A stretch of DNA of 64,000 nucleotides from Candidatus Moraniibacteriota bacterium (GTDB taxonomy: Bacteria; Patescibacteriota; Minisyncoccia; Moranbacterales; UBA1568), in contig JBPOHW010000001.1 in NCBI GenBank assembly GCA_052035095.1, forward strand, positions 44,857 through 108,856. The letters are read 5' to 3'. A program made the position numbers and the translations under genes. Every line of letters starts with the position of its first letter. Positions within the stretch are counted from its first letter, which is position 1. Under the pieces are notes generated by a model. The model was not told the DNA's origin. It saw nothing but the letters and a program-made list of their open reading frames with translations, and ran no database searches. Shown in pieces: positions 1 through 64,000 of this stretch.

Positions 1-1350
1 GAGGATTGAGCTTGATGGAAGAAGTGTCGCGCTTGCAAAGAGAAGTGCGCCGGCAAGGAGCGTTTTCAATATGCCGGAAAAAGAAAAGGGGAGTGTGACG
101 AAACGCCGAGTGAAAATGAGGAGCGCGAGTGTTACGATGGTCGTGGTCGCGGTCGTCGCCCACGCGGCTCCGAGCGTGCCCATCAAGGGAATGAGGAATG
201 TGACGAGGAGGGCATTCCCGAGTGTTCCGAGGCCGGCGAGTGTCGCGACGAGTTTGGCGTATCCCAAGCCGATCATTCCCATCGCAACAGTATAAAAGAC
301 GGTGAGGAAAGAGAGTCCCAAGACGAGAATGCGGAAAATCGGCACGGCTTCTTGGTAAGCGCCTCCGAAGAAGAGCGTCATAACCGGTTCCGCGTAGGAA
401 AAGAGAATGATGAAAAGCGGCAAGAGAATAATCCCCGCGTATCGAAGGGCGCTCCCCAAGAGGCGAGACACCTTCTCCGGATCGCCGTCCTTTTTCAACT
501 TGGCGAGCGCGGGGAGGAGGACGATGGAGAGGGCGTAGAAGAGGTACGAAGGGAGACGCGCGAGGGTGGTTGCCGCGTTGTAGTAGCCGGTTTGCGCGTC
601 GTCGGCTATCAGGGCTTTGACGAGGTAAAGGTCGATTGAGATGAAAATTTCATAAAACAAAAGAAAGAGTGTGATGGGCCAGGCGGAAGAGAGGAGAATT
701 TTCCAGGGGAAGGTACGCGTTTCTTGATTGTGCTCGGCATTCTTGAAGGGGGTGGAAGTTTTCCGATCGAAGACTATGCCGAGAAGGAAGGTGATGAAAG
801 GTACGAGGATATAGCCGGCGATCGCGCCGTATATTTTGAAGAGAAATACGAATGGCACAATGAGCGCGACGCGGAGGATGGCGCGCGCCATTTTGAGGAT
901 CGCCTGATAGTGGAAGAGGTGGATGCCGGTAAAGTAGTAGAAATAGAACGACGAGGCGGCAAAGGCGGGAATGATGAGGGAAGAGAATTGGAAGAGTGGC
1001 GTGAGCGAGGGATCGCCCAAGAGATACGCAATGAGTGGCGCCGCAAAAAAGAAGAGCGCCGTTACGCCGGCAATAAGGAAGAATTGGAGCCTGGCGCCGG
1101 TTCGTTTGATGACACCGACCATCCCCGGATCTTTCTCGAAGTATTCACTTAGGAAGCGCGACATCGCGGTTGGGATGCCGTTCCCGATAAGAATAATCAC
1201 GGTCGTGGTGAGTGTCACGACGAGTCCGTAGCGCCCATACTCCGCCGGCCCCAAAACTCGCCCCGCGACCGAATGGATCACGTAGCCGGAAATATTGAAG
1301 AGGATTTCGGCGACGGTGAGAAAGAGGAGTGGCTTGGAGAGGGTTGACAT
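1..1350 (-). CDS. Wzx-like polysaccharide/oligosaccharide flippase (polytopic membrane protein), start at 1350, 3' end runs off the window
   Basis: Minus-strand frame is open from ATG at 1350 to the window edge. Translation MSTLSKPLLFLTVAEILFNISGYVIHSVAGRVLGPAEYGRYGLVVTLTT... is hydrophobic and multi-TM, with the N-terminal pattern of MOP/Wzx flippases. All plus-strand ORFs here are short and shift frame. Confidence 0.55.
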   Translation of the reverse strand, partial: MSTLSKPLLFLTVAEILFNISGYVIHSVAGRVLGPAEYGRYGLVVTLTTTVIILIGNGIPTAMSRFLSEYFEKDPGMVGVIKRTGARLQFFLIAGVTALFFFAAPLIAYLLGDPSLTPLFQFSSLIIPAFAASSFYFYYFTGIHLFHYQAILKMARAILRVALIVPFVFLFKIYGAIAGYILVPFITFLLGIVFDRKTSTPFKNAEHNQETRTFPWKILLSSAWPITLFLLFYEIFISIDLYLVKALIADDAQTGYYNAATTLARLPSYLFYALSIVLLPALAKLKKDGDPEKVSRLLGSALRYAGIILLPLFIILFSYAEPVMTLFFGGAYQEAVPIFRILVLGLSFLTVFYTVAMGMIGLGYAKLVATLAGLGTLGNALLVTFLIPLMGTLGAAWATTATTTIVTLALLIFTRRFVTLPFSFSGILKTLLAGALLFASATLLPSSSIL

Positions 1351-1423
1351 AAGTATTTTTCCGTTGTACTGTTTGGGTAGTTGTTTTTCCAAATTCCCTC
1401 AACTCCCAATGAGGAGATATCCA

Positions 1424-1630
1424 ATGAAGACTTTCACTAAAGTAGCAGTTTTCGTGGTCCTGGTTTTGGCGCTGTCGCCATTTGCCGGGTTCTGGATTGT
1501 AGCGCTCGTAGGTGCGGGGTTGGTGTTACTCCCTGTCGGAGCGCTTCTTGTGGCTCTCTTTCCGAAGAAAACGGAGTGGCTCTTGAATACCGTCCAAGAA
1601 AATCGGCACTATCTTATTCCCGCTGGCTAA
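1424..1630 (+). CDS. small hydrophobic membrane protein (hypothetical)
   Basis: ATG at 1424 preceded by GAGGAG. 68-aa product MKTFTKVAVFVVLVLALSPFAGFWIVALVGAGLVLLPVGALLVALF... has two TM segments. Confidence 0.35.
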   Translation: MKTFTKVAVFVVLVLALSPFAGFWIVALVGAGLVLLPVGALLVALFPKKTEWLLNTVQENRHYLIPAG

Positions 1631-2328
1631 AGCCAGCGAATAATCTCTTTTGAAATGGCGTCTTTCTCTTTCGAAGCATCGATGGTTTTTAACCACGATG
1701 CTTCTTTTTTTTGCTCCAAAAGTTCAAATTTTTTTTGGAGATATTCCAATCCCTGTTCCGGCACGCGGTCGCGTTTGAGGATGTCTTCCGGGGTGACGCG
1801 GAGGTAGAAGGCGAGGTCGGGGCGGGGAATGAGGGATAGGAGTACTCCTCCTCCCTCCGCAACCACCCCTCTCCCCTCCACGGGAGGGGAATTATTACCA
1901 CCCCGCCCTTTGGGCACCCCTCCACGGGAGGGGAAAGTACCATGCCCTTTGGGCACCCCTCCACTGGAGGGGAAGGAGAGGAAGAGGATGTTGAGGAGGG
2001 TGTCGTGGAAATAACGGTCGGAGAGGAGGAAGTCGACGCCGTTTCGCTCGAGTCTTTTTTTGAACGATCGAAAACGGAGAATATCAATGAGGAGAAAAAC
2101 TTTGCGAAGGAGGAGGGAAAAGAAAGAGGCGCGAGTGATGGCTCTTTCTTTGCCGGGTTCGAAGGATTTCCGCCCCTTGAGGTATCGCGCGATTCTATTT
2201 GCCAGTGAAAATTCGATCGCGTGAAATACGGCGACTCTTTTGCCTTCCTGTTCGAGGCGCGTTTTCAAGAGATTGAGTTGAGTGGATTTTCCCGATCCAT
2301 CGAGCCCAGAGAATACGATGAGTTTCAT
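1627..2328 (-). CDS. tmk: thymidylate kinase with a repeat-derived Gly/Pro-rich in-frame insertion
   Basis: N-terminal P-loop FSGLDGSGKSTQ and the conserved DRY...D region. A roughly 45-aa low-complexity insert (SSGGVPKGHGTFPSRGGVPKGRGGNNSPPVEGRG) is encoded by the tandem repeat at 1868-1990. Confidence 0.85.
   Translation of the reverse strand: MKLIVFSGLDGSGKSTQLNLLKTRLEQEGKRVAVFHAIEFSLANRIARYLKGRKSFEPGKERAITRASFFSLLLRKVFLLIDILRFRSFKKRLERNGVDFLLSDRYFHDTLLNILFLSFPSSGGVPKGHGTFPSRGGVPKGRGGNNSPPVEGRGVVAEGGGVLLSLIPRPDLAFYLRVTPEDILKRDRVPEQGLEYLQKKFELLEQKKEASWLKTIDASKEKDAISKEIIRWL
1868..1990. repeat. about 2.5 tandem copies of a 40-bp unit (ccctttgggcacccctccacgggaggggaa) lying inside tmk, each with a cccctcc/ggagggg hairpin
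   Basis: Direct reading of the sequence. The reading frame is preserved. Confidence 0.75.
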
Positions 2329-2340
2329 GATGAAATATAA

Positions 2341-2476
2341 GCACCAAATTCAAAATTACAAGCTCCAAATAAATCTCAAATTCCAATTTTTAGAACAAAA
2401 CAATTTTTTTAGATGCCTCATTTAAATACTTGAGATTTGGCATTTATTTGGAACTTGAAATTTTGGATTTGGAATC
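2341..2476. repeat. family-1 palindromic intergenic element (about 135 bp, terminal inverted repeats gcaccaaattcaaaatt...aattttggatttgg), copy 1
   Basis: Left arm caccaaattcaaaattacaagctccaaataaatctcaaat. Right arm catttatttggaacttgaaattttggatttgg is its imperfect reverse complement. Same architecture at 7052, 42575, 53336 and 54166. Confidence 0.75.
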
Positions 2477-2488
2477 TTTTTTTGATTT

Positions 2489-2932
2489 TCACTCCCCGAT
2501 GATTTGGAGAGCGACTTCGCGCGGGCGGGCGCGGTCGAGTTCGAGGGCGAAGACTCTCTGCCAGCGACCGAATTGGAGCTTGGAGTCGACGATGTTGAGG
2601 ATTTGCGAGGGGGAAAGGAGAAGCGCTTTGCAATGCGAATGACCATTTTGACATTCGCCGTCGCACATATTGACGGTGCGGATTTCAAAGTTGTCATGAT
2701 CGTATTCGAGAGTCTCGGGGGCGACGCGTTCGAGCATTTTTTTCATATCGCCAATGAGGAGCGGCTCCGCTTCATTGACGATAATCGCCATCGTCGTGTG
2801 AAGGCTTTGGATATTTACGATGCCATTTTTGATGCCGCACGTTTTGATCGCGGAAAGAACATCATCCGTAATGTCGATAAATTCAAGCGTTGCTTTCGTC
2901 GCGAGCTTGATCACGTGATTCATGATTTTCAT
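2489..2932 (-). CDS. yjbQ: YjbQ/UPF0047 family protein (secondary thiamine-phosphate synthase-like)
   Basis: Segments ...ATKATLEFIDITDDVLSAI... and ...HSHCKALLLSPS... are typical of the YjbQ family. Start chosen at an internal Met; the ORF extends to 2956. Confidence 0.7.
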   Translation of the reverse strand: MKIMNHVIKLATKATLEFIDITDDVLSAIKTCGIKNGIVNIQSLHTTMAIIVNEAEPLLIGDMKKMLERVAPETLEYDHDNFEIRTVNMCDGECQNGHSHCKALLLSPSQILNIVDSKLQFGRWQRVFALELDRARPREVALQIIGE

Positions 2933-3024
2933 AGTATTGTAGATAGGGACGAACAATCACTCACCCTGTATGAATAGATCAATTATTTTCTGAATGCCGA
3001 TAGCAGAAAGCGGAAAGCTGGAAC

Positions 3025-4545
3025 CTAGTACATTATGACAGCAATCGGTTGCAGGCGGGCGACGGGGGTGGCGATGGCGTTTTCTTGGACACTTGCTATA
3101 ACGTCCTCGGCGCGTTTGTAGTGGGAGGCGTCTTGTTCTATTACCTTCGAGGATTTCCCATTGTACAACCGAACACCTTTGGTTTCAAGTTTCCATTTGA
3201 GCTCGGTTTTGTTTTCGGGAATGACGGAATCGGTTTTCTCCTTGGACTTTCCGGCGCCATGGTTACAGGAATAGAATCCGGAAGTATTCTCGTCTGTCCC
3301 GACGGCGAGGTAGGCTTCGGTGGACATCGAAGTGGGGATGAAGGCGGGTTCGCCCGTCTCGCGAAAGACCGGGTGATCGCTCATACGAGAGGGTCCATAG
3401 GCGCGGCTGGTGCCATTTCGGTGTACCCACACGTTTTCTCCATAGTGCTCTTCCTTGGAGACCAAGATATGCGGCATATCGTAGAGGAGTTCGAACGCGG
3501 GATCGCGGTGGAGCGTTTTCTTGATGGTCTCACTTATGTTGTGCGCGATGACGGCGCGATTCGCGTGGGCGAAATTGGAACAGGCGTTCCGCGCTCTCAT
3601 ATAGAGCTCGCCATCCTCGCCCTCGCCGAGAAAGGTGATGAGGGGTTCTTTCTTTCCGAAGTCGGACTCGCGGATTTTTTGCGCGATAGCATTGATTGTC
3701 TTCCGATGCGGTGTGTTCCAGAAAAAACGGCCGATATTCATCATGACGGCGGTCGAAAAGTGCTCACGCTTTTTCGCTGTGTACATATACATCGTGTACT
3801 GCCCCAAGATGCCCGAGCCGCAGTGGATCATAAAGAGGTAGTCGCCGTTTTTGACACCAAGCTTCTTGGCTTTTTCTTCATCTTCAATCCCGGTTACTTT
3901 CATCAGGTCGAGGAAGTGATTGCCGGCGGCGCCCAGGATGCCGGCGCGGAATTGAGCGAAGAAAAGAAAGAGTGGCGGAATGGCACCAAAGATATCGCGG
4001 CGGGACATTTCTTTCCCGAAGAAGTTTCCGCGGTCGAGTGAATTTTCCGCTTCGAATTTTGTCGCGATGCCGAGATGATCGATGAGCGGCGCGATGCCTT
4101 TGCGGCAGATATCGACGATGACGTGAAAGGGGAGATAGGTACCGAGGTATGCTTTGGTGGGGACATTGGGGACGAGCGCCTCGAAAAGCCGGTGGATGTC
4201 TTCGGATGTCGTATTCGATTCGTTCAAGTTCGTCCGGACGAGTCGCATCCCACACGCCGGATCGGAGTCGTTTACCTGCGGCAAAATGTATCGCTCCGAA
4301 GCAATCGTCGTGCCGGTCGCGTTCTTTCGCCCGGGCTTGGAGTGCACGTCCGCCATCGCCGCGATGTGATGGAAACACGCGTCATTTGACGCGACGCTCT
4401 CGAGTTGTTCGAGGGTCGCCTCATTTGGCATGAGCGCCTCCTGCACATGAAACACCACCGGCACTTTCATGCGGTCCGTCTTCATCTCGCGGCGGTAGGG
4501 GGTAGTTTCGGTAATTACTCTTGACATATTTCTAAATTTATGCAA
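3025..4545 (-). CDS. rtcB: RtcB-family RNA 3'-phosphate ligase
   Basis: 506 aa with conserved SCNHGAGK (the NHGAG(R/K) motif). Overall pattern including the His-rich metal site matches RtcB. GGAG lies 6 nt upstream of the ATG at 4545. Confidence 0.85.
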   Translation of the reverse strand: MHKFRNMSRVITETTPYRREMKTDRMKVPVVFHVQEALMPNEATLEQLESVASNDACFHHIAAMADVHSKPGRKNATGTTIASERYILPQVNDSDPACGMRLVRTNLNESNTTSEDIHRLFEALVPNVPTKAYLGTYLPFHVIVDICRKGIAPLIDHLGIATKFEAENSLDRGNFFGKEMSRRDIFGAIPPLFLFFAQFRAGILGAAGNHFLDLMKVTGIEDEEKAKKLGVKNGDYLFMIHCGSGILGQYTMYMYTAKKREHFSTAVMMNIGRFFWNTPHRKTINAIAQKIRESDFGKKEPLITFLGEGEDGELYMRARNACSNFAHANRAVIAHNISETIKKTLHRDPAFELLYDMPHILVSKEEHYGENVWVHRNGTSRAYGPSRMSDHPVFRETGEPAFIPTSMSTEAYLAVGTDENTSGFYSCNHGAGKSKEKTDSVIPENKTELKWKLETKGVRLYNGKSSKVIEQDASHYKRAEDVIASVQENAIATPVARLQPIAVIMY

Positions 4546-4601
4546 TACTCCTTTTGGTGCCGGCAGTGATCGGCGTGTACCTTGAGAATTTGGAGATTTC
4601 C

Positions 4602-5093
4602 ATGAATGCTGTTAAGGCTGGTTATCTGAGTATGTGGCTAGAGAAGGGCAATCTTCTTGTTGTGAGATTCCCAAGGAACGGACCATATATCGAATCGATC
4701 TCGCTTTTTTCTGGTTCGCGTCGTATTACCGATTGGCGCAATTCGTGTTCGTACGGTGAGGACGAGTATATGGGGTTATCACTATGGGAAGCCTTGCATG
4801 GAGACGAAAAGGACGTGGCTATGGAGAGGGAAGTTGTGTTTGCTTTTGTTCAGCTTCCTCCCGGTCAAAAATTCTGGATACGTGTGAATTATGGCGGATA
4901 TCCGGAAAGTGATTGGGATTTCTCTGCTACAATCTCAGAATTTAGCTTTTACTGCTTAGCATTCTGCACACAGTACCTCTCTTTAAAGCTGAAGTGCAGC
5001 GTGGACATCCGCTTTTATGACCAGGATTACTGGGAATCTTCTGATAGGAAGAAACTTTCGTGCATCCCGCCCTGTTTAAGAAAGCCGCTATAA
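4602..5093 (+). CDS. hypothetical protein
   Basis: ATG at 4602 with a GGAG RBS. No recognisable motifs. Its 3' end overlaps the convergent GT4 gene by about 67 nt, so the call is doubtful. Confidence 0.3.
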   Translation: MNAVKAGYLSMWLEKGNLLVVRFPRNGPYIESISLFSGSRRITDWRNSCSYGEDEYMGLSLWEALHGDEKDVAMEREVVFAFVQLPPGQKFWIRVNYGGYPESDWDFSATISEFSFYCLAFCTQYLSLKLKCSVDIRFYDQDYWESSDRKKLSCIPPCLRKPL

Positions 5094-6226
5094 GCATCCA
5101 TATATCTCTCCGCAGTCTCTCTGAGGTTAAATGACCTTTCTACAAACGCTCTCGCATCCGTGCTGAGGGCGTTTCTTTTTGTCTCGTCATGGCGGAGGCT
5201 CTCGATCGCACGCCAGAGAGCATCCCCGTCTCCTCGGGGAATAGTAACAGAAATATTGGGGTTTGAAAACTCTCTGAAGAGCGGGAGGTCGGAGAGGATG
5301 ACGGGTTTTCCGGATGCGTAGGCTTCGAGGATGGCGAGAGGGATATCGAATTTGCCATGCATATCGGCGACCGGGAAGGTGATGATGTCGGCGACGGAGT
5401 AGAGCGCGGCGACATCGAAGACGGTGTCGCTAAAGCGGATGTGTTCGAGGATGCCGGCTTCGCGGAATTTTTGTTGAATTGCTTCTTTTTTCTTCCGGTC
5501 CGCGTCGTTTTTGACACGGAGGGCGAAGAGGAATTTGAAAGGGGAGGAAGGGGTTGAATGGAGGGAATGGGATGAAAGAGAGAAACGGCGAACCAACATA
5601 TCAACAATCATATCGGTTGCGCCCAGGCGGGCGTATTCACCGACGTAGGAGACGACGAAATCGTCGGGGGAGAGGTTGAGTTTTTTGAGGGTTTCGGGAT
5701 TCTTGGGGCGCGGCGCGAATCGTTCGAGATCGATGCCCGGATATATTCTTTCGACATTTGAGAATCCCGCTTCTTCGAGTTTTTGCCTGGAATGATCCGT
5801 GTAGGTGATGAGGCGGTCGGCGAAGAACATCTGTTTCCAGTCGTTCGCGTCCCAGCGTTCTTCGCGGAGGGTCGCAATGGTTTGGATGGTCTTCGGGCGT
5901 TTCCACGTGAAGTTTTTGAGGAGAAAGGAATTGAAAGGAGTCGGTGTGAAGAGGTAGTGGACAATATCGAAGCGGTGACTCTGAGTGAAAAGAAACATCG
6001 CGAGGCGCATTTTGGCTTTAAGGTCAAAGTGTCCGCTCCCAAAAATCGGGTGTTGGACGCAGTTTGCCCCCAGCTCCTCGAGCGTTTCATCAGTCGTCAA
6101 GAGGTGAAACTCAAGTTCGGGATCTCGAATACTCTTTGCCAAAAAATACGCGAAATTCTTCGACGCCTCATCCCATGGCGGGACGAGCGGGCGTGTCGCG
6201 AGGAGGATTTTAATCGGCATTGACAT
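5027..6226 (-). CDS. glycosyltransferase family 4 (GT-B, GT1 domain)
   Basis: C-terminal GT1 domain pattern ...EAYASGKPVILSDLPLFREF... and E-x7-E-like region. 399 aa. Confidence 0.8.
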   Translation of the reverse strand: MSMPIKILLATRPLVPPWDEASKNFAYFLAKSIRDPELEFHLLTTDETLEELGANCVQHPIFGSGHFDLKAKMRLAMFLFTQSHRFDIVHYLFTPTPFNSFLLKNFTWKRPKTIQTIATLREERWDANDWKQMFFADRLITYTDHSRQKLEEAGFSNVERIYPGIDLERFAPRPKNPETLKKLNLSPDDFVVSYVGEYARLGATDMIVDMLVRRFSLSSHSLHSTPSSPFKFLFALRVKNDADRKKKEAIQQKFREAGILEHIRFSDTVFDVAALYSVADIITFPVADMHGKFDIPLAILEAYASGKPVILSDLPLFREFSNPNISVTIPRGDGDALWRAIESLRHDETKRNALSTDARAFVERSFNLRETAERYMDAYSGFLKQGGMHESFFLSEDSQ

Positions 6227-6295
6227 ATATATAAATATATTCTATAATAGTTTTGGTTTTCTATCCTCAACTGACTGTGCTTGAGGGGGTTTTCC

Positions 6296-6589
6296 ATGAA
6301 TAGTACCGGATGGCTGGTTCTTTACTATCTTGTGTTACTTGTCCACTACCCCGGATTAGCATACCTCTTTTTTTTCGTAGTTCCTCGATTTTTAGGAATC
6401 GGATTTTTTAAGGCAGCTTGTCTGTGGTTTGTAGTGTGGCTTTGTTCAGGCCTAATTTTTAATGGCTGTATCTTCACTTATTTGGAGGAATACTGTGAGC
6501 TAAAAGCCGGGGTGAGGACTGAAATAGCCTACAACTTTAAAGAAAGCTTTGCCTATAAAGTCGTCTGGAGTTCCTTTGGTTGTCGCTAG
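6296..6589 (+). CDS. small membrane protein (hypothetical)
   Basis: ATG at 6296 preceded by GAGGGGG. Product has three hydrophobic segments. Confidence 0.4.
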   Translation: MNSTGWLVLYYLVLLVHYPGLAYLFFFVVPRFLGIGFFKAACLWFVVWLCSGLIFNGCIFTYLEEYCELKAGVRTEIAYNFKESFAYKVVWSSFGCR

Positions 6590-6600
6590 TTTTTTGAAGA

Positions 6601-6635
6601 GATCTGTTTTGCGGGTCTCTTTTTTTATCGTTTGC
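6601..6635 (+). terminator. putative rho-independent terminator (agaga...tctct stem followed by a T7 run)
   Basis: gaagagatctgttttgcgggtctcttttttt. Confidence 0.35.
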
Positions 6636-6660
6636 TTTTTCGATTGCTTTATATTTTCCT

Positions 6661-7035
6661 CTATCTCTTATAAATCTCCTTCCTCTTGGTTATATCTTTG
6701 CTGGTTTTGTTTATCTCTCCTTCCGTCCACACATTCACGCGGGCGGATTTTTTGTCGGGATTCCGGATGAGGATGGTTTGACCGTTCGCGCCGCTTATGG
6801 TGAAGGAAGTCGATTCGACGAGTGTGTCACCCACTGTGACTTCGTAGAAAAACGTTTTGGTCGTGCCGAAGTTTGAAACGGAGAAACTCGCGTCGGTCGG
6901 TTCCTGCGAGGCAAAGGAGAGCGACCACCAGTCGTGATTCGCCGGATCGGCAAGGTATGATTCGCGGAAAGCGAGCGCGACAAAGGCGATGAGGAGGGAG
7001 AGGGCAAGGATGAGGAGGATATTTTTTTCTTTCAT
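6661..7035 (-). CDS. small exported or membrane-anchored protein (hypothetical)
   Basis: N-terminal signal/TM MKEKNILLILALSLLIAFVALAF followed by a hydrophilic domain. Confidence 0.5.
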   Translation of the reverse strand: MKEKNILLILALSLLIAFVALAFRESYLADPANHDWWSLSFASQEPTDASFSVSNFGTTKTFFYEVTVGDTLVESTSFTISGANGQTILIRNPDKKSARVNVWTEGEINKTSKDITKRKEIYKR

Positions 7036-7051
7036 ACAAGGAATATTAAAA

Positions 7052-7188
7052 AAATTCCAAATTCAAAATTTCAAGTTCCAAATAAATCTCAAATCTCAAT
7101 TTTCGAAACAAAATCATTTTTTCAAGCGTCTCTTTTGAATATTTGTTATTTGGTGCTTATTTGGAACTTGAAATTTTGAATTTGGTGC
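7052..7188. repeat. family-1 palindromic element, copy 2
   Basis: attccaaattcaaaatttcaagttccaaataaatctcaaat ... gcttatttggaacttgaaattttgaatttggtgc. Confidence 0.75.
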
Positions 7189-7193
7189 TTTTC

Positions 7194-9158
7194 TTATTGA
7201 GCCATTTTGTATACCGCGATATCGTCCGAAATATAGAGGAGGGACATTTCTTTAGCCTTGTTGAATTGGGCGCCGTCTACGTGGGGATTGACGACGACGG
7301 TATCAACGCCGGTGCTGTCAAAACAGGCTTTTCCTTTGGGGGTGTTGGGGGCGGAAATCATAAGGAGCGTGCACTGTTCGCGGAGGGTCACCTCGTCAGT
7401 GTAGCGGCGCAGATATCCGCGCGAGAGCGGATAGGAATAGTCGCGCATAAAGGAAAGCTTCATCCAGGAGTCGGCGACGATATAGTTGTGATCCTTGAGT
7501 ATCCATTCGTCCGGCGCGGTTCTCGCGGCGAGCCATCGGGAGGCGACAAATGTTTGAACGGCGTTTTTCGCGTTCGACTCTTTCGGGAGCGTACTCGCAT
7601 TGTCAAAAAATCCGCCGGTAACGGTTGCTATGAGAAGAAGCATAAACGACCACTGGAGAATACTCGTGCTCCCTCCGAGCGGTGTTGATTCAACTCCTTT
7701 TTGTTTTTGCAGGAAAAGCGCGGCAAGCGCGTATGCCGAGAGGATGGCCGCCGGAAAGGTCGCGTAGGTGCCGATGCGGTTTGAAGGGATATCGAGGAAG
7801 ACGAGGTGAGGGAAGAGCGCCATAACGATAAGTCCCACGCTCCAGCCTAAAAGCACGGAGGCTCCGAGCGTTTTCCGTAGGGGCGAGAGAAGGAGGAGCG
7901 CGATACCGACCAGTTCGAGTCCGAGGCGCGCGCCGCCGACACTCTGCGCGAGCTGGTCGAAGGTGATCCCTTCGCGGGTTGATTTGGAGGGGCTCCCGAG
8001 CGCGGTGTCGATCGCTTCGATATCGAGATAGGTCGGCGTATAGACAAAGAGGATGACGATAACGAGAAAAATAATCGCAAGAATCGGCGCCGGCGAAATG
8101 AACAGCGCGAGCCAGTCTCGTATTTTTGAGAAGGCGTCTTTTCGATTGAGCGCGACAAAAACGATGAGGACAGAGAGCGTGATGTATAAAAAGATCAGCA
8201 TTGAGAGATGATGCGTGAAGGCGAGCGTGCCCGTGAGGAGAAGCGCGAGCATGAGAAACGCGGCGCTTTTTTCTCGAAACGCGCGCAGGAGCGCGAGGAT
8301 GATCGCGGGAATGAGGAGGTTTCCAAGGAGATTTCCGACGACGCCGCCCGAGACATATTTGGCTTCAGGCGAGGAAAGCGCCCAGAGAGGGCCGACACAG
8401 AGAAGTATGAGAATCATCCCTCGACGCGCGAGCGTTGCAGTCGTGAACACCTCGCTAAAGAGGTGATAGGTGAGAATCGAAAGCGTGAGAATTGTCAGGA
8501 TATTTGCCGCGAGAAGGAAGAGCGAGGGAAAAGCGGAAGCGACATCGAGACCGGAGACGAGCGAGATGGCCGCGAAGGGGAGGTGTTCGCCGACGACGAA
8601 GTCATCAATCGGCTCGGGCGCCGTGAGCGTGTTCGATTCGTCTTTGAAGGCGATATTGATCTTCTCGTATTCCGGAACGGTTCCCTCGATCGCTATTTTC
8701 TTCGCCCAGAACATATGGTGTCCCAAGTCAGTTGAGGTGGGGAGAATGCCATCCCAGAGATACACTGACTTGATACATATCGTGAGTACGATCAGTCCGA
8801 TGAAGAGGATGCTTTCTTTTTTCGAAAACGAAAGACCGTGAATCCATTCGGGAAGTGAGAGTGAAAGCTTTGGGCGTTTCACGGAGTGGACCAAGATGGA
8901 AAGGGAAATCACGGAAACGATGCCGACGAGCCCGAGGAGGGAAATACGGGAAATCGGTATGCCGACCTTTGAGAGGAAGAGCATACCGAAATCGAGTATC
9001 GAGAGACCGAGGGCGAAAGAGAAAATCGCGAATTCAAAAATGGAAAACTTCCGCAATCCGCTTCGGAAAAGCACGAGAAACAACAAACTACCCGGAACAA
9101 AAAAAAGTCCGACGAGCGCAAGGAGAAAATTCAGGATGTTTAGAGATGTATCAATCAT
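7194..9158 (-). CDS. large polytopic membrane protein, putative GT-C fold glycosyltransferase (PMT/ArnT/YfhO-like)
   Basis: More than 12 predicted TM segments followed by a roughly 150-aa soluble C-terminal domain. Start taken at internal MIDTSLNILNFLL (overlaps the upstream GT4 stop by 8 nt); the ORF extends to 9290. Confidence 0.55.
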   Translation of the reverse strand: MIDTSLNILNFLLALVGLFFVPGSLLFLVLFRSGLRKFSIFEFAIFSFALGLSILDFGMLFLSKVGIPISRISLLGLVGIVSVISLSILVHSVKRPKLSLSLPEWIHGLSFSKKESILFIGLIVLTICIKSVYLWDGILPTSTDLGHHMFWAKKIAIEGTVPEYEKINIAFKDESNTLTAPEPIDDFVVGEHLPFAAISLVSGLDVASAFPSLFLLAANILTILTLSILTYHLFSEVFTTATLARRGMILILLCVGPLWALSSPEAKYVSGGVVGNLLGNLLIPAIILALLRAFREKSAAFLMLALLLTGTLAFTHHLSMLIFLYITLSVLIVFVALNRKDAFSKIRDWLALFISPAPILAIIFLVIVILFVYTPTYLDIEAIDTALGSPSKSTREGITFDQLAQSVGGARLGLELVGIALLLLSPLRKTLGASVLLGWSVGLIVMALFPHLVFLDIPSNRIGTYATFPAAILSAYALAALFLQKQKGVESTPLGGSTSILQWSFMLLLIATVTGGFFDNASTLPKESNAKNAVQTFVASRWLAARTAPDEWILKDHNYIVADSWMKLSFMRDYSYPLSRGYLRRYTDEVTLREQCTLLMISAPNTPKGKACFDSTGVDTVVVNPHVDGAQFNKAKEMSLLYISDDIAVYKMAQ

Positions 9159-10272
9159 GTTCTTTTTGTTTCTTGAGATCCCGTTCGCCGGTCGTGCGGG
9201 AGACAGTGTCTTGTATGATGCCGGCGTAGCAGGCGGAGATGGTCGCCCAATCGAAATGTCGCGCCGTGTAGACCCGCGCCCGTTCGCCAAAAGCTTTTCG
9301 TTCTTCGGGATTCGAGAGGAGGTGCTCTATTTTTTTGCGCCAGTCTTCGACATTTTCCGGCTCGGCAAAAATCCCGTTTTTCCCGTCGGCAAAGGCGTCT
9401 TTGAGACCCTCGAGGCGCGAGACGATGACGGGGATGCCGCAGGATGATGCCTCGATCGGAGTTATGCCGAATCCTTCGACATCGCCCGGAATATGGATAT
9501 TGGGCTGGACGAAAATATCGCAGGTGTTCATCAGAATATCGCGCGCGCGGTCGCTCACATAGCCCAAGAGTTTCACGCGCTCAAAGTTCCGGGTTTCTTC
9601 GATGGCGGAGCGGATATTGTCGCGATCGGGACCGTCTCCTGCAACCACATAGAGCACGGCGTTTGGAAGCGTCGGGAGGACGTTTCGGATAAACCACGCG
9701 ACCCCTTTGCGTCGCGCGAGCCGTCCCGATGTAAGGAGAACTGTAACATCTTTCTTGAGGTCTCCGAGGATGCCTTCGAGATCTTTTCGACTGAAATTGG
9801 GATTGTGGTGTGCCGAGGGGTCAATGCCGTTGGGGACGAATTCGAAATTTTCCTTGGGGATGCCGTGCGCGACGCCGAGCGAGATCGTTTCATTGCCGAC
9901 CGCGATGAGGCGGTCGAGTTTGGGGAGGAAAACGCGTACCCAGAGAAATTGGTAGAGAAAAAACGGATACGTGATGTCGAGTCCGTGAACAACCGAGAGA
10001 ACTGCCTTTTTGGGATAACAAATTTTTGCCGCCCAGCCGATCACCGAGAGGACGCCGTCGCCCAAGAGGATAGCGTCGAATCGTCGGGCGCAGAGGAGTG
10101 TCCGAATGAGCGCGTACGGCAAAAAAAATGGCAGGAATTTCTTCCCGAAACGATTAACGATCGTTGTGACTGCGCCGTGCTTTTTGAGCCACGCCGAAAG
10201 CGCGTAGTTTTGATTCTCGATCCCGCCCACGACCGGCGGATAGGCGCGAGAAATGAAGAGGATGCGGAGCAT
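9151..10272 (-). CDS. glycosyltransferase family 4
   Basis: GT1 domain pattern ...GFGITPIEASSCGIPVIVSRLEGLKD... 373 aa. Confidence 0.8.
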   Translation of the reverse strand: MLRILFISRAYPPVVGGIENQNYALSAWLKKHGAVTTIVNRFGKKFLPFFLPYALIRTLLCARRFDAILLGDGVLSVIGWAAKICYPKKAVLSVVHGLDITYPFFLYQFLWVRVFLPKLDRLIAVGNETISLGVAHGIPKENFEFVPNGIDPSAHHNPNFSRKDLEGILGDLKKDVTVLLTSGRLARRKGVAWFIRNVLPTLPNAVLYVVAGDGPDRDNIRSAIEETRNFERVKLLGYVSDRARDILMNTCDIFVQPNIHIPGDVEGFGITPIEASSCGIPVIVSRLEGLKDAFADGKNGIFAEPENVEDWRKKIEHLLSNPEERKAFGERARVYTARHFDWATISACYAGIIQDTVSRTTGERDLKKQKEHD

Positions 10273-10400
10273 AGCAGTGAGTAGTCAGTAGCGAGTAGTG
10301 AGTAGCGAGTAATTCCGCTTGCATCGCTACGCGAAGCGTTGCGGGCAGGGAGTAAGGAGCGGGTTTGTCCGATTGTTTCCCGATGTATCGGGTTGTTGTC
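10270..10400. repeat. composite simple-repeat module (GAGTAGT/GTAGCGA)n ... (TTGTCAG)n in an intergenic spacer
   Basis: agcagtgagtagtcagtagcgagtagtgagtagcgagta ... gttgttgtcagttgtcagttgtttg. The same modules recur at 25050-25145 inside miaA and at 11700-11730; the complement recurs at 28890-28925. Confidence 0.6.
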
Positions 10401-10405
10401 AGTTG

Positions 10406-11365
10406 TCAGTTGTTTGTTTTTTCGTAGCGCATTTTCTTGGCGAGGTACATTTGTTCTTCAATGAGGCGGCGGTTGGATTTGACCATATCGGCGAGGAGCG
10501 CGAAGACGACGAATTGGAGACCGATCACGAAGGAAAGGGCGGAGAAGAAGAGGTAGTTGCGGTAGGGAGAAATTTTGAAATCCTGGAAATAGAGACCGAG
10601 GAAAACGAGGAAGAGGGCGAGGGCGACGCCGATCAGGGTAAAGCCCGGAATGCCGAAAAATTTCATCGGGCGCACATCGCGGATAGCGCGAACGATAATG
10701 CGCGAACTTTGCCGGATATACCGCGAGATGCTTTTGGTCATTTTTGATTTTCGCTCGGCAAAATACGTGACCGTGACCGGAACCCAGACAATCTTCATTC
10801 CTTTGCCGATCGCGTCGATGATGACTTCCTGGGTATAGGTGAAGTTTTCGAGGAGATTGAGTCGGAGGAGCGCCTCGCGGTTGTAGGCGCGGAAACCGCA
10901 GGTCAAATCCTGTATCGGCGTTTTGAGGAAACCGGAAATGAGGCGCGCGGCGAGGCGATTGAGACTGTCCTTGACGAGGGGTATGTTTTTTGCCTCGTGC
11001 TCTCCAAATCGGTCGGCGCTCACGATGTCGGCCGTGTTTGAGAGAAGGGGAGTAAGGAGCTTCCCGATGTCATGGGGATCAAACTGTCCGTCGGCGTCGA
11101 TGTTCACCATGATGTCGGCGTTCGCTTCAAGCGCCGCCTCGACCGAGGTGCGAAACGCTTTGCCGAGTCCCATATTGCGCGGGTGTGTCACGACGCGATC
11201 AGCGCCAGCTTCTTGCGCGACTCGCCCGGTATGATCGCTTGATCCGTCGTCCACGACATGAACGACAACCTCGCCAACTCCTTCGAACGAACGCGGAATG
11301 CGTCGTATTGTTTCGCCTATTTTCTCCGCCTCATTAAAGGCAGGAATATTGATGACTAATTTCAT
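10406..11365 (-). CDS. GT2 polyprenol-phosphate glycosyltransferase (DPM1/GtrB/ArnC-like) with C-terminal TM anchor
   Basis: INIPAFNEAEKI ... VVDDGSSDHT ... DADGQ motifs and two C-terminal TM helices. Confidence 0.8.
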   Translation of the reverse strand: MKLVINIPAFNEAEKIGETIRRIPRSFEGVGEVVVHVVDDGSSDHTGRVAQEAGADRVVTHPRNMGLGKAFRTSVEAALEANADIMVNIDADGQFDPHDIGKLLTPLLSNTADIVSADRFGEHEAKNIPLVKDSLNRLAARLISGFLKTPIQDLTCGFRAYNREALLRLNLLENFTYTQEVIIDAIGKGMKIVWVPVTVTYFAERKSKMTKSISRYIRQSSRIIVRAIRDVRPMKFFGIPGFTLIGVALALFLVFLGLYFQDFKISPYRNYLFFSALSFVIGLQFVVFALLADMVKSNRRLIEEQMYLAKKMRYEKTNN

Positions 11366-11457
11366 AAAGATGCACATTATCTTATGGCTACAGGTTTTTG
11401 TTGTCTCTTATTCCATCTAAAAGAGACGTAAAATCTTGCGTCTCTACAGGTTACACG

Positions 11458-11688
11458 TTATTTCTTTTTTATGAGTTTCATAAATTCGAAACAGGCGACG
11501 GGGCATTTGGCATTTTCGGCGCCTTCTTTTTGGATGGTTTTTTGGCATTCGATCGCGACGCCGAAACAGCGACTCTGGCTTTTCTTTACATAGTCCCAGT
11601 CTATTTGATAGTCAAAGAAATTCAAAAGGAAACTCCCGATAACCGTGAGCCCGACAATCCAGATGGCGAGACGAATAAGGTGAAACAT
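11458..11688 (-). CDS. small membrane protein with Cys pairs (hypothetical)
   Basis: 76 aa with N-terminal TM, then C...C and CPVAC. Sits between two minus-strand genes. Confidence 0.35.
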   Translation of the reverse strand: MFHLIRLAIWIVGLTVIGSFLLNFFDYQIDWDYVKKSQSRCFGVAIECQKTIQKEGAENAKCPVACFEFMKLIKKK

Positions 11689-11755
11689 ACGAGAGAAGTG
11701 GGTAGTTCGTAGTTTGTAGTGAGTATGCTCGATACTTTCTGCTTGATGCTTACTT

Positions 11756-13048
11756 CTATCTCCCGATTCCTTTGTAGATTATTCCCGATTTTCGAAACAG
11801 GTTTTTGTCAAAGGCGTTTTTGCCGTCGATGAAAACTCGCACCTTGTGTTTTTTGAGCAGGGCGGGGGTAATGGTGTCTTTGAACTCTCGGTGATCGGTC
11901 GCGAGGATAAGGGCGGTGGACTTCTTGAGAAGGGCATCGAGGGATTTCGCGCTTGATCGATCGAGAATATGCGGATCGTACACCTCAACCTTGGCGGAGT
12001 GTTTCTTGAGGTGTTCGATAATCCGGACGGAGGGCGATTCGCGCACATCGTCGATGTTTGCCTTGTAGGCGAGTCCCAAGACGCCGACGGTCGTGCCATT
12101 CATCGGAAGCTTCACCTGATTGAGCGCGTCTTGGAGGAGCTCTACGGTATAGTCCGGCATACCGTTATTGATTTCACGGGCGAGGCGCAGGAACTTGTGG
12201 TCGAAGCCGGCTTTTTTCGCGCGCTCTATCAAATAGTACGGATCGACAGGGATGCAGTGACCGCCCACGCCGCAGGAAGGGAAGTGTGCGAGGAAGGAGA
12301 AGGGTTTGGTCGCGGCGCCACGGATCACGTCTTTCACATCGATACCGAGCGCGTCAAACGAACGCGCAAGCTCGTTTACAAACGCGATATTGATATCGCG
12401 GAAGGAATTTTCAACCACCTTGACCGCCTCCGCCTCGCGGATGGATTTCATCGGGCGGATTTCGCCGTCGACAATGGAGCGGTAAAATGCGAGCGCGCGC
12501 CGGAGTCCGGTCGCGTCGAGGGCGCCGACGACACGGGGGATATTGGTGACGTTCCACACGTCGTCCCCGGGATTGATGCGTTCGGGGCAGTGGGCGAGGA
12601 AGACGTCTTTCCCGATTCTCTGACCCGCGCGTTCAAGAATAGGCACGACGACTTCTTCGGAAACGCCGGGATTGACGGTTGATTCGAGGACAACGAGCGC
12701 GCCTTTTTTGAGGTTGGCGGCGACGGTTTCCATCGCGCCGATAACCGGCGAAAGATCGGGAGCGTACACCTCATCAACCGGTGTCGGAACGCAGACGAGG
12801 ACGATGTCGGCCTTCTTGAGCGACTTCGGATCGGATGATGCGAGAACGGGGTGTTTCGGAAGATTTTCCTCGAGAAAGCGATCTTCAATGGGGCTTTTCC
12901 CTGTGTTGATGCATGCGTTTTTCTTTTCATCCAGATCAAATCCGAATACGTCATATCCGCGTTCTTTGGCACGAACGGCAAGCGGCAGTCCCACGTATCC
13001 CAAACCGACGATGCAGACCGTTTCTTTTTGAAGGGGAGTTTCTTTCAT
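11756..13048 (-). CDS. nucleotide-sugar dehydrogenase (UDP-glucose/GDP-mannose dehydrogenase family)
   Basis: N-terminal Rossmann motif CIVGLGYVGLPLA, catalytic-Cys region, 430 aa. Confidence 0.85.
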   Translation of the reverse strand: MKETPLQKETVCIVGLGYVGLPLAVRAKERGYDVFGFDLDEKKNACINTGKSPIEDRFLEENLPKHPVLASSDPKSLKKADIVLVCVPTPVDEVYAPDLSPVIGAMETVAANLKKGALVVLESTVNPGVSEEVVVPILERAGQRIGKDVFLAHCPERINPGDDVWNVTNIPRVVGALDATGLRRALAFYRSIVDGEIRPMKSIREAEAVKVVENSFRDINIAFVNELARSFDALGIDVKDVIRGAATKPFSFLAHFPSCGVGGHCIPVDPYYLIERAKKAGFDHKFLRLAREINNGMPDYTVELLQDALNQVKLPMNGTTVGVLGLAYKANIDDVRESPSVRIIEHLKKHSAKVEVYDPHILDRSSAKSLDALLKKSTALILATDHREFKDTITPALLKKHKVRVFIDGKNAFDKNLFRKSGIIYKGIGR

Positions 13049-13269
13049 AGGAACAGAGAATTATGAGTAATGATCTATGCCTCCTTATCTTGCATTGTAC
13101 GAAAAAAAGCCGCAAAAGTCGAGGACGAACAAAAGGGAAGTGTTTGGGATAAAAATATCACGTCCGGAATCCTCAAAAGCCGCCGTTGATTCCAGTCTTG
13201 ACAAAATAATGGATTATGCGCTACTATGCGTAGACTCAATTTTATTAACAGGCGTTTCGCCCTCCACTA

Positions 13270-14390
13270 TGAATCAGTCAAAAACAATGACCGCGACGCT
13301 CGTTGCGGGAAAGCGCGCGAAGAATGTCGTGTCTCTGCGAAAAAATCCCGGTTCTCTCGGGGGCTTTTATACGACGGCGTTTCGAAAGTTTCTTCACTCG
13401 GTTTCGCCGCGAGCGCTTGCTATCGCCTCGGCGCGGTATGGCGCGGGTGGTAAAAAACCGATGACGCTTGAGGAAATCGGTCAGACCTATGGCATTACGC
13501 GTGAGCGTGTTCGACAGATCATTTCAGTACTTCTTGAGAATGTTCGCGCAAAGCGGTATCCGGCGGCGCTCGAAGAAGTTTCAAAAAAAATAGAATGGAC
13601 GCTCAAAAAGAGGAGTGGTATACTCGAAAAGGAGGCGTTCTTTTCCGCGATCGCAAAAGATGATGCGAAAGAGCAGGGAGCGGTTCGTTTTTTCTTGGCG
13701 GTGCTGCCCGAGCGTTTTCGAAAGTTTGAAAGTGACGTTCTGGTTCCATCAATCGCGCTCGCGTCGTTTTCGTATGAGGCGTGGCGAACGGTCAATGAGA
13801 ACGCCAAGCACCTCTTTGTCGAAAACGGCGCCTCGCTTGCCGAAGCGGAGCTTCTCAAACGACTCGGAAAAATTCCGGCGCTCAAAGCCTATAGCCAAGA
13901 AACGCTCCTTGATTTTCTTGCCGTGTCTCGAGAGTGCCGAAGGAACCCTTTTGGGCAATGGGGACTTCCCGAATGGAGCGATATTTGCCCGCGGGGAACA
14001 CGAGAACGGGCGTATTTGATTGTCCGAAATGAGAAAAAACCGCTTCACTTCCGGGATATCGCGGTCAAAATCGACCGTTCGGGATTGCAGAAGCCGGGAA
14101 AGACGACCCACCCGCAAACGGTGCACAACGAGCTTATCAAAGACAAGCGCTTCGTGTTGGTGGGGCGAGGAACTTACGCGCTCGTTGAGTGGGGATATCG
14201 GCGCGGAACCGTTCGGGAGGTGATCGAAGAAATTCTTCGCGAACAAAAAAAGCCGATTGATCGCGAAACCTTGATTGCCGAGGTTCTCAAGATTCGAGAT
14301 GTGAAAGAAGCGACGGTTGTGATCAATTTGAACGCGTTTTTTACGCGAGGGAAAGACGGGGCATATACGCTCCCGGAAACAAAAAAATAA
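13270..14390 (+). CDS. DNA-binding protein with sigma-70 region-4-like HTH and C-terminal HARE-HTH-like repeats
   Basis: LEEIGQTYGITRERVRQI is a classic sigma region 4.2 HTH. FVLVGRGTYALVEWGY resembles the HARE-HTH signature of the RNAP delta subunit. Start uncertain; alternatives are 13215 and 13288. A possible TTGACA(13198)/TACTAT(13223) promoter lies upstream. Confidence 0.55.
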
Positions 14391-14444
14391 CAGTATCGTA
14401 TTTGGCGGGATAGCGGTCGGGGGATTTTCAACGAATGATCTCTC

Positions 14445-15743
14445 ATGGGCACCCTTTTTTTCAAAAGTTTGACTGACATGGCGGAGGCGCTCTCCAATAT
14501 CTGGGGCGTTATGGGAGAGGCGTGGTTTGTTGTCCTTCCGCCGACCCTGTATTTTATTTTCAAACTGCTCTGGATGGATCACATCCAGAACCAATATATC
14601 GGAAGCGTCAAAACCGTGCTCCTCGAAATTATCCCGCCGCGCGATATCGAGAAGAGTCCCAAGGTGATGGAGACGATTTTTGACGGTATCGCCGGTGTCG
14701 ACAAAACGCCGACAACGGTAGAAGCCTTTGTTCAGGGGTACCTCCCTCCACTTATCAGTCTCGAGTTGGCGGGTGACGGGGTGACGGGGGGACACATATA
14801 CGTGCGGACACCGGTCGCGTTTCGAAACCTTATCGAGGCGTATTTTTACGCGCAGTATTCGAATGTGGAAATTGTCGAGGTGCCGGATTACGTGGATGAC
14901 ATCCCAAAGGGCGCGCCCAACAAGGAATGGGATCTTTTTGGTGCTGATGTCGAGTTTACCAAGCCGGACCCTTATCCGATCAAGACCTACCACTACTATG
15001 AAGAGGACGTGACCGGTAAAATGATCGATCCTCTGGCGGGACTCCTCGAGACATTCGGGAAACTGCCGCCCGGGCAAAAATTGTGGTTTCAAATGATTAT
15101 CACGCCGCTCAAGCCGACTTTTTACAATACCGGAAAGGAGCTCCTCAATGAAATCATCGGTCGCGCCGTGAAGGCAAAGCCAACCTCGGTTCTTGGGGAC
15201 ATCACTTCCGGTGTCGGGGAAATCGTAACCAATATACCGAAGGCGTTTTTCGGACCGGTTGAATTCGCCACCGCCAAAGAAGAAGAAAAAAAGAAAGACT
15301 TCCTCGAATATCAATTGACGCCGATTGAAAAAGAAGTGGTAAAAGCGCTCGAGGCGAATATCGGACGCAATGTGTTTAGCTGTCGTTTGCGTGTGATCTA
15401 TCTCGGAAAGAAGAAAGGATTTGACAAGTCTTTTGTCTCGTCGTTTTTCGGCGCGCTCAAGCAGTTCAACGATTTCAACTTAAACGGCTTTAAACCGAAT
15501 GACGCGTCGAAAACGTATGCCAATTACTTGTTTACGACTTCTCGTCTCCGGTATCGCCAGCGGAAACTCTTGCGTCGCTACAAATTTCGCGATCCCGATT
15601 CTCCGGTGCCAATGCTCGCTTTGAGTACCGCCGAACTCGCGACGCTTTTCCATATTCCGGATATGAATGTCATTGCGCCGTCACTCACCCGCGTCACATC
15701 CAAACAAGCCTCCGCCCCCGCCAACTTGCCCATACGACCGTAA
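14445..15743 (+). CDS. membrane-anchored protein of unknown function, putative partner of the downstream ATPase
   Basis: One N-terminal TM (AWFVVLPPTLYFIFKLLW) and a roughly 380-aa soluble domain ending ...AELATLFHIPDMNV... Same strand as the ATPase gene, 104 nt upstream of it. Confidence 0.6.
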   Translation: MGTLFFKSLTDMAEALSNIWGVMGEAWFVVLPPTLYFIFKLLWMDHIQNQYIGSVKTVLLEIIPPRDIEKSPKVMETIFDGIAGVDKTPTTVEAFVQGYLPPLISLELAGDGVTGGHIYVRTPVAFRNLIEAYFYAQYSNVEIVEVPDYVDDIPKGAPNKEWDLFGADVEFTKPDPYPIKTYHYYEEDVTGKMIDPLAGLLETFGKLPPGQKLWFQMIITPLKPTFYNTGKELLNEIIGRAVKAKPTSVLGDITSGVGEIVTNIPKAFFGPVEFATAKEEEKKKDFLEYQLTPIEKEVVKALEANIGRNVFSCRLRVIYLGKKKGFDKSFVSSFFGALKQFNDFNLNGFKPNDASKTYANYLFTTSRLRYRQRKLLRRYKFRDPDSPVPMLALSTAELATLFHIPDMNVIAPSLTRVTSKQASAPANLPIRP

Positions 15744-15847
15744 AAATGCAAAAACAATGCAAAAAAGAAAATATGCGGATACGGAAATTTTTGATGTTTA
15801 GTGTTTCATTTTTCATTTTACTTTTTTCATTTTGAATTTCTCCCCCT

Positions 15848-17896
15848 ATGTCCGACGTGACCTATTTTGCAAAAACGAATTTTCGAAACGAGAACCGGGT
15901 GTTCGGCATCAAGGCGGATGATCGCCGCCGGCATATGTATATCATCGGGAAGACGGGTATGGGGAAGACGAACCTCCTCGAGAACCTCGTCATTCAGGAT
16001 ATTCAGCACGGTTACGGCATCGCCTATATCGATCCTCACGGTGACACCGCCGAGAAACTCATCCGCGCCATTCCGCCCTCGCGCGCGAACGATGTCATTT
16101 ATTTCAATCCCTCGGATCAGGATTTCCCCGTCGCCTTCAATGTGATGGAGCACGTCGGACCCGAGTATCGGCATTTGGTCGCGTCGGGTTTGGTCGGCGT
16201 GTTCAAAAAAATATGGGCTGACTCCTGGGGACCGCGACTCGAGTATATTCTGCGAAATGCAATCTTGGCGCTCCTTGAATATCCCGGATCGACGCTTTTG
16301 GGCGTGATGAGAATTTTGGTCGACAAGGAATACCGGAAGCGCGTGCTTGAAAAAGTGACCGATCCGGTGGTACGGTCGTTTTGGGTTGACGAATACACCA
16401 AATGGAACGATCGCGTACTCCAAGAAGTGATCGCGCCGATTCAAAACAAAGTCGGGCAGTTTCTTTCGAGTTCGCTTATTCGCAACATTGTCGGACAGAC
16501 GATTTCTTCGTTTGACGTGCGCGATGTTATGGATAGCGGGAAGATTCTCATTATGAATCTCTCCAAGGGTCGTATCGGCGAAGACAACAGCGCCCTCATC
16601 GGCGCGATGATGATTACCAAGATTCAGCTCGCCGCGATGGGGCGCGTGGATATGCCCGAAGAGGAGCGCAAAGACTTCTATCTCTACGTGGACGAGTTTC
16701 AAAATTTCGCGACGGAGTCGTTTGGAAATATTCTTTCCGAAGCGCGCAAGTATCGATTAAATCTTACGCTTGCCAATCAATATATCTTGCAAATCGAAGA
16801 ACCGGTGCGCGATGCTATCTTCGGCAATACGGGTACGATCATTAGTTTTCGCGTGGGCGCGACAGACGCGGAATTTCTCGAAAAAGAATTCGAACCGATT
16901 TTCTTGGCAACCGATATCGTGAATCTTGAAAAGTACCACATCTATTTGAAACTCATGATTGACGGTATTGCGGGAGACGCCTTCAGCGCGACGACGCTTC
17001 CGCCGATTGAGCTTCCGGAAAGTATGGAGAATGCCGACAAGATCATCCGACTTTCTCGCGAGCGATACGCCGCCAACAAGCAGGACGTCGAAGACAAAAT
17101 TCGTCGGTGGACCGGAATTCTGACCGAGGAAGAACGACAGAGTTTTGAGGAGCGGATGCGTGCGCGCGCCGAAGAGTCGGCTCGCGAAGGTGCCGCCTCA
17201 CCCCCCACTTCAGCCGTACCGATTCCAGCGTCGCCCCAACAATCGCCCCTGCCTTATTCCGTGGCGACGCAAAGATCGGTGCAGAAGCCGCTTGAGCAAC
17301 ATATATGGCATGAAAATAATCGCTCACCCCAGTCATTTCAAAGGCGGGATTCGCAACCATTGGCACCGACCATGGTAGAGAGAATACCGAACGCTCCCAC
17401 TCGTCCAAACGAATTCGTTGTTTCCGGGAAACCGCTTGCTCCGCTTCGCGAGGAAGCGTCGGCGGCGGTGCCAACGGAGGAGCGGGTTTTGTTTCGGTCC
17501 AGGTGCGCCGTTTGTAATATTGAAATCGAAGTTCCGTTTCGTCCGGATGGGAAACGCCCAACCTTCTGTAAAGAACACTTCAGGAGTTTTCAAAAAACGA
17601 TTGCGAAAACACGAACAGATCCCTTTCCCGCGCACACAGCACCTATTTCGTCTCCGCAATTTCGCGCTCCCCGTTTTGATCCGTTGTCGGAGAACCCGGT
17701 ACTGGAGAAGGGTATCGCAACATCCGCACCGCATACGTTTACCCCCAAGGCGTACGCGCCGAAAGACGCGCCGCTTTCTCTCGGGCAAATTCAGCATATC
17801 GCTCCGAAACCTTTCCGACACATTAAGGACGCTATCGATCTCGGCGAAGTGCGAAAGATACTCTCAACAGAGAGAACGGAAAAGAATCACGGGTAA
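15848..17896 (+). CDS. soluble VirD4/TraG/TraD-like (FtsK-HerA superfamily) P-loop ATPase with Pro-rich linker and C-terminal CxxC...CxxH zinc-ribbon-like tail
   Basis: Walker A IIGKTGMGKTN and Walker B YLYVDEFQNF. No TM segments. C-terminal CAVCNIEIEVPFRPDGKRPTFCKEHF. Confidence 0.8.
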   Translation: MSDVTYFAKTNFRNENRVFGIKADDRRRHMYIIGKTGMGKTNLLENLVIQDIQHGYGIAYIDPHGDTAEKLIRAIPPSRANDVIYFNPSDQDFPVAFNVMEHVGPEYRHLVASGLVGVFKKIWADSWGPRLEYILRNAILALLEYPGSTLLGVMRILVDKEYRKRVLEKVTDPVVRSFWVDEYTKWNDRVLQEVIAPIQNKVGQFLSSSLIRNIVGQTISSFDVRDVMDSGKILIMNLSKGRIGEDNSALIGAMMITKIQLAAMGRVDMPEEERKDFYLYVDEFQNFATESFGNILSEARKYRLNLTLANQYILQIEEPVRDAIFGNTGTIISFRVGATDAEFLEKEFEPIFLATDIVNLEKYHIYLKLMIDGIAGDAFSATTLPPIELPESMENADKIIRLSRERYAANKQDVEDKIRRWTGILTEEERQSFEERMRARAEESAREGAASPPTSAVPIPASPQQSPLPYSVATQRSVQKPLEQHIWHENNRSPQSFQRRDSQPLAPTMVERIPNAPTRPNEFVVSGKPLAPLREEASAAVPTEERVLFRSRCAVCNIEIEVPFRPDGKRPTFCKEHFRSFQKTIAKTRTDPFPAHTAPISSPQFRAPRFDPLSENPVLEKGIATSAPHTFTPKAYAPKDAPLSLGQIQHIAPKPFRHIKDAIDLGEVRKILSTERTEKNHG

Positions 17897-17939
17897 AAAG
17901 TGGATTTCGTATCAAACTTTAATTTTTTCAACTCGTTCT

Positions 17940-18059
17940 ATGACGCAATTCAAAAAACGATATCGACGAATGTATGCCGCATGGGTGGTGATTTCCATTC
18001 TCGCAGTGATCTCTATGATTTTCTTTCTTATCGCGCCGATTTTTACCTATCGTCGTTAG
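17940..18059 (+). CDS. possible 39-aa membrane peptide
   Basis: MTQFKKRYRRMYAAWVVISILAVISMIFFLIAPIFTYRR, ending 2 nt before the ftsB-like gene. No RBS. Confidence 0.25.
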   Translation: MTQFKKRYRRMYAAWVVISILAVISMIFFLIAPIFTYRR

Positions 18060-18060
18060 T

Positions 18061-18486
18061 ATGAAAAAAGTATTCGTATTTTTTTTCTCGGGAGGAATTC
18101 TTTTCCTCGGTATTGTTGGGAGTCTTTTTGTCGGATACCGCGCGTACGAGGAGTCCAAACGAAACAAAAGTATACTGGTGGAGATTCAAGCCCTTGAAAG
18201 GGAAGCAAACCAAGTGGATCAAGAAAACAGAAAGCTCCGCGACCGTATCGAGTATCTCCAATCGGACAGTTTCCGAGAACAGGAAGCCAAACGTCTTCTC
18301 GAATACCAAAAGTCCGGAGAGAAGGTTGTTTTTATTCGGGGGCGAACGAAAACTGCCGCCAAGAAGAGCGAGTCGGGCGATTTTCGAGCATCTGTTCCGA
18401 CGGTTCTCGGCGCTACTTCTCCCGAAATGCCGAATCCGATACAATGGTGGTACGAATTTTTCGGTTCAAAAAACAATAATCGCTGA
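18061..18486 (+). CDS. ftsB: septum formation initiator family protein (FtsB/DivIC-like)
   Basis: N-terminal TM, coiled coil, and ...EQEAKRLLEYQKSGEKVV... typical of FtsB/DivIC. Confidence 0.6.
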   Translation: MKKVFVFFFSGGILFLGIVGSLFVGYRAYEESKRNKSILVEIQALEREANQVDQENRKLRDRIEYLQSDSFREQEAKRLLEYQKSGEKVVFIRGRTKTAAKKSESGDFRASVPTVLGATSPEMPNPIQWWYEFFGSKNNNR

Positions 18487-18492
18487 AACGCT

Positions 18493-19572
18493 ATGGAAAA
18501 CAACGAAACCGAAAAAAAAGAGGGAATGGAAAAAAAACACGCGCGTTTTCGTTTGGGGACGATGCTTTTTGGCGTGATTCTCGTTGTCGGAATCAGTTTT
18601 GTTTCCAGCGCGTTTCTTGTTGTCTTTCATCCGGATACTTTGGTTGCCACCTTGCTTCGTCGCGTTCTTCCGTTTCCGGTCGCTGTCGTGGATGGCGCTT
18701 TTATATCCTATCGAGAACTTGATCGCGATCGGGAATCGGTGCGCAGGTTTTACGAATCGCAAGCAGAGGCGCTTTCAGAGCGGGGGTTTCGGGTGGATTT
18801 TGATACGCCGGAAGGGAAAAGCCGACTTCTGATCCGAGAGAAAGATATTTTGAACAAACTCGTGGAAGATGAGATTATCCGCTCGCTTGCCCGAGAAAAG
18901 AGCATTCGTTTTTCCGATGATGAGATAGAGAGGCAATTTCAAGCGGCCATTCAAAAAGAAGGAGGAAGTCAGGAAAATCTCGAAGATCGACTCAAAACTT
19001 TGTATGGATGGGATATCGAAACATTTCAAGAAAAAATCATCATCCCATCCCTCTATCGGGAGAATCTTGAAAAATCTTTCGAAGAAGCTCGAGATATAAC
19101 GGTGGCAAAATCCGCCATAGAGAAAGCGTCCTCCGCACTCAAAGACGGGGAATCGTTCGAAAAAGTGGCCGAAACATTTTCGGAAGGAGACTCGGGAAAG
19201 TCCGGGGGAGATTTAGGCTGGGTAGATATTGGAACGCTTGTTCCGGAACTGCAAAACGCCGCAAAGACTCAGGTGGTAAACAGGGTTGGTCCGATTATAG
19301 AAAGTTCGATCGGATTTCATATTGTGTCTGTGTTGGAGCGAAAAACGGAAGGTGAGAAAGAGCTGGCGCACCTGCGACAGGTATTTACTCGGAAACCGAT
19401 GTTTTCGGATTGGTTAAACGAGAAAAAACGGGAGAAGCTTGTCTTCATTTTTCCGCGCCGGTATATTTGGGATGCGGGAGTTGGTGCCGTTCTCTTCCGC
19501 GATGGAGAGCTGCGGTCATTTGAGAAACGCGCCCTCGAAAAATCCGAAGGCGATCCATCACTTATTTTCTAA
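18493..19572 (+). CDS. membrane-anchored parvulin-type peptidyl-prolyl isomerase (PrsA/SurA-like)
   Basis: TM anchor plus the PpiC domain motif GGDLGWV...GFHIV. Confidence 0.75.
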   Translation: MENNETEKKEGMEKKHARFRLGTMLFGVILVVGISFVSSAFLVVFHPDTLVATLLRRVLPFPVAVVDGAFISYRELDRDRESVRRFYESQAEALSERGFRVDFDTPEGKSRLLIREKDILNKLVEDEIIRSLAREKSIRFSDDEIERQFQAAIQKEGGSQENLEDRLKTLYGWDIETFQEKIIIPSLYRENLEKSFEEARDITVAKSAIEKASSALKDGESFEKVAETFSEGDSGKSGGDLGWVDIGTLVPELQNAAKTQVVNRVGPIIESSIGFHIVSVLERKTEGEKELAHLRQVFTRKPMFSDWLNEKKREKLVFIFPRRYIWDAGVGAVLFRDGELRSFEKRALEKSEGDPSLIF

Positions 19573-19599
19573 AAATAATTAACTTTTTACTCAACCCCT

Positions 19600-20886
19600 A
19601 TGGAAACCATAAACGTGTCTCAATCGGAAGAGATGAAAAAGGGAGAGGGGAGTCCGCAAAAATGCCGACGTGGCGGATCAATCGTCCTTCTGGTAAGTTT
19701 TCTGTTCGGCTTGTTTGGCGGCATTCTGGGATGGTGGGTCGGGCCGCGCCTTGCGAGCGATCTTAGCCTCCCACTCCCGCCCATCTTCCGAGATATTGCG
19801 AATCAAAAGGAAAAAAATACGTCGATGACGCTCCCTTCGGCGGTTTCTTCGGAAGAGGCGCTCCTTGTCGATTTGGTTGAAAAAAGCACGAAGGCTGTCG
19901 TGAGCGTCGTGATAACCAAAGATGTCCCCAAGTACCGAAGCCTTTTCGATAATCCGGGATTTCCGTTTTTCTTCGGAAACCCGTTTTATGAACGCGAGTA
20001 CGATACCGGAGAAACCGAACGACAAACGGTTGGCGAGGGATCCGGATTTTTCGTTTCTTCCAACGGAACTATCGTTACCAATAGGCATGTCGTAGATGAA
20101 ATGCAGGCAGATTATACGGTCATTATGAGTGACAAAAAAGAATACTCGGCGCGCGTCTTGGCGCGCGATCCGGTACAAGATATCGCGATTCTGAAAATCG
20201 AGGGCGATAATTTTCCGGCGCTCGACCTCGGCGATTCCGATGCCGTTAAAGTAGGTCAGACCGCGGTTGCGATCGGGAATTCGCTCGGCGAGTTTTCCAA
20301 TACCGTGAGCCGAGGCATCGTATCGGGTCTCAAGCGAAACCTTGTCGCGGGATCCGGTTTCGGCGCGTCGGAGCGACTTTCGGGCATTATCCAAACGGAT
20401 GCCGCCATCAATCCCGGTAATTCCGGCGGACCCCTTCTTGACCTTTCGGGAAAGGTGATTGGAGTGAATGTAGCAATGGCACAGGGCGCGCAAAATATCG
20501 GATTTGCGATACCGGTTAACAGTATCAAAAACGCTCTCAAGGAAGTGAAAGAAACCGGGAGGATTTCCTCTCCCTTTCTCGGGGTTCGCTATGCGCTTAT
20601 TACGCCGGAGATTCAAAAAGAAAACAACCTTCCGTTCGAGTATGGCGCGTTGGTGGTTCGGGGTCAAAAAATGACCGACCTCGCGGTCGTACCGGGATCT
20701 CCCGCGGATAAAGCCGGTATTGTCGAAAATGATATCATCCTCGAAATCGACGGGATTAGGATGGATGAAGAAAACCAGCTGGGCGATATCATCGGGACAA
20801 AACGCTCCGGCGATACCATAACGCTCAAACTCTGGCGTAAGGGTGATACCAAAGAAGTCAAGGTGACGCTCGAGGAGCGGAAGTAA
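19600..20886 (+). CDS. htrA: HtrA/DegP-family serine protease with PDZ domain (catalytically intact)
   Basis: Catalytic triad context TNRHVV / DIAILKI / GNSGGPLLD, followed by a PDZ domain. Confidence 0.85.
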   Translation: METINVSQSEEMKKGEGSPQKCRRGGSIVLLVSFLFGLFGGILGWWVGPRLASDLSLPLPPIFRDIANQKEKNTSMTLPSAVSSEEALLVDLVEKSTKAVVSVVITKDVPKYRSLFDNPGFPFFFGNPFYEREYDTGETERQTVGEGSGFFVSSNGTIVTNRHVVDEMQADYTVIMSDKKEYSARVLARDPVQDIAILKIEGDNFPALDLGDSDAVKVGQTAVAIGNSLGEFSNTVSRGIVSGLKRNLVAGSGFGASERLSGIIQTDAAINPGNSGGPLLDLSGKVIGVNVAMAQGAQNIGFAIPVNSIKNALKEVKETGRISSPFLGVRYALITPEIQKENNLPFEYGALVVRGQKMTDLAVVPGSPADKAGIVENDIILEIDGIRMDEENQLGDIIGTKRSGDTITLKLWRKGDTKEVKVTLEERK

Positions 20887-20906
20887 AGTAATCAGGGTCT
20901 AATGGA

Positions 20907-21749
20907 TTGTTCGGTCAAAAAGTAAAAAGTCGGCGCCGCTTGAAGCGAGGAGAGGAAGGGAGTACGATACGAAAAGAACAGCTCCCGTCTCTGATCGTAT
21001 CGATTATGTTTTTCCACATCGCCGTTTTTTTTGCTACGCTTCTTTTTTTTGGTTTTTTGGAGGCATTCATCGCTCTTCCCGCGCGATTTTCGCCGATAGC
21101 CGCTTTCTTTTTGACGGTACTCTTTCGAATGTCATGGCGCTTTGGCGGGTCAATCGGATCGGCGCTTATACCGACTCTGTTTTCACTTTCCGCTTACATC
21201 CTCCTTTTTTTTGTCAGTGCGCCGAAAGAAAAGCACACTTTCATTTTTTTGAGCTCGATGGTATTTTATGTGGCGATGCTTGGAAACTATCGCCTTAAGC
21301 AGTACAAGGGAGATGTGACGGCGCAGAGTATGTTGTCCTTGGTTGCCATCACCGCGCTTTTCTTTCTTTTTAGCGCTTTCTACGGAGTATTTCTCAACTT
21401 CCAGCGTTTTGATGAGGCGACACTGATGATTTCATACGGGATATCGGCTTTTTTGATCGGATTCTCTGCGTTTGCTCGATTGTTTCGGAATGAGACGCGG
21501 AAGGCGTGGTTGTCGTCTCTCCTCCTTGGAATTTTTGCGGCTCAAATAGGCTGGATTGGAAGCTTTTGGCCGTTTGGATACTTGACGTCGGGGGTGCTCG
21601 CGCTTATGATGATCTCTCCTCTCTGGGATACGATTCAGAGTGAAGCATTGGGAACGTTCTCAAAAAAACGCCTTGTCGTGCACACGCTTCTTATCCTCAG
21701 CTTGGTTGGCATGGTTCTCGTGAGTTCCCCCTGGCTTCCGGTGGTATAA
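20907..21749 (+). CDS. polytopic membrane protein (hypothetical)
   Basis: About 8 TM segments. TTG start at 20907; alternative ATG at 21003. Confidence 0.5.
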   Translation: MFGQKVKSRRRLKRGEEGSTIRKEQLPSLIVSIMFFHIAVFFATLLFFGFLEAFIALPARFSPIAAFFLTVLFRMSWRFGGSIGSALIPTLFSLSAYILLFFVSAPKEKHTFIFLSSMVFYVAMLGNYRLKQYKGDVTAQSMLSLVAITALFFLFSAFYGVFLNFQRFDEATLMISYGISAFLIGFSAFARLFRNETRKAWLSSLLLGIFAAQIGWIGSFWPFGYLTSGVLALMMISPLWDTIQSEALGTFSKKRLVVHTLLILSLVGMVLVSSPWLPVV

Positions 21750-21752
21750 TTA

Positions 21753-21915
21753 GGACTTACGCATTTGGCGCATTCCTGCCTGCCGGTAGGCTGGTCTTCG
21801 TCAAATGCTCCCCCGCCTCGGCGGGGACACTGTATGGCGCATACAATGAATTGTTTCCCAAACAATTCATTCCGTTCCTCGCATTTTCCTCGAACTGCAC
21901 TCAAACGCGTAAGTC
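21753..21915 (+). ncRNA. candidate structured RNA (unknown class) closed by a 10-bp helix ggacttacgc/gcgtaagtcc
   Basis: 163-nt intergenic segment with a perfect 10-bp terminal inverted repeat and at least four internal hairpins: gcatttg...caaatgc, ccccgcctcggcgggg, tgtatggcgcataca, gaatgaattgtttcccaaacaattcattc. Confidence 0.3.
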
Positions 21916-21939
21916 CTATATAGTAACGGATATTCATCT

Positions 21940-23112
21940 ATGAGAGCTGGTATAAAAAAATTTTTCTGGTACGGACTTTTCGTGGGAGGAGTCGCGATTA
22001 TCGGTGGCATAGCGGGTATCGTGGCGGATCGGACAATACTTCCGAAAATCGCGGCAGATAGTTTTCTCTCCCGATGGGATATTTTCAAGAAAGTTTCGGA
22101 GAATACCGTGATCATCAATAAGACAGAGCAAGTGGTGATTCGTGAAGATGACTCAGTTGAGACTATCGCGCTTTCCGCTTCTCCATCGGTGGTCAATATT
22201 CTTTCCGTCAGAAATGTTGGAACCGAAATCGGAAAAGCAGGGGAGGAAACTTCCAAAAATGTCGGAATGCTTCAGGGGAGTGGCGTCCTCGTCACCAATG
22301 ACGGACGTATCGCAACCTTCAAAACTGCCATTCTGGAAAACGCGAGTTACACCGTCTTTCTCTATAATGGGACCAGCTATCCGGCAAAACTTGAGGCGAC
22401 GGATTCGCTCACTGGCCTTGTGTATCTCTCGGTTTCTGCCGGTAATCTTCCCTCTATTTCCTTTGCCGATTCCGATGAAATTCGCGCCGGGAAAAAATTG
22501 ATCCTTATCGCCAATACGTCGGAGGAATATCGAAACCGTTATTCAACTGCTCTCCTCGGCAATACCGACAAAACCTACAATATCGCGGGTGGCGCTGTTG
22601 CCTCATCCGAGCGGTGGGAGGGAGTGTATGCTGTGGATGCGGCAAATATCGCGCCCTATCTCGGCGGTCCCGCCATCAACTACTCGGGCGATCTTATCGG
22701 TATTGTCGGGAACGCTCCCAAGGACGGCGGCTTCGAATCGTTTCTGCTTCCTTCGAACGCCGTCAAAGAATCGCTCGAGCGATATGTGCGGGGAACACTT
22801 GATCGTCGCCCGTTTCTCGGTGTTTCATACCTCTCGATCACCAAGGCCTACGCGGTCGCTCACTCAATCGAACGCGATCGCGGCGCGCTTATCACGACGC
22901 CCTCCGGTAAGCAGGGGCTCGCGGTACTCTTCGGATCGCCCGCCGAACGAGCGGGAATTCGCATCGGCGATATCATCCTCGCGGTGAACGGAGAAGAAAT
23001 CAATCTCGATACGCCGCTCTCAGTCGCAATCGGAAGGTTAGAGAAGGGGAAAGACGCTACGCTGCGTATCCTCCGCGCAAGAGAGGAACAGGATATTGTA
23101 GTAGGACTCTAA
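21940..23112 (+). CDS. HtrA-like trypsin-fold plus PDZ protein with all three catalytic residues replaced (pseudo-protease)
   Basis: Same architecture as htrA, but His context reads VTNDGRIAT, the Asp context is lost, and GNSGGP is replaced by YLGGPAIN. Confidence 0.7.
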   Translation: MRAGIKKFFWYGLFVGGVAIIGGIAGIVADRTILPKIAADSFLSRWDIFKKVSENTVIINKTEQVVIREDDSVETIALSASPSVVNILSVRNVGTEIGKAGEETSKNVGMLQGSGVLVTNDGRIATFKTAILENASYTVFLYNGTSYPAKLEATDSLTGLVYLSVSAGNLPSISFADSDEIRAGKKLILIANTSEEYRNRYSTALLGNTDKTYNIAGGAVASSERWEGVYAVDAANIAPYLGGPAINYSGDLIGIVGNAPKDGGFESFLLPSNAVKESLERYVRGTLDRRPFLGVSYLSITKAYAVAHSIERDRGALITTPSGKQGLAVLFGSPAERAGIRIGDIILAVNGEEINLDTPLSVAIGRLEKGKDATLRILRAREEQDIVVGL

Positions 23113-23122
23113 AACAATGAAT

Positions 23123-23149
23123 TTGGCACTCTCTCTTGACGAGTGCTAA
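23123..23149 (+). promoter_or_regulatory. CIRCE operator (HrcA site) upstream of groES
   Basis: TTGGCACTC-N9-GAGTGCTAA against the consensus TTAGCACTC-N9-GAGTGCTAA. Confidence 0.75.
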
Positions 23150-23204
23150 TTTTTTCTTTAGACTGGTTGGGAAGACGCGCGTAATTTGATTAACGGTTAC
23201 CCGT

Positions 23205-23486
23205 ATGAAAAAAGTGAATGTGGCTCCGCTTGGAGAAAATGTGCTCGTGTCATCCGAAAAGCCCGAGAAAAGAACCGAATCCGGTATTTTCCTTCCGGAA
23301 AACGCCTCCGAGGATCGCTCGTCGAAACAGGGGAAAGTGGTAGCGATTGGGGAGAGCGACAAGATCAAGGTAAAGCCCGGTCAGCATATCATCTACACTC
23401 GCTATGGCGGCACGGACGTAAAAATTTCCGGCGTCGAATATGCCATTGTCAAGAACGAAGACATTCTCGCTGTCGTGACCGAGTAG
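23205..23486 (+). CDS. groS: co-chaperonin GroES
   Basis: 93 aa. ...NVLVSSEKPEKRTESGIFLP...GKVVAIGE...YGGTDVKI... is the canonical GroES pattern. No groEL follows. Confidence 0.9.
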   Translation: MKKVNVAPLGENVLVSSEKPEKRTESGIFLPENASEDRSSKQGKVVAIGESDKIKVKPGQHIIYTRYGGTDVKISGVEYAIVKNEDILAVVTE

Positions 23487-23589
23487 AAGGAAATTTGTAG
23501 AAATTTGACAAGGTTTGTATTGAGCGTACAATACATGTCAATGAATCCGAAAAAGAAAGCAATTCGGAATTTTTTTCTCGAAGCGTGAA

Positions 23590-23616
23590 AATCGCCCCAC
23601 TGGGGCGATTTTTTTG
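23590..23616 (+). terminator. rho-independent terminator of groES
   Basis: aatcgccccactggggcgatttttttg. Confidence 0.75.
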
Positions 23617-23648
23617 TGCCTTAACAATTTTTTGTGCGGAGGTTTTTA

Positions 23649-24058
23649 TGAAGCCTGAAAATTTCTCTGAACTTGGCGTTGACTCTTCGATGAAAGCGCG
23701 TCATATTTTATCCCGTGAAGAAGTCGACAAAAATCGTGGTCGTGATGTTGGATTTCGTCTGTGTCCATGCAAAGTAAGAAGTCCGCATTTTCACACCGCG
23801 ACAGGTCCGTGGTGTGATATTCCGGAGTATTTTTTTAGGTGTCTTCCGGAAGGCGTAGGGTGTCACGATGTCGGGCTTTGCCGATTCAAAACGGAAGTAC
23901 CCGGAATTCTTCAGAGGCTCGTTTCGGAAAAAGAGGTGCGATTCTCACTGAGGCGAGCCGTACTTGTACAAAGGGCATCTCATTGCATGGGGAAGTTACA
24001 CAAAAACCTTCAGAGGGAATGTTCCGAGCATGCATTTCCAAGGGGAATCATACTATGA
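23649..24058 (+). CDS. hypothetical Cys/His-rich protein (very uncertain; the unit may be non-coding)
   Basis: ATG at 23649 with GGAGG 5 nt upstream. 136 aa with CPC...C...C...C. The unit is bounded by terminators at 23590 and 24271. Confidence 0.2.
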
Positions 24059-24266
24059 ATACACCCGTAGGGGAGACCGCCTTGGAACGCAAATGCATAG
24101 AATGCGGAAGAGCAATTTTCGAGTCTATGGGATGTGTCGATGCCGGCTCCTTCAACCGCTTAACTCCGCGATAGCGGAAGGAAAGTTACCGGAAGGTATT
24201 CGGGAGCGATGCGCGCAGTGTGTCGAAGCGACGCTACTTGCGCAAGAAGATTTTTCGTGAAGTATC

Positions 24267-25313
24267 TCAACTGCCCGACAGCGTTTTCGGGCAGTCTTCT
24301 TTTTTGAGAAATTCTTCGGCAAGCGTCATGGCTTCTTCGGGTGTTTCGATGATATGAATCGGCGCACCGAGCTTTTGCCAGCGTCTGATCCAGGTCATTT
24401 GTCGCTTGGCGTAGTGAATGCTATCGAAAAAAAGTTTTTCTTTCATTTCTTGCTCGGAAATCGTTTTTCTCAAGAATCGCGAGATCCACCGGTATTCGAG
24501 CCCGAAAGCATCGAGGCGTTCCCACGTGACGCCTCCTTCGTGAAGCCGCGTGACTTCCTCGATCATACCTTCTTCAAAACGCACTTCAAGGCGAGTTTTT
24601 ATTTTTGCGTCGAGAAGAGGTTTCGGAGGACAGAGGGCGAGAATAAGAGAATGTCGAATGTCGAATGTCGAATGTTGAGTTCCTGGTGCTTCATTCTTTA
24701 TTCCTAATTCTTTATTCTGGTTCTCCGCTATTTCTATCGCCCTCACGAGTCGTCGTGGATTTTGTCGGTCTATTGTTTTCGCTCGCGTGGGATCAAGTTG
24801 CTGAAGCATTTCAAACAGTTCCTCGGGAGTTTTCTTCGAGAGCACTTCGCGAAGCTCAAGATTTGGCGGGACATCGGGAATGTTTTGATTGTCGATGAGC
24901 GCCTGAATCCAAAATCCCGTGCCGCCACAGAGAACGGGAAGCTTCTTTTGACTCATAATGTCTTCGATTGCCGCGCGCGCGTCTTTTGCAAAGTGCGAAA
25001 CGTTATAGTCGTCATTCGGATCGGCAACATCGAGCAGGTGGTGGGGAATGCCTTCAGAAAGGTAGCGAGTAGTGGGTAGTGAGTTGTCAGGAAATTCAAA
25101 GGGAAAATTTTGAATTTTGAATTTTGAATTTTTCATTTCTTGATCCCTCTTCACCTTGCCGGTCCCCACATCCATCCCGCGATAGACTTGCCGGCTGTCA
25201 GCGGAAATGATTTCGCCATTCCACCGTTTCGCGATTTCAATCGCGAGCGAAGACTTCCCCGACGACGTGGGACCCATAATGACGATGAGTTTTTGCGGAG
25301 ATGCATTTTCCAT
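24267..25313 (-). CDS. miaA: tRNA dimethylallyltransferase with two repeat-derived in-frame insertions
   Basis: P-loop GPTSSGKS. DSRQVYRGMDVGTGK... then an insertion (KNSKFKIQNFPFEFPD from the aaattcaaaatt repeat). A second insertion (NKELGIKNEAPGTQHSTFDIRHS) is encoded by gaatgtc and gaattag mini-repeats. Confidence 0.85.
   Translation of the reverse strand: MENASPQKLIVIMGPTSSGKSSLAIEIAKRWNGEIISADSRQVYRGMDVGTGKVKRDQEMKNSKFKIQNFPFEFPDNSLPTTRYLSEGIPHHLLDVADPNDDYNVSHFAKDARAAIEDIMSQKKLPVLCGGTGFWIQALIDNQNIPDVPPNLELREVLSKKTPEELFEMLQQLDPTRAKTIDRQNPRRLVRAIEIAENQNKELGIKNEAPGTQHSTFDIRHSLILALCPPKPLLDAKIKTRLEVRFEEGMIEEVTRLHEGGVTWERLDAFGLEYRWISRFLRKTISEQEMKEKLFFDSIHYAKRQMTWIRRWQKLGAPIHIIETPEEAMTLAEEFLKKEDCPKTLSGS
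24271..24306 (+). terminator. rho-independent terminator
   Basis: ctgcccgacagcgttttcgggcag followed by tcttcttttttg. Confidence 0.65.
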
Positions 25314-25317
25314 TGCT

Positions 25318-28300
25318 TTATCGTGTTTCGATTTGGAAATTATTCTTCAACATCTCGATTGATTCCGGTTTTGGTTCGATGGAAAAAGACGTCTCTATCG
25401 TTTTCCCGCGGAGGCGGATGAATATTCTCGACGTTCCTTGGGGAAAGCTCTTCAAAATTTCAGCAAGGCGTTCTATGGTTTTTTCGGTCGCGGTATCGTC
25501 GAGCGTGATGGTGATCTGGTTTGCTGGTTTGCTGGTTTGTTGGTTGTCTGTACTTCGTAATTCTACTCTGCCTAATTCTTCATTCTTCATTCCTAATTCT
25601 TTCTCTCCTTCAAATTTCTGTCTCGTAAGGAGCGCCCTCTGCCACGTTTCTACTTCTTTCTCCGAGAGACGTTCGACGCGCTCGACGATGATTTTGGGTG
25701 TGCCGTCTTTGAGGGAGATTTTGCCACCAACCACGACGAGATGTTCGGCAACCCAAAGATGTTCGGTTTGCTCCGCGACGCGCGGGAAAACGACCGCCTC
25801 GATACGACCGGTCGTGTCTTCAATCGTCGCGAAATACATGGTTTTCTGATCTTTGGTATACGCTTTGCGGAGCGCAGAGATGACGCCGCCTATTTGCGTC
25901 GAGGCGCCTTCGGGCCGCTTCTCGACTTCGTGAATGGGAACGGCAACCTGCTCCAAGTATTCTCGGTAGTCGCTTGTCGGGTGATCGCTCACATAGAGTC
26001 CGAGGAGTTCCTTTTCCCACATCAACTTTTCGTGCTTTGTGGCGGGCGAGGTTTCGGTAAGACGAATGGCGCTTTTCTCGATGGGCATATCGCGGAAAAG
26101 GCTCATCGCGTGTGTCTCTTTTGTTCTCTCGCTGTTTTTGGCGAAGAGGAGAATGGTATCGATACTTTCGAGAAAACTTTTTCGCTCACCGAAGGCATCA
26201 AACGCGCCCACCTTGGCGAGCGCTTCGATGGATTTCTTATTGAGGTCCTTGGTGCGGACGCGCTCGATGAAGTCGGTCAGATCTTTGAATTTCCCGCCCA
26301 ACTTTCGCTCCCTTACGATAGTCTCAGTCACCGTCGTCCCGACATTTTTGACGGCGTTCAAACCGAATCGGATGCGCTCAACTCCATCATCACCCACGAT
26401 AACGGCAAATTCTTCAAAGCTCTCATTGACGGAGGGAGGCAAAACTTCGATGCCCATATCGCGCGCTTCGGCAACTTCGATTGAAACGCGATCGGAGTTG
26501 CTCTGATCGCTCGTGAGAAGCGCCGCCATAAAGGCGGTTGGGAAATGCGCCTTGAGGAAGGCGGTCTGATAGCCGATGAGTCCGTAACAGGCAGCATGGG
26601 AACGATTGAATCCGTAGCCGGCAAACGGTTCGATAAAGGCGAAGACTTTTTCGGCGACGGTTTTTGAAATATCGTGACGGACGCACCCTTCGACAAATTT
26701 CTTTTTCTGCTCCTTGATCATCTCAAGAATCTTTTTCCCCATCGCTTTTCGAAGCACGTCCGCTTCGCCGAGCGTGAAGCCGGCGAGGTCCTGCGCGATC
26801 CGCATCACTTGCTCCTGGTAGACGGCGACGCCATAGGTGGTCGCGAGAATCGGCTCGAGTTTCGGATGGAGATACTCGACGCGCTTCCGGCCGTGTTTTC
26901 CATCAATGAAGTCCGGAATCCATTCCATAGGTCCGGGACGGTAGAGCGCGACCATGGCGATGATATCTTCGAGCACCGTCGGCTTCAAGTTCTTGAGGTG
27001 TTTCTTCATCCCGCTCGACTCCAACTGGAAGACGCCGGTCGTGTGCGCCGCTTGGAGAAGCTGAAACGTTTTTTCATCTTCAAGCGGAAGCCGGTCAATG
27101 ATATCGGCGGTCGAGGCGTTTTCGGGATCGAGACCAAGGGAAGCGGCAAATGGAGCGAGGCGTTTGGTCGCGCGGAGAATACGCAGGGTATCCTGGATGA
27201 TGGTGAGGTTTTTGAGGCCGAGGAAGTCCATTTTGAGGAGGCCGATTTTTTCGATGTAGCTCGACTTGGTGGAAGAGGAGTATTGCGTTACGATGCCTTC
27301 TTTGGACCCGGAAATGTTTTGAATGGGGGTGTATTCCGTGACGGGATCTTTGGTAATGACGACGCCGCAGGCATGCATAGAGGCGTGGCGCGCGAGCCCC
27401 TCTATCTTTTGCGCGACGTCGATGAGTCTCTTGGCGTCGGCGTCTTTTTCGTACAGCGCTTTGAAATCGGGCGCTTCGGCGAGCGCTTTTTTGATCGAGT
27501 GGAATTGCGGGATGAGCTTCGCGACCGTATCGCAGAGTCCGTAGGAAAATCCGAGTGCGCGCCCCGCGTCGCGGATCGCCGCGCGCGCCGCCATAGTTCC
27601 AAACGTGATAATTTGCGCCACGTGATCGGCGCCGTACGTTTCGCGGACGTAATTCAAAACGTCGTCCCGGCGATCGTCGGCGAAGTCCATATCGACATCG
27701 GGCATGGAAATGCGTTCCGGATTGAGGAATCGTTCAAAGAGAAGGTGATAGCGAATGGGGTCGATATTAGTGATGCCGGTCAAATAGGCGACGAAACTGC
27801 CGGCGGCACTGCCTCTTCCGGGTCCTACGACGATGCCTTGCTGTTTCGCCCAATTGACGAAGTCCTGGACAATCAAGAAGTAAGATGCGAAACCGGTTTT
27901 CTCGATAACGCCAAGCTCGTATTCCATGCGGGTTCGGTGTTCTTCCGTTATCGAGGTGCCAAATCGCCCCGCAAGTCCCGCCTCGCAGAGTTCTCGGAGA
28001 TAATTTTCCGGCGTTTTTCCCTCGGGCACGTCAAAATGCGGGAGTTGTGTTTCGCCGAGTTTGATATGCACATCGCATCGATCGGCGATTTTCCCCGCGT
28101 TTTCGATCGCCTCGGGAACGTCGGCAAAAAACGACTTCACTTCTTCAGGTGTCCGAAGCGAGAGATCGAGATGGCGAAGCGAAAGGCGATTTTCGTCGGT
28201 TACCTTCCAGTTGTTCTGGATACAAAACAAAATATCCTGTATCTCACTATCTTCGGGACGGACATAGTGCACGTCATTGGCGGCGACGAGCGGGATTCCG

Positions 28301-28887
28301 GTTTCGCGAGCAATGCGAATGAGTCCGGCATTGGCGATTATTTGATTTTCATAGTCGCCGTGCGGCTCAAGTTCCAAGAAAAAATTTCCTTTTCCGAAAA
28401 TATCCTCGTATTCAAGCGCCGCTTCAAGCGCTCGCTCGTCGCTTCCAGCGACAAGGAGCGAGGGTACTTCGCCGGTTACCGCCCCGGAAAGCGCGATGAT
28501 TCCTTCGTGATACTTTCGAAGGAGCGCCTTATCGACGCGCGCCTTGTAGTAGAACCCCTCGATATGCGCCGCCGAAATGATTTTGATGAGATTTTTGTAG
28601 CCAATTTCATTTTCCGCGAGAAGTACAAGTGTGCTTCGACGTCGGTCTTCGCTTGTGGCACGGCTATGCATATCCTTGGTGACATACATTTCCGCGCCGA
28701 TAATCGCTTTCATCCCACGCTCTTTCGCCTTGATGGAAAGCTCGATGGCACCATAGAGCGCCGTGTAATCGGTGAGGGCGAGCGCGGTCATTCCGAGTTC
28801 TTTGGCACGGTCAAGCAGCCCGTCAATCGTGGCGGGCGCCGTAAGGAGGCTATAGTGCGAATGAACATGAAGGTGCGCGAATGGCAT
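25318..28887 (-). CDS. dnaE: DNA polymerase III alpha subunit
   Basis: PHP domain start MPFAHLHVHSHYSLL, palm and fingers motifs, about 1190 aa. The C-terminal tail contains low-complexity sequence encoded by ctggtttg and gaatgaagaattagg repeats. The ORF extends to a TTG at 28893. Confidence 0.9.
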   Translation of the reverse strand: MPFAHLHVHSHYSLLTAPATIDGLLDRAKELGMTALALTDYTALYGAIELSIKAKERGMKAIIGAEMYVTKDMHSRATSEDRRRSTLVLLAENEIGYKNLIKIISAAHIEGFYYKARVDKALLRKYHEGIIALSGAVTGEVPSLLVAGSDERALEAALEYEDIFGKGNFFLELEPHGDYENQIIANAGLIRIARETGIPLVAANDVHYVRPEDSEIQDILFCIQNNWKVTDENRLSLRHLDLSLRTPEEVKSFFADVPEAIENAGKIADRCDVHIKLGETQLPHFDVPEGKTPENYLRELCEAGLAGRFGTSITEEHRTRMEYELGVIEKTGFASYFLIVQDFVNWAKQQGIVVGPGRGSAAGSFVAYLTGITNIDPIRYHLLFERFLNPERISMPDVDMDFADDRRDDVLNYVRETYGADHVAQIITFGTMAARAAIRDAGRALGFSYGLCDTVAKLIPQFHSIKKALAEAPDFKALYEKDADAKRLIDVAQKIEGLARHASMHACGVVITKDPVTEYTPIQNISGSKEGIVTQYSSSTKSSYIEKIGLLKMDFLGLKNLTIIQDTLRILRATKRLAPFAASLGLDPENASTADIIDRLPLEDEKTFQLLQAAHTTGVFQLESSGMKKHLKNLKPTVLEDIIAMVALYRPGPMEWIPDFIDGKHGRKRVEYLHPKLEPILATTYGVAVYQEQVMRIAQDLAGFTLGEADVLRKAMGKKILEMIKEQKKKFVEGCVRHDISKTVAEKVFAFIEPFAGYGFNRSHAACYGLIGYQTAFLKAHFPTAFMAALLTSDQSNSDRVSIEVAEARDMGIEVLPPSVNESFEEFAVIVGDDGVERIRFGLNAVKNVGTTVTETIVRERKLGGKFKDLTDFIERVRTKDLNKKSIEALAKVGAFDAFGERKSFLESIDTILLFAKNSERTKETHAMSLFRDMPIEKSAIRLTETSPATKHEKLMWEKELLGLYVSDHPTSDYREYLEQVAVPIHEVEKRPEGASTQIGGVISALRKAYTKDQKTMYFATIEDTTGRIEAVVFPRVAEQTEHLWVAEHLVVVGGKISLKDGTPKIIVERVERLSEKEVETWQRALLTRQKFEGEKELGMKNEELGRVELRSTDNQQTSKPANQITITLDDTATEKTIERLAEILKSFPQGTSRIFIRLRGKTIETSFSIEPKPESIEMLKNNFQIETR

Positions 28888-29078
28888 ACACAATATGAGC
28901 TACCAACTCCTCACTACTCACTACCGACTCCTCATTACTGTACCGCACTCGAAGAGGAGAGGGAAGCCTTGACAAAGTTCAGTATTTTTTCGTTTCTTGG
29001 GATAAATTTGCCAAAAGTCAAAAAAGCTGATAGAGTGGCGATAGTGTTTTGCACTCTTCCGTTTATCTCTTTACCTTT

Positions 29079-29306
29079 ATGTCGGTACCGAAACAACACC
29101 ATTCGAAGGCTCGGCAAGCGCGCGGTCGCGTTCGTTATGTCAAAACGGTGAAAAATTCCGTTGCCTGTCCCAAATGCGGCGCGAGTATCGCGGCGCATCG
29201 CGCCTGTCCAAAATGCGGTTTCTACAAAAATCGCGAGTATGTGAATACGTTGAAAAAGTCAGCGCTTCCCAAACAGTCAAAAACCGAGAAGAAGGGGGAG
29301 AAATAG
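29079..29306 (+). CDS. rpmF: 50S ribosomal protein L32
   Basis: MSVPKQHHSKARQARGRVRY...CPKCGA...CPKCG zinc-ribbon L32 pattern. Confidence 0.8.
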   Translation: MSVPKQHHSKARQARGRVRYVKTVKNSVACPKCGASIAAHRACPKCGFYKNREYVNTLKKSALPKQSKTEKKGEK

Positions 29307-29324
29307 TTTGTTCTTACCTGAATT

Positions 29325-29861
29325 ATGGCAAATCGGCACCTTCAGCGGTCCGTGGCAATGCAGTCTCTTTTTGAATGGGATTTCCGAACGGCGAGCGAAG
29401 CGGAAATGCCTGAGATTGTTCGTCGAAATCTAGGGGAGTTCGCGCCCGGGCTTGAGGATGCGTCTTTTACCCGTGTTCTCGTTGAAGGAACGCTGTTGCA
29501 TCGGTCAGTCATCGACCAATTGATCCAAAAGTGCGCGCCCGAGTGGCCACTTGACCAAGTAACCGTCATTGACCGCAATATTTTGCGGCTCGGTATTTTT
29601 GAGCTCCTCTACGGCAATTACGATGAAGTGCCGCCCAAAGTGGCGATCAACGAGTCCATTGAGCTTTCCAAAACCTTCGGAAGCGACAGCTCGCCCCGAT
29701 TCATCAATGGCGTCCTGGGAACCATCTATCGCGAGATGGGTGAGCCGATGAAGGATGATTCGAGCGAAAAACGCCGCGCCGCGTTGAAATTGAAAGAACT
29801 TGAAGAGCATCCGACGGAAGTGCAGACCGAGCCGATGAGCACGACGAATAATGATAAATGA
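29325..29861 (+). CDS. nusB: transcription antitermination factor NusB
   Basis: ...[13 protein letters not shown]... and ...[12 protein letters not shown]... are NusB signatures. Confidence 0.8.
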
Positions 29862-30022
29862 CAAATGGTAAATTTCAAAATAATTTCAGAATTTCAAAAT
29901 TCAAAAATTATTTTATCATTTGAAATTTATCATTTAAAATTTTAACTTCCTTCCCCGCATAAGCTGAGGCATTCTCTCTTCTTTTTTTTGAGTGTCTTGC
30001 TTTTTTTGGGAAGCGTTTCCGT

Positions 30023-30715
30023 ATGAAAGAATTTGACAGCGCGGAAATTTCCCGCATCCTGGGCGTTTCATTCAACAATGTCGAGTATTTTCAGTCCGCG
30101 TTTACTCACCGATCGTATCTCAATGAGCACCGAAACTATCCGCTCGAACACAATGAGCGCCTTGAGTTTTTGGGGGACGCGGTTCTCGAGCTCGTGGTAA
30201 CGGAATATTTGTATCATCACTATCCCAATCCCGAAGGGGAGCTTACAAGCTGGCGCGCAGCGCTCGTCAATGGCGAGATGCTCTCGCGCGTCGGCGCCGA
30301 ACTCGACATCGAGCCCTTTCTTCTGATGAGTCGGGGCGAAGCGAAAGACACCGGGCGATCACGACAGTATCTCGTGGCGAACGCGATGGAGGCGATTATT
30401 GGCGCGCTCTATCTCGATCAGGGGTACGAAGCGGCAAAGGCGTTCATTCTTCGCGTTGTCGTCAGGCATCTTCCCGAGGTCTTCGAGCAAAAACTCTACG
30501 CGGATCCGAAAAGTCGATTCCAGGAAGAGGCGCAGACGCGACTCAGTATCACGCCGTCTTATCGCGTCCTTTCCGAGTTTGGTCCCGATCACGACAAACG
30601 ATTTACCGCCGGCGCGTACCTTGGAGATGACCTCGTCGCCGAGGGTGAAGGCGCCTCCAAGCAGGAGGCTCAGCGCGAATCCGCGAAAAATGCTTTGGAG
30701 AAAAAGGGGTGGTAA
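30023..30715 (+). CDS. rnc: ribonuclease III
   Basis: RNase III signature ERLEFLGDAVLELVVTEYLY, plus a dsRBD at the C-terminus. Confidence 0.9.
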   Translation: MKEFDSAEISRILGVSFNNVEYFQSAFTHRSYLNEHRNYPLEHNERLEFLGDAVLELVVTEYLYHHYPNPEGELTSWRAALVNGEMLSRVGAELDIEPFLLMSRGEAKDTGRSRQYLVANAMEAIIGALYLDQGYEAAKAFILRVVVRHLPEVFEQKLYADPKSRFQEEAQTRLSITPSYRVLSEFGPDHDKRFTAGAYLGDDLVAEGEGASKQEAQRESAKNALEKKGW

Positions 30716-30775
30716 GAAAAAATGCAGAATGAAAAATTCAAAATTGAAAATGAAAAGATACGGAAAATGCACTCT

Positions 30776-32011
30776 ATGAAACACTCGCAACTTTTCACGA
30801 AAACTCGAAAGGAGAATCCGGCGGATGAGGTGAGTCGGAACGCGCAACTCCTCATTCGCGCCAGCTTCATTCACAAAGAAATGGCGGGGGTGTATACGTT
30901 TTTGCCGCTTGGACTTCGCGTGCTTCAGAAAATTGAAAATATCATTCGTGAAGAAATGAATCGAATAGGCGGGCAAGAAGTCTTTTTGACCGCACTTCAG
31001 AATCCGGAACTCTGGCAAACAACTGATCGTTGGAGCGATGATGTAGTCGATAATTGGTTTAAGACCACACTCAAAAACGGTACGGAACTTGGTCTTGGTT
31101 TCACGCACGAAGAAGCAATCACAGCGATGATGAAACAACATATCGCATCCTATCGCGACCTCCCCGTGTACGCGTACCAGATACAAACAAAATTCAGAAA
31201 TGAAGAACGCGCCAAAAGTGGCATTATGCGCGGACGAGAATTTCTCATGAAAGATCTCTATTCGTTTAATGCGACACAGGAAGAGTTGGATACGTTCTAC
31301 GAGCGGTGTGCCGAAGCATATATAAAAATATTCTCTCGAGTTGGTATTGGCGCGCGCACGTTCAAGACGTTTGCGAGCGGTGGCGTCTTTTCGAAATATA
31401 GCCACGAATTCCAAACCGTGAGCGACGCCGGCGAGGATACAATCTATCTGTCTCGTAAAAAGGGCATTGCCATAAACGAAGAAGTCTATACCGATGAAGT
31501 ACTTGCCGATCTCGGTCTCCAAAAGGAGGAACTCGAGAGGGTAACCTCGATTGAAGTTGGGAATATTTTCAAACTTGGCACGCGATTTTCGGAAGCGCTT
31601 GGATTGACTTATAAGGACGAAAACGGGACGGCGAGGCCGGTTATTATGGGAAGCTATGGCATTGGCCCCTCGCGACTTCTGGGAACGATTGTCGAAGTTC
31701 TTTCCGACGAAAAGGGAATCGTGTGGCCCGAAAGTGTCGCGCCGTTTCAGGTGCATCTCCTCTCGCTCGGGGCAGACACGGAGGCAAATGAATGGTATGA
31801 AAAATTGCAAACGGCCGGTATCGAAACACTCTTTGATGATCGCGACACGAGCGCCGGGGAAAAATTCGGCGACAGCGATCTCCTCGGCATCCCATATCGC
31901 CTCGTTATCTCCAAACGTTCTCTTGGAAAAGGCGGCGCGGAAGTGAAACGACGAACGGAAAGCGAATCGAAAATTATGTCTTTTGAAGAAGTGATGAATT
32001 TTTTGAGTTAA
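30776..32011 (+). CDS. proS: prolyl-tRNA synthetase (short form without editing domain)
   Basis: Class II motifs FRNEERAKSGIMRGREFLMKDLYSF and GSYGIGPSR, plus an anticodon-binding domain. Upstream in-frame codons 30722-30775 (MQNEKFKIENEKIRK) derive from the aaattcaaaatt repeat, so the start is placed at 30776. Confidence 0.85.
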   Translation: MKHSQLFTKTRKENPADEVSRNAQLLIRASFIHKEMAGVYTFLPLGLRVLQKIENIIREEMNRIGGQEVFLTALQNPELWQTTDRWSDDVVDNWFKTTLKNGTELGLGFTHEEAITAMMKQHIASYRDLPVYAYQIQTKFRNEERAKSGIMRGREFLMKDLYSFNATQEELDTFYERCAEAYIKIFSRVGIGARTFKTFASGGVFSKYSHEFQTVSDAGEDTIYLSRKKGIAINEEVYTDEVLADLGLQKEELERVTSIEVGNIFKLGTRFSEALGLTYKDENGTARPVIMGSYGIGPSRLLGTIVEVLSDEKGIVWPESVAPFQVHLLSLGADTEANEWYEKLQTAGIETLFDDRDTSAGEKFGDSDLLGIPYRLVISKRSLGKGGAEVKRRTESESKIMSFEEVMNFLS

Positions 32012-32016
32012 ATGCC

Positions 32017-32718
32017 GTGAAACATGACGCTTCAAAACGATTTCTCATTTCGGTCGGCGGATCGCTGGTGGTGCCAAGTGGGATTGATACCGATTTTGTG
32101 GGGCGATTTCACGACGGCATTGTCTCTCGCGTGCGGGAAGGGTATTCGTTTGTACTCGTTGTGGGCGGCGGTAAGACGGCGCGCAACTATATCGATGCGG
32201 CATCAAAAATTCATACGATCGAAAACGATGACCAAGACTGGCTCGGCATTCACGCGACGCGCATGAACGCGCATTTTCTTCGCACGATTTTTCGCGAGTG
32301 GGCGCATCCCAAGATCAATACCAATCCGCATGACCTCGATGATTTCTACCAAATAAAAGAGCCGATCATGGTAGCCAGCGGGTGGCGCCCGGGATTTTCA
32401 ACCGACTATATCGCGACCGTCCTTGCGAAATATCTTGATTTCAAAACGATCATCAACCTCTCCAATACAGACGGCGTCTATGAGGCGGATCCGAAACAGA
32501 ATCCGTCAGCGAAGCGGTATGGTCACCTCTCATGGACGGAATTTCGCGCGCTGGTCGGTGATACCTGGAGCCCGGGTATGAACGTGCCGTTTGATCCGGT
32601 TGCCTCGAAACTCGCAGAAGAAGAAAATTTTACCGTCGTCGTCATGAATGGCGCCGATACCGAAAATCTCGAACGATATTTTCTGGGAAAGGATTTTGTA
32701 GGAACGACGATTCAATGA
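32017..32718 (+). CDS. pyrH: UMP kinase, archaeal-type
   Basis: GTG start. VVGGGKTARNYI, GIHATRMNA and TNVDGVYEADPKQNP match the amino-acid-kinase-fold UMP kinase. Confidence 0.75.
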   Translation: MKHDASKRFLISVGGSLVVPSGIDTDFVGRFHDGIVSRVREGYSFVLVVGGGKTARNYIDAASKIHTIENDDQDWLGIHATRMNAHFLRTIFREWAHPKINTNPHDLDDFYQIKEPIMVASGWRPGFSTDYIATVLAKYLDFKTIINLSNTDGVYEADPKQNPSAKRYGHLSWTEFRALVGDTWSPGMNVPFDPVASKLAEEENFTVVVMNGADTENLERYFLGKDFVGTTIQ

Positions 32719-32721
32719 TAT

Positions 32722-33828
32722 ATGCGTATTGCCATTCAGGCGGCGGATCTTGACGCGGGGCGGATCGATGGGACGAGAGTGTATCTTTTGCGACTCCTCG
32801 AGCGATTTGGGACGGCATTTCCCGAACATGCGTGGCACCTCTATCATCGCCGTAGCTTCAATCCGGATCTTGCGCCGCCCACACTTCCAAACTATACGGT
32901 TCACACGGTGCCATTTCCGTTCTTCTGGACGCAGACACGGTTTTCTCTGGAGATCCTCCGACAGAAACCCGAGCGTGTTTTTATGCCCGTTCAGGCGCTT
33001 CCGTTTTTTGCGCCGCGAAAAACCGAATCCATCGTCACCATCCACGATCTCGCGTTCAAAATTTTTCCGGAGCATTTCCCGTCGCGCGACCTCCGGCGAC
33101 TCAATTGGTTTACGAATTTTGCCATCCGAAACGCGAGTCGGCTCATCGCTGTTTCGGAAGCGACCAAGCGGGATATTTTGAAATTTTATCCTACAGTGAA
33201 CGAAGAAAAAATTCGCGTGATTCATCACGGCTTCGATGTGTCGCCAATCATATCCGAACGAGAAACGGAAGAAGCTTTGAAAAAATTCAATCTTGTTTCC
33301 GGTGAATATATTTTGTATGTCGGCGCGCTTCAACCGCGAAAAAATCTCACGCGTCTTATGGAGGCGTTTGGATCACTCACTCGAAAGTATCCGTCGGCAA
33401 AACTCGTCCTCGCGGGAGAAGCGGCCTGGATGAGTGAGGAAATTGTTCACGCGCGCGCGACGCATCCATATCGAGACCGTATCGTGCTCGCGGGTCGCGT
33501 ATCATTTACTGACCGCGCGCGTCTCTACCATGGCGCGCGAATATTTGTGTTTCCGTCGCTTTATGAGGGATTCGGACTCCCGATTCTTGAAGCTTTTGCG
33601 GCGGGTGTTCCCGTCCTCTGCGCGAACAATTCCAGTCTTCCGGAAGTCGCGGGCGACGCCGCGCGATTGTTTGACGCGACGAAAACCGATGAACTCGCGC
33701 AAAACCTTCTCGAACTGTGGGAGAATGAAACGGAACGAACATCTCTCATTGGGAGAGGGAAAGAACAACTCAAAAAATTTTCATGGGATATCTGTGCTCG
33801 CAAAACCGCCGAGTGGATACTTCAGTGA
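32722..33828 (+). CDS. glycosyltransferase family 4
   Basis: ...FVFPSLYEGFGLPILEAFAAGVPVLCANNSSLPEV... GT1 domain. Confidence 0.8.
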   Translation: MRIAIQAADLDAGRIDGTRVYLLRLLERFGTAFPEHAWHLYHRRSFNPDLAPPTLPNYTVHTVPFPFFWTQTRFSLEILRQKPERVFMPVQALPFFAPRKTESIVTIHDLAFKIFPEHFPSRDLRRLNWFTNFAIRNASRLIAVSEATKRDILKFYPTVNEEKIRVIHHGFDVSPIISERETEEALKKFNLVSGEYILYVGALQPRKNLTRLMEAFGSLTRKYPSAKLVLAGEAAWMSEEIVHARATHPYRDRIVLAGRVSFTDRARLYHGARIFVFPSLYEGFGLPILEAFAAGVPVLCANNSSLPEVAGDAARLFDATKTDELAQNLLELWENETERTSLIGRGKEQLKKFSWDICARKTAEWILQ

Positions 33829-34271
33829 GAAACTTTCCCGCCATCATCTTCCCATATGAAAAATAGCCAAAGAAGCGGGAAGGTAAGAAGAATGATGCTT
33901 ATTACAATACTCGGATGAAATCCGAGGAGTGAATTGCCGAGGAGGAAGAGTATCCAGAAGGAAAAGAGTCCCAAGAAAAATCGTTTCTTCTTTGGGGAAT
34001 ACCCCGAGGAACTGTTTTTTAATTCCGGAAGTGCTCGGGAAAGAGCTCGCTCCGCCACGAGAAGGATGGCGATTCCCAAAATAAAGAAAAGAACGCCGGT
34101 ACGGAGTGAAATCGTCCCCGGAAGAATACTCTCGAGCGAGAGAAGCGCGGCAAGCGCCACAAGCGACAAAACAAGCGCCTCATACAGAAGGCGTGCAGTT
34201 ACGAATCGCGCCTCTTTTGTCTGTAAGAGAGCTCGAAGAGAAGTGCAGTATTTTAATACAGGTAATTTCAT
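33822..34271 (-). CDS. membrane protein (hypothetical)
   Basis: Four TM segments. 149 aa. Confidence 0.45.
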   Translation of the reverse strand: MKLPVLKYCTSLRALLQTKEARFVTARLLYEALVLSLVALAALLSLESILPGTISLRTGVLFFILGIAILLVAERALSRALPELKNSSSGYSPKKKRFFLGLFSFWILFLLGNSLLGFHPSIVISIILLTFPLLWLFFIWEDDGGKVSH

Positions 34272-34279
34272 AGAATATG

Positions 34280-35617
34280 TCAGGATTCGGGAATATACCT
34301 CGAAAGTATTCGTTCCTTCAGTTTGGAAAGCATTCGAAATAACGAATCTTTACTCACGGATGTTTCAAAAGAAACGTCAAGCCTTCGAATATCGGTATCG
34401 GCGGGAACGTCAATTGAAAATTCATAGGTATCACCGTGAAACTCGCGGAGCGCCGCGAGCGGGATGGAGCATTCGAGGTAATACGAAGAAAGCGGAGAAA
34501 AACCCTCTTCCAACACGCATGAAGCTCTCGTTTGAAGCGACTCCGAGGAAACAAGGATCGGATGTCGATTGCCGAGCCATGCGTGAAGAATAGTTTCTCC
34601 TCGAATCTCTCGTTTTTTTCCTTCCTCGATGAGGAAGTACCGATTTTCTCTTGTGTCAAGCAACACGGTTCCATCCGGATGCGGCACGGATACATCGACG
34701 AATTTTCCTTTCGGCACGAGGCTGATTTCTTCGTCGTTTGCCGGACGAACATCGTCCCAGGAGTATCCGAGCGAAAGAAAAATGTCAACGCCGAGTATGG
34801 GTCGCGGAGACTCACCGTCCATCAGGAAAACGCCGTCGCCCCACGAAAGGAGCGAGCCGCTCGGGTAGCCGCGCCATTCATCTGAAACCGTTCGCGCGCG
34901 GATAAATGAAACGTCTCTCGGGAGCGCCCAGTTTTCCGGAAATCGAGCAAGAAACGATTCGCGACTCACAAAAGGGATGAGTTTGCCGTTTCGCCACTCG
35001 TAAAAAATACCGTCCGAATGAATAAATGACCCACTCGGCGGTTCATCGCCGGAAAATTCGACTGATCCGCCGTCTCGATGGAGAAGTAGCTCCTCGGATG
35101 AAGCGACAAGAAACACATTCGGATCGAACCCAAGAGACCTGACCGCATCTTCGGACGGGAAACGTTTTCTTGTTCCATTTGGGGCGATTTGAAAATAGTC
35201 TCCTCCGAATCGAAGGAGTGATCCCTTTGGAAAAGGAGCAAGGCTTCCTTCGGGATAGAGAAATGCCTTTTGTGAGCGCCGAATCGAGACACTTCCGCTT
35301 TCGAGCGCGCGCACCGAATCATCTCCCGAAACACCTATGATCGCGTTTGAGAAGTCCCCGAATATCGAGGCGTCAACAATAAGCATTTCGCTTTCGGCAA
35401 GTCGCCCGTTCCCGCGCGGGTCACCCGTATCGGTTCTCGGACTTTGGAGCGTGTTTCGTTCCGCTTTTGAGTTTTCAAAGTCGAAGACAAAATCGAATGA
35501 GGGAAAGAAGAGAGAAAAGGCAAACGTGAACATTCCAAAAAAGAAAATGGACCAAAGGATGACACGTCCCGTAATAAAAACAATATTCCAAAGTTTTGGT
35601 AGGGAGGAAGAGCTCAT
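34280..35617 (-). CDS. membrane-anchored extracytoplasmic protein (hypothetical)
   Basis: N-terminal TM then a 400-aa domain with no recognisable motifs. Its stop abuts the next gene's start. Confidence 0.5.
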   Translation of the reverse strand: MSSSSLPKLWNIVFITGRVILWSIFFFGMFTFAFSLFFPSFDFVFDFENSKAERNTLQSPRTDTGDPRGNGRLAESEMLIVDASIFGDFSNAIIGVSGDDSVRALESGSVSIRRSQKAFLYPEGSLAPFPKGSLLRFGGDYFQIAPNGTRKRFPSEDAVRSLGFDPNVFLVASSEELLLHRDGGSVEFSGDEPPSGSFIHSDGIFYEWRNGKLIPFVSRESFLARFPENWALPRDVSFIRARTVSDEWRGYPSGSLLSWGDGVFLMDGESPRPILGVDIFLSLGYSWDDVRPANDEEISLVPKGKFVDVSVPHPDGTVLLDTRENRYFLIEEGKKREIRGETILHAWLGNRHPILVSSESLQTRASCVLEEGFSPLSSYYLECSIPLAALREFHGDTYEFSIDVPADTDIRRLDVSFETSVSKDSLFRMLSKLKERILSRYIPES

Positions 35618-35641
35618 GGGGAGAGAATGAGGAATGAAGAA

Positions 35642-37531
35642 TTAAGAATGAGGAATGGAGGAGGAGAGAGGGAGGATGCGAAAGATAGCTCCGTGAACAG
35701 TTTCGGCTTTTTGGGTGGGGAGGCGAGAGGGATCGGTTTCGCGAGAAAGGATAGAAGTGCGGAGCGTATAAGAAGATGCTGCTTCGAGAAGATATCGATC
35801 CTTGAACGTATCACGATAGCGTGCCTCATCGCCGTTTCGCGCGATGAGGTAGATATTCTCAAAGCGAGATTGATCGATTCGGTCGAGGTCGTCGGGATTG
35901 AAAAAGTATACCGCGTTTTTGCCGAAAAGCGTACTCATGGAGTCGGCGATCATAGAATAGGGATCGCCAGACGCCATCCGGTCAACGAGGACGAGATCGC
36001 GATCGGAAAATATCTCGGAAAGTTTCTCGACATCTTCAAGGAGATTTGGATTTTCGGAAAAGGAAAGCGTGGGAAGAGTGGCCGGGAAAGAGGGAAGAAT
36101 GAGGAGTGATGAAAAAACCAGTGAAAATATCGTTGGGCGAAACAGTATTTTTCCGGGGTATTTCTCGGAAAAAACTTTCTGGAGATGCGCCACTGCAAAT
36201 ATCGCGAGAATGATGACGGTCGGCCAGAGGGAGAAAATGAAACGACGCAAAAGCCATGGGTGATCGCTGGAAATATGAGTATTTACCAGATAGATGAATG
36301 TCGGGAACGCAAGAAAAAACGGGGTAAGAGAAAGAGAATGTCGCTTTCGAAAAAGGGTAACTCCTCCTAGCAGAGCGAGCGCGAAAACCGAGATCATCCC
36401 GTAAGTCCACAATATTTCAATGTTTCTGAAAAGTGTGGAAAAAATGGATACGCTCGCTGATATGTTCCCGGAAGGAGAGAGGGAATTGACGAGTGCCTTC
36501 CCAACCGTTCGATAGAAAGGGAGACTGACCCAAAGGCTGACGGCAAAGAATATTCCGGAAAGAGTAACGGCGGGAAGCGTCGCGGAGAGAAACTTGGTTT
36601 TGAGAAACGCTCGAGAATCCGTTCGAAAAATCGCCAAGAGAAAAAAGACAGCGAGAACAAAAAATCCCTCAATGCGCGTCAGAAACAAGAAAATTCCGCT
36701 GAATACGGTCAAGAACCATGAAAGGCGCAACGGGCGCTGAAGAAAGGATATCGCGTGATATGAAACCAAGAGAAAAAGAAACACCGCGAGGTTTTCACTC
36801 AAAACATTGCGTGAGAGCCAAAGAATCGGAAAGGAGAGCGCGGCGATTGAAACGCCGCTTCCGGCAAAGGGAAGGGGAAGGAAGCGGCGAAGCAAGAGAA
36901 AAAGCGCGAGCAGAGTGAGAAAAAAAGTCACGGCATTGGCGATGGAGATACCGGCGATCTCAAAGAGAGAAATATGCGCTCCAAGCCATGTGATATATCC
37001 CAAGGGAAATTGCGTCACCAGTTGCCCGGTTTTTGTGTAGAAAAATCCGGGAATGTTAAGCGATCGCCCCTCACCGTATATATCGAAGAATTCTTCCGAC
37101 GCGGAGGGAATGCTTGAAACAATCGAATGATCCTGTGCGAGACGCAGTGCCGCTCCCGCGTAGGATCCCTGATCGCGTCCCGAAAAAATCGAGGGCGACG
37201 ATGAAAATAAAAGAATTGCGGCAAACGCAAAAAGAACCGCGCCAACGCGAATAAGCTCTCGTGATGGGCGAAGCTTCCAGAGGAGTGCTATCGTACCAAG
37301 CACGCTTCCGGCAAAAAGGATCCCAATGAATAGCGGCGTAAAGAAACCGGTGATCGCCACAATATACGACCCAAAAAGAAAAGAAATAAACGCAATCGAA
37401 AAGCGATCAAAAATCGTCCGATCACGATCCTCTAACTCGGAATTCTCGGATTTTTCCATATCGATCGAGCCCATACTCGCATTATATCCCGAGACCCCGT
37501 CAGAGGGAAGAAGGGGAGTGGGGCTAGACAA
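35642..37531 (-). CDS. GT-C fold membrane glycosyltransferase (ArnT/PMT, GT39/GT83-like)
   Basis: About 12 TM segments. First periplasmic loop ...SGRDQGSYAGAALRLAQ... resembles the DE/DQ loop of ArnT/PMT. The C-terminal tail is encoded by the gaatgaagaattaag repeat. Confidence 0.6.
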   Translation of the reverse strand: MSSPTPLLPSDGVSGYNASMGSIDMEKSENSELEDRDRTIFDRFSIAFISFLFGSYIVAITGFFTPLFIGILFAGSVLGTIALLWKLRPSRELIRVGAVLFAFAAILLFSSSPSIFSGRDQGSYAGAALRLAQDHSIVSSIPSASEEFFDIYGEGRSLNIPGFFYTKTGQLVTQFPLGYITWLGAHISLFEIAGISIANAVTFFLTLLALFLLLRRFLPLPFAGSGVSIAALSFPILWLSRNVLSENLAVFLFLLVSYHAISFLQRPLRLSWFLTVFSGIFLFLTRIEGFFVLAVFFLLAIFRTDSRAFLKTKFLSATLPAVTLSGIFFAVSLWVSLPFYRTVGKALVNSLSPSGNISASVSIFSTLFRNIEILWTYGMISVFALALLGGVTLFRKRHSLSLTPFFLAFPTFIYLVNTHISSDHPWLLRRFIFSLWPTVIILAIFAVAHLQKVFSEKYPGKILFRPTIFSLVFSSLLILPSFPATLPTLSFSENPNLLEDVEKLSEIFSDRDLVLVDRMASGDPYSMIADSMSTLFGKNAVYFFNPDDLDRIDQSRFENIYLIARNGDEARYRDTFKDRYLLEAASSYTLRTSILSRETDPSRLPTQKAETVHGAIFRILPLSSSIPHS

Positions 37532-37614
37532 ATATGGTTTCTTGTGATAAGTTTTTAGGGCTGTAACTTACCAATTCATTCGTTTTCATTTACTGAAAAC
37601 CCGAGGTACTCGAT

Positions 37615-37881
37615 ATGAAAAAGATCGATAATGCCACGAAGTCAGTGTTGGTAGAGTTGTGGGAAGAGGTGGAAATCCCCTTCTTTTCCATACTCTTGTC
37701 CTCCGTTTCTGCGTGCAGTGGCTATTTTATAGGCGGAAAGATTTTTGGATTCGGATGGACGGGAATGTTCGCTATCGGCATTGCCTCCCTTGCCATTTTT
37801 CTTTTTCTCCTCATTGTCATAATGACAAGGATGACAAACTTTGAAAAATCACATCCTTTGAGGCAGGAGAACTTCCAATGA
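37615..37881 (+). CDS. small membrane protein (hypothetical)
   Basis: 88 aa, two TM segments. Its stop overlaps the next start (atga). Confidence 0.4.
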   Translation: MKKIDNATKSVLVELWEEVEIPFFSILLSSVSACSGYFIGGKIFGFGWTGMFAIGIASLAIFLFLLIVIMTRMTNFEKSHPLRQENFQ

Positions 37882-38426
37882 CAACGCTTGCTCGTGAAGA
37901 CCTTGATAAAGAAAAAACCAGCAGTAGTGGCGATGATGTCGAGAGCTTCCGTACACAAGGGTACGAGGATATTGATCCCTACTGCTACTATAGAGTGCGG
38001 GATAGAACCATGCTTGTTGGAAATGCACTCTTTGAAGATCTGTTTGAGGATCTGAGAGATATGGAGTTTCTCTCAATAGAGGACTACTTCTTGTCTTTGG
38101 ATGAAAATTCTCCGGAAGATAAGAAAAAAAATTCGGAGATCCTACTGGTCCAATGTGCTTTCCACATAGTCCGCGGCGGAAATGTTGCCTGTAAGGTTAC
38201 CCAAGTTCAAGGAGGATACACATTCCACGTCCCAAGCAGGGAAGTTGCACGAGAAATTTCTCGAGTGCTCCCTAGACTCATTGAGGAGGTTAAAAATGGG
38301 TATAGTAGAGAGAGGGATAGCGTGTGGAAGCCGAAGAAATGGGAGATGCTTAAAGAGTTGCTTTTCTATGCGATTTGCTTCATCTCCCTTGTCCTTTTGG
38401 GATATATAACTAACCTAAATATTTAG
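37878..38426 (+). CDS. hypothetical protein with C-terminal TM anchor
   Basis: 182 aa: acidic N-terminus, C-terminal LLFYAICFISLVLLGYI TM. Translationally coupled to the upstream gene. Confidence 0.45.
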   Translation: MTTLAREDLDKEKTSSSGDDVESFRTQGYEDIDPYCYYRVRDRTMLVGNALFEDLFEDLRDMEFLSIEDYFLSLDENSPEDKKKNSEILLVQCAFHIVRGGNVACKVTQVQGGYTFHVPSREVAREISRVLPRLIEEVKNGYSRERDSVWKPKKWEMLKELLFYAICFISLVLLGYITNLNI

Positions 38427-38443
38427 TAGCTAATGATTTGATG

Positions 38444-38495
38444 GACGCCACTCCCCTTTCCGAAACGACGGAAAAGAGGGGGGTGGCGTTTTTTC
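38444..38495 (+). terminator. strong rho-independent terminator
   Basis: gacgccactcccctttccgaaacgacggaaaagaggggggtggcgtttttt. Confidence 0.75.
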
Positions 38496-38499
38496 TAAT

Positions 38500-38750
38500 C
38501 GGTTTCCGTGATAAAGTAGAATCCGTGATAAAGTAGAAATAGAGAGAGCGGAAGAATTTCTTGAAAAATTACGAGAAAGCGGGTGGTTCCAGTCTCGTCT
38601 CGACGAGAAAGGTAAACGTGTCTATTCATTGAGAAGCACCTTGTTTAAAGTGAAAAAAGATCTCCTGGAGAAGAAGTTTTTGGAACATGTTTCCGAATTT
38701 CTCTCCACACAGTATTATTCTTTGCTTCTTTCTATTTATGTCGCATAACT
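38500..38750 (+). pseudogene. possible gene remnant (winged-helix-like C-terminal fragment) preceded by an 18-bp tandem duplication
   Basis: tccgtgataaagtagaa occurs twice in tandem. An open frame with no start reads EEFLEKLRESGWFQSRLDEKGKRVYSLRSTLFKVKKDLLEKKF... Confidence 0.25.
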
Positions 38751-38826
38751 TACATTATGCGACAGTGTAGATATTCGAAAACACTCAAGCGCAAGCATTC
38801 CATTTTCCATTATTCCCCCTTCCCTC

Positions 38827-39177
38827 CTATCCCTGTTTCTTGAACCGGACAGCGAAGACGGGTTCGTATTTGTTGCCGTATTCGTCTACCGCCTCGACCG
38901 TTTTGCCATCCATCAAGGTCGTCATAGCCATATCGGTGAGCATTTCTTGATTTGCCTTGATTTCATCAGAGAGTTCTTCGTAGCGTTCATAGCGTTTGCC
39001 GAGCGAGTCCTTGGCTTTTTGTTCAAAGAGGGTCTTTTTTTCGCGCGCCTTCTCGAGTTCCTCGACCGCCTTCTCATAGTCGAGGTTTTGCACCAAGACA
39101 TCGCGGTATTCTTTCTTTATTTCCTTCTGTTCCTTTTTCATCTCCTGGATATGTTTGAAGAGTTCCTGCAATTCCAT
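38827..39177 (-). CDS. coiled-coil protein (hypothetical)
   Basis: MELQELFKHIQEMKKEQKEIKKEYRDVL..., 116 aa. The ORF extends to a GTG at 39267 that lies inside the repeated upstream element. Confidence 0.4.
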   Translation of the reverse strand: MELQELFKHIQEMKKEQKEIKKEYRDVLVQNLDYEKAVEELEKAREKKTLFEQKAKDSLGKRYERYEELSDEIKANQEMLTDMAMTTLMDGKTVEAVDEYGNKYEPVFAVRFKKQG

Positions 39178-39234
39178 AGTTTTTTCTGAAAAATTATGTT
39201 TTATGCCAATTTGTCTTGATTCTGCTACCTTGAA

Positions 39235-39327
39235 AGTTGCCTCGACCAAGAAAAGACTTTTTCTCACATGCTCCTCTCTATCGGAGCAAACTTTCGAAAA
39301 ATTCTTTTCTTGGTCTCGGCGTGCATG
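39235..39327 (-). promoter_or_regulatory. conserved roughly 95-bp upstream element, copy 1 (18-bp inverted repeat around a core with GAGGAG-cATGTGA)
   Basis: agttgcctcgaccaagaaaagactttttctcacatgctcctctctatcggagcaaactttcgaaaaattcttttcttggtctcggcgtgcatg. Near-identical copy at 40101-40195. Confidence 0.5.
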
Positions 39328-39468
39328 TAGAGAAGATTTTGTCCTAATTTTTCTTCAAACAAAAAAGCGCCCGCGCACTTTTTTGTTTTTGTTTGATCAC
39401 CTACGGAACAAGTATACCGTCTTTTCCCGTTTCCAACAAGAAAACAAACAGGGATTGAAAATTGAGCG

Positions 39469-40056
39469 CTACTTTTTCTCCGACTCCCCTTCTTTCTTCG
39501 CTTCTTCTTGTTTTTCTTCCATTTTCTTCCAGTGCGTAGCGTCTTTCATAAGGAGTTCACGGAGCGTTCCGGTTACGGAATAGGTATTCTTAATCCCGTC
39601 TTTGCGGAAAGAAAACTCTTGCGGGATGGCGCCCGGATTTCCGGCATAGAAGATTTGCTCCTTGCCGTTTTTTTCACGGATGGCGAGACGGATGCCTTCA
39701 TCTTTCGTCACGCCGAATTTTTTGAAGTTTTCCTCGTTTTTCGAGACCATTTCGCGAATTTCGAGCGTGGCAAATGCTTGGAAAAGCGCCGCTATCTTTT
39801 CCTTGTCAACGAGATCGGCGCCAATCTTCCAATCCTCTCCGAATTTCTCGAGCACGATTTCCTCCGCGTCCTTCTGTTTCATCGCGATACGATCGACGGA
39901 ATTCTCCGTGAAAACGTCGAGATTCACGCTGGTATTTGTCGATGGAGTCGTCTCACTCCCCTTCCCTGCGAAAAGATCGCCAATCCATGGGATGATGGCA
40001 AGTACCACGAGAATCAAGAAAATTCCCGACGCGACTTTGAGAAATGTATTATTCAT
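39469..40056 (-). CDS. membrane-anchored protein, probably the DUF4340-type partner of the GldG-like ABC system
   Basis: N-terminal TM then a soluble domain. Lies immediately downstream of the gldFG-like gene. Confidence 0.5.
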   Translation of the reverse strand: MNNTFLKVASGIFLILVVLAIIPWIGDLFAGKGSETTPSTNTSVNLDVFTENSVDRIAMKQKDAEEIVLEKFGEDWKIGADLVDKEKIAALFQAFATLEIREMVSKNEENFKKFGVTKDEGIRLAIREKNGKEQIFYAGNPGAIPQEFSFRKDGIKNTYSVTGTLRELLMKDATHWKKMEEKQEEAKKEGESEKK

Positions 40057-40100
40057 AGGGGGTGTGTTATATCAGATTACTTCACCTCTACTCCCTTGTG

Positions 40101-40195
40101 AGTTGCCTCGACTGCAAAAAATAATTTTTTTCACATGTTCCTCTCTATCGGAGCAAACTTGAAAAAAATTATTTTTTGCAGTCTCGGCGTGCATG
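40101..40195 (-). promoter_or_regulatory. conserved roughly 95-bp upstream element, copy 2
   Basis: agttgcctcgactgcaaaaaataatttttttcacatgttcctctctatcggagcaaacttgaaaaaaattattttttgcagtctcggcgtgcatg. Confidence 0.5.
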
Positions 40196-40221
40196 GCGGG
40201 AGTCTTCAAAGTAATTTGATA

Positions 40222-42522
40222 CTATTCTTCTTCACCATAGGCGAGGCGCTTCTTGCGACTCCTTCGGTACAGGCGGAAGACTCCGTATCCGGCGGGAACA
40301 AGGAGTGCAAACGCCATATTGCCAAATTTGAGGAGATTGGGTTCCGAGGGATTCCTAAAAGAGAATTTTCGCCCCGAAGCGTTCTTCGCGGTAATCGACC
40401 CCAGTGAAGACTCCTGTCCAAGCCAGGCGAGAGCTTCCAGTCCGAAAGAGAGATTGGCGGAATTATTCCCGACAAACTGATCGGTCAAAAAGTCCGAGTC
40501 TCCAACAATAACGCTCCGCCACGGTTTCCCTTCTTTGCTTGACGTAAGCGCGATAGCGAGGGTGCGCTTGCTGAGATCGGTTTGCGAGAATTTCTGATCC
40601 GGTTCGATCGAGAAATCGGCATCCTTCCTCCCTGCAAACGGAGTGGTTTCAAAGAGGCTTGTTTTTTCGTATCCCTTTTCCTTCAAAACCGAATCATTCG
40701 TCTCCACGCTACTCGGCCACGGAAGAGAAAGCTCATTCAAAGAGGCGGTAATCGGGGAGGCGCTTTCTATTTTTTGAGCACGCACCCAGAGCGGATAGGG
40801 CAATATATACTGCATTTGCCCGCCACCAAAGCTCACCGATTCATTGGCGCGAAGATCATAGACCATATCCTTTCCAATCGTGATGCCGGTTTCGGTTGCG
40901 AGAAAGTCGGCAAAGTCACTCGCGTTTTTCGAAGCGGTCATAACGCTCGGCGAAACCGTGACACCGTCAACAAGAAAGAGCGCGTTTCCTCCCTTCCCGA
41001 TGAAGTCGGTTATGGATTTCTTTTCTTCATCGGAGTAATTTTGATCCGGACCGGCAACAATAATCACCTTCACATCATCCGGTATGGTGAGGCGTTTTTT
41101 GGGTGGCATTTCCGGTTCCCCTTCTTTCTTTTTCTCTGAGGATTTCGCGGAGTCATCTTTCGCGATATCTTCCGCCGCGATTTCTTTTACCTCGAATTGC
41201 TTCCGCCATTCCTCGGAAATGCGACGATAATCCTGGAAGAGACTCTTTTCGCCGTGCCCGGAAATGAAACCGACTACCGGCTTGTTGTCGGTCGTGAGTT
41301 TTTTGAGGAAACTTGAGAGTTGATACTCGAGATCACGCGTGTTTTGTACAAAAGGAATGGTTTCGTGCTCGCCGCCATAGGAAACGACGATGCCGAGATA
41401 CCCTTCCTGGACCTGAAATTGTTCCTCTGAAACCGTGTTAAACCGGACCGCCTGCACGCCAAGCGATCGCGCTTCGCTCGCTATCTTTTCGTCCCCGAGC
41501 GGATTTTTTATGGCAAGCTGAACTTTTCCCTCGGCGAGCGTTCGATAATCGGCAAGCATATCTTTGACCTCTCGCATTGTCGGCTGGAACTCGGACGGCA
41601 AACGATCCGAGACGTAGAGCGTGATGTTTATAATATCGTCCGGAAGCCCCGAGAGAAGCGATTCGGTCGCCGGAGAGAGCGTGTAGAGTTTCTCTTCGGT
41701 CAAATCAAGACGCCCGGGAATACGCGATCCGACCACATTTGACACGACCGCAATGCCAAAAAGAAGGAAAATCGCCAGTCGGTACTGCTGATAGGTCTTC
41801 CGTTTATTGCCATACTTAATGCGGATGACATTGAGGAGCGCGACACCGAGAAAGACACCGGTAAACGATACAAAATACCACAGATCTCGTAGATCAACGA
41901 CACCTCGCGCAAGTGAGTTGAAGTGATTGTACGCCGAGAGTTGTTCGAGGAACGGCGCCAAAAAGAGCGGGAGGCGGGCGGTCGCGATTTCCATTCCCGA
42001 AATGATGAGAAAGAAACTGATTACGGCGGAAACGATAAAAGCGGTCACCTGACTCGCGACGAAGCTCGACACCGCGATGCCGAGACTGGAGAGCACCGAA
42101 GCGAGCAAAACGCCCCCGATATACTGCGCGATCATACGTCCCCAGTCCATATCTCCAAAAAAGCCGAAGCTCCACGCGATCGGAAACGCAAAAGCCGTGG
42201 CGATGGAGAAGAAAAACAGAATGCCAAGGAACTTCCCGAGAATGAGATCGGCCGGCCGTATCGGGCGTGTCAAGAGAAACTCGACGGTTCCCTCGCTCTT
42301 CTCCTCGGCGAGCGTCCCCATAGCGAGCGCCGGAATAACGAGGAGCGAGAGCCATGGCAAGAGTTCGAAAAGATTACGGACGGAGACTTCCCCGATCAAA
42401 AACACCTGCCGGAAAAACAAAAACTCCCACAAGAGAAGAAATGCCGCGATGATGATATAAGCGGTCGGATTGTTGAAATACGACTGTAACTCTTTTCGAA
42501 CAATAGTCAGTATGTTTTTCAT
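40222..42522 (-). CDS. fused ABC-2 permease (GldF-like) plus GldG-like extracytoplasmic domain protein
   Basis: N-terminal six-TM ABC-2 permease domain, then a roughly 500-aa GldG-type domain with a C-terminal TM. 766 aa. Confidence 0.8.
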   Translation of the reverse strand: MKNILTIVRKELQSYFNNPTAYIIIAAFLLLWEFLFFRQVFLIGEVSVRNLFELLPWLSLLVIPALAMGTLAEEKSEGTVEFLLTRPIRPADLILGKFLGILFFFSIATAFAFPIAWSFGFFGDMDWGRMIAQYIGGVLLASVLSSLGIAVSSFVASQVTAFIVSAVISFFLIISGMEIATARLPLFLAPFLEQLSAYNHFNSLARGVVDLRDLWYFVSFTGVFLGVALLNVIRIKYGNKRKTYQQYRLAIFLLFGIAVVSNVVGSRIPGRLDLTEEKLYTLSPATESLLSGLPDDIINITLYVSDRLPSEFQPTMREVKDMLADYRTLAEGKVQLAIKNPLGDEKIASEARSLGVQAVRFNTVSEEQFQVQEGYLGIVVSYGGEHETIPFVQNTRDLEYQLSSFLKKLTTDNKPVVGFISGHGEKSLFQDYRRISEEWRKQFEVKEIAAEDIAKDDSAKSSEKKKEGEPEMPPKKRLTIPDDVKVIIVAGPDQNYSDEEKKSITDFIGKGGNALFLVDGVTVSPSVMTASKNASDFADFLATETGITIGKDMVYDLRANESVSFGGGQMQYILPYPLWVRAQKIESASPITASLNELSLPWPSSVETNDSVLKEKGYEKTSLFETTPFAGRKDADFSIEPDQKFSQTDLSKRTLAIALTSSKEGKPWRSVIVGDSDFLTDQFVGNNSANLSFGLEALAWLGQESSLGSITAKNASGRKFSFRNPSEPNLLKFGNMAFALLVPAGYGVFRLYRRSRKKRLAYGEEE

Positions 42523-42574
42523 AGAGAGACTTCAATGTTCAGCAACAGAGGAAAGGTGTATACAGGTATCGTTT

Positions 42575-42628
42575 TGAATATTGTTATTTGAGATTTATTT
42601 GGAGCTTGGAATTTGATATTTGGAACTT
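42575..42628. repeat. family-1 palindromic element, short copy 3
   Basis: ttgttatttgagatttatttggagcttggaatttgatatttggaacttcc, lying between the ABC ATPase and permease genes. Confidence 0.55.
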
Positions 42629-42633
42629 CCCAC

Positions 42634-43557
42634 TTATTCTTTTGTCAAAGCCTGGAAAATATCTTCGAGCTTGCGTTCTTCTTCGTGCATATCCCAGAGC
42701 ACCCAGTGTTTTTGCCAGGCGAGTTTTGAGATATCCGGGCGGATTTCCCGATCATGATCGAGTGAGAGTGTGCCGGAAACGCGATTCCCCGATTTCTTTT
42801 TGAGTGTGAGAGACTTTTCCCCCGCAAGGCGTTTCAATTCCGATTCAATTCCCTCCCCTTCAATATCAATCGAAATAATTTTTTCGCCAAGCGCTCGCGC
42901 GGAAAGCTCGCTCGCCGTCCCATCGGCCGCGAGCTTCCCTTTGTTGAGAATGAGCATCCGACCACACACGGCGGACGCTTCTTGCATAACATGGGTACTC
43001 ATAATAACCGTGTGTTTCTTGGCGAGATCTTTGATGAGTTCCCGGATCTCCCCTCGCTGAATGGGGTCGAGCCCCTCGGTCGGCTCATCCATAATGATGA
43101 TATCCGGATTGTGAATGAGCGCCGCGGCGATGCCCGTTCGCTGACGAAATCCCTTGGAGAGTTCGCCGATCGGGCGATAGTACATCTTCTCGATACCGAC
43201 CGCGCGCACGACGAAATCCGTCGCGGAGGCGCGTTTCGCGGGCGAAATCCGGTGGAGGCGCGCCGCGAGATCGAGAAACTCCGAAACCTGCATCGTCTTG
43301 TAGAGCGGATTGTTCTCGGGAAGATAACCGATTTTTTTCTGAACGGATACCGGATCTTTCTCGATATCGAGACCATCGATCGTAATCGTACCCCTATCCG
43401 GCGCGAGAAACCCGGTAATCATACGAAGCGTCGTCGTTTTGCCGGCGCCATTGGGTCCCAAGAAGCCGATCACTTCGCCCGAGTCGACCGAAAACGAAAG
43501 ATCATTCACCGCCTTCACTCGTCCAAAATATTTCGTCACGTTTTTGAGCGTAATCAT
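42634..43557 (-). CDS. ABC transporter ATP-binding protein (GldA-like)
   Basis: Walker A GPNGAGKTT, signature LSKGFRQR, Walker B IIIMDEPTEGLD. Confidence 0.85.
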   Translation of the reverse strand: MITLKNVTKYFGRVKAVNDLSFSVDSGEVIGFLGPNGAGKTTTLRMITGFLAPDRGTITIDGLDIEKDPVSVQKKIGYLPENNPLYKTMQVSEFLDLAARLHRISPAKRASATDFVVRAVGIEKMYYRPIGELSKGFRQRTGIAAALIHNPDIIIMDEPTEGLDPIQRGEIRELIKDLAKKHTVIMSTHVMQEASAVCGRMLILNKGKLAADGTASELSARALGEKIISIDIEGEGIESELKRLAGEKSLTLKKKSGNRVSGTLSLDHDREIRPDISKLAWQKHWVLWDMHEEERKLEDIFQALTKE

Positions 43558-43741
43558 ATCGGTAGTATGTGTATTCGAAACAAAAAAGAACGTTCACGTT
43601 TCCCTATTGTAAAGGAGAACTTTTCTCACTGTCAATTCTTGACAGAACGACGTAATTTTTTCCAAATGAAAAATACATCGCCTTCCGACAATTTTTTGTA
43701 GTTGCTCTAATTTGCACCAATTAAAGCTGACACACCGTCAC

Positions 43742-44254
43742 CTACTGTATTTGCCCAACAATAACAACAGGGTTCTTGCCATATTTCTTGGCGCACTTGG
43801 GGCATGTGGTATACCACATATACATTTTTTTAATTGAAATGCCCTTACTCTTAACGTAGCTTTCGAAATCCTTCATCCATTTTCCGGTATCTTTGAAGTT
43901 TCCTTCGTATACTTTACTGAGGAATGTCCCGCTCAACGTAACATTATTTGCACCGGCAACTTCTGTATCGACCGCCACATACAAATCCATATTCCACTTA
44001 GAAGTATGATCGGACAAACAAATATAGTCCGGTGTTTGCGCACCCGCTTTCTCAATCTTACTCATTATTCCCTTCATCACTTGACCGAAATTAATCGGCA
44101 CATAAAACAGCGTGCAAACGTTATCCTTGATGAATTTTTTATTGTTCCAGTTAAATTCTTTGTTCTCCCAAGGAATGGGATCAAATTTAAGGCAGCATAC
44201 CTCGCTTTGGCTATTTACATACTTATCTATAAGAATGTTGCTCATATTTCTCAT
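43742..44254 (-). CDS. hypothetical protein (AT-rich gene)
   Basis: 170 aa, no recognised motif except C-terminal TTCPKCAKKYG. Low GC compared with its neighbours. Confidence 0.4.
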   Translation of the reverse strand: MRNMSNILIDKYVNSQSEVCCLKFDPIPWENKEFNWNNKKFIKDNVCTLFYVPINFGQVMKGIMSKIEKAGAQTPDYICLSDHTSKWNMDLYVAVDTEVAGANNVTLSGTFLSKVYEGNFKDTGKWMKDFESYVKSKGISIKKMYMWYTTCPKCAKKYGKNPVVIVGQIQ

Positions 44255-44270
44255 TAAAAAATTATAAAAA

Positions 44271-44696
44271 TCACTTCCAAAATTGCAAAAGCAATCCAAA
44301 GACTATAAATATGACCAATTGATACCCGCCTTGGATGAGAAACCGCGCCCATTTTTGTTTCCCTGGTTCATTGGTCCACATCACCGCGCCGGCGAGAGTT
44401 GGGATGACAAACGCCGCCCATACCCAAAGCGCCCTCTCCACTCCGCTCACCCGCGCAGTATCGGCAATCAAATGTGAAAGGACCAATACCTGAAAAAGCG
44501 TCAACATAAATTGCACGCCATACAAAGGACCGGCGCCTTTTTGCATATTCTTTCGCGCCTCCACATCATCCGGAGTAACCCCGACAATTTCCATCCATTT
44601 CTTGCCGAAAAGCGGTCCATACCAGAGCGCGCCGATTGCCATAGACAAGACTGCCCCCACAAATATCGCCATATAATTCACCGAAAGTGTTTCCAT
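44271..44696 (-). CDS. DUF1761-family membrane protein
   Basis: N-terminus YMAIFVGAVLSMAIGALWYGPLFGKKWM matches the DUF1761 signature. Four TM segments. Confidence 0.6.
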   Translation of the reverse strand: METLSVNYMAIFVGAVLSMAIGALWYGPLFGKKWMEIVGVTPDDVEARKNMQKGAGPLYGVQFMLTLFQVLVLSHLIADTARVSGVERALWVWAAFVIPTLAGAVMWTNEPGKQKWARFLIQGGYQLVIFIVFGLLLQFWK

Positions 44697-44705
44697 AGGT
44701 TTGTA

Positions 44706-45002
44706 TCAAAAATTACAATTACTTTCGCATTCAAATAGTTTGCTGTTGTCGTCGTTGTTGGCATCGATACACTTCTGGACACAGGACGCGCACGCTGTAA
44801 ACTGCGGATTTTCTCCCTGCTGACATATGCCGTTTTGAACGCCGCATTTTGCGTATTGCAGACACCGGTCGCCAACCATATACATCTCCGTGCACATCTC
44901 CGCCGGATGAGCTCCGCACACAATATCCAAGCCATGACACGTTTCCAATCCGCACGATGAGTCGCTGGGCACCTCTCCGCAGGACTCCTCCCAAATCCGC
45001 AA
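44706..45002 (-). CDS. cysteine-rich small protein (16 Cys in 98 aa), hypothetical
   Basis: TTG start with GAGGAG 12 nt upstream. No signal peptide. ...CGLETCHGLDIVCGAHPAEMCTEMY...CQQGENPQFTACASCVQKC... Confidence 0.3.
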   Translation of the reverse strand: MRIWEESCGEVPSDSSCGLETCHGLDIVCGAHPAEMCTEMYMVGDRCLQYAKCGVQNGICQQGENPQFTACASCVQKCIDANNDDNSKLFECESNCNF

Positions 45003-45192
45003 ACATTTTTACTTCTCCTCGCACCATGAATAGCCGGCGGAACCGATACACCCGTGTTCATCTCTGTCTCCACCCACAATATGTTCAACCACGCGGCATT
45101 CTTTGGCGGAAAATTCACCGACAATCGCGTCTCCTTGATCAATATATTTCCTCTTTTGTGGAGAGGGGGTTATAGATACCTTTTTCCATTTT

Positions 45193-45261
45193 ATAAGCTG
45201 ACACTCTGGGACGAAGTTGGAACGTATTTATTCGGGCTTCCTTACTGAAATTATCGCATAG
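45193..45261. repeat. repeat A (ataagctgacactctgggacgaagttggaacgtatttattcgggcttccttactgaaattatcgcatag)
   Basis: About 90% identical over 60 nt to repeat C at 47819-47884. Partial copy B at 47193-47231. Confidence 0.65.
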
Positions 45262-45446
45262 AATTAAGCTTTCGGCCAACCGCGAACTGTTGGTAGCTTT
45301 TCCATCCGCAGAAGGAAGGTTTCAACTCAATACGTACAAAATACATTCATAAAGCCATAAACGGTGAATTCTAGAATTTAATGCCCGCTGGACGCTCTAC
45401 TTTGATTGCTCTACAATAAAAGTTCACTTTTACCTTACATTTTCCT

Positions 45447-46370
45447 ATGCCACTTATTTCCATTCGTGACGTATCAAAAACCTACAAGGGCGGATCAACC
45501 GCGCTCAAGCATATTTCGCTTGATATTGAGAAAGGCGAAATTTTCGCGCTCCTGGGACCAAACGGCGCCGGAAAAACGACGCTCATCGGTATCGTGACCG
45601 GACTCGTCACCCTCACTTCCGGCACGGTCACCGTCGCGGGAAAAGACATCATCAAGGACTATCGCGCCACGCGGAGTATGATCGGCTTTGTACCGCAAGA
45701 AATCGCTCTCGATATCTTCCTCTCCGTCGAACAGGTTTTGAAAAATCAACGCGGTTTCTACGGCAAACCCGCGCACCCCAAACTGCTCGAGCGCATTCTG
45801 AAGGACTTGTCGCTCTGGGAGAAGCGGCACGAGGAAATTCGCTTTCTCTCGGGCGGTATGAAACGCCGCGTTCTCATCGCAAAAGCGCTCACCAATGAAC
45901 CGAGCATTCTCTTTCTCGATGAACCGACGGCCGGTGTCGATGTTGAGCTTCGCAAAGATATGTGGGATCACATACGCCGGCTTCGCGATCGCGGCACAAC
46001 GATCATTCTCACAACGCACTATATCGAGGAAGCCGAGCTCCTCGCCGATCGCATCGGCATCATCAATCGCGGACAGCTCATCCTCGTCGAGGACAAAAAG
46101 ACACTGATGCGAAAAATGGGCGAGAAAACCATCACCATACATCTCTCGGAGCCGATTCCGTCTCTCCCGAAATCGCTTCACGATAAGCGTCTCATCCTTT
46201 CGCAAAACGGTCGGGAAATTTCCCTCCAATATTCGTCCGACGAGACCTGCGTTTTTCCGCTCCTCAACAAACTGGCAGAACATCGCCTCCCCGTATGCGA
46301 CGTGACCACCACGGAAACAAGCCTCGAAGAAATCTTTGTAAATCTGATCGGTGATAAAAAAACACTATGA
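45447..46370 (+). CDS. ABC transporter ATP-binding protein
   Basis: Walker A GPNGAGKTT, signature LSGGMKRR, Walker B LFLDEPTAGVD. Confidence 0.85.
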   Translation: MPLISIRDVSKTYKGGSTALKHISLDIEKGEIFALLGPNGAGKTTLIGIVTGLVTLTSGTVTVAGKDIIKDYRATRSMIGFVPQEIALDIFLSVEQVLKNQRGFYGKPAHPKLLERILKDLSLWEKRHEEIRFLSGGMKRRVLIAKALTNEPSILFLDEPTAGVDVELRKDMWDHIRRLRDRGTTIILTTHYIEEAELLADRIGIINRGQLILVEDKKTLMRKMGEKTITIHLSEPIPSLPKSLHDKRLILSQNGREISLQYSSDETCVFPLLNKLAEHRLPVCDVTTTETSLEEIFVNLIGDKKTL

Positions 46371-47134
46371 ACCTGAACCTCATCGCCTTCAAAACGCTCT
46401 TTATGAAAGAGGTCGGGCGCTCCAAAGACGTCCTCATACAGGCGTTTCTTTCGCCGGTGATCACCACCTTTCTCTATTTCCTCGTCTTCGGAAGCGCGGT
46501 CGGCGGAAACATCCCGCCGATACAAGGCGTCCCCTATAGCCAATTCATCGTGCCCGGCCTCATTATGATGGCGCTCCTTATGAATTCGCTTATGGCATCG
46601 TCGAGCGGCATCTATTTCCCGCGATTCATCGGCACGATGAGCGACCTCCTCACGTCGCCCCTGTCGTACCTCGAAATCGTTATGGGATTCGCCCTTTCCG
46701 CAACCGCGCGCGCCCTCGCGATCGGTACGACCATTTTCGTCATCGCGTGGCTCTTGACCGGCATCACCATCCTGCATATTTTCTTCGTGATCGTTTTTTC
46801 ACTCATAACGACACTCACCTTTTCCCTTCTCGGACTCATCCTCGGCATCTGGGCGAAGGACTTCGAACAATTGAGCGTTGTTCCGACACTCGTCCTCACC
46901 CCGCTTACATTCCTGGGTGGCGTCTTTTACTCCGTCGAGATGCTCCCTCCCGCCTGGCAAAAGGTGACGCTCATCAACCCCATCTTCTATATGATCGACG
47001 GTCTTCGTTGGGGATTCTTCGGCACTTCGGATGTTTCCCCGTGGACAAGCGTCGCCATCATCGGCGCGCTCCTCATCGCCTCGATCGCCATCCTCCGGCA
47101 TATGTTCAAAACCGGATATCAATTGAAGATCTAA
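46367..47134 (+). CDS. ABC-2 family transporter permease
   Basis: Six TM segments. Start overlaps the ATPase stop (atga). Confidence 0.8.
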   Translation: MNLNLIAFKTLFMKEVGRSKDVLIQAFLSPVITTFLYFLVFGSAVGGNIPPIQGVPYSQFIVPGLIMMALLMNSLMASSSGIYFPRFIGTMSDLLTSPLSYLEIVMGFALSATARALAIGTTIFVIAWLLTGITILHIFFVIVFSLITTLTFSLLGLILGIWAKDFEQLSVVPTLVLTPLTFLGGVFYSVEMLPPAWQKVTLINPIFYMIDGLRWGFFGTSDVSPWTSVAIIGALLIASIAILRHMFKTGYQLKI

Positions 47135-47192
47135 CATCCCAATAAAAAACCCTCTCAACCATGAGAGGGAACGAGAGAACAAAGGAAAATTC

Positions 47193-47231
47193 ATAAGCTG
47201 GGGCTGTGGGATAAAGTTGGAATATATTTGG
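47193..47231. repeat. repeat B (partial copy of A/C)
   Basis: ataagctggggctgtgggataaagttggaatatatttgg. Confidence 0.5.
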
Positions 47232-47355
47232 ATCGGTGTCCAACATTCATTGATTTGTTTGATTGTACGGTAAATTTTTGAAAAATAAAAACGACCTCTT
47301 GAGGCGGGTCGTAGTAGCGCTTGCGGATTGTAAGCGCAGCCTGTATGGAGAACAT

Positions 47356-47688
47356 CTATTTTATCGGCAATCGTTTATAGATATCATGAGGAAGAAACTC
47401 AAGTGCTATCGATTCCGGAACCCCTGCCTCAATGAGGTTTCTTACGATTCCGAGTGCGAGAGAGACAAGGTGCTGCACAGCGAATTTCCCGGGACCGATG
47501 CTGGAGAATGCACTGGCTCCATTGTCAGGTTGCATAATGGAAACATCAGCATTTTGAGAAAGCCACTCCGCATATTTGGGCGGTATTGTGACAGAAACCT
47601 CTTCATAAAAAGGATCCATGAGTCCAACATCTCTGACGCCGGTAACTTCGACGAGCGTATCTTCTATAATTTTCTCATAATCAAACAT
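47356..47688 (-). CDS. hypothetical protein
   Basis: 110-aa ORF; no motif recognised. Confidence 0.45.
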   Translation of the reverse strand: MFDYEKIIEDTLVEVTGVRDVGLMDPFYEEVSVTIPPKYAEWLSQNADVSIMQPDNGASAFSSIGPGKFAVQHLVSLALGIVRNLIEAGVPESIALEFLPHDIYKRLPIK

Positions 47689-47818
47689 GGCGCTTCTCCT
47701 TTTGGGTTGTTGAGGGACTTGTCCAAGTTGGACTCAACATGATAACAAATGGAATGCTTGGATGTCAATCCCGCGCTATGAAGGTTTCAAAGTAGCGCTT
47801 GTTTTTTTGCAGACACCG

Positions 47819-47884
47819 TAGCTGGGGCTGTGGGACGAAGTTGGAATGTATTTATTCGGGCTTCCTGCTGAAATTATCGCATAG
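47819..47884. repeat. repeat C
   Basis: tagctggggctgtgggacgaagttggaatgtatttattcgggcttcctgctgaaattatcgcatag. Confidence 0.65.
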
Positions 47885-48114
47885 GCTTGAGTTTTTTGCT
47901 ATCCATGATGGATTGCTTGCTAGTAAAGAGAAAGTTTCGACCCATTTTGTACAGAAATGCCTCTACAAAGCCACAAATGTTAATGGTCATTGACAGAAAT
48001 ATGATGATATGCTATATTTCTCAGTCATGGCGCGTCTATACCTAGACTCAAATCCATGACCCTCCCCGCAGGGTTTTGCGGCAATAGCACATTCCAAATT
48101 TGGGAGATAGAAAC

Positions 48115-48792
48115 ATGAGTATCTACGTCTACGAACCCTCTTGCGGTGAAAACATTGGTGAAACCGCGAAGAGGATGGCCATCTATGCCGTTACTGGTAG
48201 GGAGACGGTGACGGCGATGTTCAACGACATTCAACTCACTGCAAATCCCGGCGACAATGCTGACACAATCGTGCAGTATTATAACGCCGAGTGCGAACGC
48301 CGTCACGAGGAGTATGTCAACTCTTCGGAGTACAAGGAGAAACAACAGCAAGCCGAAGAAGCACGGCATCTTCACGAACTCATGCTTGAAGGCGCTTTAG
48401 CAGCGGCTCCCGAAAAAATGACGCTTCGAGACGAAGAGGGCTGGAAGAAAACAGTTGAGACGAACACCGACGGCTACGGTAGCGGAGTCATCCGTTTTGC
48501 TGAACGTTGGGCGCGTCTCATGGAGAGTCGTATCTCTAATGGCGACACCGTTGAAGGATGTGCCAAGGAAGCGTCCCATCTTGCCGATAATGAAGGCATC
48601 ACCGGCTTTATGTACGGGTGCGCCGTCTCTATCCTTTCGCAGGTGTGGGAATATGGTGAACAGCTTCGCCGTTGGCACAACCTCTCGACTCAACTCGGAA
48701 ACGAGGGCGAGAAAGCCAATGAAAATGGCAGTACGCTTAACCCAGCTCTCTTGTGCATTGGTCAATCTGATAACAACGACAGTGCGCAATAA
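48115..48792 (+). CDS. hypothetical protein (element cargo)
   Basis: ATG at 48115 with GGGAGA 7 nt upstream. 225 aa. Followed by a terminator hairpin. Confidence 0.5.
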   Translation: MSIYVYEPSCGENIGETAKRMAIYAVTGRETVTAMFNDIQLTANPGDNADTIVQYYNAECERRHEEYVNSSEYKEKQQQAEEARHLHELMLEGALAAAPEKMTLRDEEGWKKTVETNTDGYGSGVIRFAERWARLMESRISNGDTVEGCAKEASHLADNEGITGFMYGCAVSILSQVWEYGEQLRRWHNLSTQLGNEGEKANENGSTLNPALLCIGQSDNNDSAQ

Positions 48793-48823
48793 GTAACGCG
48801 GACTTCGTGAATCAGTGAATCAC

Positions 48824-48865
48824 GAGACTCCTTGCAGATAACAATTCTGCTTGGAGTCTTTTTCT
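48824..48865 (+). terminator. terminator hairpin
   Basis: gagactccttgcagataacaattctgcttggagtctttttct. Confidence 0.5.
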
Positions 48866-49147
48866 ATATCAATGTCCAGAATTTGACAAATGTCAATTTC
48901 TGATATAGCGTGTCCTTGGAAACTTAAAAACCGAATCCATTCCCTCGTCGCTATACTGTGCCAGCGACCTTCTATAAATTACACTACACACATTACACGT
49001 CTTTACCTATACACATTTTTTTTCAATAACATTCACAAAAACATTCAAAACATTACCAAGGGCACTTCAATCATTACATTTGGGAAAACCTTGTCCAGAT
49101 TGAAGCCTACGCAGTGTTTTTGAGTATTTTTGATACTAATCACCAGA

Positions 49148-49180
49148 AAACCGACTTCAATCTGAAGGTCGGTTTTTTTG
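49148..49180 (+). terminator. rho-independent terminator
   Basis: aaaaccgacttcaatctgaaggtcggttttttt. Confidence 0.6.
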
Positions 49181-49208
49181 TTTCCCGAAATTATTGAGTT
49201 TCGGGAAC

Positions 49209-49502
49209 ATGACACAGGTATTTAGCCAAACACTTCGAAACCAAATCAAAGCGTACTTTGAAAAACGCCACTCTTTAACAATTTCCGACAACAAAGCCGA
49301 CGAATATTTGCATTCATTGGATGGTTTGTGTTCGGCACTCGGTACCCGTTCTCCTGTGGCTTCCGGTGAAACAAGGTTTCCGAAGGAAACCTACAGGGGC
49401 ACCCGCATTTCCCGAGTGCGGGTCAAGGTGGAGGCGCCGAAGGCGCACGACCTTGACGCGCCAGCGAGGGAAATGCAAGCACCCGGTGTTCCTCTCTCTT
49501 AA
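49209..49502 (+). CDS. small hypothetical protein upstream of rep (possible regulator or RDF)
   Basis: MTQVFSQTLRNQIKAYFEKRHSLTISDNKADEYLHSLDGL... The C-terminal half is Arg-rich and doubtful. Confidence 0.3.
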   Translation: MTQVFSQTLRNQIKAYFEKRHSLTISDNKADEYLHSLDGLCSALGTRSPVASGETRFPKETYRGTRISRVRVKVEAPKAHDLDAPAREMQAPGVPLS

Positions 49503-49535
49503 CTTGATTCTAAACACACATCTACAGAATTTCGT

Positions 49536-50270
49536 ATGGTATTTTATTCTCGAAAACTCATTATCTCCGGCGAATATTTCGAGGTGTACGCGTACGAAAT
49601 AACCCAGAGGCGCGATTTCACGCGAAAAAAGAAACCGCTTCTGAAAAAAATGGACGACGATATCGAAGTGGGAGAAAAAGGAAAATTGGAAGTAGCCAAG
49701 CGCAAAGACTCCATTCATCGGACACGCACCGAAATACGGCGTCTCGTAAACAGCAATATGGACTTTTCAAAATTCTACACGCTGACCTTCAAAGAAAATA
49801 TCAAAGAAGTAAACATCGCCAACAAGCATTTCAACAAATTCATCATGCGCATGGAGTACCGCTATGGAAAATTCATCTACCTTGCCGTCATCGAGTTTCA
49901 AAAGCGAGGCGCGGTGCATTATCATTTTCTCTGCAATCTTCCGTATATCGTATCCAAGGAGATTGAGAAAATATGGGGGCACGGATTTATCAAAATACGA
50001 AGAATCAAACACGTTACGAATTTGGGCGCATACTTCTGCAAGTACCTGCACAAAGACATGACTGACAAGCGGTTGTTTCGTAAAAAGAAATACTTCTGTT
50101 CAGAGAATATCGAGAGACCGACGGAAGTGTATGACAAAGAAGTCATTGAAAAACTTCTCATGCAGTATGACCTGCACGACAGGAAACCTGACTACGAAAC
50201 AAGTTTTGTGAACGAGTACACGGGAAAAGTCGAGTATAAACAATTCAAAGTAAAAGGTATCGTTGCTTGA
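49536..50270 (+). CDS. rep: rolling-circle replication initiator, HUH endonuclease superfamily
   Basis: Motif 1 FYTLTF, motif 2 HYHFL (HUH), motif 3 YFCKYLHKD with catalytic Tyr. 244 aa. Confidence 0.65.
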   Translation: MVFYSRKLIISGEYFEVYAYEITQRRDFTRKKKPLLKKMDDDIEVGEKGKLEVAKRKDSIHRTRTEIRRLVNSNMDFSKFYTLTFKENIKEVNIANKHFNKFIMRMEYRYGKFIYLAVIEFQKRGAVHYHFLCNLPYIVSKEIEKIWGHGFIKIRRIKHVTNLGAYFCKYLHKDMTDKRLFRKKKYFCSENIERPTEVYDKEVIEKLLMQYDLHDRKPDYETSFVNEYTGKVEYKQFKVKGIVA

Positions 50271-50322
50271 TATTTTCTTTTTCTTTCGTTACGGTATGAA
50301 TACCGTGAACGCTATAAACACT

Positions 50323-51792
50323 ATGAAATACATCCTCTACGCCCGAAAGTCCACAGAACAGGAAGAACGCCAAGCGATGTCCATCGAGTCGCAGGAAAAC
50401 GAAATGGTGCGTCTCGCGGAAAAGTCGGGGATTCGCATTGAGAAAACCTACAAAGAAAGCATGTCGGCGAAACAAACAGGACGACCCATTTTCAATGAAA
50501 TGCTGGACTCTCTCGGAAAGAACAAAGACTGCGTTGTATTCGCATGGAAACCCGACCGTCTTTCACGAAACATCATTGACGGCGGAAAACTGGTCGAACT
50601 TCTTGAAAGAGGAAATATCAAAGAAATTCGGACGATTGATAAAGTCATCACCGACAACCCGACGGACAAGTTTATGCTTCTCCTTGACTTCGGCGTGGGC
50701 AAGAAATATTCCGACGACCTTTCCGTGAATGTGAAACGAGGCAATCGCGCCAAACTTGAAAAAGGAGGATGGCCGGGGATTGCCCCTCTCGGGTATCTCA
50801 ATGACAAACTCAACAAAACCATCGTCGTTGACGAAGAACGCGCGCTGTATATTAAAAAAGCATTCGAACTCTACGCTATGGGAGGAAAAAGCGTCATGGA
50901 GGTGGCGAATGTTCTCTATGAGAGAGGCTTCCGTTCGCGGACGGGTCAGAAAATACACAAAAGCAAAATTCACACGATACTCTCCGACCCGTTTTACTCC
51001 GGCATGATGAAACGGAACGACGTAGTGTACCAAGGAAAACATGAACCGATAGTCTCTCACGAACTTTTCGAGAAAGTCCAAGACGTACTCTTTCGGAGAA
51101 TACACACCAAAATGCAAACGCTGTTCTTTCCGCTTCGGGGATATATCAAGTGCGGAAGCTGTGGTTGCGCGTTTACCGCAAGCCGCAAAAAAGGACACGA
51201 TTATTACTACTGCACCAACGGCAAGGGACAGTGCGAGGAACACAAGCGGTATATGCGTTCCGAGAAGATGGAAACACTTATTTCAACCGTCTTTGATGAA
51301 ATATCTTTTGACGAAGAACTCATCGAACTTGCCTACCTCGCACAAAAGGAAAGAGGAAAACACGACGAGACCTACAAAGAAGCCTCGCGCGAGACCATCG
51401 TCAAGAAGCTAGAATTTGTCTCACGGAAGGAGTCGAGGCTTCTCGAGAGTTATCTGTCCGAACTCATTCCGCAAGACGTGTACGAGGCAAAAACGAAGGA
51501 ATTGCACAACGAAAAAGAAACCTTGAACGCGCAACTTCAAAAAAGCGACCAAATGTTTGGGAACGGACTCTGTACTTTGGAACATTTGAAAAACGTGTTT
51601 TTGACCGCTAATAGAACCAAAAGTGAATTTCTCAATGCGCCGAATGAGAAAAAAGCGAAGGTGCTGGAAACAGTACTTTGGAACCTTGAAATACGAAACG
51701 GAGAAATGGCTTCGGTACGCTACAAAATGCCGTATGAGATACTCAAAAAGTCGCCCAAAAACGGCGACTTTTCTACAATGCTGGGGTGCTAG
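50323..51792 (+). CDS. large serine recombinase (integrase)
   Basis: N-terminal resolvase domain YARKSTEQEERQAMSIESQ (catalytic Ser), a recombinase domain, and a zinc ribbon CGSCGC...YYYCTNG. The last four codons (MLGC-stop) overlap the 3' end of tRNA-Gln. Alternative start at 50296. Confidence 0.8.
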   Translation: MKYILYARKSTEQEERQAMSIESQENEMVRLAEKSGIRIEKTYKESMSAKQTGRPIFNEMLDSLGKNKDCVVFAWKPDRLSRNIIDGGKLVELLERGNIKEIRTIDKVITDNPTDKFMLLLDFGVGKKYSDDLSVNVKRGNRAKLEKGGWPGIAPLGYLNDKLNKTIVVDEERALYIKKAFELYAMGGKSVMEVANVLYERGFRSRTGQKIHKSKIHTILSDPFYSGMMKRNDVVYQGKHEPIVSHELFEKVQDVLFRRIHTKMQTLFFPLRGYIKCGSCGCAFTASRKKGHDYYYCTNGKGQCEEHKRYMRSEKMETLISTVFDEISFDEELIELAYLAQKERGKHDETYKEASRETIVKKLEFVSRKESRLLESYLSELIPQDVYEAKTKELHNEKETLNAQLQKSDQMFGNGLCTLEHLKNVFLTANRTKSEFLNAPNEKKAKVLETVLWNLEIRNGEMASVRYKMPYEILKKSPKNGDFSTMLGC

Positions 51793-51851
51793 GATTCGAA
51801 CCTAGGATCATGGGACCAGAACCCATTGCCTTACCGCTTGGCTACACCCCA
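51781..51851 (-). tRNA. tRNA-Gln (anticodon CUG)
   Basis: Reverse complement UGGGGUGUAGCCAAGCGGUAAGGCAAUGGGUUCUGGUCCCAUGAUCCUAGGUUCGAAUCCUAGCACCCCAG folds as a cloverleaf. Anticodon loop is UUCUGGU and the T-loop is GGUUCGAAUCC. Closely resembles bacterial tRNA-Gln. Confidence 0.8.
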
Positions 51852-52111
51852 ATAATCTCTAACTCTTCCAAGATATCACGTAATTGTTGCTTTAAGAATC
51901 GCTTCCCTTCAGTTGTCTTCAAATAACGTTCCCGCCTTTCGGCATCACTTTTCTTGAGATACGCTTCGTAATGAATAAGCTTCACTGGCAATCTCGTGCT
52001 CGTAAAATCAGCATTTCCCTCATGATGCTCTGCAATTCTTCTTTTCAAATCGCTTGTATAGCCAGTATAAAGTTGTTTGTTGTTGAGAAGAAGAATGTAT
52101 ACGTAGAACAT
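51842..52111 (-). CDS. GIY-YIG nuclease superfamily protein (small, about 90 aa)
   Basis: MFYVYILLLNNKQLYTGYTSDLKRRIAEHHEG is the GIY-YIG motif. The stop overlaps the tRNA 5' end by about 10 nt. Confidence 0.6.
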   Translation of the reverse strand: MFYVYILLLNNKQLYTGYTSDLKRRIAEHHEGNADFTSTRLPVKLIHYEAYLKKSDAERRERYLKTTEGKRFLKQQLRDILEELEIIGV

Positions 52112-52178
52112 ACAGAAAAATACAGCAAAGGAAGGATTCGCCATGTCATTCGACATGGCGCCCCGTCGGATGACGGGG

Positions 52179-52233
52179 CGAACCTAGGATCATGGGACCA
52201 GAACCCATTGCCTTACCGCTTGGCTACACCCCA
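52179..52233 (-). repeat. 55-nt duplicate of the 5' part (nt 1-55) of tRNA-Gln
   Basis: cgaacctaggatcatgggaccagaacccattgccttaccgcttggctacacccca is identical to 51797-51851. Confidence 0.75.
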
Positions 52234-52295
52234 AGAATATTTTAATTGCCTTACCCGCCTCGACTCGTTGAAGCTCATCTTCGGCGAGGCGGGCC

Positions 52296-52312
52296 ACTTG
52301 GCTACACCCCAA
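52296..52312 (-). repeat. third short copy of the tRNA-Gln 5' end plus flank
   Basis: cttggctacaccccaagaat, compared with 52218-52238. Confidence 0.5.
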
Positions 52313-52394
52313 GAATTTTTCAAAAGAAAAGGGAGGACGCGATGCCCTTCCCGGATAATAGCCAAAAATTGAGGAAAAATCAAGGTGATTCGCG

Positions 52395-53324
52395 CTATAT
52401 CTTCATATAGCGACGGACGGCGAGGAAGCCGCTCAAGGAGCCGATGAAAATACCAAGGGTAAACAGAATAAGGAAAATCCAAAAAAGATTGGCAGTGAAT
52501 GATCCCATAAGGCCGGTTCCCTCGATCATACTTCGCGTAAAGGGATTGAAACGCTGGAAGGAAATGTAGGCGTAGAGAAACACTACCGATACGAGAGAGG
52601 CGATACTTCCGTAGAGAATGCCTTCGACGACGGAGGGGGTGCGCACGTAGAGATTTGACGCGCCGACCAAGCGCATAATCTCAAAGTCTTCGCGTCTGGA
52701 AAACATCGTGAGGCGAATGGTATTGAACGTGACGAGAAACGCGATAAGGAGGAAGATAACACCGAGAATCGCTCCCTGCCGGATCACTTCGCGATTTATG
52801 GCGGTGAGCTGATTTATGATAGACTCATTCTCTCGATAGTTGAGACGGAAAATATCGTTTCTAAATGAGGACTGTTCGATGGCGTCGTTGATGACACGAT
52901 ATTCTTCCGGCGTCCGTGCCTTGATCGAGAGCGAGGCGTAGAGCGGATTCTCACCGATTTCTTCGAGCGCCTGTTCGATCACGTCTTTATTTCCCGCCGC
53001 TTCGCTCTGCGCGCGGAACTTTTCGAGTGCCGTTTCGCGAGAGGTATAGGAAATATCTCGAATTTCGCGATATTTCTTCAACTCGGACTGAATGGCGAGG
53101 ATACGTTCTTCGCTCACGTCCGCATCAAACGACACAGTGATATCCATTTTTTCCTCGAGATTTTTCAGAATGGACCGCGTCGCCAACGCTTCGACACCCG
53201 CGAGCCCGATTACAAAAAGCGCGAGCGCGATTGTCAGAATGGCGGACACCGAGAGCCAGCCGCTCCGCACAAAACTTCGCCCTCCCTCTCGAATCGCCCT
53301 GATAAGTTTTATTCCTTTTGGCAT
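52395..53324 (-). CDS. ftsX: cell division ABC permease-like protein FtsX
   Basis: N-terminal TM, large periplasmic loop, three C-terminal TM segments. Confidence 0.85.
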   Translation of the reverse strand: MPKGIKLIRAIREGGRSFVRSGWLSVSAILTIALALFVIGLAGVEALATRSILKNLEEKMDITVSFDADVSEERILAIQSELKKYREIRDISYTSRETALEKFRAQSEAAGNKDVIEQALEEIGENPLYASLSIKARTPEEYRVINDAIEQSSFRNDIFRLNYRENESIINQLTAINREVIRQGAILGVIFLLIAFLVTFNTIRLTMFSRREDFEIMRLVGASNLYVRTPSVVEGILYGSIASLVSVVFLYAYISFQRFNPFTRSMIEGTGLMGSFTANLFWIFLILFTLGIFIGSLSGFLAVRRYMKI

Positions 53325-53335
53325 AAAAGTAAACC

Positions 53336-53469
53336 AAGCACCAAATTCAAAATTCCAAGCTCCAAATAAATATCAACTCTCAATACTCAAAAACGTACAA
53401 AAAATGTTTCTGCTTGATATTTGTATTTTGATGCTTATTTGGAACTTGTGATTTGATTCTTGAAATTTT
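53336..53469. repeat. family-1 palindromic element, copy 4 (between ftsE and ftsX)
   Basis: aagcaccaaattcaaaattccaagctccaaataaatatcaa ... gcttatttggaacttgtgatttgattcttgaaatttt. Confidence 0.7.
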
Positions 53470-53474
53470 ATTCT

Positions 53475-54155
53475 TCACACTATATATTTTCCCTCCTTTT
53501 CGTCGCGCGCGATAGTACCGCCGGCAAGGGTGACGACGCGCTTCTCGAGACTGTCCACGATGGGTTTGTTGTGGGTCGCGAGGAGCACGGTCGTTCCCAT
53601 GCTGTTGATTTCAAGGAGGAGGCGGATAATGTCTTGGGCGGAAGCGGGATCGAGATTTCCGGTCGGCTCGTCGGCAATGAGGACGGAAGGGCGATGGATG
53701 AGCGCGCGCGCCAGAGAGACTCGTTGTTGCTCGCCGCCGGAGAGTTGCTTAGGATAGTTATTCGCCTTGTCGAGGAGGCGCACGATTTCCAAAATTTGCG
53801 GCACTTCCTCGGCGATTTCCGCCGTCGTTTTCCCGTCGATTTCGAGCGCGTAGGCGATATTTTCAAACACGGTCCGTTGCGAGAGGAGTTTGAAATCTTG
53901 AAACACGGTACCGAAATTGCGCCGATAGTACGGAAGAAGTCGCCGCTTGATGGTTCCGATCGATCGGTCACCAAAAAATATCTCGCCCGCCGTCGGCTCT
54001 TCTTCGGCATAGATGAGCTTGAGGAGCGTCGACTTCCCCGCCCCGCTCTGCCCCACAAACGACACAAACTCCCCCGGCTCGATCATCAGATTGAGATCTT
54101 TCAACACCAGCACATCACCCGGATAAATTTTGGTCACATTTTCAAAACGAATCAT
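53475..54155 (-). CDS. ftsE: cell division ATP-binding protein FtsE
   Basis: Walker A GQSGAGKST, signature LSGGEQQR, Walker B LIADEPTGNLD. Confidence 0.9.
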   Translation of the reverse strand: MIRFENVTKIYPGDVLVLKDLNLMIEPGEFVSFVGQSGAGKSTLLKLIYAEEEPTAGEIFFGDRSIGTIKRRLLPYYRRNFGTVFQDFKLLSQRTVFENIAYALEIDGKTTAEIAEEVPQILEIVRLLDKANNYPKQLSGGEQQRVSLARALIHRPSVLIADEPTGNLDPASAQDIIRLLLEINSMGTTVLLATHNKPIVDSLEKRVVTLAGGTIARDEKEGKYIV

Positions 54156-54165
54156 AAAGGAGAAG

Positions 54166-54289
54166 AAAATTTCAAATTCAAAATTACAAGTTCCAAATAA
54201 GCACCAAATAACAAACAGGGATTCTTTAAGACGTTTTTAACATTGAGATTTTGAAATTTATTTGGAACTTGTCATTTTGAATTTGGTGC
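54166..54289. repeat. family-1 palindromic element, copy 5 (between prfB and ftsE)
   Basis: aaaatttcaaattcaaaattacaagttccaaataagcacc ... gaaatttatttggaacttgtcattttgaatttggtgc. Confidence 0.7.
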
Positions 54290-54302
54290 TTACACTTCCA
54301 CA

Positions 54303-55380
54303 TTACATTCTCAAAAAGGCTTCCATGAATTCATCGAGTTTACCATCCAGCACTTCATAGACCTGTGGGGTTTCATATTTTGTCCGGTGATCTTTGACAA
54401 GCGTATAGGGGTGGAGGACATAGGAGCGAATCTGGCTTCCGAAATCCGCGCTTTTTTGTTCACCGCGGAGCGCACGTTTCTCGTCTTCTTCCGACTGGAG
54501 TCGCTGTTGCTCGAGCTTGGCGCGGAGCATCGTCATCGCGGTTTCCTTGTTCTGGAGCTGGGAACGTTCAGTTTGACACGAAACGACAATGCCGGTCGGA
54601 ATATGCTTGATACGGACGGCAGTCTCGGTCTTGTTGACATTTTGTCCACCCGCGCCCGAGGATCGATAGGTTCCCACTTCCAAATCTTCTGATCGCACTT
54701 CAACACCCTCTTTGGCGGACAGCACCGGCAGAACCTCCACCGACGCAAACGAGGTCTGTCGCAAATGATCCGCATTGAAGGGCGAGAGCCGGACTAGGCG
54801 GTGCGTCCCCATTTCACTGCGGAGATATCCGTAGGCATAGTCACCATCAATCTCGATCGCGACACTCTTGATACCCGCCTCATTCCCTCTCGATTCTTCA
54901 AGAACCTGCGCCCGAAACCCGCGCCGCTCGGCCCACCGAAGATACATCCGGAGAATCATCTCCGCCCAGTCCTGCGCGTCCACTCCCCCAGCGCCACTCT
55001 TTATTGCGAGGATCGCGCTGTGGCGGTCGTAGGTCCCGCCAAGGCGAGTCTTGAACTCAAGCGCCGCAATCTCCCCTTGAACGCGCGCGTACTGCCTCTC
55101 GACATCGCTCGCTTCCTGCCCCTCGAGTCCCATCTCGGAGAGCTCTCGAATATCATCCAGTTCTTTCGCGAGCCGCTCAAACAAATTCCTCTCCGAGCGA
55201 AGCGCCTCAAGCTCCTTCATCACCTGCCCGGCTTCTTGGGTATCGTTCCAAAAATTCTCCGCCCGCGAAAGCGCCTCGAGCTCGGCAACTTTCTGCCCCT
55301 TCCCGGCAACGTCAAAGAGAGTCCCGCAAATGCAGGAGTTTACTGGCAAGCGTCTCAACCGAATTTCGAATGTCATTCAT
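54303..55380 (-). CDS. prfB: peptide chain release factor 2 with programmed +1 frameshift, join(55380..55315, 55313..54303)
   Basis: SPF and GGQ ([16 protein letters not shown]) motifs. Frame 0 reads [22 protein letters not shown] then CTT TGA C, the canonical RF2 autoregulatory shift site. The +1 frame continues [15 protein letters not shown]... Confidence 0.85.
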
Positions 55381-55484
55381 AGCGCAATGATATCATAGAA
55401 TTTCTTTTCTTGAAAATATCGCCCGCGCGTCTTGATTTTTCTGCTCACCTCGCCTACACTACGCTCTGTAACAAGAGAAGAAAA

Positions 55485-55557
55485 GCCACCTTAGCTCAGT
55501 TGGTAGAGCGGCACACTCGTAACGTGCAGGTCTGCGGTTCGATCCCGCAAGGTGGCT
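55485..55557 (+). tRNA. tRNA-Thr (anticodon CGU)
   Basis: GCCACCUUAGCUCAGUUGGUAGAGCGGCACACUCGUAACGUGCAGGUCUGCGGUUCGAUCCCGCAAGGUGGCU is a cloverleaf with anticodon loop CUCGUAA. Confidence 0.85.
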
Positions 55558-56078
55558 CATCGATTTAGAATCAAATCACTGTATGAGGCGGCTACAAGGT
55601 CGTCTTTTTGTATATCGAAGAGTTTCATATATCGGTCGCACTGTTCCGAAAGCTGTTCTTTACTGATCGAGCCATCACTATCGATCGCCTCTATTTCGGC
55701 AAACGTACCCAATCCCTCCACGCGATCGAGATGAAATTTCACGTTGCCGATAAAATAAATTTCGCGATGCTTGTCCACCACGGCAAGGACGCCAAGCGAT
55801 CTTGAAAGTATTTCTTTGAGAGCCGAACCAGGTCTTGAATCATAGAGCAATATCGAAGACTCTTTCAACCCTTTCGTTTCTTTTCGATCATAAAAAATCA
55901 AGTGATTTTCAATAGTTCCCTCCCGAAGCTTGAGTCGACCATTTGAGACGTTAAAATAGGTATCAATCTGATGATCGGTTCCTCTGAAATCGGCACCTTC
56001 TTTTTTCAAAATATCCCGGATCGCGTCCTGATTGAGACACCGCGCCTTGATTTCAATGTTGGTGATGTTTTGGTTCAT
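55557..56078 (-). CDS. CYTH-domain protein (class IV adenylyl cyclase / triphosphatase-like)
   Basis: N-terminal EIKARCLNQ (the ExExK motif) and ...FHLDRVEGLGTFAEIEA... Confidence 0.65.
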   Translation of the reverse strand: MNQNITNIEIKARCLNQDAIRDILKKEGADFRGTDHQIDTYFNVSNGRLKLREGTIENHLIFYDRKETKGLKESSILLYDSRPGSALKEILSRSLGVLAVVDKHREIYFIGNVKFHLDRVEGLGTFAEIEAIDSDGSISKEQLSEQCDRYMKLFDIQKDDLVAASYSDLILNR

Positions 56079-56094
56079 AGTGTTTCCCTATTCT

Positions 56095-56156
56095 CCCTCA
56101 TCAGAGTCTTTTCCTCTCATCAGAGTCTCTCGAAGAGGACTCTGATGAGGGAAAGG
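56095..56156. repeat. family-2 hairpin element, copy 1 (12-bp stem ctcatcagagtc / gactctgatgag)
   Basis: ccctcatcagagtcttttcctctcatcagagtctctcgaagaggactctgatgagggaaagg. Other copies at 57654 and 60789. Confidence 0.65.
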
Positions 56157-56700
56157 TTTCACCTCCTATTGTCTCCGTCAACTTCTCAAGAAGATCTTCG
56201 CGCGCAAGACAAATGGGGACGGGAAATAAAATAATCTTTTCCTCCTCCTCTTTTTTTGTATAAAAATGTCCGAGTTTTTCAAAACTTCGAAGCGTATCTC
56301 CTTTTTGCGCCGGGACAATATGCCAGTGGAGATGCTCAACACTCTGCTCAGAACCCGCTCCAAACTGGAGGAATATCTCAAAACCACACCCCGGGTAAAC
56401 TTTTTCGAGTTGCTTCATGGCAAACAGTCCGAGAGTGTGTCGGGAGACAAGTTCGTCACGCGTTTCTTCTTCCGGATGTTTGAGGTGTCGCTTGGGAACC
56501 AGCATCGTGTGCCCTTCAAATTTCGGAAAAAAATTCACTATCCAAAAATAATGCTCGTTTTCCATCAATGTTCCCGAGACATTTCGAACGCCTTGTTTCT
56601 TAATGTTCTCTTCGGAACAAAAAGGGCATTCTTTTTTCCCTTCTATCTTTTTCTTATCTCCGCTGTACGAATTCCGAAATGGACTAAAATAATATGCCAT
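56101..56700 (-). CDS. HIT-family hydrolase
   Basis: Histidine triad HLHWHIVP. The C-terminal tail is encoded by the family-2 hairpin repeat. Confidence 0.65.
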   Translation of the reverse strand: MAYYFSPFRNSYSGDKKKIEGKKECPFCSEENIKKQGVRNVSGTLMENEHYFWIVNFFPKFEGHTMLVPKRHLKHPEEETRDELVSRHTLGLFAMKQLEKVYPGCGFEIFLQFGAGSEQSVEHLHWHIVPAQKGDTLRSFEKLGHFYTKKEEEEKIILFPVPICLAREDLLEKLTETIGGETFPSSESSSRDSDERKRL

Positions 56701-56786
56701 AAAAGAAATGAAAGAAATTATCCCCCGTCAAAATTTCCGAAGAGGCTTTGACAGAGCCGTCTGTTCCGGTTTCGGTTGGAATGAGT

Positions 56787-56978
56787 TCATACTTCAAAAA
56801 CTTCTTTTTTTACTTTTTCGATTTCTTCCTTCTTCTCAAGCAAAACGCTTTTGTGAAGTTTATAAAGAAGCGGGATCACACCGCACACTTCGCATTCGCC
56901 CCAATTACACTTCCCGCCGTTTTCTCGCGAGAGTCTTCGGCACATGTTTATTTCACGATCAAAGATTTCTTGGTTCAT
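56787..56978 (-). CDS. small Cys-rich protein (hypothetical)
   Basis: 63 aa with C...C-x5-C-x2-C. Start overlaps the HAD gene stop. Confidence 0.35.
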   Translation of the reverse strand: MNQEIFDREINMCRRLSRENGGKCNWGECEVCGVIPLLYKLHKSVLLEKKEEIEKVKKEVFEV

Positions 56979-56980
56979 AT

Positions 56981-57640
56981 TTACCTTATCAGAGAATACA
57001 TTTCCTTAAAGGAGGAAACGACAAAATCCGCACCTTTTTCAAGAAGAGCTTTCTTCGGAAAAGACGTAGTGATGCCGATCACCTGACAACCCGCAGCTTT
57101 GGCAGAGAGTATACCATTACCAGAGTCTTCTACCACAAATGTAGTTTCGGGATTAACACCAAGCTTACTCAACGTGAGAAGATACGGCTCGGGATGCGGC
57201 TTCCCGTTAACTACCTCGTCACCCGTCGTTATTTCATCAAAATAGTGATACAAATTGAACTTGTCAAAGACAAACTGTTGAATCATTCGACTACTCGAAG
57301 TAGTGAGCGCTATCCTGGAAATCTTCTTCCTTGTATGCGCGACAAACGCTTCCGAACCAGGAACAAGCAGGAGTCTCTCGCGAGAAATTTCCATATATCG
57401 CTTTCGCTTCTGATCAACGAGATCGGAGACAGACAACGATCCGTCTGTGAACGTATGCACAATATGAGCAAACGTATCACGATTCGGTTTCCCTTTAAAT
57501 CCAGCCCATTCCGTTTCCGGAACGGAAATTCCATGCATAGCGCACACCCAACGATCTGCTTCCAGTCCAAGTGGTTCAGAATCGGTAATCACCCCATCCA
57601 TATCGAAAATGATCGCTTCGATATTTCTGATTTTTTTCAT
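56981..57640 (-). CDS. HAD-superfamily hydrolase (beta-phosphoglucomutase-like)
   Basis: Motif I IFDMDGVITDSE, motif III GKPHPEPY, motif IV VEDSGNG. Confidence 0.8.
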   Translation of the reverse strand: MKKIRNIEAIIFDMDGVITDSEPLGLEADRWVCAMHGISVPETEWAGFKGKPNRDTFAHIVHTFTDGSLSVSDLVDQKRKRYMEISRERLLLVPGSEAFVAHTRKKISRIALTTSSSRMIQQFVFDKFNLYHYFDEITTGDEVVNGKPHPEPYLLTLSKLGVNPETTFVVEDSGNGILSAKAAGCQVIGITTSFPKKALLEKGADFVVSSFKEMYSLIR

Positions 57641-57653
57641 AAAGCTCTATTTT

Positions 57654-57698
57654 CTCCTCGTCAGAGTCTCTCGCAGAGGACTCTGACGAGGAAAGGAG
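57654..57698. repeat. family-2 hairpin element, copy 2
   Basis: ctcctcgtcagagtctctcgcagaggactctgacgaggaaaggag. Confidence 0.6.
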
Positions 57699-57705
57699 AA
57701 GCGTA

Positions 57706-58023
57706 TCATACCTCCAAAATGATACGTTTTTTAAATGCGCCGCGTTCCTCTACTTTTTTTTCTTTGATTTTTTCTATCTCTGTTCCACTGAATCCCTTAT
57801 ATTCAACAATTGCCTCAAGCACTTCCAAAATATCAGCAAGTTCTTCTCTGTTTTCATCTTTCTTGAATTCTTCAACCTCTTCCAATAACTTTTCTTTTAG
57901 CTTTTGCCAGTATTCCGCATCGTCTGCCGTATGTACCATTGGAGCCCTACCCTCCCCTTCAATTATTTCAGGAATTTTATCTCGTACTAGCTTACTCTTT
58001 TTCATTTTCATCTTGTTTTCCAT
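57706..58023 (-). CDS. MazG-like nucleotide pyrophosphohydrolase family small protein
   Basis: KLVRDKIPEII ... EELADILEVLEAI ... ERGAF pattern. Confidence 0.55.
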   Translation of the reverse strand: MENKMKMKKSKLVRDKIPEIIEGEGRAPMVHTADDAEYWQKLKEKLLEEVEEFKKDENREELADILEVLEAIVEYKGFSGTEIEKIKEKKVEERGAFKKRIILEV

Positions 58024-58032
58024 ATTATTTTT

Positions 58033-60654
58033 CTATTTTCCACAACACTTCTTATACTTCTTCCCACTGCCACACGGGCAGGGGTCGTTGCGGCCCACTT
58101 TGGGGCCGGCGGACAGGGGTTTTTGTACGACGGATTTTTCTTTTTGGGAAGAGGCGAATGACGGGGACTCTTCGGCGCCGCGATACTCGGCATTCTGCGG
58201 AAGCGTCTCGGTCGGCGCGTTGGGGACGGCCACCATTTTGAAAATCGTCGTGAGATACGTCGTGCGGATACTCTCCAGAAGCACGACGAACATATTGAAC
58301 GCCTCGCGCTTGTACTCGACAAGCGGATCGCGCTGGCCATAGCCCCGCAGCCCTATTCCCTGCCGGAGATAGTCGATCTCGTCGAGATGGTTCATCCACA
58401 AACCGTCGAGCGTCCGCAAGAAAAGTGTCTTCTGCACGTATCCCCACGCGTCTTTTCCGAGCTCCGTTTCCTTTTTCCCATACGCCACCTTCGCCTCTCC
58501 GAGCAATTCATCGAGTGAGGTGGAAATTTTCTCGGGTTGTTCTTTCGAAGCGTCGCGAAGAATCATCTCAAGCCGATCGCGCGTTTTCTTTTCATCGATC
58601 GGAAAGATGTTTTTGGCGTCATTGAGAATCGCCTCCATATCCCACTCGCCTCTTTCGGAAACGGCGTGCGCCGAAAGGGTTTTCTCCAACTCTTCGCCAA
58701 GGAGTCGCAGAGTTTCGTTCTTCATATCGGTCGTCCCGAGAATGGCGCGACGACGGCGGTAGACCACCTCGCGTTGTTTGTTCATCACATCGTCGTATTC
58801 CAAGACATGCTTCCGGATATCAAAATTGAAGCCCTCGATTTTTGTCTGCGCGCTCTCAATCGTCCGTGAAATAAGACCGTTCTGAATCGGTTCGTCTTCC
58901 GGGAGTCGGAGCGTCGTCATCATATTTTTCAGCTTGTCACCGCCAAATCGCCGCATCAGTTCATCTTCGAGCGACACGTAGAACTGCGACATGCCGGGAT
59001 CGCCCTGGCGCCCCGCGCGCCCGCGGAGCTGATTGTCGATGCGCCGCGCCTCGTGGCGTTCGGTGCCGATAATAGAGAGTCCGCCCACCTCGCGCACACC
59101 GGGACCAAGCTTGATGTCTGTGCCGCGCCCTGCCATATTGGTCGCGATCGTGACCGATCCGAGTTGCCCCGCGCGCGCTACGATTGCCGCTTCGCGCTCG
59201 TGATTCTTCGCGTTCAAGACTTCGTGAGGCACGCCCTCGCGCGTCAAAAGCGCGCTCAAATATTCCGATTTCTCAATCGCGATCGTCCCGACCAAAGCGG
59301 GCTGTCCTTTCTCGCGAAGACTCTTGAGTTTTTGTGCGATCGCGCGAAATTTTTCTTCTTCGGTTTTGTAAATGATGTCCGGGAAATCCTTTCGGATCAT
59401 TTTTTTGTTGGTTGGAATTTCAATCGAATCGATTTCATACACCTTGCGAAATTCCTCGGCGGAAGTCATCGCCGTTCCCGTCATACCGGCGAGTTTTTTG
59501 TAGAGACGGAAGTAATTTTGAAACGTGATCGTCGCGAGCGTGCGCGATTCTTTCTGGACGGCGACACTCTCTTTCGCCTCGATCGCTTGATGGAGTCCGT
59601 CACTGTAGCGGCGCCCGATCATGAGACGCCCCGTGAAATCATCAACGATAATGACTTCGCCGTCTTTCACGACATAGTCTCGATCGCGTTTGAAGATCAC
59701 TTCCGCTTTGAGCGACTGCTCCAAGTGATGCACGTACTGCACGCGTCCGGATTCGTAGATATTGCCAATGCCGAGCGACTGTTCCACTTTGGCAATGCCC
59801 GCTTCGGTGATGGACACCGACTTCATTTTTTCGTCCACCGTGTAGTCTTCTCCCACCTTGAGACGAGGGACGATGTGCGCGAATTGTTGATACAGCTTGG
59901 TCGATTCGATGTCCGGCGCCGAAATAATAAGCGGCGTCCGCGCTTCGTCGATCAGTATCGAGTCCACCTCATCCACGATCGCGTAGAACAAGTCGCGCTG
60001 AACCATCTGCTCGGCCGTTTGCACCATATTGTCGCGGAGGTAGTCGAAGCCGAATTCGTTGTTGGTCCCATACGTAATGTCCGCCGTGTACGCTTCACGG
60101 CGAGAAATCGGAATGAGATTCTCGGGCTCGACACTTACTTCGTTCCGATCGATCACGGACGGCGTGTACCGATAGGAAATCCCTTGTTGCAAAATGCACG
60201 CCGTCGTGAGACCGAGCGCGTGATACACCGATCCCATCCAATTGGCATCGCGTTTCGCGAGGTAATCATTCACCGTCACGACGTGGACACCCTTCCCCGC
60301 AAGCGCGTTCAAATAGATCGCCAAGGTCGAGGTAAGCGTCTTCCCTTCCCCCGTTTTCATTTCGGCGATTTTCCCTTGGTGAAGTACGATCCCGCCCATC
60401 ACCTGCACATCGTAGTGTCGCTCGCCGATAACACGCTTCGCCGCTTCCCGCACCACGGCAAACGCTTCCGGCAACAGTTTATCGAGCGAAGCGCCCTTCG
60501 CAATCCGCGCGCGAAACTCGTCCGTTTTCCCTCGAAGCGCCTCATCCGAAAGCGCCTGAATCTTGGACTCAAAGGCATTCACGTTCTCGACGATCGGCTT
60601 CAGTTTCGCGATCACCCGCTCATTCGACCCGAAAATTTTGGCAAAGAGTCCCAT
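58033..60654 (-). CDS. secA: preprotein translocase ATPase SecA
   Basis: MGLFAKIFG start, DEAD-like motor motifs, and the C-terminal zinc finger CPCGSGKKYKKCCG. The ORF extends to 60669. Confidence 0.9.
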   Translation of the reverse strand: MGLFAKIFGSNERVIAKLKPIVENVNAFESKIQALSDEALRGKTDEFRARIAKGASLDKLLPEAFAVVREAAKRVIGERHYDVQVMGGIVLHQGKIAEMKTGEGKTLTSTLAIYLNALAGKGVHVVTVNDYLAKRDANWMGSVYHALGLTTACILQQGISYRYTPSVIDRNEVSVEPENLIPISRREAYTADITYGTNNEFGFDYLRDNMVQTAEQMVQRDLFYAIVDEVDSILIDEARTPLIISAPDIESTKLYQQFAHIVPRLKVGEDYTVDEKMKSVSITEAGIAKVEQSLGIGNIYESGRVQYVHHLEQSLKAEVIFKRDRDYVVKDGEVIIVDDFTGRLMIGRRYSDGLHQAIEAKESVAVQKESRTLATITFQNYFRLYKKLAGMTGTAMTSAEEFRKVYEIDSIEIPTNKKMIRKDFPDIIYKTEEEKFRAIAQKLKSLREKGQPALVGTIAIEKSEYLSALLTREGVPHEVLNAKNHEREAAIVARAGQLGSVTIATNMAGRGTDIKLGPGVREVGGLSIIGTERHEARRIDNQLRGRAGRQGDPGMSQFYVSLEDELMRRFGGDKLKNMMTTLRLPEDEPIQNGLISRTIESAQTKIEGFNFDIRKHVLEYDDVMNKQREVVYRRRRAILGTTDMKNETLRLLGEELEKTLSAHAVSERGEWDMEAILNDAKNIFPIDEKKTRDRLEMILRDASKEQPEKISTSLDELLGEAKVAYGKKETELGKDAWGYVQKTLFLRTLDGLWMNHLDEIDYLRQGIGLRGYGQRDPLVEYKREAFNMFVVLLESIRTTYLTTIFKMVAVPNAPTETLPQNAEYRGAEESPSFASSQKEKSVVQKPLSAGPKVGRNDPCPCGSGKKYKKCCGK

Positions 60655-60716
60655 AAAAATAGTGTGCACAAAAACAAGAAAAGCCCCTGTATTCTAGGGG
60701 GAATCGCCGTCGAAGT

Positions 60717-60784
60717 CAAAAAACATACCATATAGCAGACGACCGTTACAGGATGGTATGTTTTTTTGATAAGGGAAAATCTCA
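60717..60784. repeat. family-3 element, copy 1 (hairpin acatacca...tggtatgt with flanking A and T runs)
   Basis: aaaaaacataccatatagcagacgaccgttacaggatggtatgtttttttgataagggaaaatctc. Confidence 0.7.
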
Positions 60785-60788
60785 TCTC

Positions 60789-60882
60789 ACCCCCGTCAGA
60801 GTATCTCGAAGAGGACTCTGGCGATTGAAGGCGAACATCCTCCAATTTCCATCAGACTCCCTACGGAGACTCCGACGAGAAA
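60789..60882. repeat. family-2 hairpin element, copy 3 (degenerate, duplicated)
   Basis: cccccgtcagagtatctcgaagaggactctggcgattgaagg ... catcagactccctacggagactccgacgag. Confidence 0.5.
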
Positions 60883-61233
60883 GAATTTCTCCCAGAGAAA
60901 AAACTGGAAACAACCGCATCAAAGGTCACCAGAAAAAATTATCATATTCCCACTTTCTGAAGCTATTTTTTTGAACGACCCATCGCCTAAAAGGCGAAGG
61001 AATCCAGTCAGGACTGAAGTCCGTGAGTCTTCCAAGTAACAATAAAATATATAGCGCTTCCTTTTGTGCAATTTTCAGATTTTTTCATACAGATATTTTC
61101 ATGTTTATTTCTCCAAGTTTGTCTTCAGGGTACGGGATCCTTGCTGAAGCCTTCGCCTGAAGGCGAGGGGATTAGATCCCCGAGAGAGACTCTAAACTTG
61201 TGCAAATTTGCACGCGCAAAGTCACGGCATGAT

Positions 61234-63018
61234 TCAATTTTTGAGGTTAACTGTAAAAACTTTATCTGGTATTGGTTCAATAACGTCTGAACTATTACCC
61301 ATATCCTGTCTGAGAGTAAAGATTATATATTTTTTATCCCTGACATACTCGCAATCAAAATTATTATATTGATCAGATCCTCTTTGGTCAGAAACATCAA
61401 AAACTTTTTTGCCGTCCGGTAAAGAAAAGACGACCCCCGTTCCATCACCCATGCCCGGAGACATGCAGCCATACACATGCGTATCTCCTTCGGTAAAGCC
61501 AAAATTTTCCATACCACCCATATTTGCCACTTGTCTCTTTTTTATTACATCATAGATGAATACCCCCGACCACTCCCAGCCACCGGCAACATATTTCAGA
61601 TACCTCCCACCTGGAGAGAACTCGGGGTTATGGAATATTTTTACTTGACCTATGTCTTGTTTCTCGAAATCGTTCCCTGCTTTATCAATAATAATCTCAC
61701 TTCCATTTTCAGTGAGAACCATATAATTCTGATCGCCAATACTTTTCACAAAAGCCGTGTATGGTCCAGAAGATACAATTTCACTGGTTATCTCTTCTGA
61801 TGAGAGGGTTTTTAGTTGACCATTAGCTACTTGCATTTTCACATGATAAATAGTGGCCACATTGTTATGTTCTTGATAATCGACATAAAATTCGTAACTA
61901 TTACCGCCTATTTTTTTAAAATCGCGCGGATTCGCTTTCAACGCGTCTTCGTACCATTCCCGGTATTTGGTAAAATCAGCCGGCTTTTGGGAATGCATGG
62001 CATAAGCCTGATCGAGTTGACCGCTCGCAATCAGCCAATAATATTTGCGAATAGTCGTAACACTGGAATCTTCCCCGGAAATCTGACTAAAAATCGGCTG
62101 TGTTAATGTTGCCGGTTTGAATACTTTAATTCCGCTCACAAAATTCTGAAATTCAACACGTTTCTGATTCAATTGCTCTCGTGTTTTGGATTGAATTATA
62201 TCTTTAGTTATTTTCGTCTTGCTTTCTGTAAAAAATTCATCGATATTTGAAAAATTTTCACGAACTAGACCCACGCGATCAAACTCCGCCGAAACAATAA
62301 CGTTATCAAAATACCCATTGATAAGCTTTTTGAAAGAAAGGAATCTAAGATCATACGTGTAAAGCCTGCCGATATTATCCCACTCAAAAAATTGATTTTC
62401 TTTTGTAAGAAGAGTTTTTACTCCGTTACTACAACTAGAATGAATAGTATTCAATAAATCAGGCGTCATCTCTGGATTATAGCGATAGCTATAATTGACA
62501 TTGTAATCGCATATGTTGCCAGTATTTCTCAAGTTCACAACATCGCTCGTCATACCCGATTCATAGTATACGCTTGGTTCATCAATGCCACGCCCGCTTT
62601 TCCCAGAATTCTGGTCATTAAAAATTCGTATGTTGATGTCTTCGTTGTTTTCGAATTTTAGGTCAACAGAATTGTTGTAATATACATTCAGTTTTTCAGC
62701 GTCTTCCTTAAGAGTGGAAAGGCGCGTTATATTTGTCATATATTCCGTAGAGGCTTTACCCCACGAAGAGGGGTAACAAAATTCGATACCAAACGCGTCT
62801 TGTCGATATTCCTTCCAATCTTTTTGACAATTGAGTTGGGAAGCAGATGTCTCAATGTTATCCATTGTTTCATTTATCGAGTTACGGCTTGACTGATTTC
62901 CCGGTAAACTGTTTCCTGATTCTTTATTCTGATCCCAAATCAACGTAAAAAAATAAACAAACACTCCGCCAAGAAGTATGGCGACCATCGCTATCAAAAA
63001 AATTCTTGTTTTTTGCAT
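61234..63018 (-). CDS. membrane-anchored large extracytoplasmic protein, AT-rich (hypothetical surface protein)
   Basis: N-terminal TM MQKTRIFLIAMVAILLGGVFVYFFTLIW, then about 560 aa rich in Asn, Tyr and Ser. Codon composition is much more AT-rich than the flanking genes. Confidence 0.55.
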   Translation of the reverse strand: MQKTRIFLIAMVAILLGGVFVYFFTLIWDQNKESGNSLPGNQSSRNSINETMDNIETSASQLNCQKDWKEYRQDAFGIEFCYPSSWGKASTEYMTNITRLSTLKEDAEKLNVYYNNSVDLKFENNEDINIRIFNDQNSGKSGRGIDEPSVYYESGMTSDVVNLRNTGNICDYNVNYSYRYNPEMTPDLLNTIHSSCSNGVKTLLTKENQFFEWDNIGRLYTYDLRFLSFKKLINGYFDNVIVSAEFDRVGLVRENFSNIDEFFTESKTKITKDIIQSKTREQLNQKRVEFQNFVSGIKVFKPATLTQPIFSQISGEDSSVTTIRKYYWLIASGQLDQAYAMHSQKPADFTKYREWYEDALKANPRDFKKIGGNSYEFYVDYQEHNNVATIYHVKMQVANGQLKTLSSEEITSEIVSSGPYTAFVKSIGDQNYMVLTENGSEIIIDKAGNDFEKQDIGQVKIFHNPEFSPGGRYLKYVAGGWEWSGVFIYDVIKKRQVANMGGMENFGFTEGDTHVYGCMSPGMGDGTGVVFSLPDGKKVFDVSDQRGSDQYNNFDCEYVRDKKYIIFTLRQDMGNSSDVIEPIPDKVFTVNLKN

Positions 63019-63110
63019 AGGTTTATTTTTCTTTTGCTATAAATTTTTCATTTTTATTTTCCCCTGCCTATGCGAACATTATACCAAACACGAAAAGAAA
63101 AGAAAGACAA

Positions 63111-63180
63111 GTAAAACATACCATATAGCAGACGACCGTTACAGGATGGTATGTTTTTTTTTGGGAAGAGAAAATCTCGT
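63111..63180. repeat. family-3 element, copy 2
   Basis: gtaaaacataccatatagcagacgaccgttacaggatggtatgtttttttttgggaagagaaaatctcg. Confidence 0.7.
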
Positions 63181-63234
63181 TAAAAGCATCCTCGCTCGAT
63201 TGCTCCTTCGGAGAAAATCTGTTAGAGTGCTCGC

Positions 63235-64000
63235 ATGAACAGGCTTTCATGGGGGACTTTTTCGGGGTGGCTCAGATCGAAAGACGCGTTTCACGCGGGC
63301 GTCGTTCTCGTGGTCATGCTCCTCAATATGGGCTTTGGGCTTCCGCGGATCGAACCGTATTCGGCTGTAGATGAGCCGTATTGGACGTTTGAACGGACGC
63401 CGGATTTTTGGCGAGCGGTAAGAGGACAAAAGTGGAAGAATACCGACATCAATGACAAGCCGGGCGTCACGGTGGCGGCGCTCTCCGGGTTCGGACTCCT
63501 CACGATCGACCCCATGCCCTACAAGCCCCTCCGCGAAGAACCGAAAACTCCCGAGCAACTCGAAGCGATAAACACGATCAATATCGCCTTCCGCCTTCCG
63601 ATCTTTCTCTCTGCCCTCCTTTCACTCCCCCTCTTCTACTTCCTCATACGGAAAGCGATCAATCGTTCCGTCGCGCTCATCGCCACTCTTTGTATCGGGC
63701 TCTCTCCCATTCTCCTCGGCATTTCCCTCATCATCAATCCCGACTCACTCCTCTGGATATTCCTCCCGCTCGCCATTCTCGCGCGCCTTGCCTATGGCAA
63801 GACGGCGCGCTCACACTACCTGGCGCTTGCCGGTGTTTTGACCGGACTCTCCCTCCTCACCAAATACGTCGCCAATATCCTCTTCGTATTCTTCTTCATC
63901 CTTCCTTTCCTTGAATACATTTTCACCGCGGAAAAGAAGCACGACATTCCCTCTTTTCTCAAACGCGCCCTGCGCGACCTCGCCATCCTCATTGCCCTCT
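63235..64000 (+). CDS. polytopic membrane protein, putative GT-C glycosyltransferase (PMT/ArnT-like); 3' end truncated by the window
   Basis: Open frame from ATG 63235 to the window end. MNRLSWGTFSGWLRSKDAFHAGVVLVVMLLNMGFGLPRIEPYSAVDEPYWTFERT... carries a DE-x-Y loop motif after TM1, then several TM segments. Confidence 0.5.
   Translation, partial: MNRLSWGTFSGWLRSKDAFHAGVVLVVMLLNMGFGLPRIEPYSAVDEPYWTFERTPDFWRAVRGQKWKNTDINDKPGVTVAALSGFGLLTIDPMPYKPLREEPKTPEQLEAINTINIAFRLPIFLSALLSLPLFYFLIRKAINRSVALIATLCIGLSPILLGISLIINPDSLLWIFLPLAILARLAYGKTARSHYLALAGVLTGLSLLTKYVANILFVFFFILPFLEYIFTAEKKHDIPSFLKRALRDLAILIAL

Follow-up and report, generated by a model that had tools for sequence, protein, structure and literature searches.

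The question raised by this locus is what a gene for a soluble coupling protein (T4CP)-like ATPase does in the chromosome of a Candidatus Moranbacteria bacterium, an ultra-small member of the Patescibacteria, next to genes for a membrane protein and a DNA-binding protein and apart from any secretion system. ORF calling on the whole 64,000-nucleotide stretch analysed here (the window) confirmed three collinear genes, all on the plus strand. They encode an r4/HARE-HTH DNA-binding protein of 373 aa (the HTH protein, 13269-14390), assigned by Pfam, homologue comparison and synteny, a DUF8128 (PF26449) protein of 432 aa (14445-15743) and the ATPase of 682 aa (15848-17896). The gap of 104 bp between the latter two genes is unusually long compared to a median of 9 bp in relatives, and harbors 2.2 copies of a 21-bp tandem repeat (15787-15833). 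The next gene codes for a DivIC/FtsB-like protein (18061-18486). The GC content of the module equals that of its flanks, and none of the 40 other window ORFs scanned matched a T4SS or conjugation family, in agreement with the preliminary description of this DNA.

By its sequence, the ATPase belongs to the VirD4/TrwB branch within the FtsK-HerA superfamily and is predicted to be soluble. Its nucleotide-binding domain (aa 1-425, 15848-17122), delimited from Walker motifs, Pfam and conservation, possesses a Walker A motif GKTGMGKT (aa 34-41, 15947-15970) and a Walker B motif YLYVDE (aa 278-283, 16679-16696). Sequence identity of this domain between Moranbacteria, Komeilibacteria and other Parcubacteria amounts to 52-75%, and an alignment of 20 sequences has more than 200 invariant columns. 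The Pfam families singled out earlier were all matched, HARE-HTH by the HTH protein and TrwB_AAD_bind (33 bits), DUF87 (30 bits) and TraG-D_C (23 bits) by the ATPase; TrwB_AAD_bind and TraG-D_C exceed their cut-offs. Among sequences of solved structures, only TrwB (E 1.7e-6) and DotL (E 2e-5) were found, which bears out the VirD4-type assignment made beforehand. FtsK/SpoIIIE belongs to the same ASCE superfamily and is also a membrane-tethered motor, with a winged-helix DNA reader that is a separate protein here; however, Pfam/NCBIfam profile searches returned no FtsK_SpoIIIE, alpha or gamma domain for the split T4CP. As had been suggested, the ATPase lacks transmembrane (TM) helices, and no hydrophobic segment was found in any of the 71 family members examined. 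Following the nucleotide-binding domain, a Pro/Ala/Ser-rich linker (aa 431-545, 17138-17482; 15% Pro), variable in the family comparison, leads to a putative treble-clef zinc ribbon (zf_Tbcl_2 / CxxC-x17-CxxC, 17483-17584). The ribbon motif is CAVC-x17-CKEH here (aa 553-577, 17504-17578), and of the 71 members, 64 have Cys and five have His as the fourth ligand, which two lack. The comparison shows the Pro-rich linker and the ribbon, both already recognized in the preliminary description, as apparent lineage-specific gains of the motor.

The DUF8128 protein, whose family comprises 1505 cluster representatives at 50% clustering, has one hydrophobic stretch around residues 20-47, with a Kyte-Doolittle maximum of 1.54, compared to at least 1.6 in most relatives. 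The membrane-anchor segment itself (about aa 24-46, 14514-14582) lies within a single long helix predicted over aa 2-54. In the predicted model (pLDDT 86.4, pTM 0.81), this helix is followed by an α+β domain (aa 56-402, 14610-15650). Structural similarity search against the PDB using Foldseek placed TrwK/VirB4 chains in each of the first 13 ranks (E 3.5e-6 to 2.4e-4), whereas the next match reaches only E 0.012; a shallower model gave the same outcome. VirB4 (TrwK of R388) is thus the only significant structural match of this domain. The likeness is at the fold level only, with TM-scores of 0.30-0.36 and 7-8% identity; sequence profiles detected no VirB4, TrsD or TrsE, and the VirB4 model of NCBIfam stayed at 15 bits, far below its cut-off of 643. 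Altogether, a VirB4-like fold of the DUF8128 N-terminal domain is likely, and the part of VirB4 that it matches would be the N-terminal domain. The order of the split T4CP also mirrors the VirB4 layout, in which an N-terminal domain of ~400 aa precedes Walker A, and the N-terminal part of VirB4 has a precedent as a separate gene, TrsD, in pGO1 and in Patescibacteria T4SSs. The proposal that the upstream protein provides the membrane part thus holds for its single TM segment but understates the rest, as the modeled protein is more than an anchor and carries a cytoplasmic domain of ~370 aa. At its C-terminal end, a tail (aa 395-432, 15627-15740; ELATLFHIPD...AP...AP.NLP) has invariant columns in alignments and a low pLDDT of 46-64 in the monomer model.

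Do these two proteins correspond to one coupling protein? BLASTP of the concatenated DUF8128 and ATPase sequences, with the boundary at residue 432/433, yielded single matches that run across the junction into one-piece proteins of 812-1193 aa from plasmids of three phyla. They are an 869-aa protein of Bacillus sp. F19 (USK36540, annotated "DUF87 domain-containing"; 131-849, E 2e-50), an 812-aa protein of Embleya sp. NBC_00896 (WP_331738717; 363-817, E 4e-77) and a 1193-aa haloarchaeal protein of Haladaptatus (WP_227380633; 286-851, E 7e-42). These proteins are collinear with both window proteins at 26-32% identity, as one polypeptide compared to two genes in CPR. Profile alignment by hhalign agrees, placing DUF8128 on residues 52-311 of the Bacillus protein (probability 97.6, E 4e-12) and the ATPase on residues 345-706 (probability 99.9); in the N-terminal part, the Embleya protein shows only weak similarity (probability 48) and the haloarchaeal protein none that is significant by profile. 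The spacing between the two Bacillus domains is 33 aa, compared to 31 aa left over at both CPR termini, and the conserved DUF8128 tail aligns to Bacillus residues ~285-311, the inter-domain linker of the one-piece homologues. The comparison shows that DUF8128 is the N-terminal part of a T4CP, a membrane-anchoring helix plus the cytoplasmic domain, that the ATPase is its C-terminal motor with intact Walker motifs, and that the break sits exactly at the inter-domain linker. The pair is therefore very probably a split T4CP, as the preliminary description had surmised.

The one-piece proteins also delimit the type. In layout, the Embleya protein corresponds to the split pair, with an N-terminal TM segment (aa 34-56), a domain of ~350 aa and the ATPase, but it stops about 30 aa past the ATPase domain, without a zinc-ribbon tail; the Bacillus protein has no TM segment, a further point against a purely membrane-anchoring N-terminal half. 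Similarity to TrwB (R388), VirD4 and TraD is remote (30 bits) and lies in the common P-loop domain (TrwB_AAD_bind and TraG-D_C). In contrast, canonical T4CPs carry their TM domain, a short pair of helices, on the ATPase chain itself, lack a large N-terminal cytoplasmic domain and, unlike the split pair, are encoded alongside relaxase and mating-pair genes. The Embleya gene lies within a T4SS cluster in the order PrgI/VirB3, XF1762, ATP-binding protein, T4CP, replication-relaxation and NlpC/P60, and downstream of the Bacillus gene are genes for Replic_Relax and TcpC. Because the Embleya cluster holds a separate ATP-binding protein, probably VirB4-like on a weak profile match only, the T4CP type and VirB4 appear to be distinct paralogues. 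Clustering with T4CPs that belong to T4SS gene sets, named beforehand as an outcome that would speak against the idea, is thus borne out in part: relatives in other phyla do accompany T4SS genes, but those of this lineage do not. In both Embleya and Bacillus, the next gene encodes the DNA-processing Replic_Relax protein, which has no similarity to the HTH protein of CPR.

The longest ORF of the HTH gene begins at 13077. Since its first 64 codons are unconserved in 45 homologues, and a promoter-like site (TTGACA-18-TACTAT, 10/12, plus strand, 13198-13227) falls within this extension, the start is placed at ATG 13269, one base from the 13270 given before, or at ATG 13287; the site is a consensus match only, and such sites are no more numerous in the region than in shuffles. 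The protein consists of sigma-70 region 4 (aa 42-93; Sigma70_r4, E 2e-10), a middle winged-helix-like segment, HARE-HTH (aa 246-308, E 7e-12) and a final winged-helix-like segment, an architecture read correctly at the outset. Pfam and profile searches found no sigma region 2 or 3, consistent with the earlier view that it is not an ordinary sigma factor. The earlier label of "repeats" is reasonable, because the C-terminal segment weakly resembles an internal one (hhalign E 6e-5) and a Saccharibacterial homologue is parsed as a tri-helical domain plus three winged domains.

We compared 80 Moranbacteria loci and six loci of distant Parcubacteria. DUF8128 and the ATPase are adjacent in all 70 Moranbacteria loci with contig room and in all six distant loci, and the HTH gene lies directly upstream of DUF8128 in 79/80 and 5/6, respectively. 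The complete three-gene order, whose conservation the preliminary description had proposed to check, occurs in 69 of the 80 Moranbacteria loci, all exceptions being at contig ends, and in five of the six distant ones; this recurrence is far beyond chance. Komeilibacteria and other Parcubacteria share the HTH order and orientation of Moranbacteria, and Saccharibacteria apparently do so too. By contrast, the adjacency to ftsB noted earlier is confined to Moranbacteria, other Parcubacteria being flanked by SecDF and others. The contexts are chromosomal and non-mobile, with no T4SS, relaxase or pilin genes in the window, nor within 10 kb of the module in the 86 related loci. The module is best read as a domesticated, split, zinc-ribbon-tailed T4CP.

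A possible membership in an anti-phage defence system, or a mobile-element origin, is suggested by the match of the ATPase domain to PADLOC mad8 of the MADS system (55 bits, E 2e-15), that of the HTH r4 region to MzaA, and the plasmid-borne relatives. Nevertheless, the window ORF scan found no methyltransferase or other mad/mza genes nearby, the GC content is unremarkable, T4CP homologues are near-universal in the phylum by published counts, and conserved chromosomal synteny with very high sequence conservation runs contrary to what a defence island or decaying element would show. This reading is very improbable.

Published data on Patescibacteria bear on the function. Quinonero-Coronel et al. 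2025 (PMC12102498) counted "T4CP homologues", VirD4-type genes of the same kind, in 2,918 of 3,035 genomes (about 96%), with only 148 of 5,713 near virB4, whereas virB4 occurs in 2,417 genomes (about 80%) and relaxases are rare (109 in the 3,035 genomes). In the Saccharibacterium S. epibionticum, SEML1_0293 (921 aa, TrwB domain from aa 402) adjoins the r4/HARE-HTH gene SEML1_0294 and is likely an ortholog of the split T4CP, apparently in one piece, unlike the Moranbacteria pair (PMC10633639). Tn-seq in this organism found SEML1_0293 dispensable but SEML1_0294 and the T4SS genes essential (PMC10633639). Neither paper reports that the coupling protein is split or has DUF8128 as its partner, and neither describes the VirB4-like fold, the zinc ribbon or the conservation of the HTH neighbour.

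The opposite Tn-seq results imply that the HTH protein and the ATPase are not strictly one functional unit. Only DUF8128 and the ATPase might form one, the HTH protein being an unrelated essential transcription or RNA polymerase factor, whether an old neighbour or an operon regulator. Its two domains are each of a type associated with RNA polymerase, and HARE-HTH reaches the RNAP delta cut-off (42.2 versus 42 bits). Moreover, the HTH-DUF8128 gap is larger than the DUF8128-ATPase gap (median 88 versus 9 bp), the HTH gene is missing from one of the distant loci (L085), and Replic_Relax, which partners the one-piece homologues, shows no similarity to the HTH protein. However, it would be unusual for unrelated genes to keep adjacency and orientation while every other flank changes, and T4CPs classically pair with small DNA-binding proteins (TraM-TraD, TrwA-TrwB). 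We regard this separation as a credible possibility that falls somewhat short of probable.

Since more genomes carry T4CP homologues than carry virB4, at least some of these proteins act without a T4SS. The split T4CP could accordingly be a membrane-tethered DNA pump of its own, serving chromosome handling at division or, together with ComEC and type IV pili, DNA uptake. The near-absence of virB4 neighbours, the position beside ftsB in Moranbacteria, the natural competence of Patescibacteria and their reliance on scavenged nucleotides, and a dispensability in co-culture that parallels com genes are consistent with this. Yet S. epibionticum has a canonical, essential FtsK complete with gamma domain, its transformation is already accounted for by ComEC, and T4CPs are not known to drive ComEC uptake. 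The ftsB adjacency does not extend beyond Moranbacteria, and the VirB4-like fold of the N-terminal domain hints at docking onto a platform of the T4SS type. Such a stand-alone pump is rather unlikely, and the earlier preference for segregation or competence over secretion is not established: the one-piece relatives adjoin replication-relaxation, T4SS or conjugation genes, most Patescibacteria genomes carry a virB4 T4SS elsewhere (PMC12102498), and in S. epibionticum FtsK is essential where the T4CP homologue is not.

The substrate could instead be protein, with the machine acting as a receptor and unfoldase for effectors exported via the Patescibacteria T4SS, which is thought to be non-conjugative because it lacks a relaxase. 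T4CPs such as DotL, one of the two PDB sequence matches, recruit proteins, and SecDF, a PpiC-type foldase and HtrA are neighbours in several lineages. These secretion and folding genes are, however, unconserved across lineages; the HTH partner and the zinc ribbon point to nucleic acid; and a T4CP homologue that is dispensable where the T4SS is essential is unneeded for the essential T4SS function. We thus consider effector export improbable.

The function inferred for the split T4CP is most likely DNA handling at the membrane. We propose that the conserved N-terminus of the ATPase is the docking site of the conserved DUF8128 C-terminal tail, which would tether a T4CP-type hexamer to the membrane, where ATP hydrolysis may recruit or pump nucleic acid. 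Binding of the substrate or of partners could be supplied by the zinc ribbon and the adjacent HTH protein, and the VirB4-like domain may link the motor to a T4SS/pilus apparatus, which in most Patescibacteria is encoded elsewhere on the chromosome. Weighing against this proposal are the lack of T4SS, relaxase or pilin genes near the module, the rarity of relaxases in Patescibacteria, the excess of T4CP homologues over virB4 and the opposite Tn-seq results for the T4CP homologue on one side and the T4SS and HTH genes on the other. As a whole, a split T4CP coupling DNA at the membrane is the best explanation and a fairly probable one, whereas the DNA-coupling role taken separately is tentative. 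The function of the split T4CP is probably conditional, for instance DNA exchange with host or kin, and not required for growth, and the HTH protein must have a second, essential role besides the trio.

The three-gene module lies at 13269-17896 as collinear ORFs on the + strand, in a chromosomal region of housekeeping genes from a member of Candidatus Moranbacteria (Patescibacteria/CPR). It encodes a sigma-r4/HARE-HTH protein, a 432-residue membrane protein of the Pfam family DUF8128 (PF26449; 14445-15743, + strand) and a 682-residue soluble P-loop ATPase (15848-17896, + strand), and every element of the arrangement first noticed in the sequence was confirmed. PF26449 is a precomputed match on a protein identical to the window DUF8128 protein (P0001) and on every homologue listed. 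Identical proteins of both DUF8128 and the ATPase occur in the public collection, where the ATPase entry derives from an NCBI record; the closest named relatives of both come from MAGs of Moranbacteria/Moraniibacteriota. The remaining scanned ORFs of the window encode DnaE, SecA, FtsEX, RF, NusB, RNase III, a tRNA synthetase, glycosyltransferases and similar proteins, and none of them is a further conjugation or T4SS gene, in agreement with the preliminary description.

The ATPase possesses a P-loop NTPase domain of the FtsK-HerA superfamily with both Walker motifs intact, as in a T4CP; Walker A (GKTGMGKT, residues 34-41) and Walker B (YLYVDE, residues 278-283) are invariant in 20 homologues. 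It is matched by TrwB_AAD_bind, DUF87 and TraG-D_C, the T4CP families PF10412 and PF12696 scoring 33.1 bits (cut-off 20.5) and 22.8 bits (cut-off 22), respectively; the TrwB_AAD_bind match covers residues 24-318, a span that alone does not prove an all-alpha domain. The NCBIfam TraD models match partially, far under their cut-offs. Among PDB sequences the ATPase matches TrwB and DotL only. The VirB4 ATPase models TIGR00929 and AAA_10 reach 15 bits (cut-off 643) and 12.7 bits (cut-off 27.5), and the ATPase profile matches no VirB4 chain in the PDB. Judged by sequence, the family is a T4CP lineage carrying a large N-terminal domain, as TrwB and DotL are its only solved relatives and VirB4 is unmatched. 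No Pfam or NCBIfam match to the FtsK/SpoIIIE domains (alpha/beta motor, gamma winged-helix, four-TM N-terminus) was found.

The C-terminal part of the ATPase consists of a Pro/Ala/Ser-rich linker followed by a treble-clef ribbon, CAVC-x17-CKEH, in which the fourth zinc ligand is His in the window protein and its nearest kin and Cys in 64 of 71 relatives; this zinc ribbon is a lineage-specific addition. A hydrophobic segment that could serve as TM anchor is present on the ATPase chain in none of 71 family members. Canonical T4CPs carry this anchor on the ATPase chain, whereas here it resides on the separate DUF8128 protein, which has a single, moderately hydrophobic N-terminal stretch.

Relatives in which both parts share one chain were found outside the CPR. 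Searching plasmids by tblastn, with the ATPase domain as query, returned 740 records from Bacillus, Streptomyces/Embleya, Pseudomonas, haloarchaea and Sulfolobus, and residues 131-253 of DUF8128 match the same Bacillus plasmid ORFs just 5' of the ATPase match. Profile comparison placed both CPR proteins collinearly on one 869-residue protein of Bacillus sp. F19 (USK36540), with DUF8128 profile positions 99-426 on residues 52-311 (probability 97.6, E 4e-12) and the ATPase on 345-706 (probability 99.9). When the window DUF8128 and ATPase sequences were concatenated as a BLASTP query (junction 432/433), single alignments crossed the junction in all three one-piece proteins, covering concatenate residues 131-849 for Bacillus sp. 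F19 (869 residues), 363-817 for Embleya sp. NBC_00896 (WP_331738717, 812 residues) and 286-851 for Haladaptatus (WP_227380633, 1193 residues). These alignments, with which the profile collinearity agrees, argue that the two genes are the two halves of one protein, and bear out the earlier suggestion of a split coupling protein. The two blocks are spaced by 33 residues in the Bacillus protein, which matches the 31 residues supplied jointly by the end of DUF8128 and the beginning of the ATPase; the break is therefore a clean cut in the inter-domain linker. Among the best 150 of the 1505 DUF8128 family representatives (50% clustering), none has the length of an ATPase fusion.

The one-piece homologues keep the T4SS and conjugation gene company that differs from the setting of the window module. 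In the Embleya cluster the order is PrgI/VirB3, XF1762, an ATP-binding protein, the T4CP, a replication-relaxation protein and NlpC/P60; the separate ATP-binding protein is probably VirB4-like, with a weak profile match (probability 31), and the T4CP has its TM anchor (residues 34-56) on the same chain as the ATPase. Downstream of the Bacillus one-piece gene come Replic_Relax and TcpC genes; the HTH protein of the window shows no similarity to this Replic_Relax partner, and kinship between the two was rejected. On the B. subtilis plasmid CP025942.1 (2705-5340), a 171-residue ORF and a 696-residue ORF lie 30 bp apart, the gene type being found on small "non-mobilizable" plasmids of B. subtilis food strains. 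The cut there differs from the CPR split in falling inside the DUF8128-like domain; the gene has either been split independently a second time or become a pseudogene. Outside the CPR, the ATPase domain has its closest relative, at 42.7% identity, on the Sulfitobacter mediterraneus plasmid NZ_CP081110.1 (99994-101181): a stand-alone, transposase-flanked protein of 395 residues that lacks an N-terminal partner and is perhaps a copy that was transferred or truncated.

Structural similarity search gave a lead on the fold of DUF8128. A first model from 22 sequences (pLDDT 65) had TrwK/VirB4 as best Foldseek matches. A second model from an 87-sequence alignment (pLDDT 86.4, pTM 0.81) adopts an alpha+beta architecture with hairpins, and each of its top 13 Foldseek matches in the PDB (E 3.5e-6 to 2.4e-4) is a TrwK/VirB4 chain from the R388 T4SS; the match after these has an E-value of 0.012. 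As no other P-loop protein appeared among the matches and the model is alpha+beta with hairpins, we infer that the similarity falls on the VirB4 N-terminal domain. The predicted VirB4 likeness is a lead at the fold level only, given TM-scores of 0.30-0.36 and 7-8% identity to TrwK. Profile comparisons revealed no sequence-level similarity of DUF8128 to VirB4, the DUF8128 profile matched no PDB sequence, and hhalign gave no match to the VirB4-like ATPase of Embleya. There is a precedent for a separate gene coding for the N-terminal part of VirB4, namely TrsD of pGO1 and of Patescibacteria T4SSs, to which DUF8128 bears no sequence similarity; hhalign matched DUF8128 neither to TrsD nor to the N-terminus of TrsE of pGO1, and both identities were rejected. 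The conserved tail of DUF8128, ELATxFHxPD...AP...NLP, corresponds to the linker region and is at once the most conserved and the least confidently modelled part, as expected if the peptide must now find its partner in trans.

The HTH gene was called mechanically from position 13077 (+ strand). The first 64 codons of this long ORF have no counterpart among 45 homologues and contain a promoter-like TTGACA-18-TACTAT site, so the protein should start at ATG 13269 (373 residues) or ATG 13287; the gene described earlier stands, and its start shifts from 13270 to one base upstream or to the second ATG. Profile matches identified sigma-70 region 4 and HARE-HTH, and the C-terminal segment resembles an internal one; the homologue in the Saccharibacterium S. 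epibionticum has been parsed by other authors as one tri-helical and three winged domains. The protein is not an ordinary sigma-70 factor: Pfam and NCBIfam searches found region 4 alone, with regions 2 and 3 unmatched, and each sigma model matches only residues ~100-160, far under its own cut-off. The HARE-HTH segment scores 42.2 against the RNAP delta model TIGR04567 (cut-off 42). RNAP delta (RpoE, low-GC) is a small protein with an N-terminal HARE-HTH and an acidic C-terminal tail, whereas here the HARE-HTH is internal to a 373-residue multi-HTH protein that ends winged-helix-like and has no acidic tail; this identity was also rejected.

When species-representative genomes were scanned using the DUF8128 alignment, 80 Moranbacteria-like loci emerged, and their ORFs were then searched with the window proteins. 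The order HTH, DUF8128, ATPase on one strand is kept in 69 loci, and in each of the 11 exceptions a contig ends at the expected site of the missing gene. Median gaps in the Moranbacteria loci are 88 bp between HTH and DUF8128 and 9 bp between DUF8128 and ATPase, compared to 104 bp for the latter gap in the window. A 21-bp tandem repeat (ATTTTTCATTTTACGTGTTTC-like, 2.2 copies, 15787-15833) sits in this 104-bp gap and could be an internal promoter or a lineage-specific regulatory insert. In six further loci from Komeilibacteria and other Parcubacteria, with relatives only 30-35% identical, DUF8128 is directly followed by a TrwB-type ATPase in all six and directly preceded by a ~370-residue r4/HARE-HTH gene in five. 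Conservation of the ATPase domain is exceptional, with 52-75% identity across Moranbacteria, Komeilibacteria and other Parcubacteria. T4SS genes (virB4, virB6) and relaxase genes are absent from the window and from the 10 kb around the module in 86 related loci. DUF8128 and the ATPase form a split T4CP whose catalytic motifs are intact, whose genes are tightly coupled and fixed in the chromosome, and which is under strong purifying selection.

The flanks of the module are less constant. FtsB, a PpiC-type foldase and HtrA lie downstream in ~44 loci, making the adjacency to ftsB pointed out earlier genuine yet local: it holds in Moranbacteria, and the distant loci have other flanks, with SecD-SecF upstream and nucleoside phosphorylase, MnmA and others downstream. 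SecDF was considered as a fourth member and rejected, being directly upstream in five of the six distant loci and non-adjacent in Moranbacteria; SecD in five of these lineages (L081-L083, L086, L087) carries one or two inserted PpiC-type rotamase domains. Downstream of the window module, two HtrA-type serine protease/PDZ paralogues (19600-20886 and 21940-23112) flank a 280-residue polytopic membrane protein (20907-21749) without a Pfam match, an arrangement kept in many Moranbacteria.

Elsewhere in the window, a small integrated element (47263-51851) lies beside tRNA-Gln (51780-51851). Its genes encode a homologue of Tad4, the phage anti-Thoeris protein (48100-48792, PF25186, E 4e-33), a replication protein of the rolling-circle type (REP_ORF2-G2P, 49536-50270) and a large serine recombinase (50263-51792) that overlaps the tRNA-Gln gene at its 3' end; an anti-defence gene carried by a CPR mobile element may deserve attention. 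On the + strand, GC skew stays positive from position 1 to ~38 kb and is negative thereafter, with a cumulative peak near 38 kb (~36000-40000), a region that may be a replication terminus or an origin-type switch; GC content dips to 0.44 at 37.5-39.5 kb, where long ORFs are few. Large ORFs (445-698 residues) without a Pfam match at E<=0.001 lie at 35642-37531 (-), 61234-63018 (-), 56708-58342 (+), 34280-35617 (-) and 7194-9290 (-). The 698-residue one is a polytopic membrane protein adjoining glycosyltransferases, and 56708-58342 overlaps secA on the opposite strand; some of these may be shadow ORFs, and others may code for surface proteins specific to the CPR.

Orphan coupling proteins are widespread in the phylum. 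Quinonero-Coronel et al. (2025, PMC12102498) reported 5,713 VirD4-type homologues in 2,918 of 3,035 Patescibacteria genomes (~96%), only 148 of them near virB4, together with virB4 in 2,417 genomes and only 109 relaxases; these authors regard co-option of the T4CP as not excludable, and partner genes are undescribed in their study. In the S. epibionticum Tn-seq data of Wang et al. (2023, PMC10633639), SEML1_0294 (r4 + HARE-HTH, 349 residues) is essential at all time points, and the adjoining SEML1_0293 (921 residues, TrwB domain from residue 402) is non-essential. SEML1_0293 is apparently in one piece, and the pair looks like the same module as that of the window. A second T4CP-like protein, SEML1_0142, and the canonical FtsK, SEML1_0096, are present and also essential (PMC10633639).

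These data bear on what the module does. We propose that the N-terminal helix of DUF8128 would tether a T4CP-type hexamer to the membrane, with its conserved tail binding the ATPase motor; the putative VirB4-like domain may dock the motor onto a T4SS-type inner-membrane platform encoded elsewhere, and the zinc ribbon and HTH protein may bind the nucleic-acid substrate or recruit partners. In laboratory co-culture the T4SS is essential but the likely ortholog can be dispensed with, which makes a conditional role of the split T4CP probable, for example in DNA exchange. The HTH protein, being essential, must have an additional job beyond the T4CP, and its gene is quite possibly just a syntenic neighbour or a regulator. 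The canonical FtsK and the dependence of transformation on ComEC weaken the case for a self-sufficient pump that takes up or segregates DNA, among the functions floated in the preliminary description; as a leading reading, a substitute for FtsK in chromosome segregation was rejected, since FtsK of S. epibionticum is complete and essential and the T4CP homologue dispensable, and the confinement of the ftsB adjacency to Moranbacteria also disfavours it. A receptor for protein effectors is a rival to the DNA-moving role. A defence system or mobile-element remnant is unlikely: the ATPase alone matches the PADLOC model mad8, and this match and that to MzaA concern generic domains. MADS is an eight-gene mad operon with an N6-methyltransferase, whereas no methyltransferase or other mad gene lies nearby, and assignment to a defence system was rejected.

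The module is not a new kind of system, since the DUF8128 family and the orphan T4CP homologues of Patescibacteria were already on record. Full-text literature searches returned nothing on DUF8128 and nothing on HARE-HTH with CPR; as far as the searchable literature shows, what is new is the identification of DUF8128 as the detached N-terminal half of a coupling protein, its proposed VirB4-like fold, the zinc-ribbon tail, and the phylum-wide association with an r4/HARE-HTH gene, which one cultivated species cannot do without. A far-reaching reading, to which we give little credence, is that DUF8128-bearing T4CPs are a VirB4-VirD4 evolutionary intermediate, originating from an ancient conjugation motor and retaining the VirB4 N-terminal domain, which was domesticated in Patescibacteria into a phylum-wide chromosomal DNA-moving machine. 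With its essential sigma-r4/HARE-HTH partner, it would carry DNA from the chromosome or the host through the membrane independently of a relaxase and possibly coupled to transcription; if true, this would be an epibiont-host DNA exchange route without counterpart in studied bacteria.

The module is of solid use for T4SS evolution and CPR biology. DUF8128 can be re-annotated from "hypothetical membrane protein" to coupling-protein N-terminal subunit, and its proposed VirB4-like fold bears on the divergence of VirB4 and VirD4. For the genetically tractable S. epibionticum, the split T4CP predicts that the two domains bind each other, that the ATPase depends on DNA, and that the protein influences DNA transfer or transformation. 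Patescibacteria account for much of bacterial diversity and carry orphan T4CPs without an assigned role; the present analysis gives such a T4CP an anatomy, in which the uncharacterised DUF8128 is the missing N-terminal half, and identifies a conserved DNA-binding neighbour.

Follow-up and report, generated by a model that had tools for sequence, protein, structure and literature searches.

The window, by which we mean the whole 64-kb stretch of DNA analysed, carries a single full tRNA-Gln(CUG) gene, called by both ARAGORN and Rfam and accompanied by two displaced fragments of its own 5′ portion, a gene for a small GIY-YIG protein and a pair of short palindromic hairpins (Table 1). Sequence homologous to the flank at 52320-52351 was found in the relatives L209, L204 and L216. 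Within 51600-52500, Rfam detected no RNA family, group I included, besides the tRNA.

Table 1. Features of the tRNA-Gln locus and its surroundings, in window positions
Feature	Position	Strand	Remarks
Two att-like repeats, GCTGGGGCTGTGGGAYRAAGTTGGAAT	47197-47223 and 47821-47847	+	share GCTGGGG with the tRNA 3′ end
Integrated element of ~4 kb	47821-51779	+	Tad4-like protein, rolling-circle Rep, large serine recombinase (50263-51792); abuts the tRNA 3′ end
Intact tRNA-Gln(CUG)	51780-51851	-	nt 1-55, cassette-side copy; nt 56-72, resident 3′ part
GIY-YIG (UPF0213/Slx1-like) nuclease CDS (predicted activity)	51842-52111	-	89 aa; mechanical ORF up to 52156
Resumed tRNA sequence (nt 54-61), CGAATCCT	52133-52140	-	past the hairpin pair; short arm of the displaced copy
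Palindromic hairpin pair, 38 nt	52141-52178	.	CCCCGTCATCCGACGGGG (52161-52178), CG (52159-52160), CCATGTCGAATGACATGG (52141-52158); CG flanks both sides
Fragment 2, displaced exact copy of tRNA-Gln nt 1-55	52179-52233	-	ends at GGTTCG of the T-loop
Spacer of 11 nt, TAAAATATTCT	52234-52244	-	resembles the native 5′ flank TGAAAAATTCT
Fragment 3b, tRNA-Gln nt 17-27	52245-52255	-	
Hairpin in the D-loop of fragment 3	52256-52293	-	38 nt (40 nt with ambiguous GG); not of the hairpin-pair type
Fragment 3a, tRNA-Gln nt 1-18 (C16T)	52294-52311	-	oldest displaced 5′ piece, native position
Terminator-like hairpin and T-run 3′ of ftsX	52320-52351	-	marks the native 5′ flank of the tRNA locus

Fragment 2 and one flank base are identical to the tRNA at 56 of 56 positions (52179-52234 against 51797-51852; BLAST E = 1e-26), and the match reaches 60 nt if one mismatch is allowed. 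The tRNA model assigns this fragment 26.9 bits, below the gathering score of 29 bits, and it is therefore not a second tRNA. Hairpin 1 seems to pair with it at the acceptor, but this holds only for the locus in the window (compare L010) and was set aside. Three copies of the 15-nt 5′ end of the tRNA are present in the window, where 0.01 would be expected by chance. A preliminary description of this DNA had reported the exact copy of nt 1-55, the 327-bp spacing between it and the intact gene, the two hairpins in that interval, an ORF of roughly 90 codons whose stop overlaps the tRNA and the presence of only one full-length tRNA-Gln, all of which agree with the present analysis. The third fragment, described as a 20-nt copy at 52296-52312, does exist but was taken as too small: the sequence at 52297-52316 matches fragment 2 and its flank at 20 of 20 positions and tRNA nt 17-27 recur at 52245-52255, so that fragment 3 comprises nt 1-27 of the tRNA, with the D-loop split by a hairpin of 38-40 nt. 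A like insertion is also found in L043.

One way of setting the register gives an insert of 382 bp (51797-52178), which consists, in this order, of the 38-nt hairpin pair, an 8-nt T-loop remnant, a 21-nt AT-rich leader, the 89-codon GIY-YIG gene and a copy of tRNA-Gln nt -1 to 55. The GIY-YIG gene is its sole ORF, no recombinase is encoded, and a promoter scan returned nothing convincing within it. The start codon was set at 52111 by alignment with homologues, and the TAG stop codon coincides with tRNA nt 8-10. The product matches the Pfam GIY-YIG family (PF01541) with 55 bits against a cut-off of 22.6 bits (E = 1e-14), and all 120 homologues among the matches listed have the domain too. Seven residues (Y20, Y30, R40, E43, H44, E64 and E76), including the tyrosines of the GIY and YIG motifs, are invariant across 32 homologues; the Tyr, Arg and Glu positions match the catalytic positions of GIY-YIG enzymes and, by analogy, would play the same roles. 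The UPF0213 structures 1YWL and 1ZG2 were retrieved by phmmer at E~1e-8 and head the Foldseek ranking, followed by Slx1, and the AF2 model (pLDDT 85.6) consists of one beta-alpha domain, with no separate DNA-binding domain. These matches point to a minimal member of UPF0213/COG2827, in the Slx1 branch of the URI group, with predicted nuclease activity. The protein matches no named NCBIfam family and no PHROGs family at E<=0.001, phage homing-endonuclease families included, and every tblastn hit in phages lies below 60% identity and is of the UPF0213 type. Carriage by phages or plasmids was rejected, given the absence of close relatives there and a search of IMG/VR with the hairpin pattern, which gave 0 hits. 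The remainder of the window contains no further GIY-YIG gene or hairpin pair.

Comparison with orthologous tRNA-Gln loci, which the preliminary description had called for, reveals that the cassette is polymorphic. Three relatives whose FtsX is 78-86% identical (L209, L204 and L207) display an uninterrupted succession of ftsX, terminator and tRNA-Gln, free of cassette and fragments, and the tRNA of L209 is identical to that of the window at 72 of 72 positions. In the same-species contig L211, fragment 3 reads into a full tRNA and exactly the 382-bp unit is missing (along a short-read contig path). As is usual for homing genes, the nuclease gene thus lies beside its presumed target and is missing from collinear relatives.

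The arrangement recurs widely. Among 80 loci encoding nuclease homologues in species-representative genomes, 70 have a homologous gene of ~85 codons abutting a same-strand tRNA gene: the tRNA starts -60 to +80 nt from the end of the aligned nuclease core in 57 and ends just upstream in a further 13, while 4 of the 80 run off their contig. The tRNAs concerned represent 12 amino-acid types, and most of the surveyed loci also contain, past the ORF, an incomplete copy of the tRNA that the gene abuts, together with the conserved 38-nt hairpin pair. L010 is a tandem array of three identical 394-bp units. The proteins are 65-80% identical within the cassette clade and 28-37% identical to solved members of the UPF0213/Slx1 type, and their gene tree clusters partially by tRNA type, with switches. 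Their hosts are chromosomes of Patescibacteria and of Victivallales/Kiritimatiellae MAGs. Hundreds of species of uncultured bacteria carry this cassette design, at a wide variety of tRNA genes; a search of the openly accessible literature returned no description of it.

What the preliminary description called two hairpins can be defined more closely as a discrete, conserved 38-nt module. It is inserted at TTCG/A (the slash marks the insertion point) in the DNA that codes for the T-loop, or else at a CG of a different loop, and the 2-nt CG is duplicated. Among 54 distinct hairpin pairs, the flanks read GGTTCG on one side and CG-AATCC on the other, or correspond to an anticodon-loop CG, and the CG is duplicated in all. 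The T-loop context accounts for 98 of 117 pairs in metagenomes. The element does not include the GGTTCG on the left of the hairpin, as a remnant in L121 has the local TCCG variant and anticodon-loop sites have local sequence. The stems covary, with compensatory changes in 13 of 14 base pairs (0 of 500 shuffles as high, and an unbiased check in agreement). The arm of tRNA sequence beyond the hairpin measures only 3-10 nt, even in seemingly recent copies; it is unlikely to be an eroded full copy, because copies that match the live tRNA at 100% have an arm just as short. In mirror-image loci, the hairpins lie downstream of the ORF and the duplicated tRNA portion is the 3′ part.

We consider it probable that a recurrent selfish cassette, one that invades tRNA genes, is present here in complete form: a homing-like mobile element that attacks the T-loop motif and restores its target. 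The preliminary description had read the locus as the footprint of an insertion, by homing or a transposition-like process, with the target duplicated serially; the cassette-free relatives, L211 and the recurrence at many tRNA genes support the insertion, and the cassette appears intact, which is more than a footprint. Under this reading, the cassette would have entered at TTCG/AA of the tRNA-Gln T-loop, so that the live tRNA would join the 5′ copy brought by the cassette to the last 17 resident nucleotides, and the resident 5′ part (52179-52233) would have been displaced upstream as a dead, hairpin-capped fragment. The nuclease would cut cassette-free tRNA genes at the T-loop CG with a 2-nt stagger, and the break would be mended by copying the cassette-bearing allele, as in homing; the fixed TTCG/A motif and the 2-nt duplication suggest such site-specific cleavage only indirectly. 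Should the live copy be cut by its own nuclease and repaired out of register, tandem units and serial fragments might arise; fragment 3 would be the eroded relic of an earlier insertion round. By splitting the target in the displaced copy, the hairpin pair may protect the cassette, since cleavage between the direct repeats would delete it. A single transcript, presumably started at the native upstream promoter, would cover both the nuclease gene and the tRNA.

Several observations do not sit easily with this cassette reading. The live tRNA copy retains its TTCGAA T-loop, which is changed only in L082, and the immunity of the cassette-bearing allele is therefore not accounted for. The protein, at ~85 aa, has neither a DNA-binding domain nor a match to the PHROGs homing-endonuclease families, and the source of sequence specificity is therefore not evident. 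Most hairpin pairs in metagenomes lack a neighbouring nuclease gene and lie in very short units downstream of tRNAs, an ORF-less majority that simple homing of a cassette with an ORF leaves unexplained. The short arm in seemingly recent copies also points to a mechanism of insertion that the scheme above does not explain.

Some of these observations would be expected if the mobile entity were the 38-nt hairpin pair itself, a miniature palindromic transposon with the GIY-YIG protein as its transposase, an explanation that we regard as unlikely, if by no means negligible. Cuts would fall at the CG beside or inside the hairpin loops, and the self-complementary CG ends could religate either way; the partial tRNA duplications and the position of the nuclease gene would be by-products of break repair, with selection retaining only the insertions into spare copies. 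The pair indeed behaves as a discrete 38-mer, found in identical form in both orientations and at differing sites within single loci (L016, L082), its sites comprise T-loops, anticodon loops and D-loops with a 2-nt CG duplication, and each single hairpin is flanked by CG and topped by TCGAAT, which mimics the T-loop. Units lacking the ORF outnumber those bearing it and occur as tandem arrays of 70-80 nt, and the fold of the protein resembles that of Slx1, which cuts branched and stem-loop DNA. Nonetheless, the pairs are not dispersed as scattered intergenic copies in the manner of REP- or MITE-like repeats: the window has a single pair, and elsewhere they are restricted to tRNA-derived sequence. 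Mobility of the hairpin would also leave unaccounted for both the nuclease gene, which always abuts a complete same-strand tRNA, and the local partial tRNA copy that accompanies nearly every instance, and we know of no GIY-YIG transposase of this sort.

It is very improbable that nothing here is mobile, that is, that an ordinary host GIY-YIG gene happens to lie upstream of tRNAs and that the fragments arose by slippage or unequal crossing-over. Genes of the UPF0213 type are widespread, single-copy host genes of unknown function, and 56-nt direct repeats can grow or shrink by unequal recombination; yet the cassette is present or absent among close relatives with an identical tRNA, it occurs beside 12 tRNA types and is sometimes found at two different tRNAs within one assembly (L024 and L042; L029 and L040), and it has a conserved hairpin module and a fixed target motif. 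Cassette proteins from Moranbacteria and Parcubacteria are moreover 70-80% identical to the window protein, whereas FtsX homologues named Moranbacteria reach only ~41-47% identity to the window FtsX, a contrast that is suggestive only.

An RNA-level system appears more doubtful still. The hairpin pair could be an intron-like insert of the pre-tRNA, or its RNA could regulate or neutralise the nuclease, in the manner of the repeat RNA of type III toxin-antitoxin systems; covarying stems suit a functional RNA as well as a single-strand structure, and in the window the nuclease mRNA would presumably have the hairpins in its 5′ leader. After in-silico removal of the hairpins, however, only 9 of 190 junctions were called as a tRNA, Rfam gave no match to an intron or any other family, the mirror-image loci place the hairpins behind the ORF, and most cases have no ORF. 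GIY-YIG enzymes are DNA nucleases.

The preliminary description had placed the cassette directly beside the integrase-associated end of the tRNA. A large serine recombinase element does abut the tRNA 3′ end, but it is an insertion independent of the cassette: it occurs in L209, which has neither cassette nor fragments, is not found in L204 or L207, and appears to be missing from most loci that have the cassette. Between the two att-like repeats (47197-47847) lies what is left of an earlier element, ~630 bp in length. Duplication of part of a tRNA gene is a classical trait of integrative elements, and the adjoining recombinase might invite the view that the tRNA fragments are attachment-site relics of integrase-driven elements and the GIY-YIG gene left-over cargo; we give this view the least credence, for the duplicated portion is the 5′ part, whereas the recombinase lies on the opposite side of the tRNA, the 382-bp unit has no recombinase, L209 combines the element with an unmarked locus, and more than 70 cassette loci share the same design.

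The nearest precedent for the cassette is SegB of phage T4, a GIY-YIG homing endonuclease that recognises an 11-bp motif of the T-psi-C stem-loop in tRNA genes and leaves 2-nt overhangs (PMC2330249), and that drives tandem amplification of tRNA and segB through homologous recombination and microhomology (PMC13096335). Both are free-standing GIY-YIG genes beside tRNA genes, a whole cluster of them in the case of segB, and both are present or absent between close relatives. The window gene, in contrast, is chromosomal rather than phage-borne and encodes a minimal protein of ~85 aa from the UPF0213/Slx1 branch; where Seg-type enzymes join a catalytic to a separate DNA-binding domain and are kin to phage homing-endonuclease families, it has a single domain and no such kinship in PHROGs or by tblastn. 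Neither the partial duplication that rebuilds the tRNA nor the 38-nt hairpin pair at TTCG/A has been described for SegB.

In fungal mitochondria, mobile endonuclease ORFs such as that in Allomyces atp6 insert into a gene and bring a replacement for its displaced end. The likeness lies in an interrupted target restored by a carried duplicate, the original piece being left as a pseudogene; the fungal cases, however, involve organellar protein-coding targets and full-length endonucleases, with no hairpin module, whereas the window cassette replaces the 5′ part of a tRNA. The cassette also shares with tRNA-targeting integrative elements an element-borne tRNA copy, a displaced direct repeat (56 nt and exact in the window) and sub-sites in the anticodon loop and T-loop. 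It differs from them in its small size without an integrase, in duplicating the 5′ rather than the 3′ part (the 3′ part in the mirror-image loci) and in the palindromic insert with CG duplication at the junction. YhbQ and YazA belong to a family whose founding member is Slx1 (PMC7017083). The UPF0213/YhbQ-YazA/Slx1 proteins are the best sequence and fold matches to the window protein, but they are host genes with no reported tie to tRNA genes, hairpin modules or mobility. REP/REPIN-RAYT and IS200/IS605 systems likewise combine short, covarying palindromic hairpins with a small single-domain nuclease gene, although theirs is an HUH nuclease and their hairpins are spread genome-wide, rather than confined to tRNA-derived sequence.

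On the broader proposal our judgement is evenly poised: these loci may represent a new class of bacterial mobile element, made of a minimal Slx1-like GIY-YIG nuclease, a 38-nt hairpin of two-fold symmetry that targets TTCG/A and other loop CGs, and a partial tRNA copy by which the invaded gene is rebuilt. The class would have autonomous forms with the ORF and non-autonomous, hairpin-only forms, would extend over Patescibacteria and the PVC group, and would do much to shape the tRNA loci of their reduced genomes. If so, the hairpin-only units and arrays suggest a population of non-autonomous, MITE-like partners. The T-psi-C loop, among the most conserved DNA motifs in biology, would be the landing pad of a tiny selfish element, able to invade an essential single-copy gene with no intron, by means of a replacement half-gene. 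An 85-aa nuclease and a 38-nt hairpin would also constitute a compact system for structure- or sequence-specific DNA cutting. Finally, the element would provide the first biological context for a clade of UPF0213/YhbQ-like nucleases and would account for the frequent breaks of CPR assemblies at tRNA loci.

On the minus strand, the locus reads ftsX, terminator-like hairpin, fragment 3, spacer, fragment 2, hairpin pair, CGAATCCT, leader, ORF and tRNA-Gln, the fragments being dead partial copies of the tRNA gene, with fragment 3 the older. The preliminary description had placed a GIY-YIG gene between a complete tRNA-Gln and a 55-nt duplicate of its 5′ portion, and this is borne out: the repeat is exact (56 nt, E=1e-26), a single full tRNA is called at the locus, fragment 2 falls below the Rfam tRNA cut-off and the ORF matches the Pfam GIY-YIG profile (E=1e-14). 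Comparison with homologues sets the true start of the ORF and brings its length to 89 aa, close to the original estimate of about 90, the first 15 codons of the mechanical ORF being a translation of hairpin 2; the TAG stop overlaps the tRNA, as had been noted, at nt 8-10. The third fragment is likewise present, its extent revised from a short copy of the tRNA 5′ end plus flank to a composite structure.

Features of the tRNA-Gln locus and the adjoining element (window positions)
Feature	Position	Strand	Description
ftsX	52395-53324	minus	upstream of tRNA-Gln locus
Terminator-like hairpin of ftsX	52320-52351	minus	
Fragment 3	52245-52311	minus	tRNA-Gln nt 1-18 (one mismatch), D-loop hairpin insert of 38-40 nt, nt 17/19-27
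Spacer		minus	11 nt between fragments 3 and 2, similar to native 5′ flank
Fragment 2	52179-52233	minus	exact copy of tRNA-Gln nt 1-55
Hairpin pair	52141-52178		two neighbouring 18-nt hairpins, CG between
CGAATCCT		minus (reading)	3′ of hairpin pair; second occurrence of tRNA nt 54-61
Leader			AT-rich, 21 nt, between CGAATCCT and ORF
GIY-YIG ORF	ATG at 52111	minus	89 aa, between leader and intact tRNA-Gln
Intact tRNA-Gln(CUG)	51780-51851	minus	
Large serine recombinase	50263-51792		last codons overlap tRNA-Gln 3′ end
Rolling-circle Rep	49536-50270		PF23343
Tad4-like protein	48100-48792		Pfam 'Type I Thoeris inhibitor Tad4', E=4e-33
Remnant	47197-47820		beside ~4-kb element

At this locus, base pairing is possible between CGCCCCG, which forms the 5′ arm of hairpin 1, and the 5′ acceptor strand of fragment 2 (window 52173-52233, minus strand). 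The resulting tRNA-like fold has no T-arm and reaches 26.9 bits with the Rfam tRNA model; the pairing is absent from other loci and is therefore probably due to chance.

Insertion into the tRNA gene, as first proposed, is supported by orthologous loci obtained through FtsX homologues, where relatives carry ftsX-tRNA-Gln without the cassette. At L209/L210 (comparison loci from other genomes or contigs carry L numbers; FtsX 86% identical) the order is ftsX-terminator-tRNA-Gln, the tRNA is identical to that of the window over 72/72 positions and a serine-recombinase/Rep element follows directly, as in the window; GIY-YIG gene and tRNA fragments are both missing there. In L204/L205 (82%) and L207/L208 (78%), ftsX-tRNA-Gln is followed by unrelated genes, and therefore neither the cassette nor the recombinase element is present. 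Five same-species contigs have a 100% identical FtsX (L211-L215). L211 covers, in order, ftsX, fragment 3, the spacer and a complete tRNA-Gln, at whose 3′ end the contig stops, and is without precisely the 382-bp unit (51797-52178) that forms the cassette; L212-L214 end at tRNA nt 29-30, where the Logan contigs, which we take to derive from a k=31 assembly graph, must branch wherever the 56-nt repeat occurs, and L215 ends earlier, within fragment 3. Based on short-read contig paths, we read these contigs as presence/absence polymorphism of the cassette.

Numerous public-assembly contigs end in or beside cassettes (L008, L027, L039, L042, L046, L073 and L212-L218). Because exact 55-75-nt tRNA repeats likely break short-read assembly graphs, leaving contig ends at cassettes, the latter are probably under-represented in MAGs. 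The integrated element of ~4 kb (47821-51779) that adjoins the tRNA-Gln 3′ end is an insertion separate from the cassette. Its att-like repeats, at 47197 and 47821, have GCTGGGG in common with the tRNA end, and the presence of two suggests two successive integrations.

Homologues of the 89-aa protein number in the hundreds at 65-80% identity, those named belonging to Patescibacteria, Moranbacteria and Parcubacteria among them. With each species represented by a single genome, a scan yielded 404 loci, of which the best 80 were analysed. At 57 of these best 80, a tRNA gene on the same strand starts between -60 and +80 nt relative to where the aligned nuclease core ends; at 13 the end of a tRNA immediately precedes the ORF, four loci are cut off by the contig end and, of the six others, five belong to an array or are followed by a tRNA at a distance of 74-800 nt. 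The tRNAs at these 80 loci are of the Ser, Arg, Gln, Asn, Gly, Tyr, Cys, Pro, Ala, Thr, Lys and Phe types. Beyond the far side of the ORF, most loci carry a part-copy of the adjoining tRNA, and at L010 three identical 394-bp units (tRNA nt 1-55, hairpins and ORF) precede tRNA-Gln. A mirror-image version, mostly in Victivallales and Kiritimatiellae MAGs, reads full tRNA, ORF, GGTTCG, hairpin pair, CG and 3′ part of the tRNA. The nuclease tree clusters partially by tRNA type, with switches, placing the window with the tRNA-Gln loci L001 and L010 and having the mirror version arise in several clades; in two cases, cassettes occupy two different tRNAs in one assembly (L024 and L042; L029 and L040).

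Aligned without gaps, 54 distinct hairpin pairs give the consensus (GGTT)CG-CCNNNGTCATYCGACNNNGG-CG-CCNNNGTCGRATGACNNNGG-CG(AATCC); the constant parts of this 38-mer have two-fold symmetry about the central CG, and the hairpin top, TCGAAT, is the T-loop hexamer. Variable stem positions covary across the 54 instances, with 99.2% of cells paired and both-side changes in 13 of 14 pairs, a level reached by 0 of 500 shuffles. Since the 54 had been chosen by a hairpin criterion, the test was redone on all GTCNNNNGAC cores: 4/4 outer bases are complementary in 107 of 158, and in none of the shifted control. The hairpin pair always lies 3′ of a CG, which is duplicated. It usually occupies the T-loop at TTCG/A, with the anticodon-loop CG (Ser-CGA, Arg-TCG, Arg-GCG, Pro-CGG) as an alternative and other sites occasionally, and an identical 38-mer occurs in both orientations within L016 and occupies two distinct target sites within L082. 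The hairpin pattern had no match in IMG/VR and matched at least 119 metagenome stretches; 98 of the 117 distinct metagenome instances, among the matches listed, have T-loop context. Past the hairpin, towards the ORF or spacer, the local tRNA sequence goes on for only 3-10 nt (median 5), an arm equally brief at T-loop and anticodon-loop sites and in copies with a long arm identical to the live tRNA.

Among the matches listed, about one third of metagenome hairpin pairs have a nuclease gene within ~170 nt, ORF-less units outnumber ORF-bearing ones, and in the other cases the order is full tRNA, gap of ~3-90 nt, hairpin pair and an often diverged 3′ part-copy; the gap of ORF-less units includes a 6-8-nt T-arm remnant. 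Downstream of full tRNAs, ORF-less units also form tandem arrays with a 70-80-nt period (L119:1380-1720, L177:8110-8400, L016:2860-3040, L082:2450-2770), every unit containing a 3′ part of the tRNA, a short stretch of flank, a remnant of the T-arm and a hairpin pair. At L082, the live tRNA-Pro (2378-2449) has the T-loop TTCAATT and the dead copies (2474-2530) read TTCG-hairpins-CGATT; TTCAATT may represent a change in the target CG that confers resistance. Single hairpins, distinct from the hairpin pair and without CG duplication, were seen with a GTCATACGAC core in the D-loop of dead tRNA-Gln in three distant genomes (L001:2920-2942, L009:2389-2408, L019:179-200), and in anticodon loops at L009 and L023. 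The D-loop insert of the oldest tRNA-Gln fragment in the window (52256-52293; 38 nt, possible GG duplication) is a longer, different hairpin starting CCCGCCT, which also occupies the D-loop of the oldest tRNA-Gln fragment at L043 (2340-2385).

The AlphaFold model of the 89-aa protein is a confident (pLDDT 85.6) single beta-beta-alpha-beta-alpha-alpha domain, closest among solved structures, by sequence and fold, to the UPF0213 proteins 1ZG2 and 1YWL and then to the structure-selective nuclease Slx1, which acts on branched DNA. The nuclease falls into no NCBIfam or PHROG family, and the phage and plasmid collections gave no relative above 60% identity.

The nearest known parallel is SegB of phage T4, a free-standing GIY-YIG homing endonuclease whose 27-bp site contains the 11-bp T-psi-C stem-loop motif of tRNA genes and whose cuts leave 2-nt overhangs (PMC2330249); recent work showed that, through homologous recombination, it amplifies a tRNA+segB unit in tandem (PMC13096335). 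By analogy, we infer that the nuclease would cut the loop CG of cassette-free tRNA genes and that repair would copy the cassette from a filled allele. As the cassette brings the complementary tRNA part, the gene would be rebuilt from it; the displaced part would remain, the hairpin pair interrupting its target. An intact target between direct repeats would invite a break that, by single-strand annealing, deletes the cassette. If the live copy were cut and repaired out of register, arrays like L010 and serial relics like fragment 3 would result. The cassette separates the rebuilt tRNA from the native upstream region and the ORF is always on the tRNA strand, ending at or inside tRNA nt 1-10, so that ORF and tRNA are probably transcribed together; the ORF stop codon would, in the window, be lost on RNase P processing. 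These steps are inferred; the anatomy, recurrence, target motif, covariation and presence/absence of the cassette were observed.

Several observations fit homing poorly. The live tRNA copy retains an intact T-loop, with L082 the only exception, hairpin-only units are numerous and very compact, and it is not obvious how a nuclease of 85 aa and a single domain would recognise a sequence; the constant-length short arm suggests a coupled cut-and-duplicate mechanism, beyond what simple homing predicts. A rival view, in which the 38-mer itself is mobile and the nuclease acts as a transposase joining CG-ended fragments, accounts for both orientations and the CG flanks, but leaves the obligatory tRNA part-copy and the position of the ORF unexplained. 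When the hairpin pair is removed in silico, only 9 of 190 junctions give a tRNA call again, so that it is not an intron of live tRNA genes.

SegB already provides the concept of a GIY-YIG homing nuclease directed at the tRNA T-loop motif, and integrative elements, like some fungal mitochondrial endonuclease ORFs, are known to restore their target by duplication. The full-text literature searched, which leaves out most subscription journals, contains no description of the cassette arrangement. What appears to be new is the combination of a minimal UPF0213/Slx1-like nuclease and a conserved 38-nt symmetric hairpin module at TTCG/A with half-gene replacement in either polarity and wide spread in Patescibacteria and PVC-group genomes, and there is a fair chance that the cassette merits treatment as a class of its own.

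Follow-up and report, generated by a model that had tools for sequence, protein, structure and literature searches.

We have found that five sequences lying between genes of the window (the whole 64-kb stretch of Patescibacteria (CPR) DNA analyzed here) are copies of a palindromic repeat that has no ORF and is made up of units of ~7 nt, resembling REP/REPIN sequences and not a classical MITE. The interpretation that we consider probable is that they represent four full copies and one half copy of a non-coding, non-autonomous repeat of the same type as the intervening sequences (IVSs) of rRNA genes, inserted recently.

Copies of the repeat in the window

The four full elements measure 125–139 nt. 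They are listed here together with the half element and the neighboring genes.

2339–2477: full element, copy 1, between the stop of the UPF0047 gene (2489–2956, minus strand) and the ATG of tmk (1627–2328, minus strand); GCACC end on the left.
7052–7190: full element, copy 2, with a 30-bp perfect stem and the GGTGC end on the right, between the stop of a 698-aa ORF (7194–9290, minus strand) and the ATG of a 124-aa ORF (6661–7035, minus strand), both without Pfam match.
30023–30715: plus strand, rnc, RNase III with dsRNA-binding domain (Pfam).
42566–42628: half element, right arm only ("singlet"), arm HMM E 8e-10, between an ABC ATPase gene (42634–43557, minus strand) and an ABC-2 permease/auxiliary-domain gene (40222–42522, minus strand).
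52395–55376: minus strand, prfB-ftsE-ftsX string (prfB 54303–55376, ftsE 53475–54155, ftsX 52395–53324), interrupted by copies 4 and 5.
53336–53468: full element, copy 4, between the ftsE stop (53475) and the ftsX ATG (53324); right arm degenerate, with a 1-nt deletion.
54167–54291: full element, copy 5, between the prfB stop (54303) and the ftsE ATG (54155); 28-nt inverted repeat, 96%.

A sequence-only reading had placed repeats at these locations and counted five copies. Our repeat search of the window groups the five as one set, the arm pattern gave 8 matches against 0.00 expected (100 shuffles), and an arm HMM built from other genomes detected 9 significant arms (E 6e-13 to 3e-5). The count stands for the four full elements, but the copy assigned to 42575 is only a half element. 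The "shorter derivatives" described after nusB, in the rnc/proS spacer and inside miaA could not be confirmed, with arm HMM E values of 0.5–9; they are AT-rich sequences of the heptamer type. The stems of the full copies consist of ~30 bp of near-perfect pairing plus an extended imperfect stem. The inverted repeats had been called perfect, which is true only for the 30 bp of copy 2, the remaining window arms being ~77–96% complementary. Similarly, the termini had been given as GCACC...GGTGC, but this motif appears at one end per copy, with AATTY at the opposite end, and the side flips among copies. Folding, which had been proposed as a check, produced hairpins in the four full copies on both strands (dG −28 to −46 kcal/mol, z −3.9 to −9.0) and no fold in the half copy (z +1.1 to +1.5). 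As had also been noted, the flanking genes are on the minus strand at all five copies (5/5, by Pfam on the ORFs), and the copies abut their stop and start codons. Rfam at the gathering threshold detected two tRNAs only over the whole window and no known RNA family over the elements. A search of Logan contigs returned a single match, identical to the window across its 1181 nt.

Distribution and genomic contexts of the family

The exact 28-nt arm pattern was found in 98 stretches from 44 assemblies with GC contents of 30–58%. According to the record labels, the carriers are Saccharibacteria, Falkow-, Buchanan-, Moran-, Uhr-, Magasanik-, Staskawicz-, Nomura- and Jacksonbacteria and Microgenomates, together with some MAGs labelled Planctomycetota/Lentisphaerae, these non-CPR host labels being as given in the records. 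Across genomes, 35 gene pairs enclosing an element were co-directional, 10 divergent and 5 convergent. Half-units of 66 nt are even found in frame within the LigA gene of locus L076, where they encode NSKSQITNKSQIQNSK-type linkers, and the ortholog in L053 is devoid of them. The neighbors of the arms are housekeeping families (glycosyltransferases, ABC ATPases, LigA, GatA/C) plus spurious ORFs running through the repeats; no transposase or other recurrent neighbor was found within 400 nt of the arms in ~100 loci. The arm pattern had no match in the IMG/VR viral contigs, nor did a full copy compared by blastn with phage and plasmid collections. In a Brocadiaceae-labelled MAG a longer repeat was examined as a candidate autonomous element or group II intron and discarded, Rfam detecting no intron and the Pfam neighbors being housekeeping; it is a non-coding composite repeat region.

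The identity between arms was 0.756 within assemblies vs. 0.701 between assemblies, a comparison biased by the choice of arms according to their similarity to the consensus, and the nearest neighbor of an arm came from its own assembly in 55 of 140 cases. Arms of the same assembly are thus nearly as diverged as those of different assemblies, unlike what is expected from a recent burst of one master copy. A possible reading is that the TTTG blocks are under constraint, instead of the spread being purely selfish.

For the CPR, the implication is that even streamlined genomes of ~1 Mb see a rapid turnover of palindromic repeats, at the junctions of operons as well as within core enzymes. Such turnover bears on annotation, on binning and assembly (the repeats are common to assemblies labelled as different phyla) and on the reading of operon structure.

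The same junctions in close relatives

We have compared the prfB-ftsE-ftsX region with that of relatives whose FtsX is 78–94% identical to the one of the window. The gene order is kept in them. The prfB/ftsE spacer, 147 nt long in the window, has only 2 nt in L100 and 4 nt in L105, and in L101–L104, L186 and L188 it is filled by unrelated palindromes. Between ftsE and ftsX there are 150 nt in the window vs. 15 nt in L101, 29 nt in L103 and 53–55 nt in L100, L186 and the 94% relative, with unrelated palindromes again in L105 and L188. Since the spacers of relatives are either empty (2–55 nt) or differently filled, the window insertions are recent and dispensable. The inserts of prfB/ftsE/ftsX are recent passengers rather than a conserved regulatory device, and for the window alone the practical message is this modest one. 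Comparison with relatives lacking the insert had been suggested beforehand, and two descriptions offered at that point, mobile insertions tolerated within operons and REP-like elements, are supported by the differences at the junctions, the sharp termini (see below) and the presence in 44 assemblies.

The same comparison bears on the idea that the elements are host cis-regulatory RNAs, i.e., attenuators, terminators, mRNA stabilizers or RNase III sites selected for tuning prfB, ftsE, ftsX and other genes, which appears improbable to us. Several features agree with it: all window copies lie between co-directional genes and flush with stop and start codons, the hairpins are strong, a short T run follows one element end (e.g., GGAATTTTTTT in copy 2), an RNase III is encoded in the window and the conserved TTTG blocks persist across phyla. 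However, the elements are missing at the same junctions in relatives with FtsX 79–94% identical, and their orientation flips between copies, at random relative to transcription. On the mRNA strand G·U and A·C mismatches are in similar numbers (112 vs. 118), without excess of the former. Neither strand bias nor G·U bias is seen; this speaks against a selected RNA function and, together with the varied gene contexts and the in-frame half-units within ligA described above, against the selected attenuator or processing role that had been advanced for these sequences. A consensus scan detected no terminator-like site in the elements, and in a promoter/terminator scan of 52300–55500 they were not above the shuffle expectation.

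If the copies are, as we prefer, IVS-type repeats, they would be recent arrivals in the very short spacers of a compact Patescibacteria genome. The insertions would be tolerated because no coding sequence is disrupted and the genome shows no Shine-Dalgarno sites to destroy, the window genes being generally without such motifs. Transcribed inside the operon mRNA, the copies would fold into hairpins of ~50 bp, which would probably be cut by the RNase III of the genome (rnc), by analogy with rRNA IVSs. The cut would separate the cistrons without harm to them. We also considered the GGTG end itself as a Shine-Dalgarno sequence and rejected it, the spacing being too long in a genome whose genes generally do without this motif.

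Anatomy, termini and mode of mobilization

Each arm is a run of ~7-nt units (xRATTTG / CAAATYx), with a lag-7 autocorrelation of 0.54 vs. 0.36 when shuffled. The element boundaries are sharp (AARYN...NRYTT, with ATTTGK-NRYTT as the general terminus): over 172 arms, the information content drops from 1.9 to ~0.1 bit exactly 5 nt past ATTTGK. Overall we have counted 55 inverted doublets and 65 unpaired arms, some of the latter with degenerate partners, and occasional tandem arms. Target-site duplications of 1–8 nt were looked for at the copy boundaries and none was found; direct repeats of at least 3 nt were present at 0 of 55 full-copy boundaries against 1.8 expected (k = 3). A hairpin existed beforehand at the insertion site in only ~6 of the 55 copies (stem extension into the flanks, overall p ~0.07), and four of these were nested in a second Falkowbacteria palindrome. 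The combination of sharp termini and no target-site duplication makes the family REP/REPIN-like and not a classical MITE.

That the copies are true REPINs, mobilized by a RAYT (REP-associated tyrosine/HUH transposase) present once per genome, is nevertheless something to which we give little probability. The absence of duplications, the hairpin doublets with decayed singlets, the intergenic location and the tens of copies per genome would all fit. A REP usually has a 5′ tetranucleotide of the GTAG type, and the inheritance of REPIN-RAYT pairs is vertical. In our case, a non-exhaustive search found no Y1/HUH gene in the window ORFs scanned or beside the elements, and the same arm appears in assemblies labelled as different phyla, unlike the vertical inheritance of the REPIN-RAYT pairs.

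Classical MITEs, that is, internally deleted copies of an IS with a DDE transposase that are mobilized in trans via their terminal inverted repeats, seem to us very unlikely. Like MITEs, the elements are small, AT-rich and sharply delimited, have long terminal inverted repeats, occur in multiple copies and are polymorphic for presence/absence, and in this loose sense the earlier label "MITE-like" is acceptable. The mechanism that it implies is not supported: target-site duplications of 3–8 nt are absent, and neither a full-length partner nor a transposase was found beside any of the ~170 arms (99 loci of 8-kb stretches plus the window). Besides, singlets and tandem arms (e.g., L038) are common, and the sole ORF inside the arms codes for a four-helix-bundle protein. 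A non-mobile origin is also very unlikely. In it, spacers would spontaneously grow heptamer microsatellites, and palindromes by template switching, until they converge on look-alikes. It is favored by the strong 7-nt periodicity, the high divergence of the arms within genomes, the heptamer runs of other window spacers (GTAGYGA, ATTCTTC) and the prfB/ftsE and ftsE/ftsX spacers of one clade, which contain no fewer than five unrelated sequences of heptamer or palindromic type. Such convergence is nevertheless implausible for an exact 28-nt pattern that is accompanied in 44 assemblies by the same termini and by flanks unselected but conserved, and the unit of the window repeat recurs in intergenic spacers, within ligA and in a helix of rRNA.

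Link to rRNA intervening sequences and S23p genes

One member of the family (L084) is inserted in a hairpin loop of the LSU rRNA, at model positions 1206–1226, just 5′ of GGUAGGAGAGCGUUC. The place is helix 45 of the 23S rRNA, a classical IVS site, and the termini are the same as in the rest of the family. This copy suggests that the rRNA inserts belong to a wider repeat class that also lands between and inside protein genes. Other members carry an S23p gene (PF05635). Such an ORF lies between arms of the window-repeat family in L052, L086 and L106; in L052 the order is left arm, an ATG inside the element, the 124-aa PF05635 ORF and right arm. Arms of the family adjoin a PF05635 gene in L086, L038 and L106–L108/L114. 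This four-helix-bundle protein, which has no known catalytic activity, is the only product that we found encoded inside the arms. The family thus supplies both a helix-45 IVS and S23p-bearing versions, and the window copies are best described as ORF-less IVS-type elements located outside rRNA. They could derive from an S23p element that lost its ORF or, the other way round, the ORF could have been inserted into the loop of a palindrome.

The association extends to other sequence families. All of the PF05635 genes of our first locus set (7/7) sit between inverted heptamer-repeat arms belonging to several of them. At 80 metagenome PF05635 loci, 76 of them testable, the duplex formed by the two flanks had a dG of −36.1 vs. 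−22.1 in permuted pairs, and the complementarity was beyond the 5% quantile in 30 of the 76. These flanks are visibly heptamer repeats, of many families, with a lag-7 signal of 0.47 vs. 0.32 shuffled. The similarity between S23p proteins tracks the k-mers shared by their arms (Spearman 0.29). None of the 80 loci (0/80) was located in an rRNA gene.

In the IVS of Coxiella, a terminal stem of 28 bp is combined with an S23p ORF and tandem heptameric repeats, excision is by RNase III, and the paper describing it still calls the origin and function of IVSs unclear (PMC4990558). S23p forms a homopentamer according to a study cited in the same paper. Searching the literature for a link between S23p and heptamers, and for MITEs or palindromes in CPR, we retrieved only this Coxiella work (PMC4990558). 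Tentatively, we would propose that IVSs are only the readily seen part of a large class of mobile palindromes made of tandem heptamers, a complete picture that we see as possible rather than likely. Its full form would have the gene of an S23p/Avd-like four-helix-bundle protein in the loop, a protein of this type would recognize the heptamer arrays, and ORF-less derivatives, those of the window among them, would have reached spacers, hairpin loops and even coding regions in Patescibacteria and other phyla. Where rRNA IVSs come from, how they move and what their S23p/four-helix-bundle ORF (related to the DGR accessory protein Avd) does have been questions since ~1990. With a single family appearing as helix-45 IVS, S23p-bearing palindrome, ORF-less hairpins within essential operons and in-frame peptide inserts, the IVS question can be tested with comparative genomics and simple biochemical assays.

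Comparison with known repeat systems

A close likeness is that to the IVSs of helices 25 and 45 of the 23S rRNA found in Salmonella, Leptospira and Coxiella. They share with our family a long stem of terminal inverted repeats around a variable loop, tandem heptameric repeats, an optional S23p/four-helix-bundle ORF in the loop, a sporadic distribution and the helix-45 loop itself, occupied by L084. The S23p ORF with heptameric repeats, an IVS trait, is found in family members and is absent from the window copies. On the other hand, the copies of the window, like most of the family, lie between protein genes and not in rRNA, with half-units inside protein genes; excision by RNase III without religation belongs to IVSs and for the window family is only predicted; and the searchable literature treats IVSs as features of rRNA, not as a dispersed repeat family. 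An IVS in the strict sense sits in a helix of the 23S (or 16S) rRNA, typically 25 or 45; the window copies, located in mRNA spacers, are therefore not IVSs in that sense, though their family includes one.

Like the REP/BIME and REPIN sequences of Proteobacteria, our elements are intergenic, often located in operons, without target-site duplication, arranged as inverted doublets forming hairpins, singlets and clusters, and present in tens of copies per genome. Their arms are longer, however, ~60 nt of heptads vs. the 20–40 nt of REP units, no RAYT was seen among the window ORFs scanned and the recurrent neighbors, and the family is common to differently labelled phyla.

The Correia/NEMIS elements of Neisseria and the ERIC/IRU elements of enterobacteria and Yersinia are palindromes of ~100–150 nt co-transcribed with the flanking genes, and their folded RNA is a target of RNase III that alters the fate of the mRNA. 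This targeting is a useful model for the probable effect of the window copies on their transcript. There is no sequence similarity to either group. Correia elements also have a TA duplication and promoter and IHF sites, whereas the window family lacks duplications and its window elements show no promoter or terminator signal above background. Rickettsia palindromic elements (RPE) are a further parallel, being palindromic repeats also found in frame within protein-coding genes. Here only half-units are in frame, the CPR hosts (free-living/episymbiotic) are not Rickettsia, and the sequences are unrelated.

Two systems based on structured repeat units were considered and discarded. The attC sites of integrons are imperfect palindromes with RYYYAAC/GTTRRRY cores in promoterless cassette arrays near intI; the genes flanking our elements are conserved core genes in conserved order and the termini are AARYN/NRYTT. 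TIGR arrays consist of tandem box C/D units with dual spacers beside a Nop-domain Tas gene (PMC12045711). The window copies are solitary and dispersed, and are flanked by housekeeping genes.

Among repeats built of tandem heptamers there are also the heptanucleotide STRR repeats and the Nezha-type MITEs of cyanobacteria, both intergenic. STRRs are simple tandem arrays, unlike the ~130-nt palindromes with fixed termini described here, and for STRR and Nezha no link to S23p genes is reported in the searchable literature.

In the window itself, other spacers are heptamer runs, e.g., of GTAGYGA at 10273–10310 and of ATTCTTC at 35618–35660.

Palindromic elements in the window

The repeated elements described earlier in the window are real. 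Their arm motif (an arm being one half of the palindrome) had eight matches with up to three mismatches against 0.00 expected from 100 dinucleotide-preserving shuffles, a repeat finder independently grouped five loci (families D1 and D2; inverted pairs I4, I12 and I18), and an arm HMM trained solely on non-window genomes recovered nine arms, with E values from 6e-13 to 3e-5. Five copies had been counted in the sequence-only reading; there are five loci, but only four hold full elements.

Copies of the element in the window
2339-2477: full copy
7052-7190: full copy (copy 2), the sole one with a 30-bp perfect stem
42566-42628: right arm alone (half copy)
53336-53468: full copy
54167-54291: full copy

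In folding predictions the full copies gave long hairpins on either strand (dG between -28 and -46 kcal/mol, with z from -3.9 to -9.0), but the half copy gave no fold. The terminal inverted repeats, described before as perfect, are imperfect outside copy 2, and GCACC/GGTGC, taken to mark both termini, is found at a single end of each copy, with AATTY at the opposite end and the side flipping among copies. All the copies do lie between minus-strand genes, those with Pfam support being tmk and UPF0047, an ABC ATPase and an ABC-2 permease with an auxiliary domain, and prfB, ftsE and ftsX, and each element nearly fills the gap from the stop codon to the next ATG. Family membership was not demonstrable for the shorter derivatives proposed at 29874-29905, 25113-25130 and 30734-30745 (arm HMM E 0.5-9). 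The miaA gene (24267-25313, minus strand) carries an (AAAATTC)n run at 25105-25141, translated in frame as MKNSKFKIQN (arm HMM E=1.2), within about 27 residues that are extra relative to the Pfam profile of IPP transferase.

A family spread over many genomes

The element is a new family. In a single scan of species-representative genomes, the 28-nt arm pattern was found in 98 stretches of 44 assemblies, with GC from 30 to 58%; the species of the window does not figure in these matches. Going by record labels only, the carriers belong to many Patescibacteria lineages and to MAGs recorded as Brocadiaceae, Phycisphaeraceae, Planctomycetota, Lentisphaerae, Gammaproteobacteria and Bdellovibrionales. 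The pattern had no match in viral contigs, phages or plasmids. Full copies (n=55) were 103-148 nt long, reaching 251 nt when another GC-rich repeat was nested in the loop. The boundary is sharp, information content falling from 1.9 to ~0.1 bit 5 nt past ATTTGK, and the ends read AARYN...NRYTT. Arms are periodic (autocorrelation of 0.54 and 0.51 at lags 7 and 14, against 0.36 after shuffling), with conserved TTTG blocks separated by 2-3 variable nt, and appear as inverted doublets, singlets (single arms) or, in one locus (L038), tandem arrays. Their identity was only marginally higher within (0.756) than between (0.701) assemblies.

Repeats were nested both ways in Falkowbacteria RIFOXYA2_FULL_38_12 (L011, L033, L074, L080), a Brocadiaceae-labelled MAG (L042, L073, L092, L097) and L043, either as the element within an outer palindrome GGAGGGGGTGATTAAT... 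or as other GC-rich hairpin repeats within the element loop. In the Brocadiaceae-labelled MAG a longer composite repeat, non-coding and shared by many contigs, contains the arm.

Copies within genes and around PF05635 ORFs

One full copy with the same termini is located within a 23S rRNA gene (locus L084), where the Rfam alignment places it in a hairpin loop at model positions 1206-1226, directly 5' of GGUAGGAGAGCGUUC. By E. coli numbering and a paper on the Coxiella IVS (PMC4990558), we take this to be helix 45, the classical site of rRNA intervening sequences (IVS). In L023 a copy lies directly against a 23S gene at its 3' end. At 2075-2242 of L084, nearer the 5' end of the gene, there is a second, unrelated inverted-repeat insert with 42-nt arms, 74% complementary and 84 nt apart.

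In L052 the order is left arm, an ATG inside the element, a 124-aa ORF with a match to PF05635 (the 23S rRNA intervening-sequence protein, S23p) and a degenerate right arm. The same arm family adjoins a PF05635 gene in L086, L038 and the metagenome loci L106, L107, L108 and L114. These cases show that the element, an rRNA IVS and S23p-bearing palindromes belong to one family. CAATGACCAAAAT, which provides the start codon of the L052 ORF, is kept in many ORF-less copies; these may be deletion derivatives, or the ORF may be a later insertion in the loop, a place where these palindromes do take up other inserts.

The family also reaches coding sequence. The ligA gene of L076 contains three in-frame half-units encoding NSKSQITNKSQIQNSK-type linkers; its L053 ortholog is without the first two at those positions, the first site holding an unrelated insert, and has the third only as a diverged version. 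The clean ligA case is a 66-nt insert with no target-site duplication (TSD). At codon alignment columns 479-492 the L053 ligA (6107-7999, minus strand) has a perfect GC-rich palindrome, GTTTCACCCCTACGGCGTAGGGGTGAAAC, in frame (VSPLRRRGETP) and absent from the L076 ortholog; it belongs to a different family and is another RPE-like case of a palindrome within a reading frame.

The interest of the element is in the wider pattern that it exposes. All seven PF05635 genes of the first locus set were flanked by inverted tandem-heptamer arms of differing sequence families. Scanning metagenomes with an alignment of these proteins gave 80 loci, 76 of them testable for flank complementarity. Sequence surrounding the start was complementary to that following the stop (duplex dG -36.1 against -22.1 for permuted pairs), with 30 of the 76 beyond the 5% quantile, and the flanks had a lag-7 signal of 0.47 against 0.32 shuffled. 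Heptamer arrays of many kinds were visible in the arms (GAATGAC, GCGGAAA, CTAATTA, CAAATGT, AATTGCG and others), and protein similarity correlated with k-mer sharing between arms. When compared with the L084 23S by blastn, none of the metagenome loci fell within an rRNA gene. The paper on the Coxiella IVS, in which the origin of such sequences is called unresolved, describes an S23p ORF, variable-number tandem GACAGAT heptamers, a terminal stem of 28 bp and excision by RNase III (PMC4990558); these are the same parts, but in an rRNA setting. We found no description in the literature of this architecture of stem, S23p and heptamers outside rRNA.

The prfB-ftsE-ftsX junctions in relatives

Among FtsX matches with a source name, the closest were labelled Moranbacteria or Patescibacteria (about 41-50% identity); other relatives gave a graded series from 94% down to 56%. 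Across the contigs of these relatives both junctions were highly variable.

Spacers at the two junctions (FtsX identity to the window in brackets)
prfB|ftsE, L100 (86%): 2 nt
prfB|ftsE, L105 (79%): 4 nt
prfB|ftsE, L101/L102 (82%): 123-nt palindrome with GAATNAA heptads
prfB|ftsE, L103/L104 (78%): 98-102-nt insert
prfB|ftsE, L186 (88%): 162-nt GC-type palindrome
prfB|ftsE, L188 (83%): 137-nt palindrome
prfB|ftsE, window: 147 nt including the element
ftsE|ftsX, L101: 15 nt
ftsE|ftsX, L103: 29 nt
ftsE|ftsX, L100 and L186: 53 nt, (GGTTGTC)n
ftsE|ftsX, relative at 94%: 55 nt, from gene coordinates alone
ftsE|ftsX, L105 and L188: palindromes unrelated to the window element
ftsE|ftsX, window: 150 nt including the element

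The window inserts are therefore lineage-specific and dispensable, and both spacers, as hot spots, hold several unrelated palindromes. In L100 a large serine recombinase (Resolvase/Recombinase/Zn_ribbon_recom) and a replication protein of the REP_ORF2-G2P type come after ftsX (5075-7316); the window has no such integrated element at this place.

Origin and effect of the elements

The copies in the window operons are most likely neutral passengers. They would be transcribed within their operons and fold into ~50-bp stems, which the RNase III encoded at 30023-30715 would probably cut, leaving upstream a transcript that ends in a stem and downstream one that would still be translatable; the latter would fit with the absence of Shine-Dalgarno motifs before most window genes. 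The mobile, tolerated, REP-like character first suggested is borne out. The element is polymorphic among close relatives and lacks TSD and strand bias.

Mobilization as a REPIN by a RAYT transposase fits the anatomy of the element, although no RAYT was seen in the scanned window ORFs or beside the elements, and the spread over labelled phyla is atypical. Growth in situ of heptamer microsatellites accounts for the periodicity and the diverse spacer fillings, but leaves unexplained the identical termini and an exact 28-nt motif in 44 assemblies. A DDE-type MITE is disfavoured, since direct repeats of at least 3 nt bordered none of the 55 full copies (1.8 expected by chance) and no partner element was found around the arms, with neither a transposase nor any other candidate gene for mobility recurring beside them. 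A selected regulatory hairpin is likewise disfavoured by its absence in close relatives, its random orientation, its varied contexts (35 co-directional, 10 divergent and 5 convergent gene pairs by a crude ORF call) and stem mismatches without G·U preference on the mRNA strand (112 vs 118). The architectures of TIGR arrays and integron attC sites do not match.

Translation starts and other repeats in the window

Almost none of the start codons in the window (e.g., 15848, 19600, 34280-35617, 39469-40056, 45447) is preceded by a Shine-Dalgarno motif, and the 5-10 nt before ATG are C/T-rich (ccccT ATG, ctctcccc ATG, ttttcct ATG), which suggests non-SD initiation in this Patescibacteria lineage. 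Several spacers and 5' leaders (10273-10310, 11702-11724, 15785-15847, 25062-25084, 28894-28940, 35618-35660) consist of heptamer runs (GTAGYGA/TCRCTAC, ATTCTTC/GAATGAG, TTTTCAT), some forming inverted pairs at distant loci (I17, I22); the building block is like that of the element arms, the families being different.

After a tRNA-Gln gene (51780-51851) comes a GIY-YIG ORF (51842-52156, minus strand), and the 3' part of the tRNA has two extra copies (52179-52238, 98% identity, and 52294-52323), so that 51780-52323 looks like a small GIY-YIG element inserted into or beside the gene. A second, unrelated and GC-richer palindromic family, TTTTCCTCTCATCAGAGTCTCTCGAAGAGGACTCTGATGAGGGAA (D4), is found at 56109-56153, 57650-57694 and 60785-60829, and weakly at 38819-38863. 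A 58-nt repeat with 86% identity (39251-39308 and 40118-40175; D17, I20), with palindromic flanks at 40105-40188, contains a conserved CACATGYTCCTCTCTATCGGAGCAAACTT with an A/T palindrome around it, and may represent a regulatory site or small RNA. Finally, a 47-nt motif, AGCTGRSRCTSTGGGAYRAAGTTGGAAYRTATTT... (D6), has three copies (45196-45242, 47196-47242, 47820-47866) in large non-coding stretches of a region where long ORFs are few (47135-49535).
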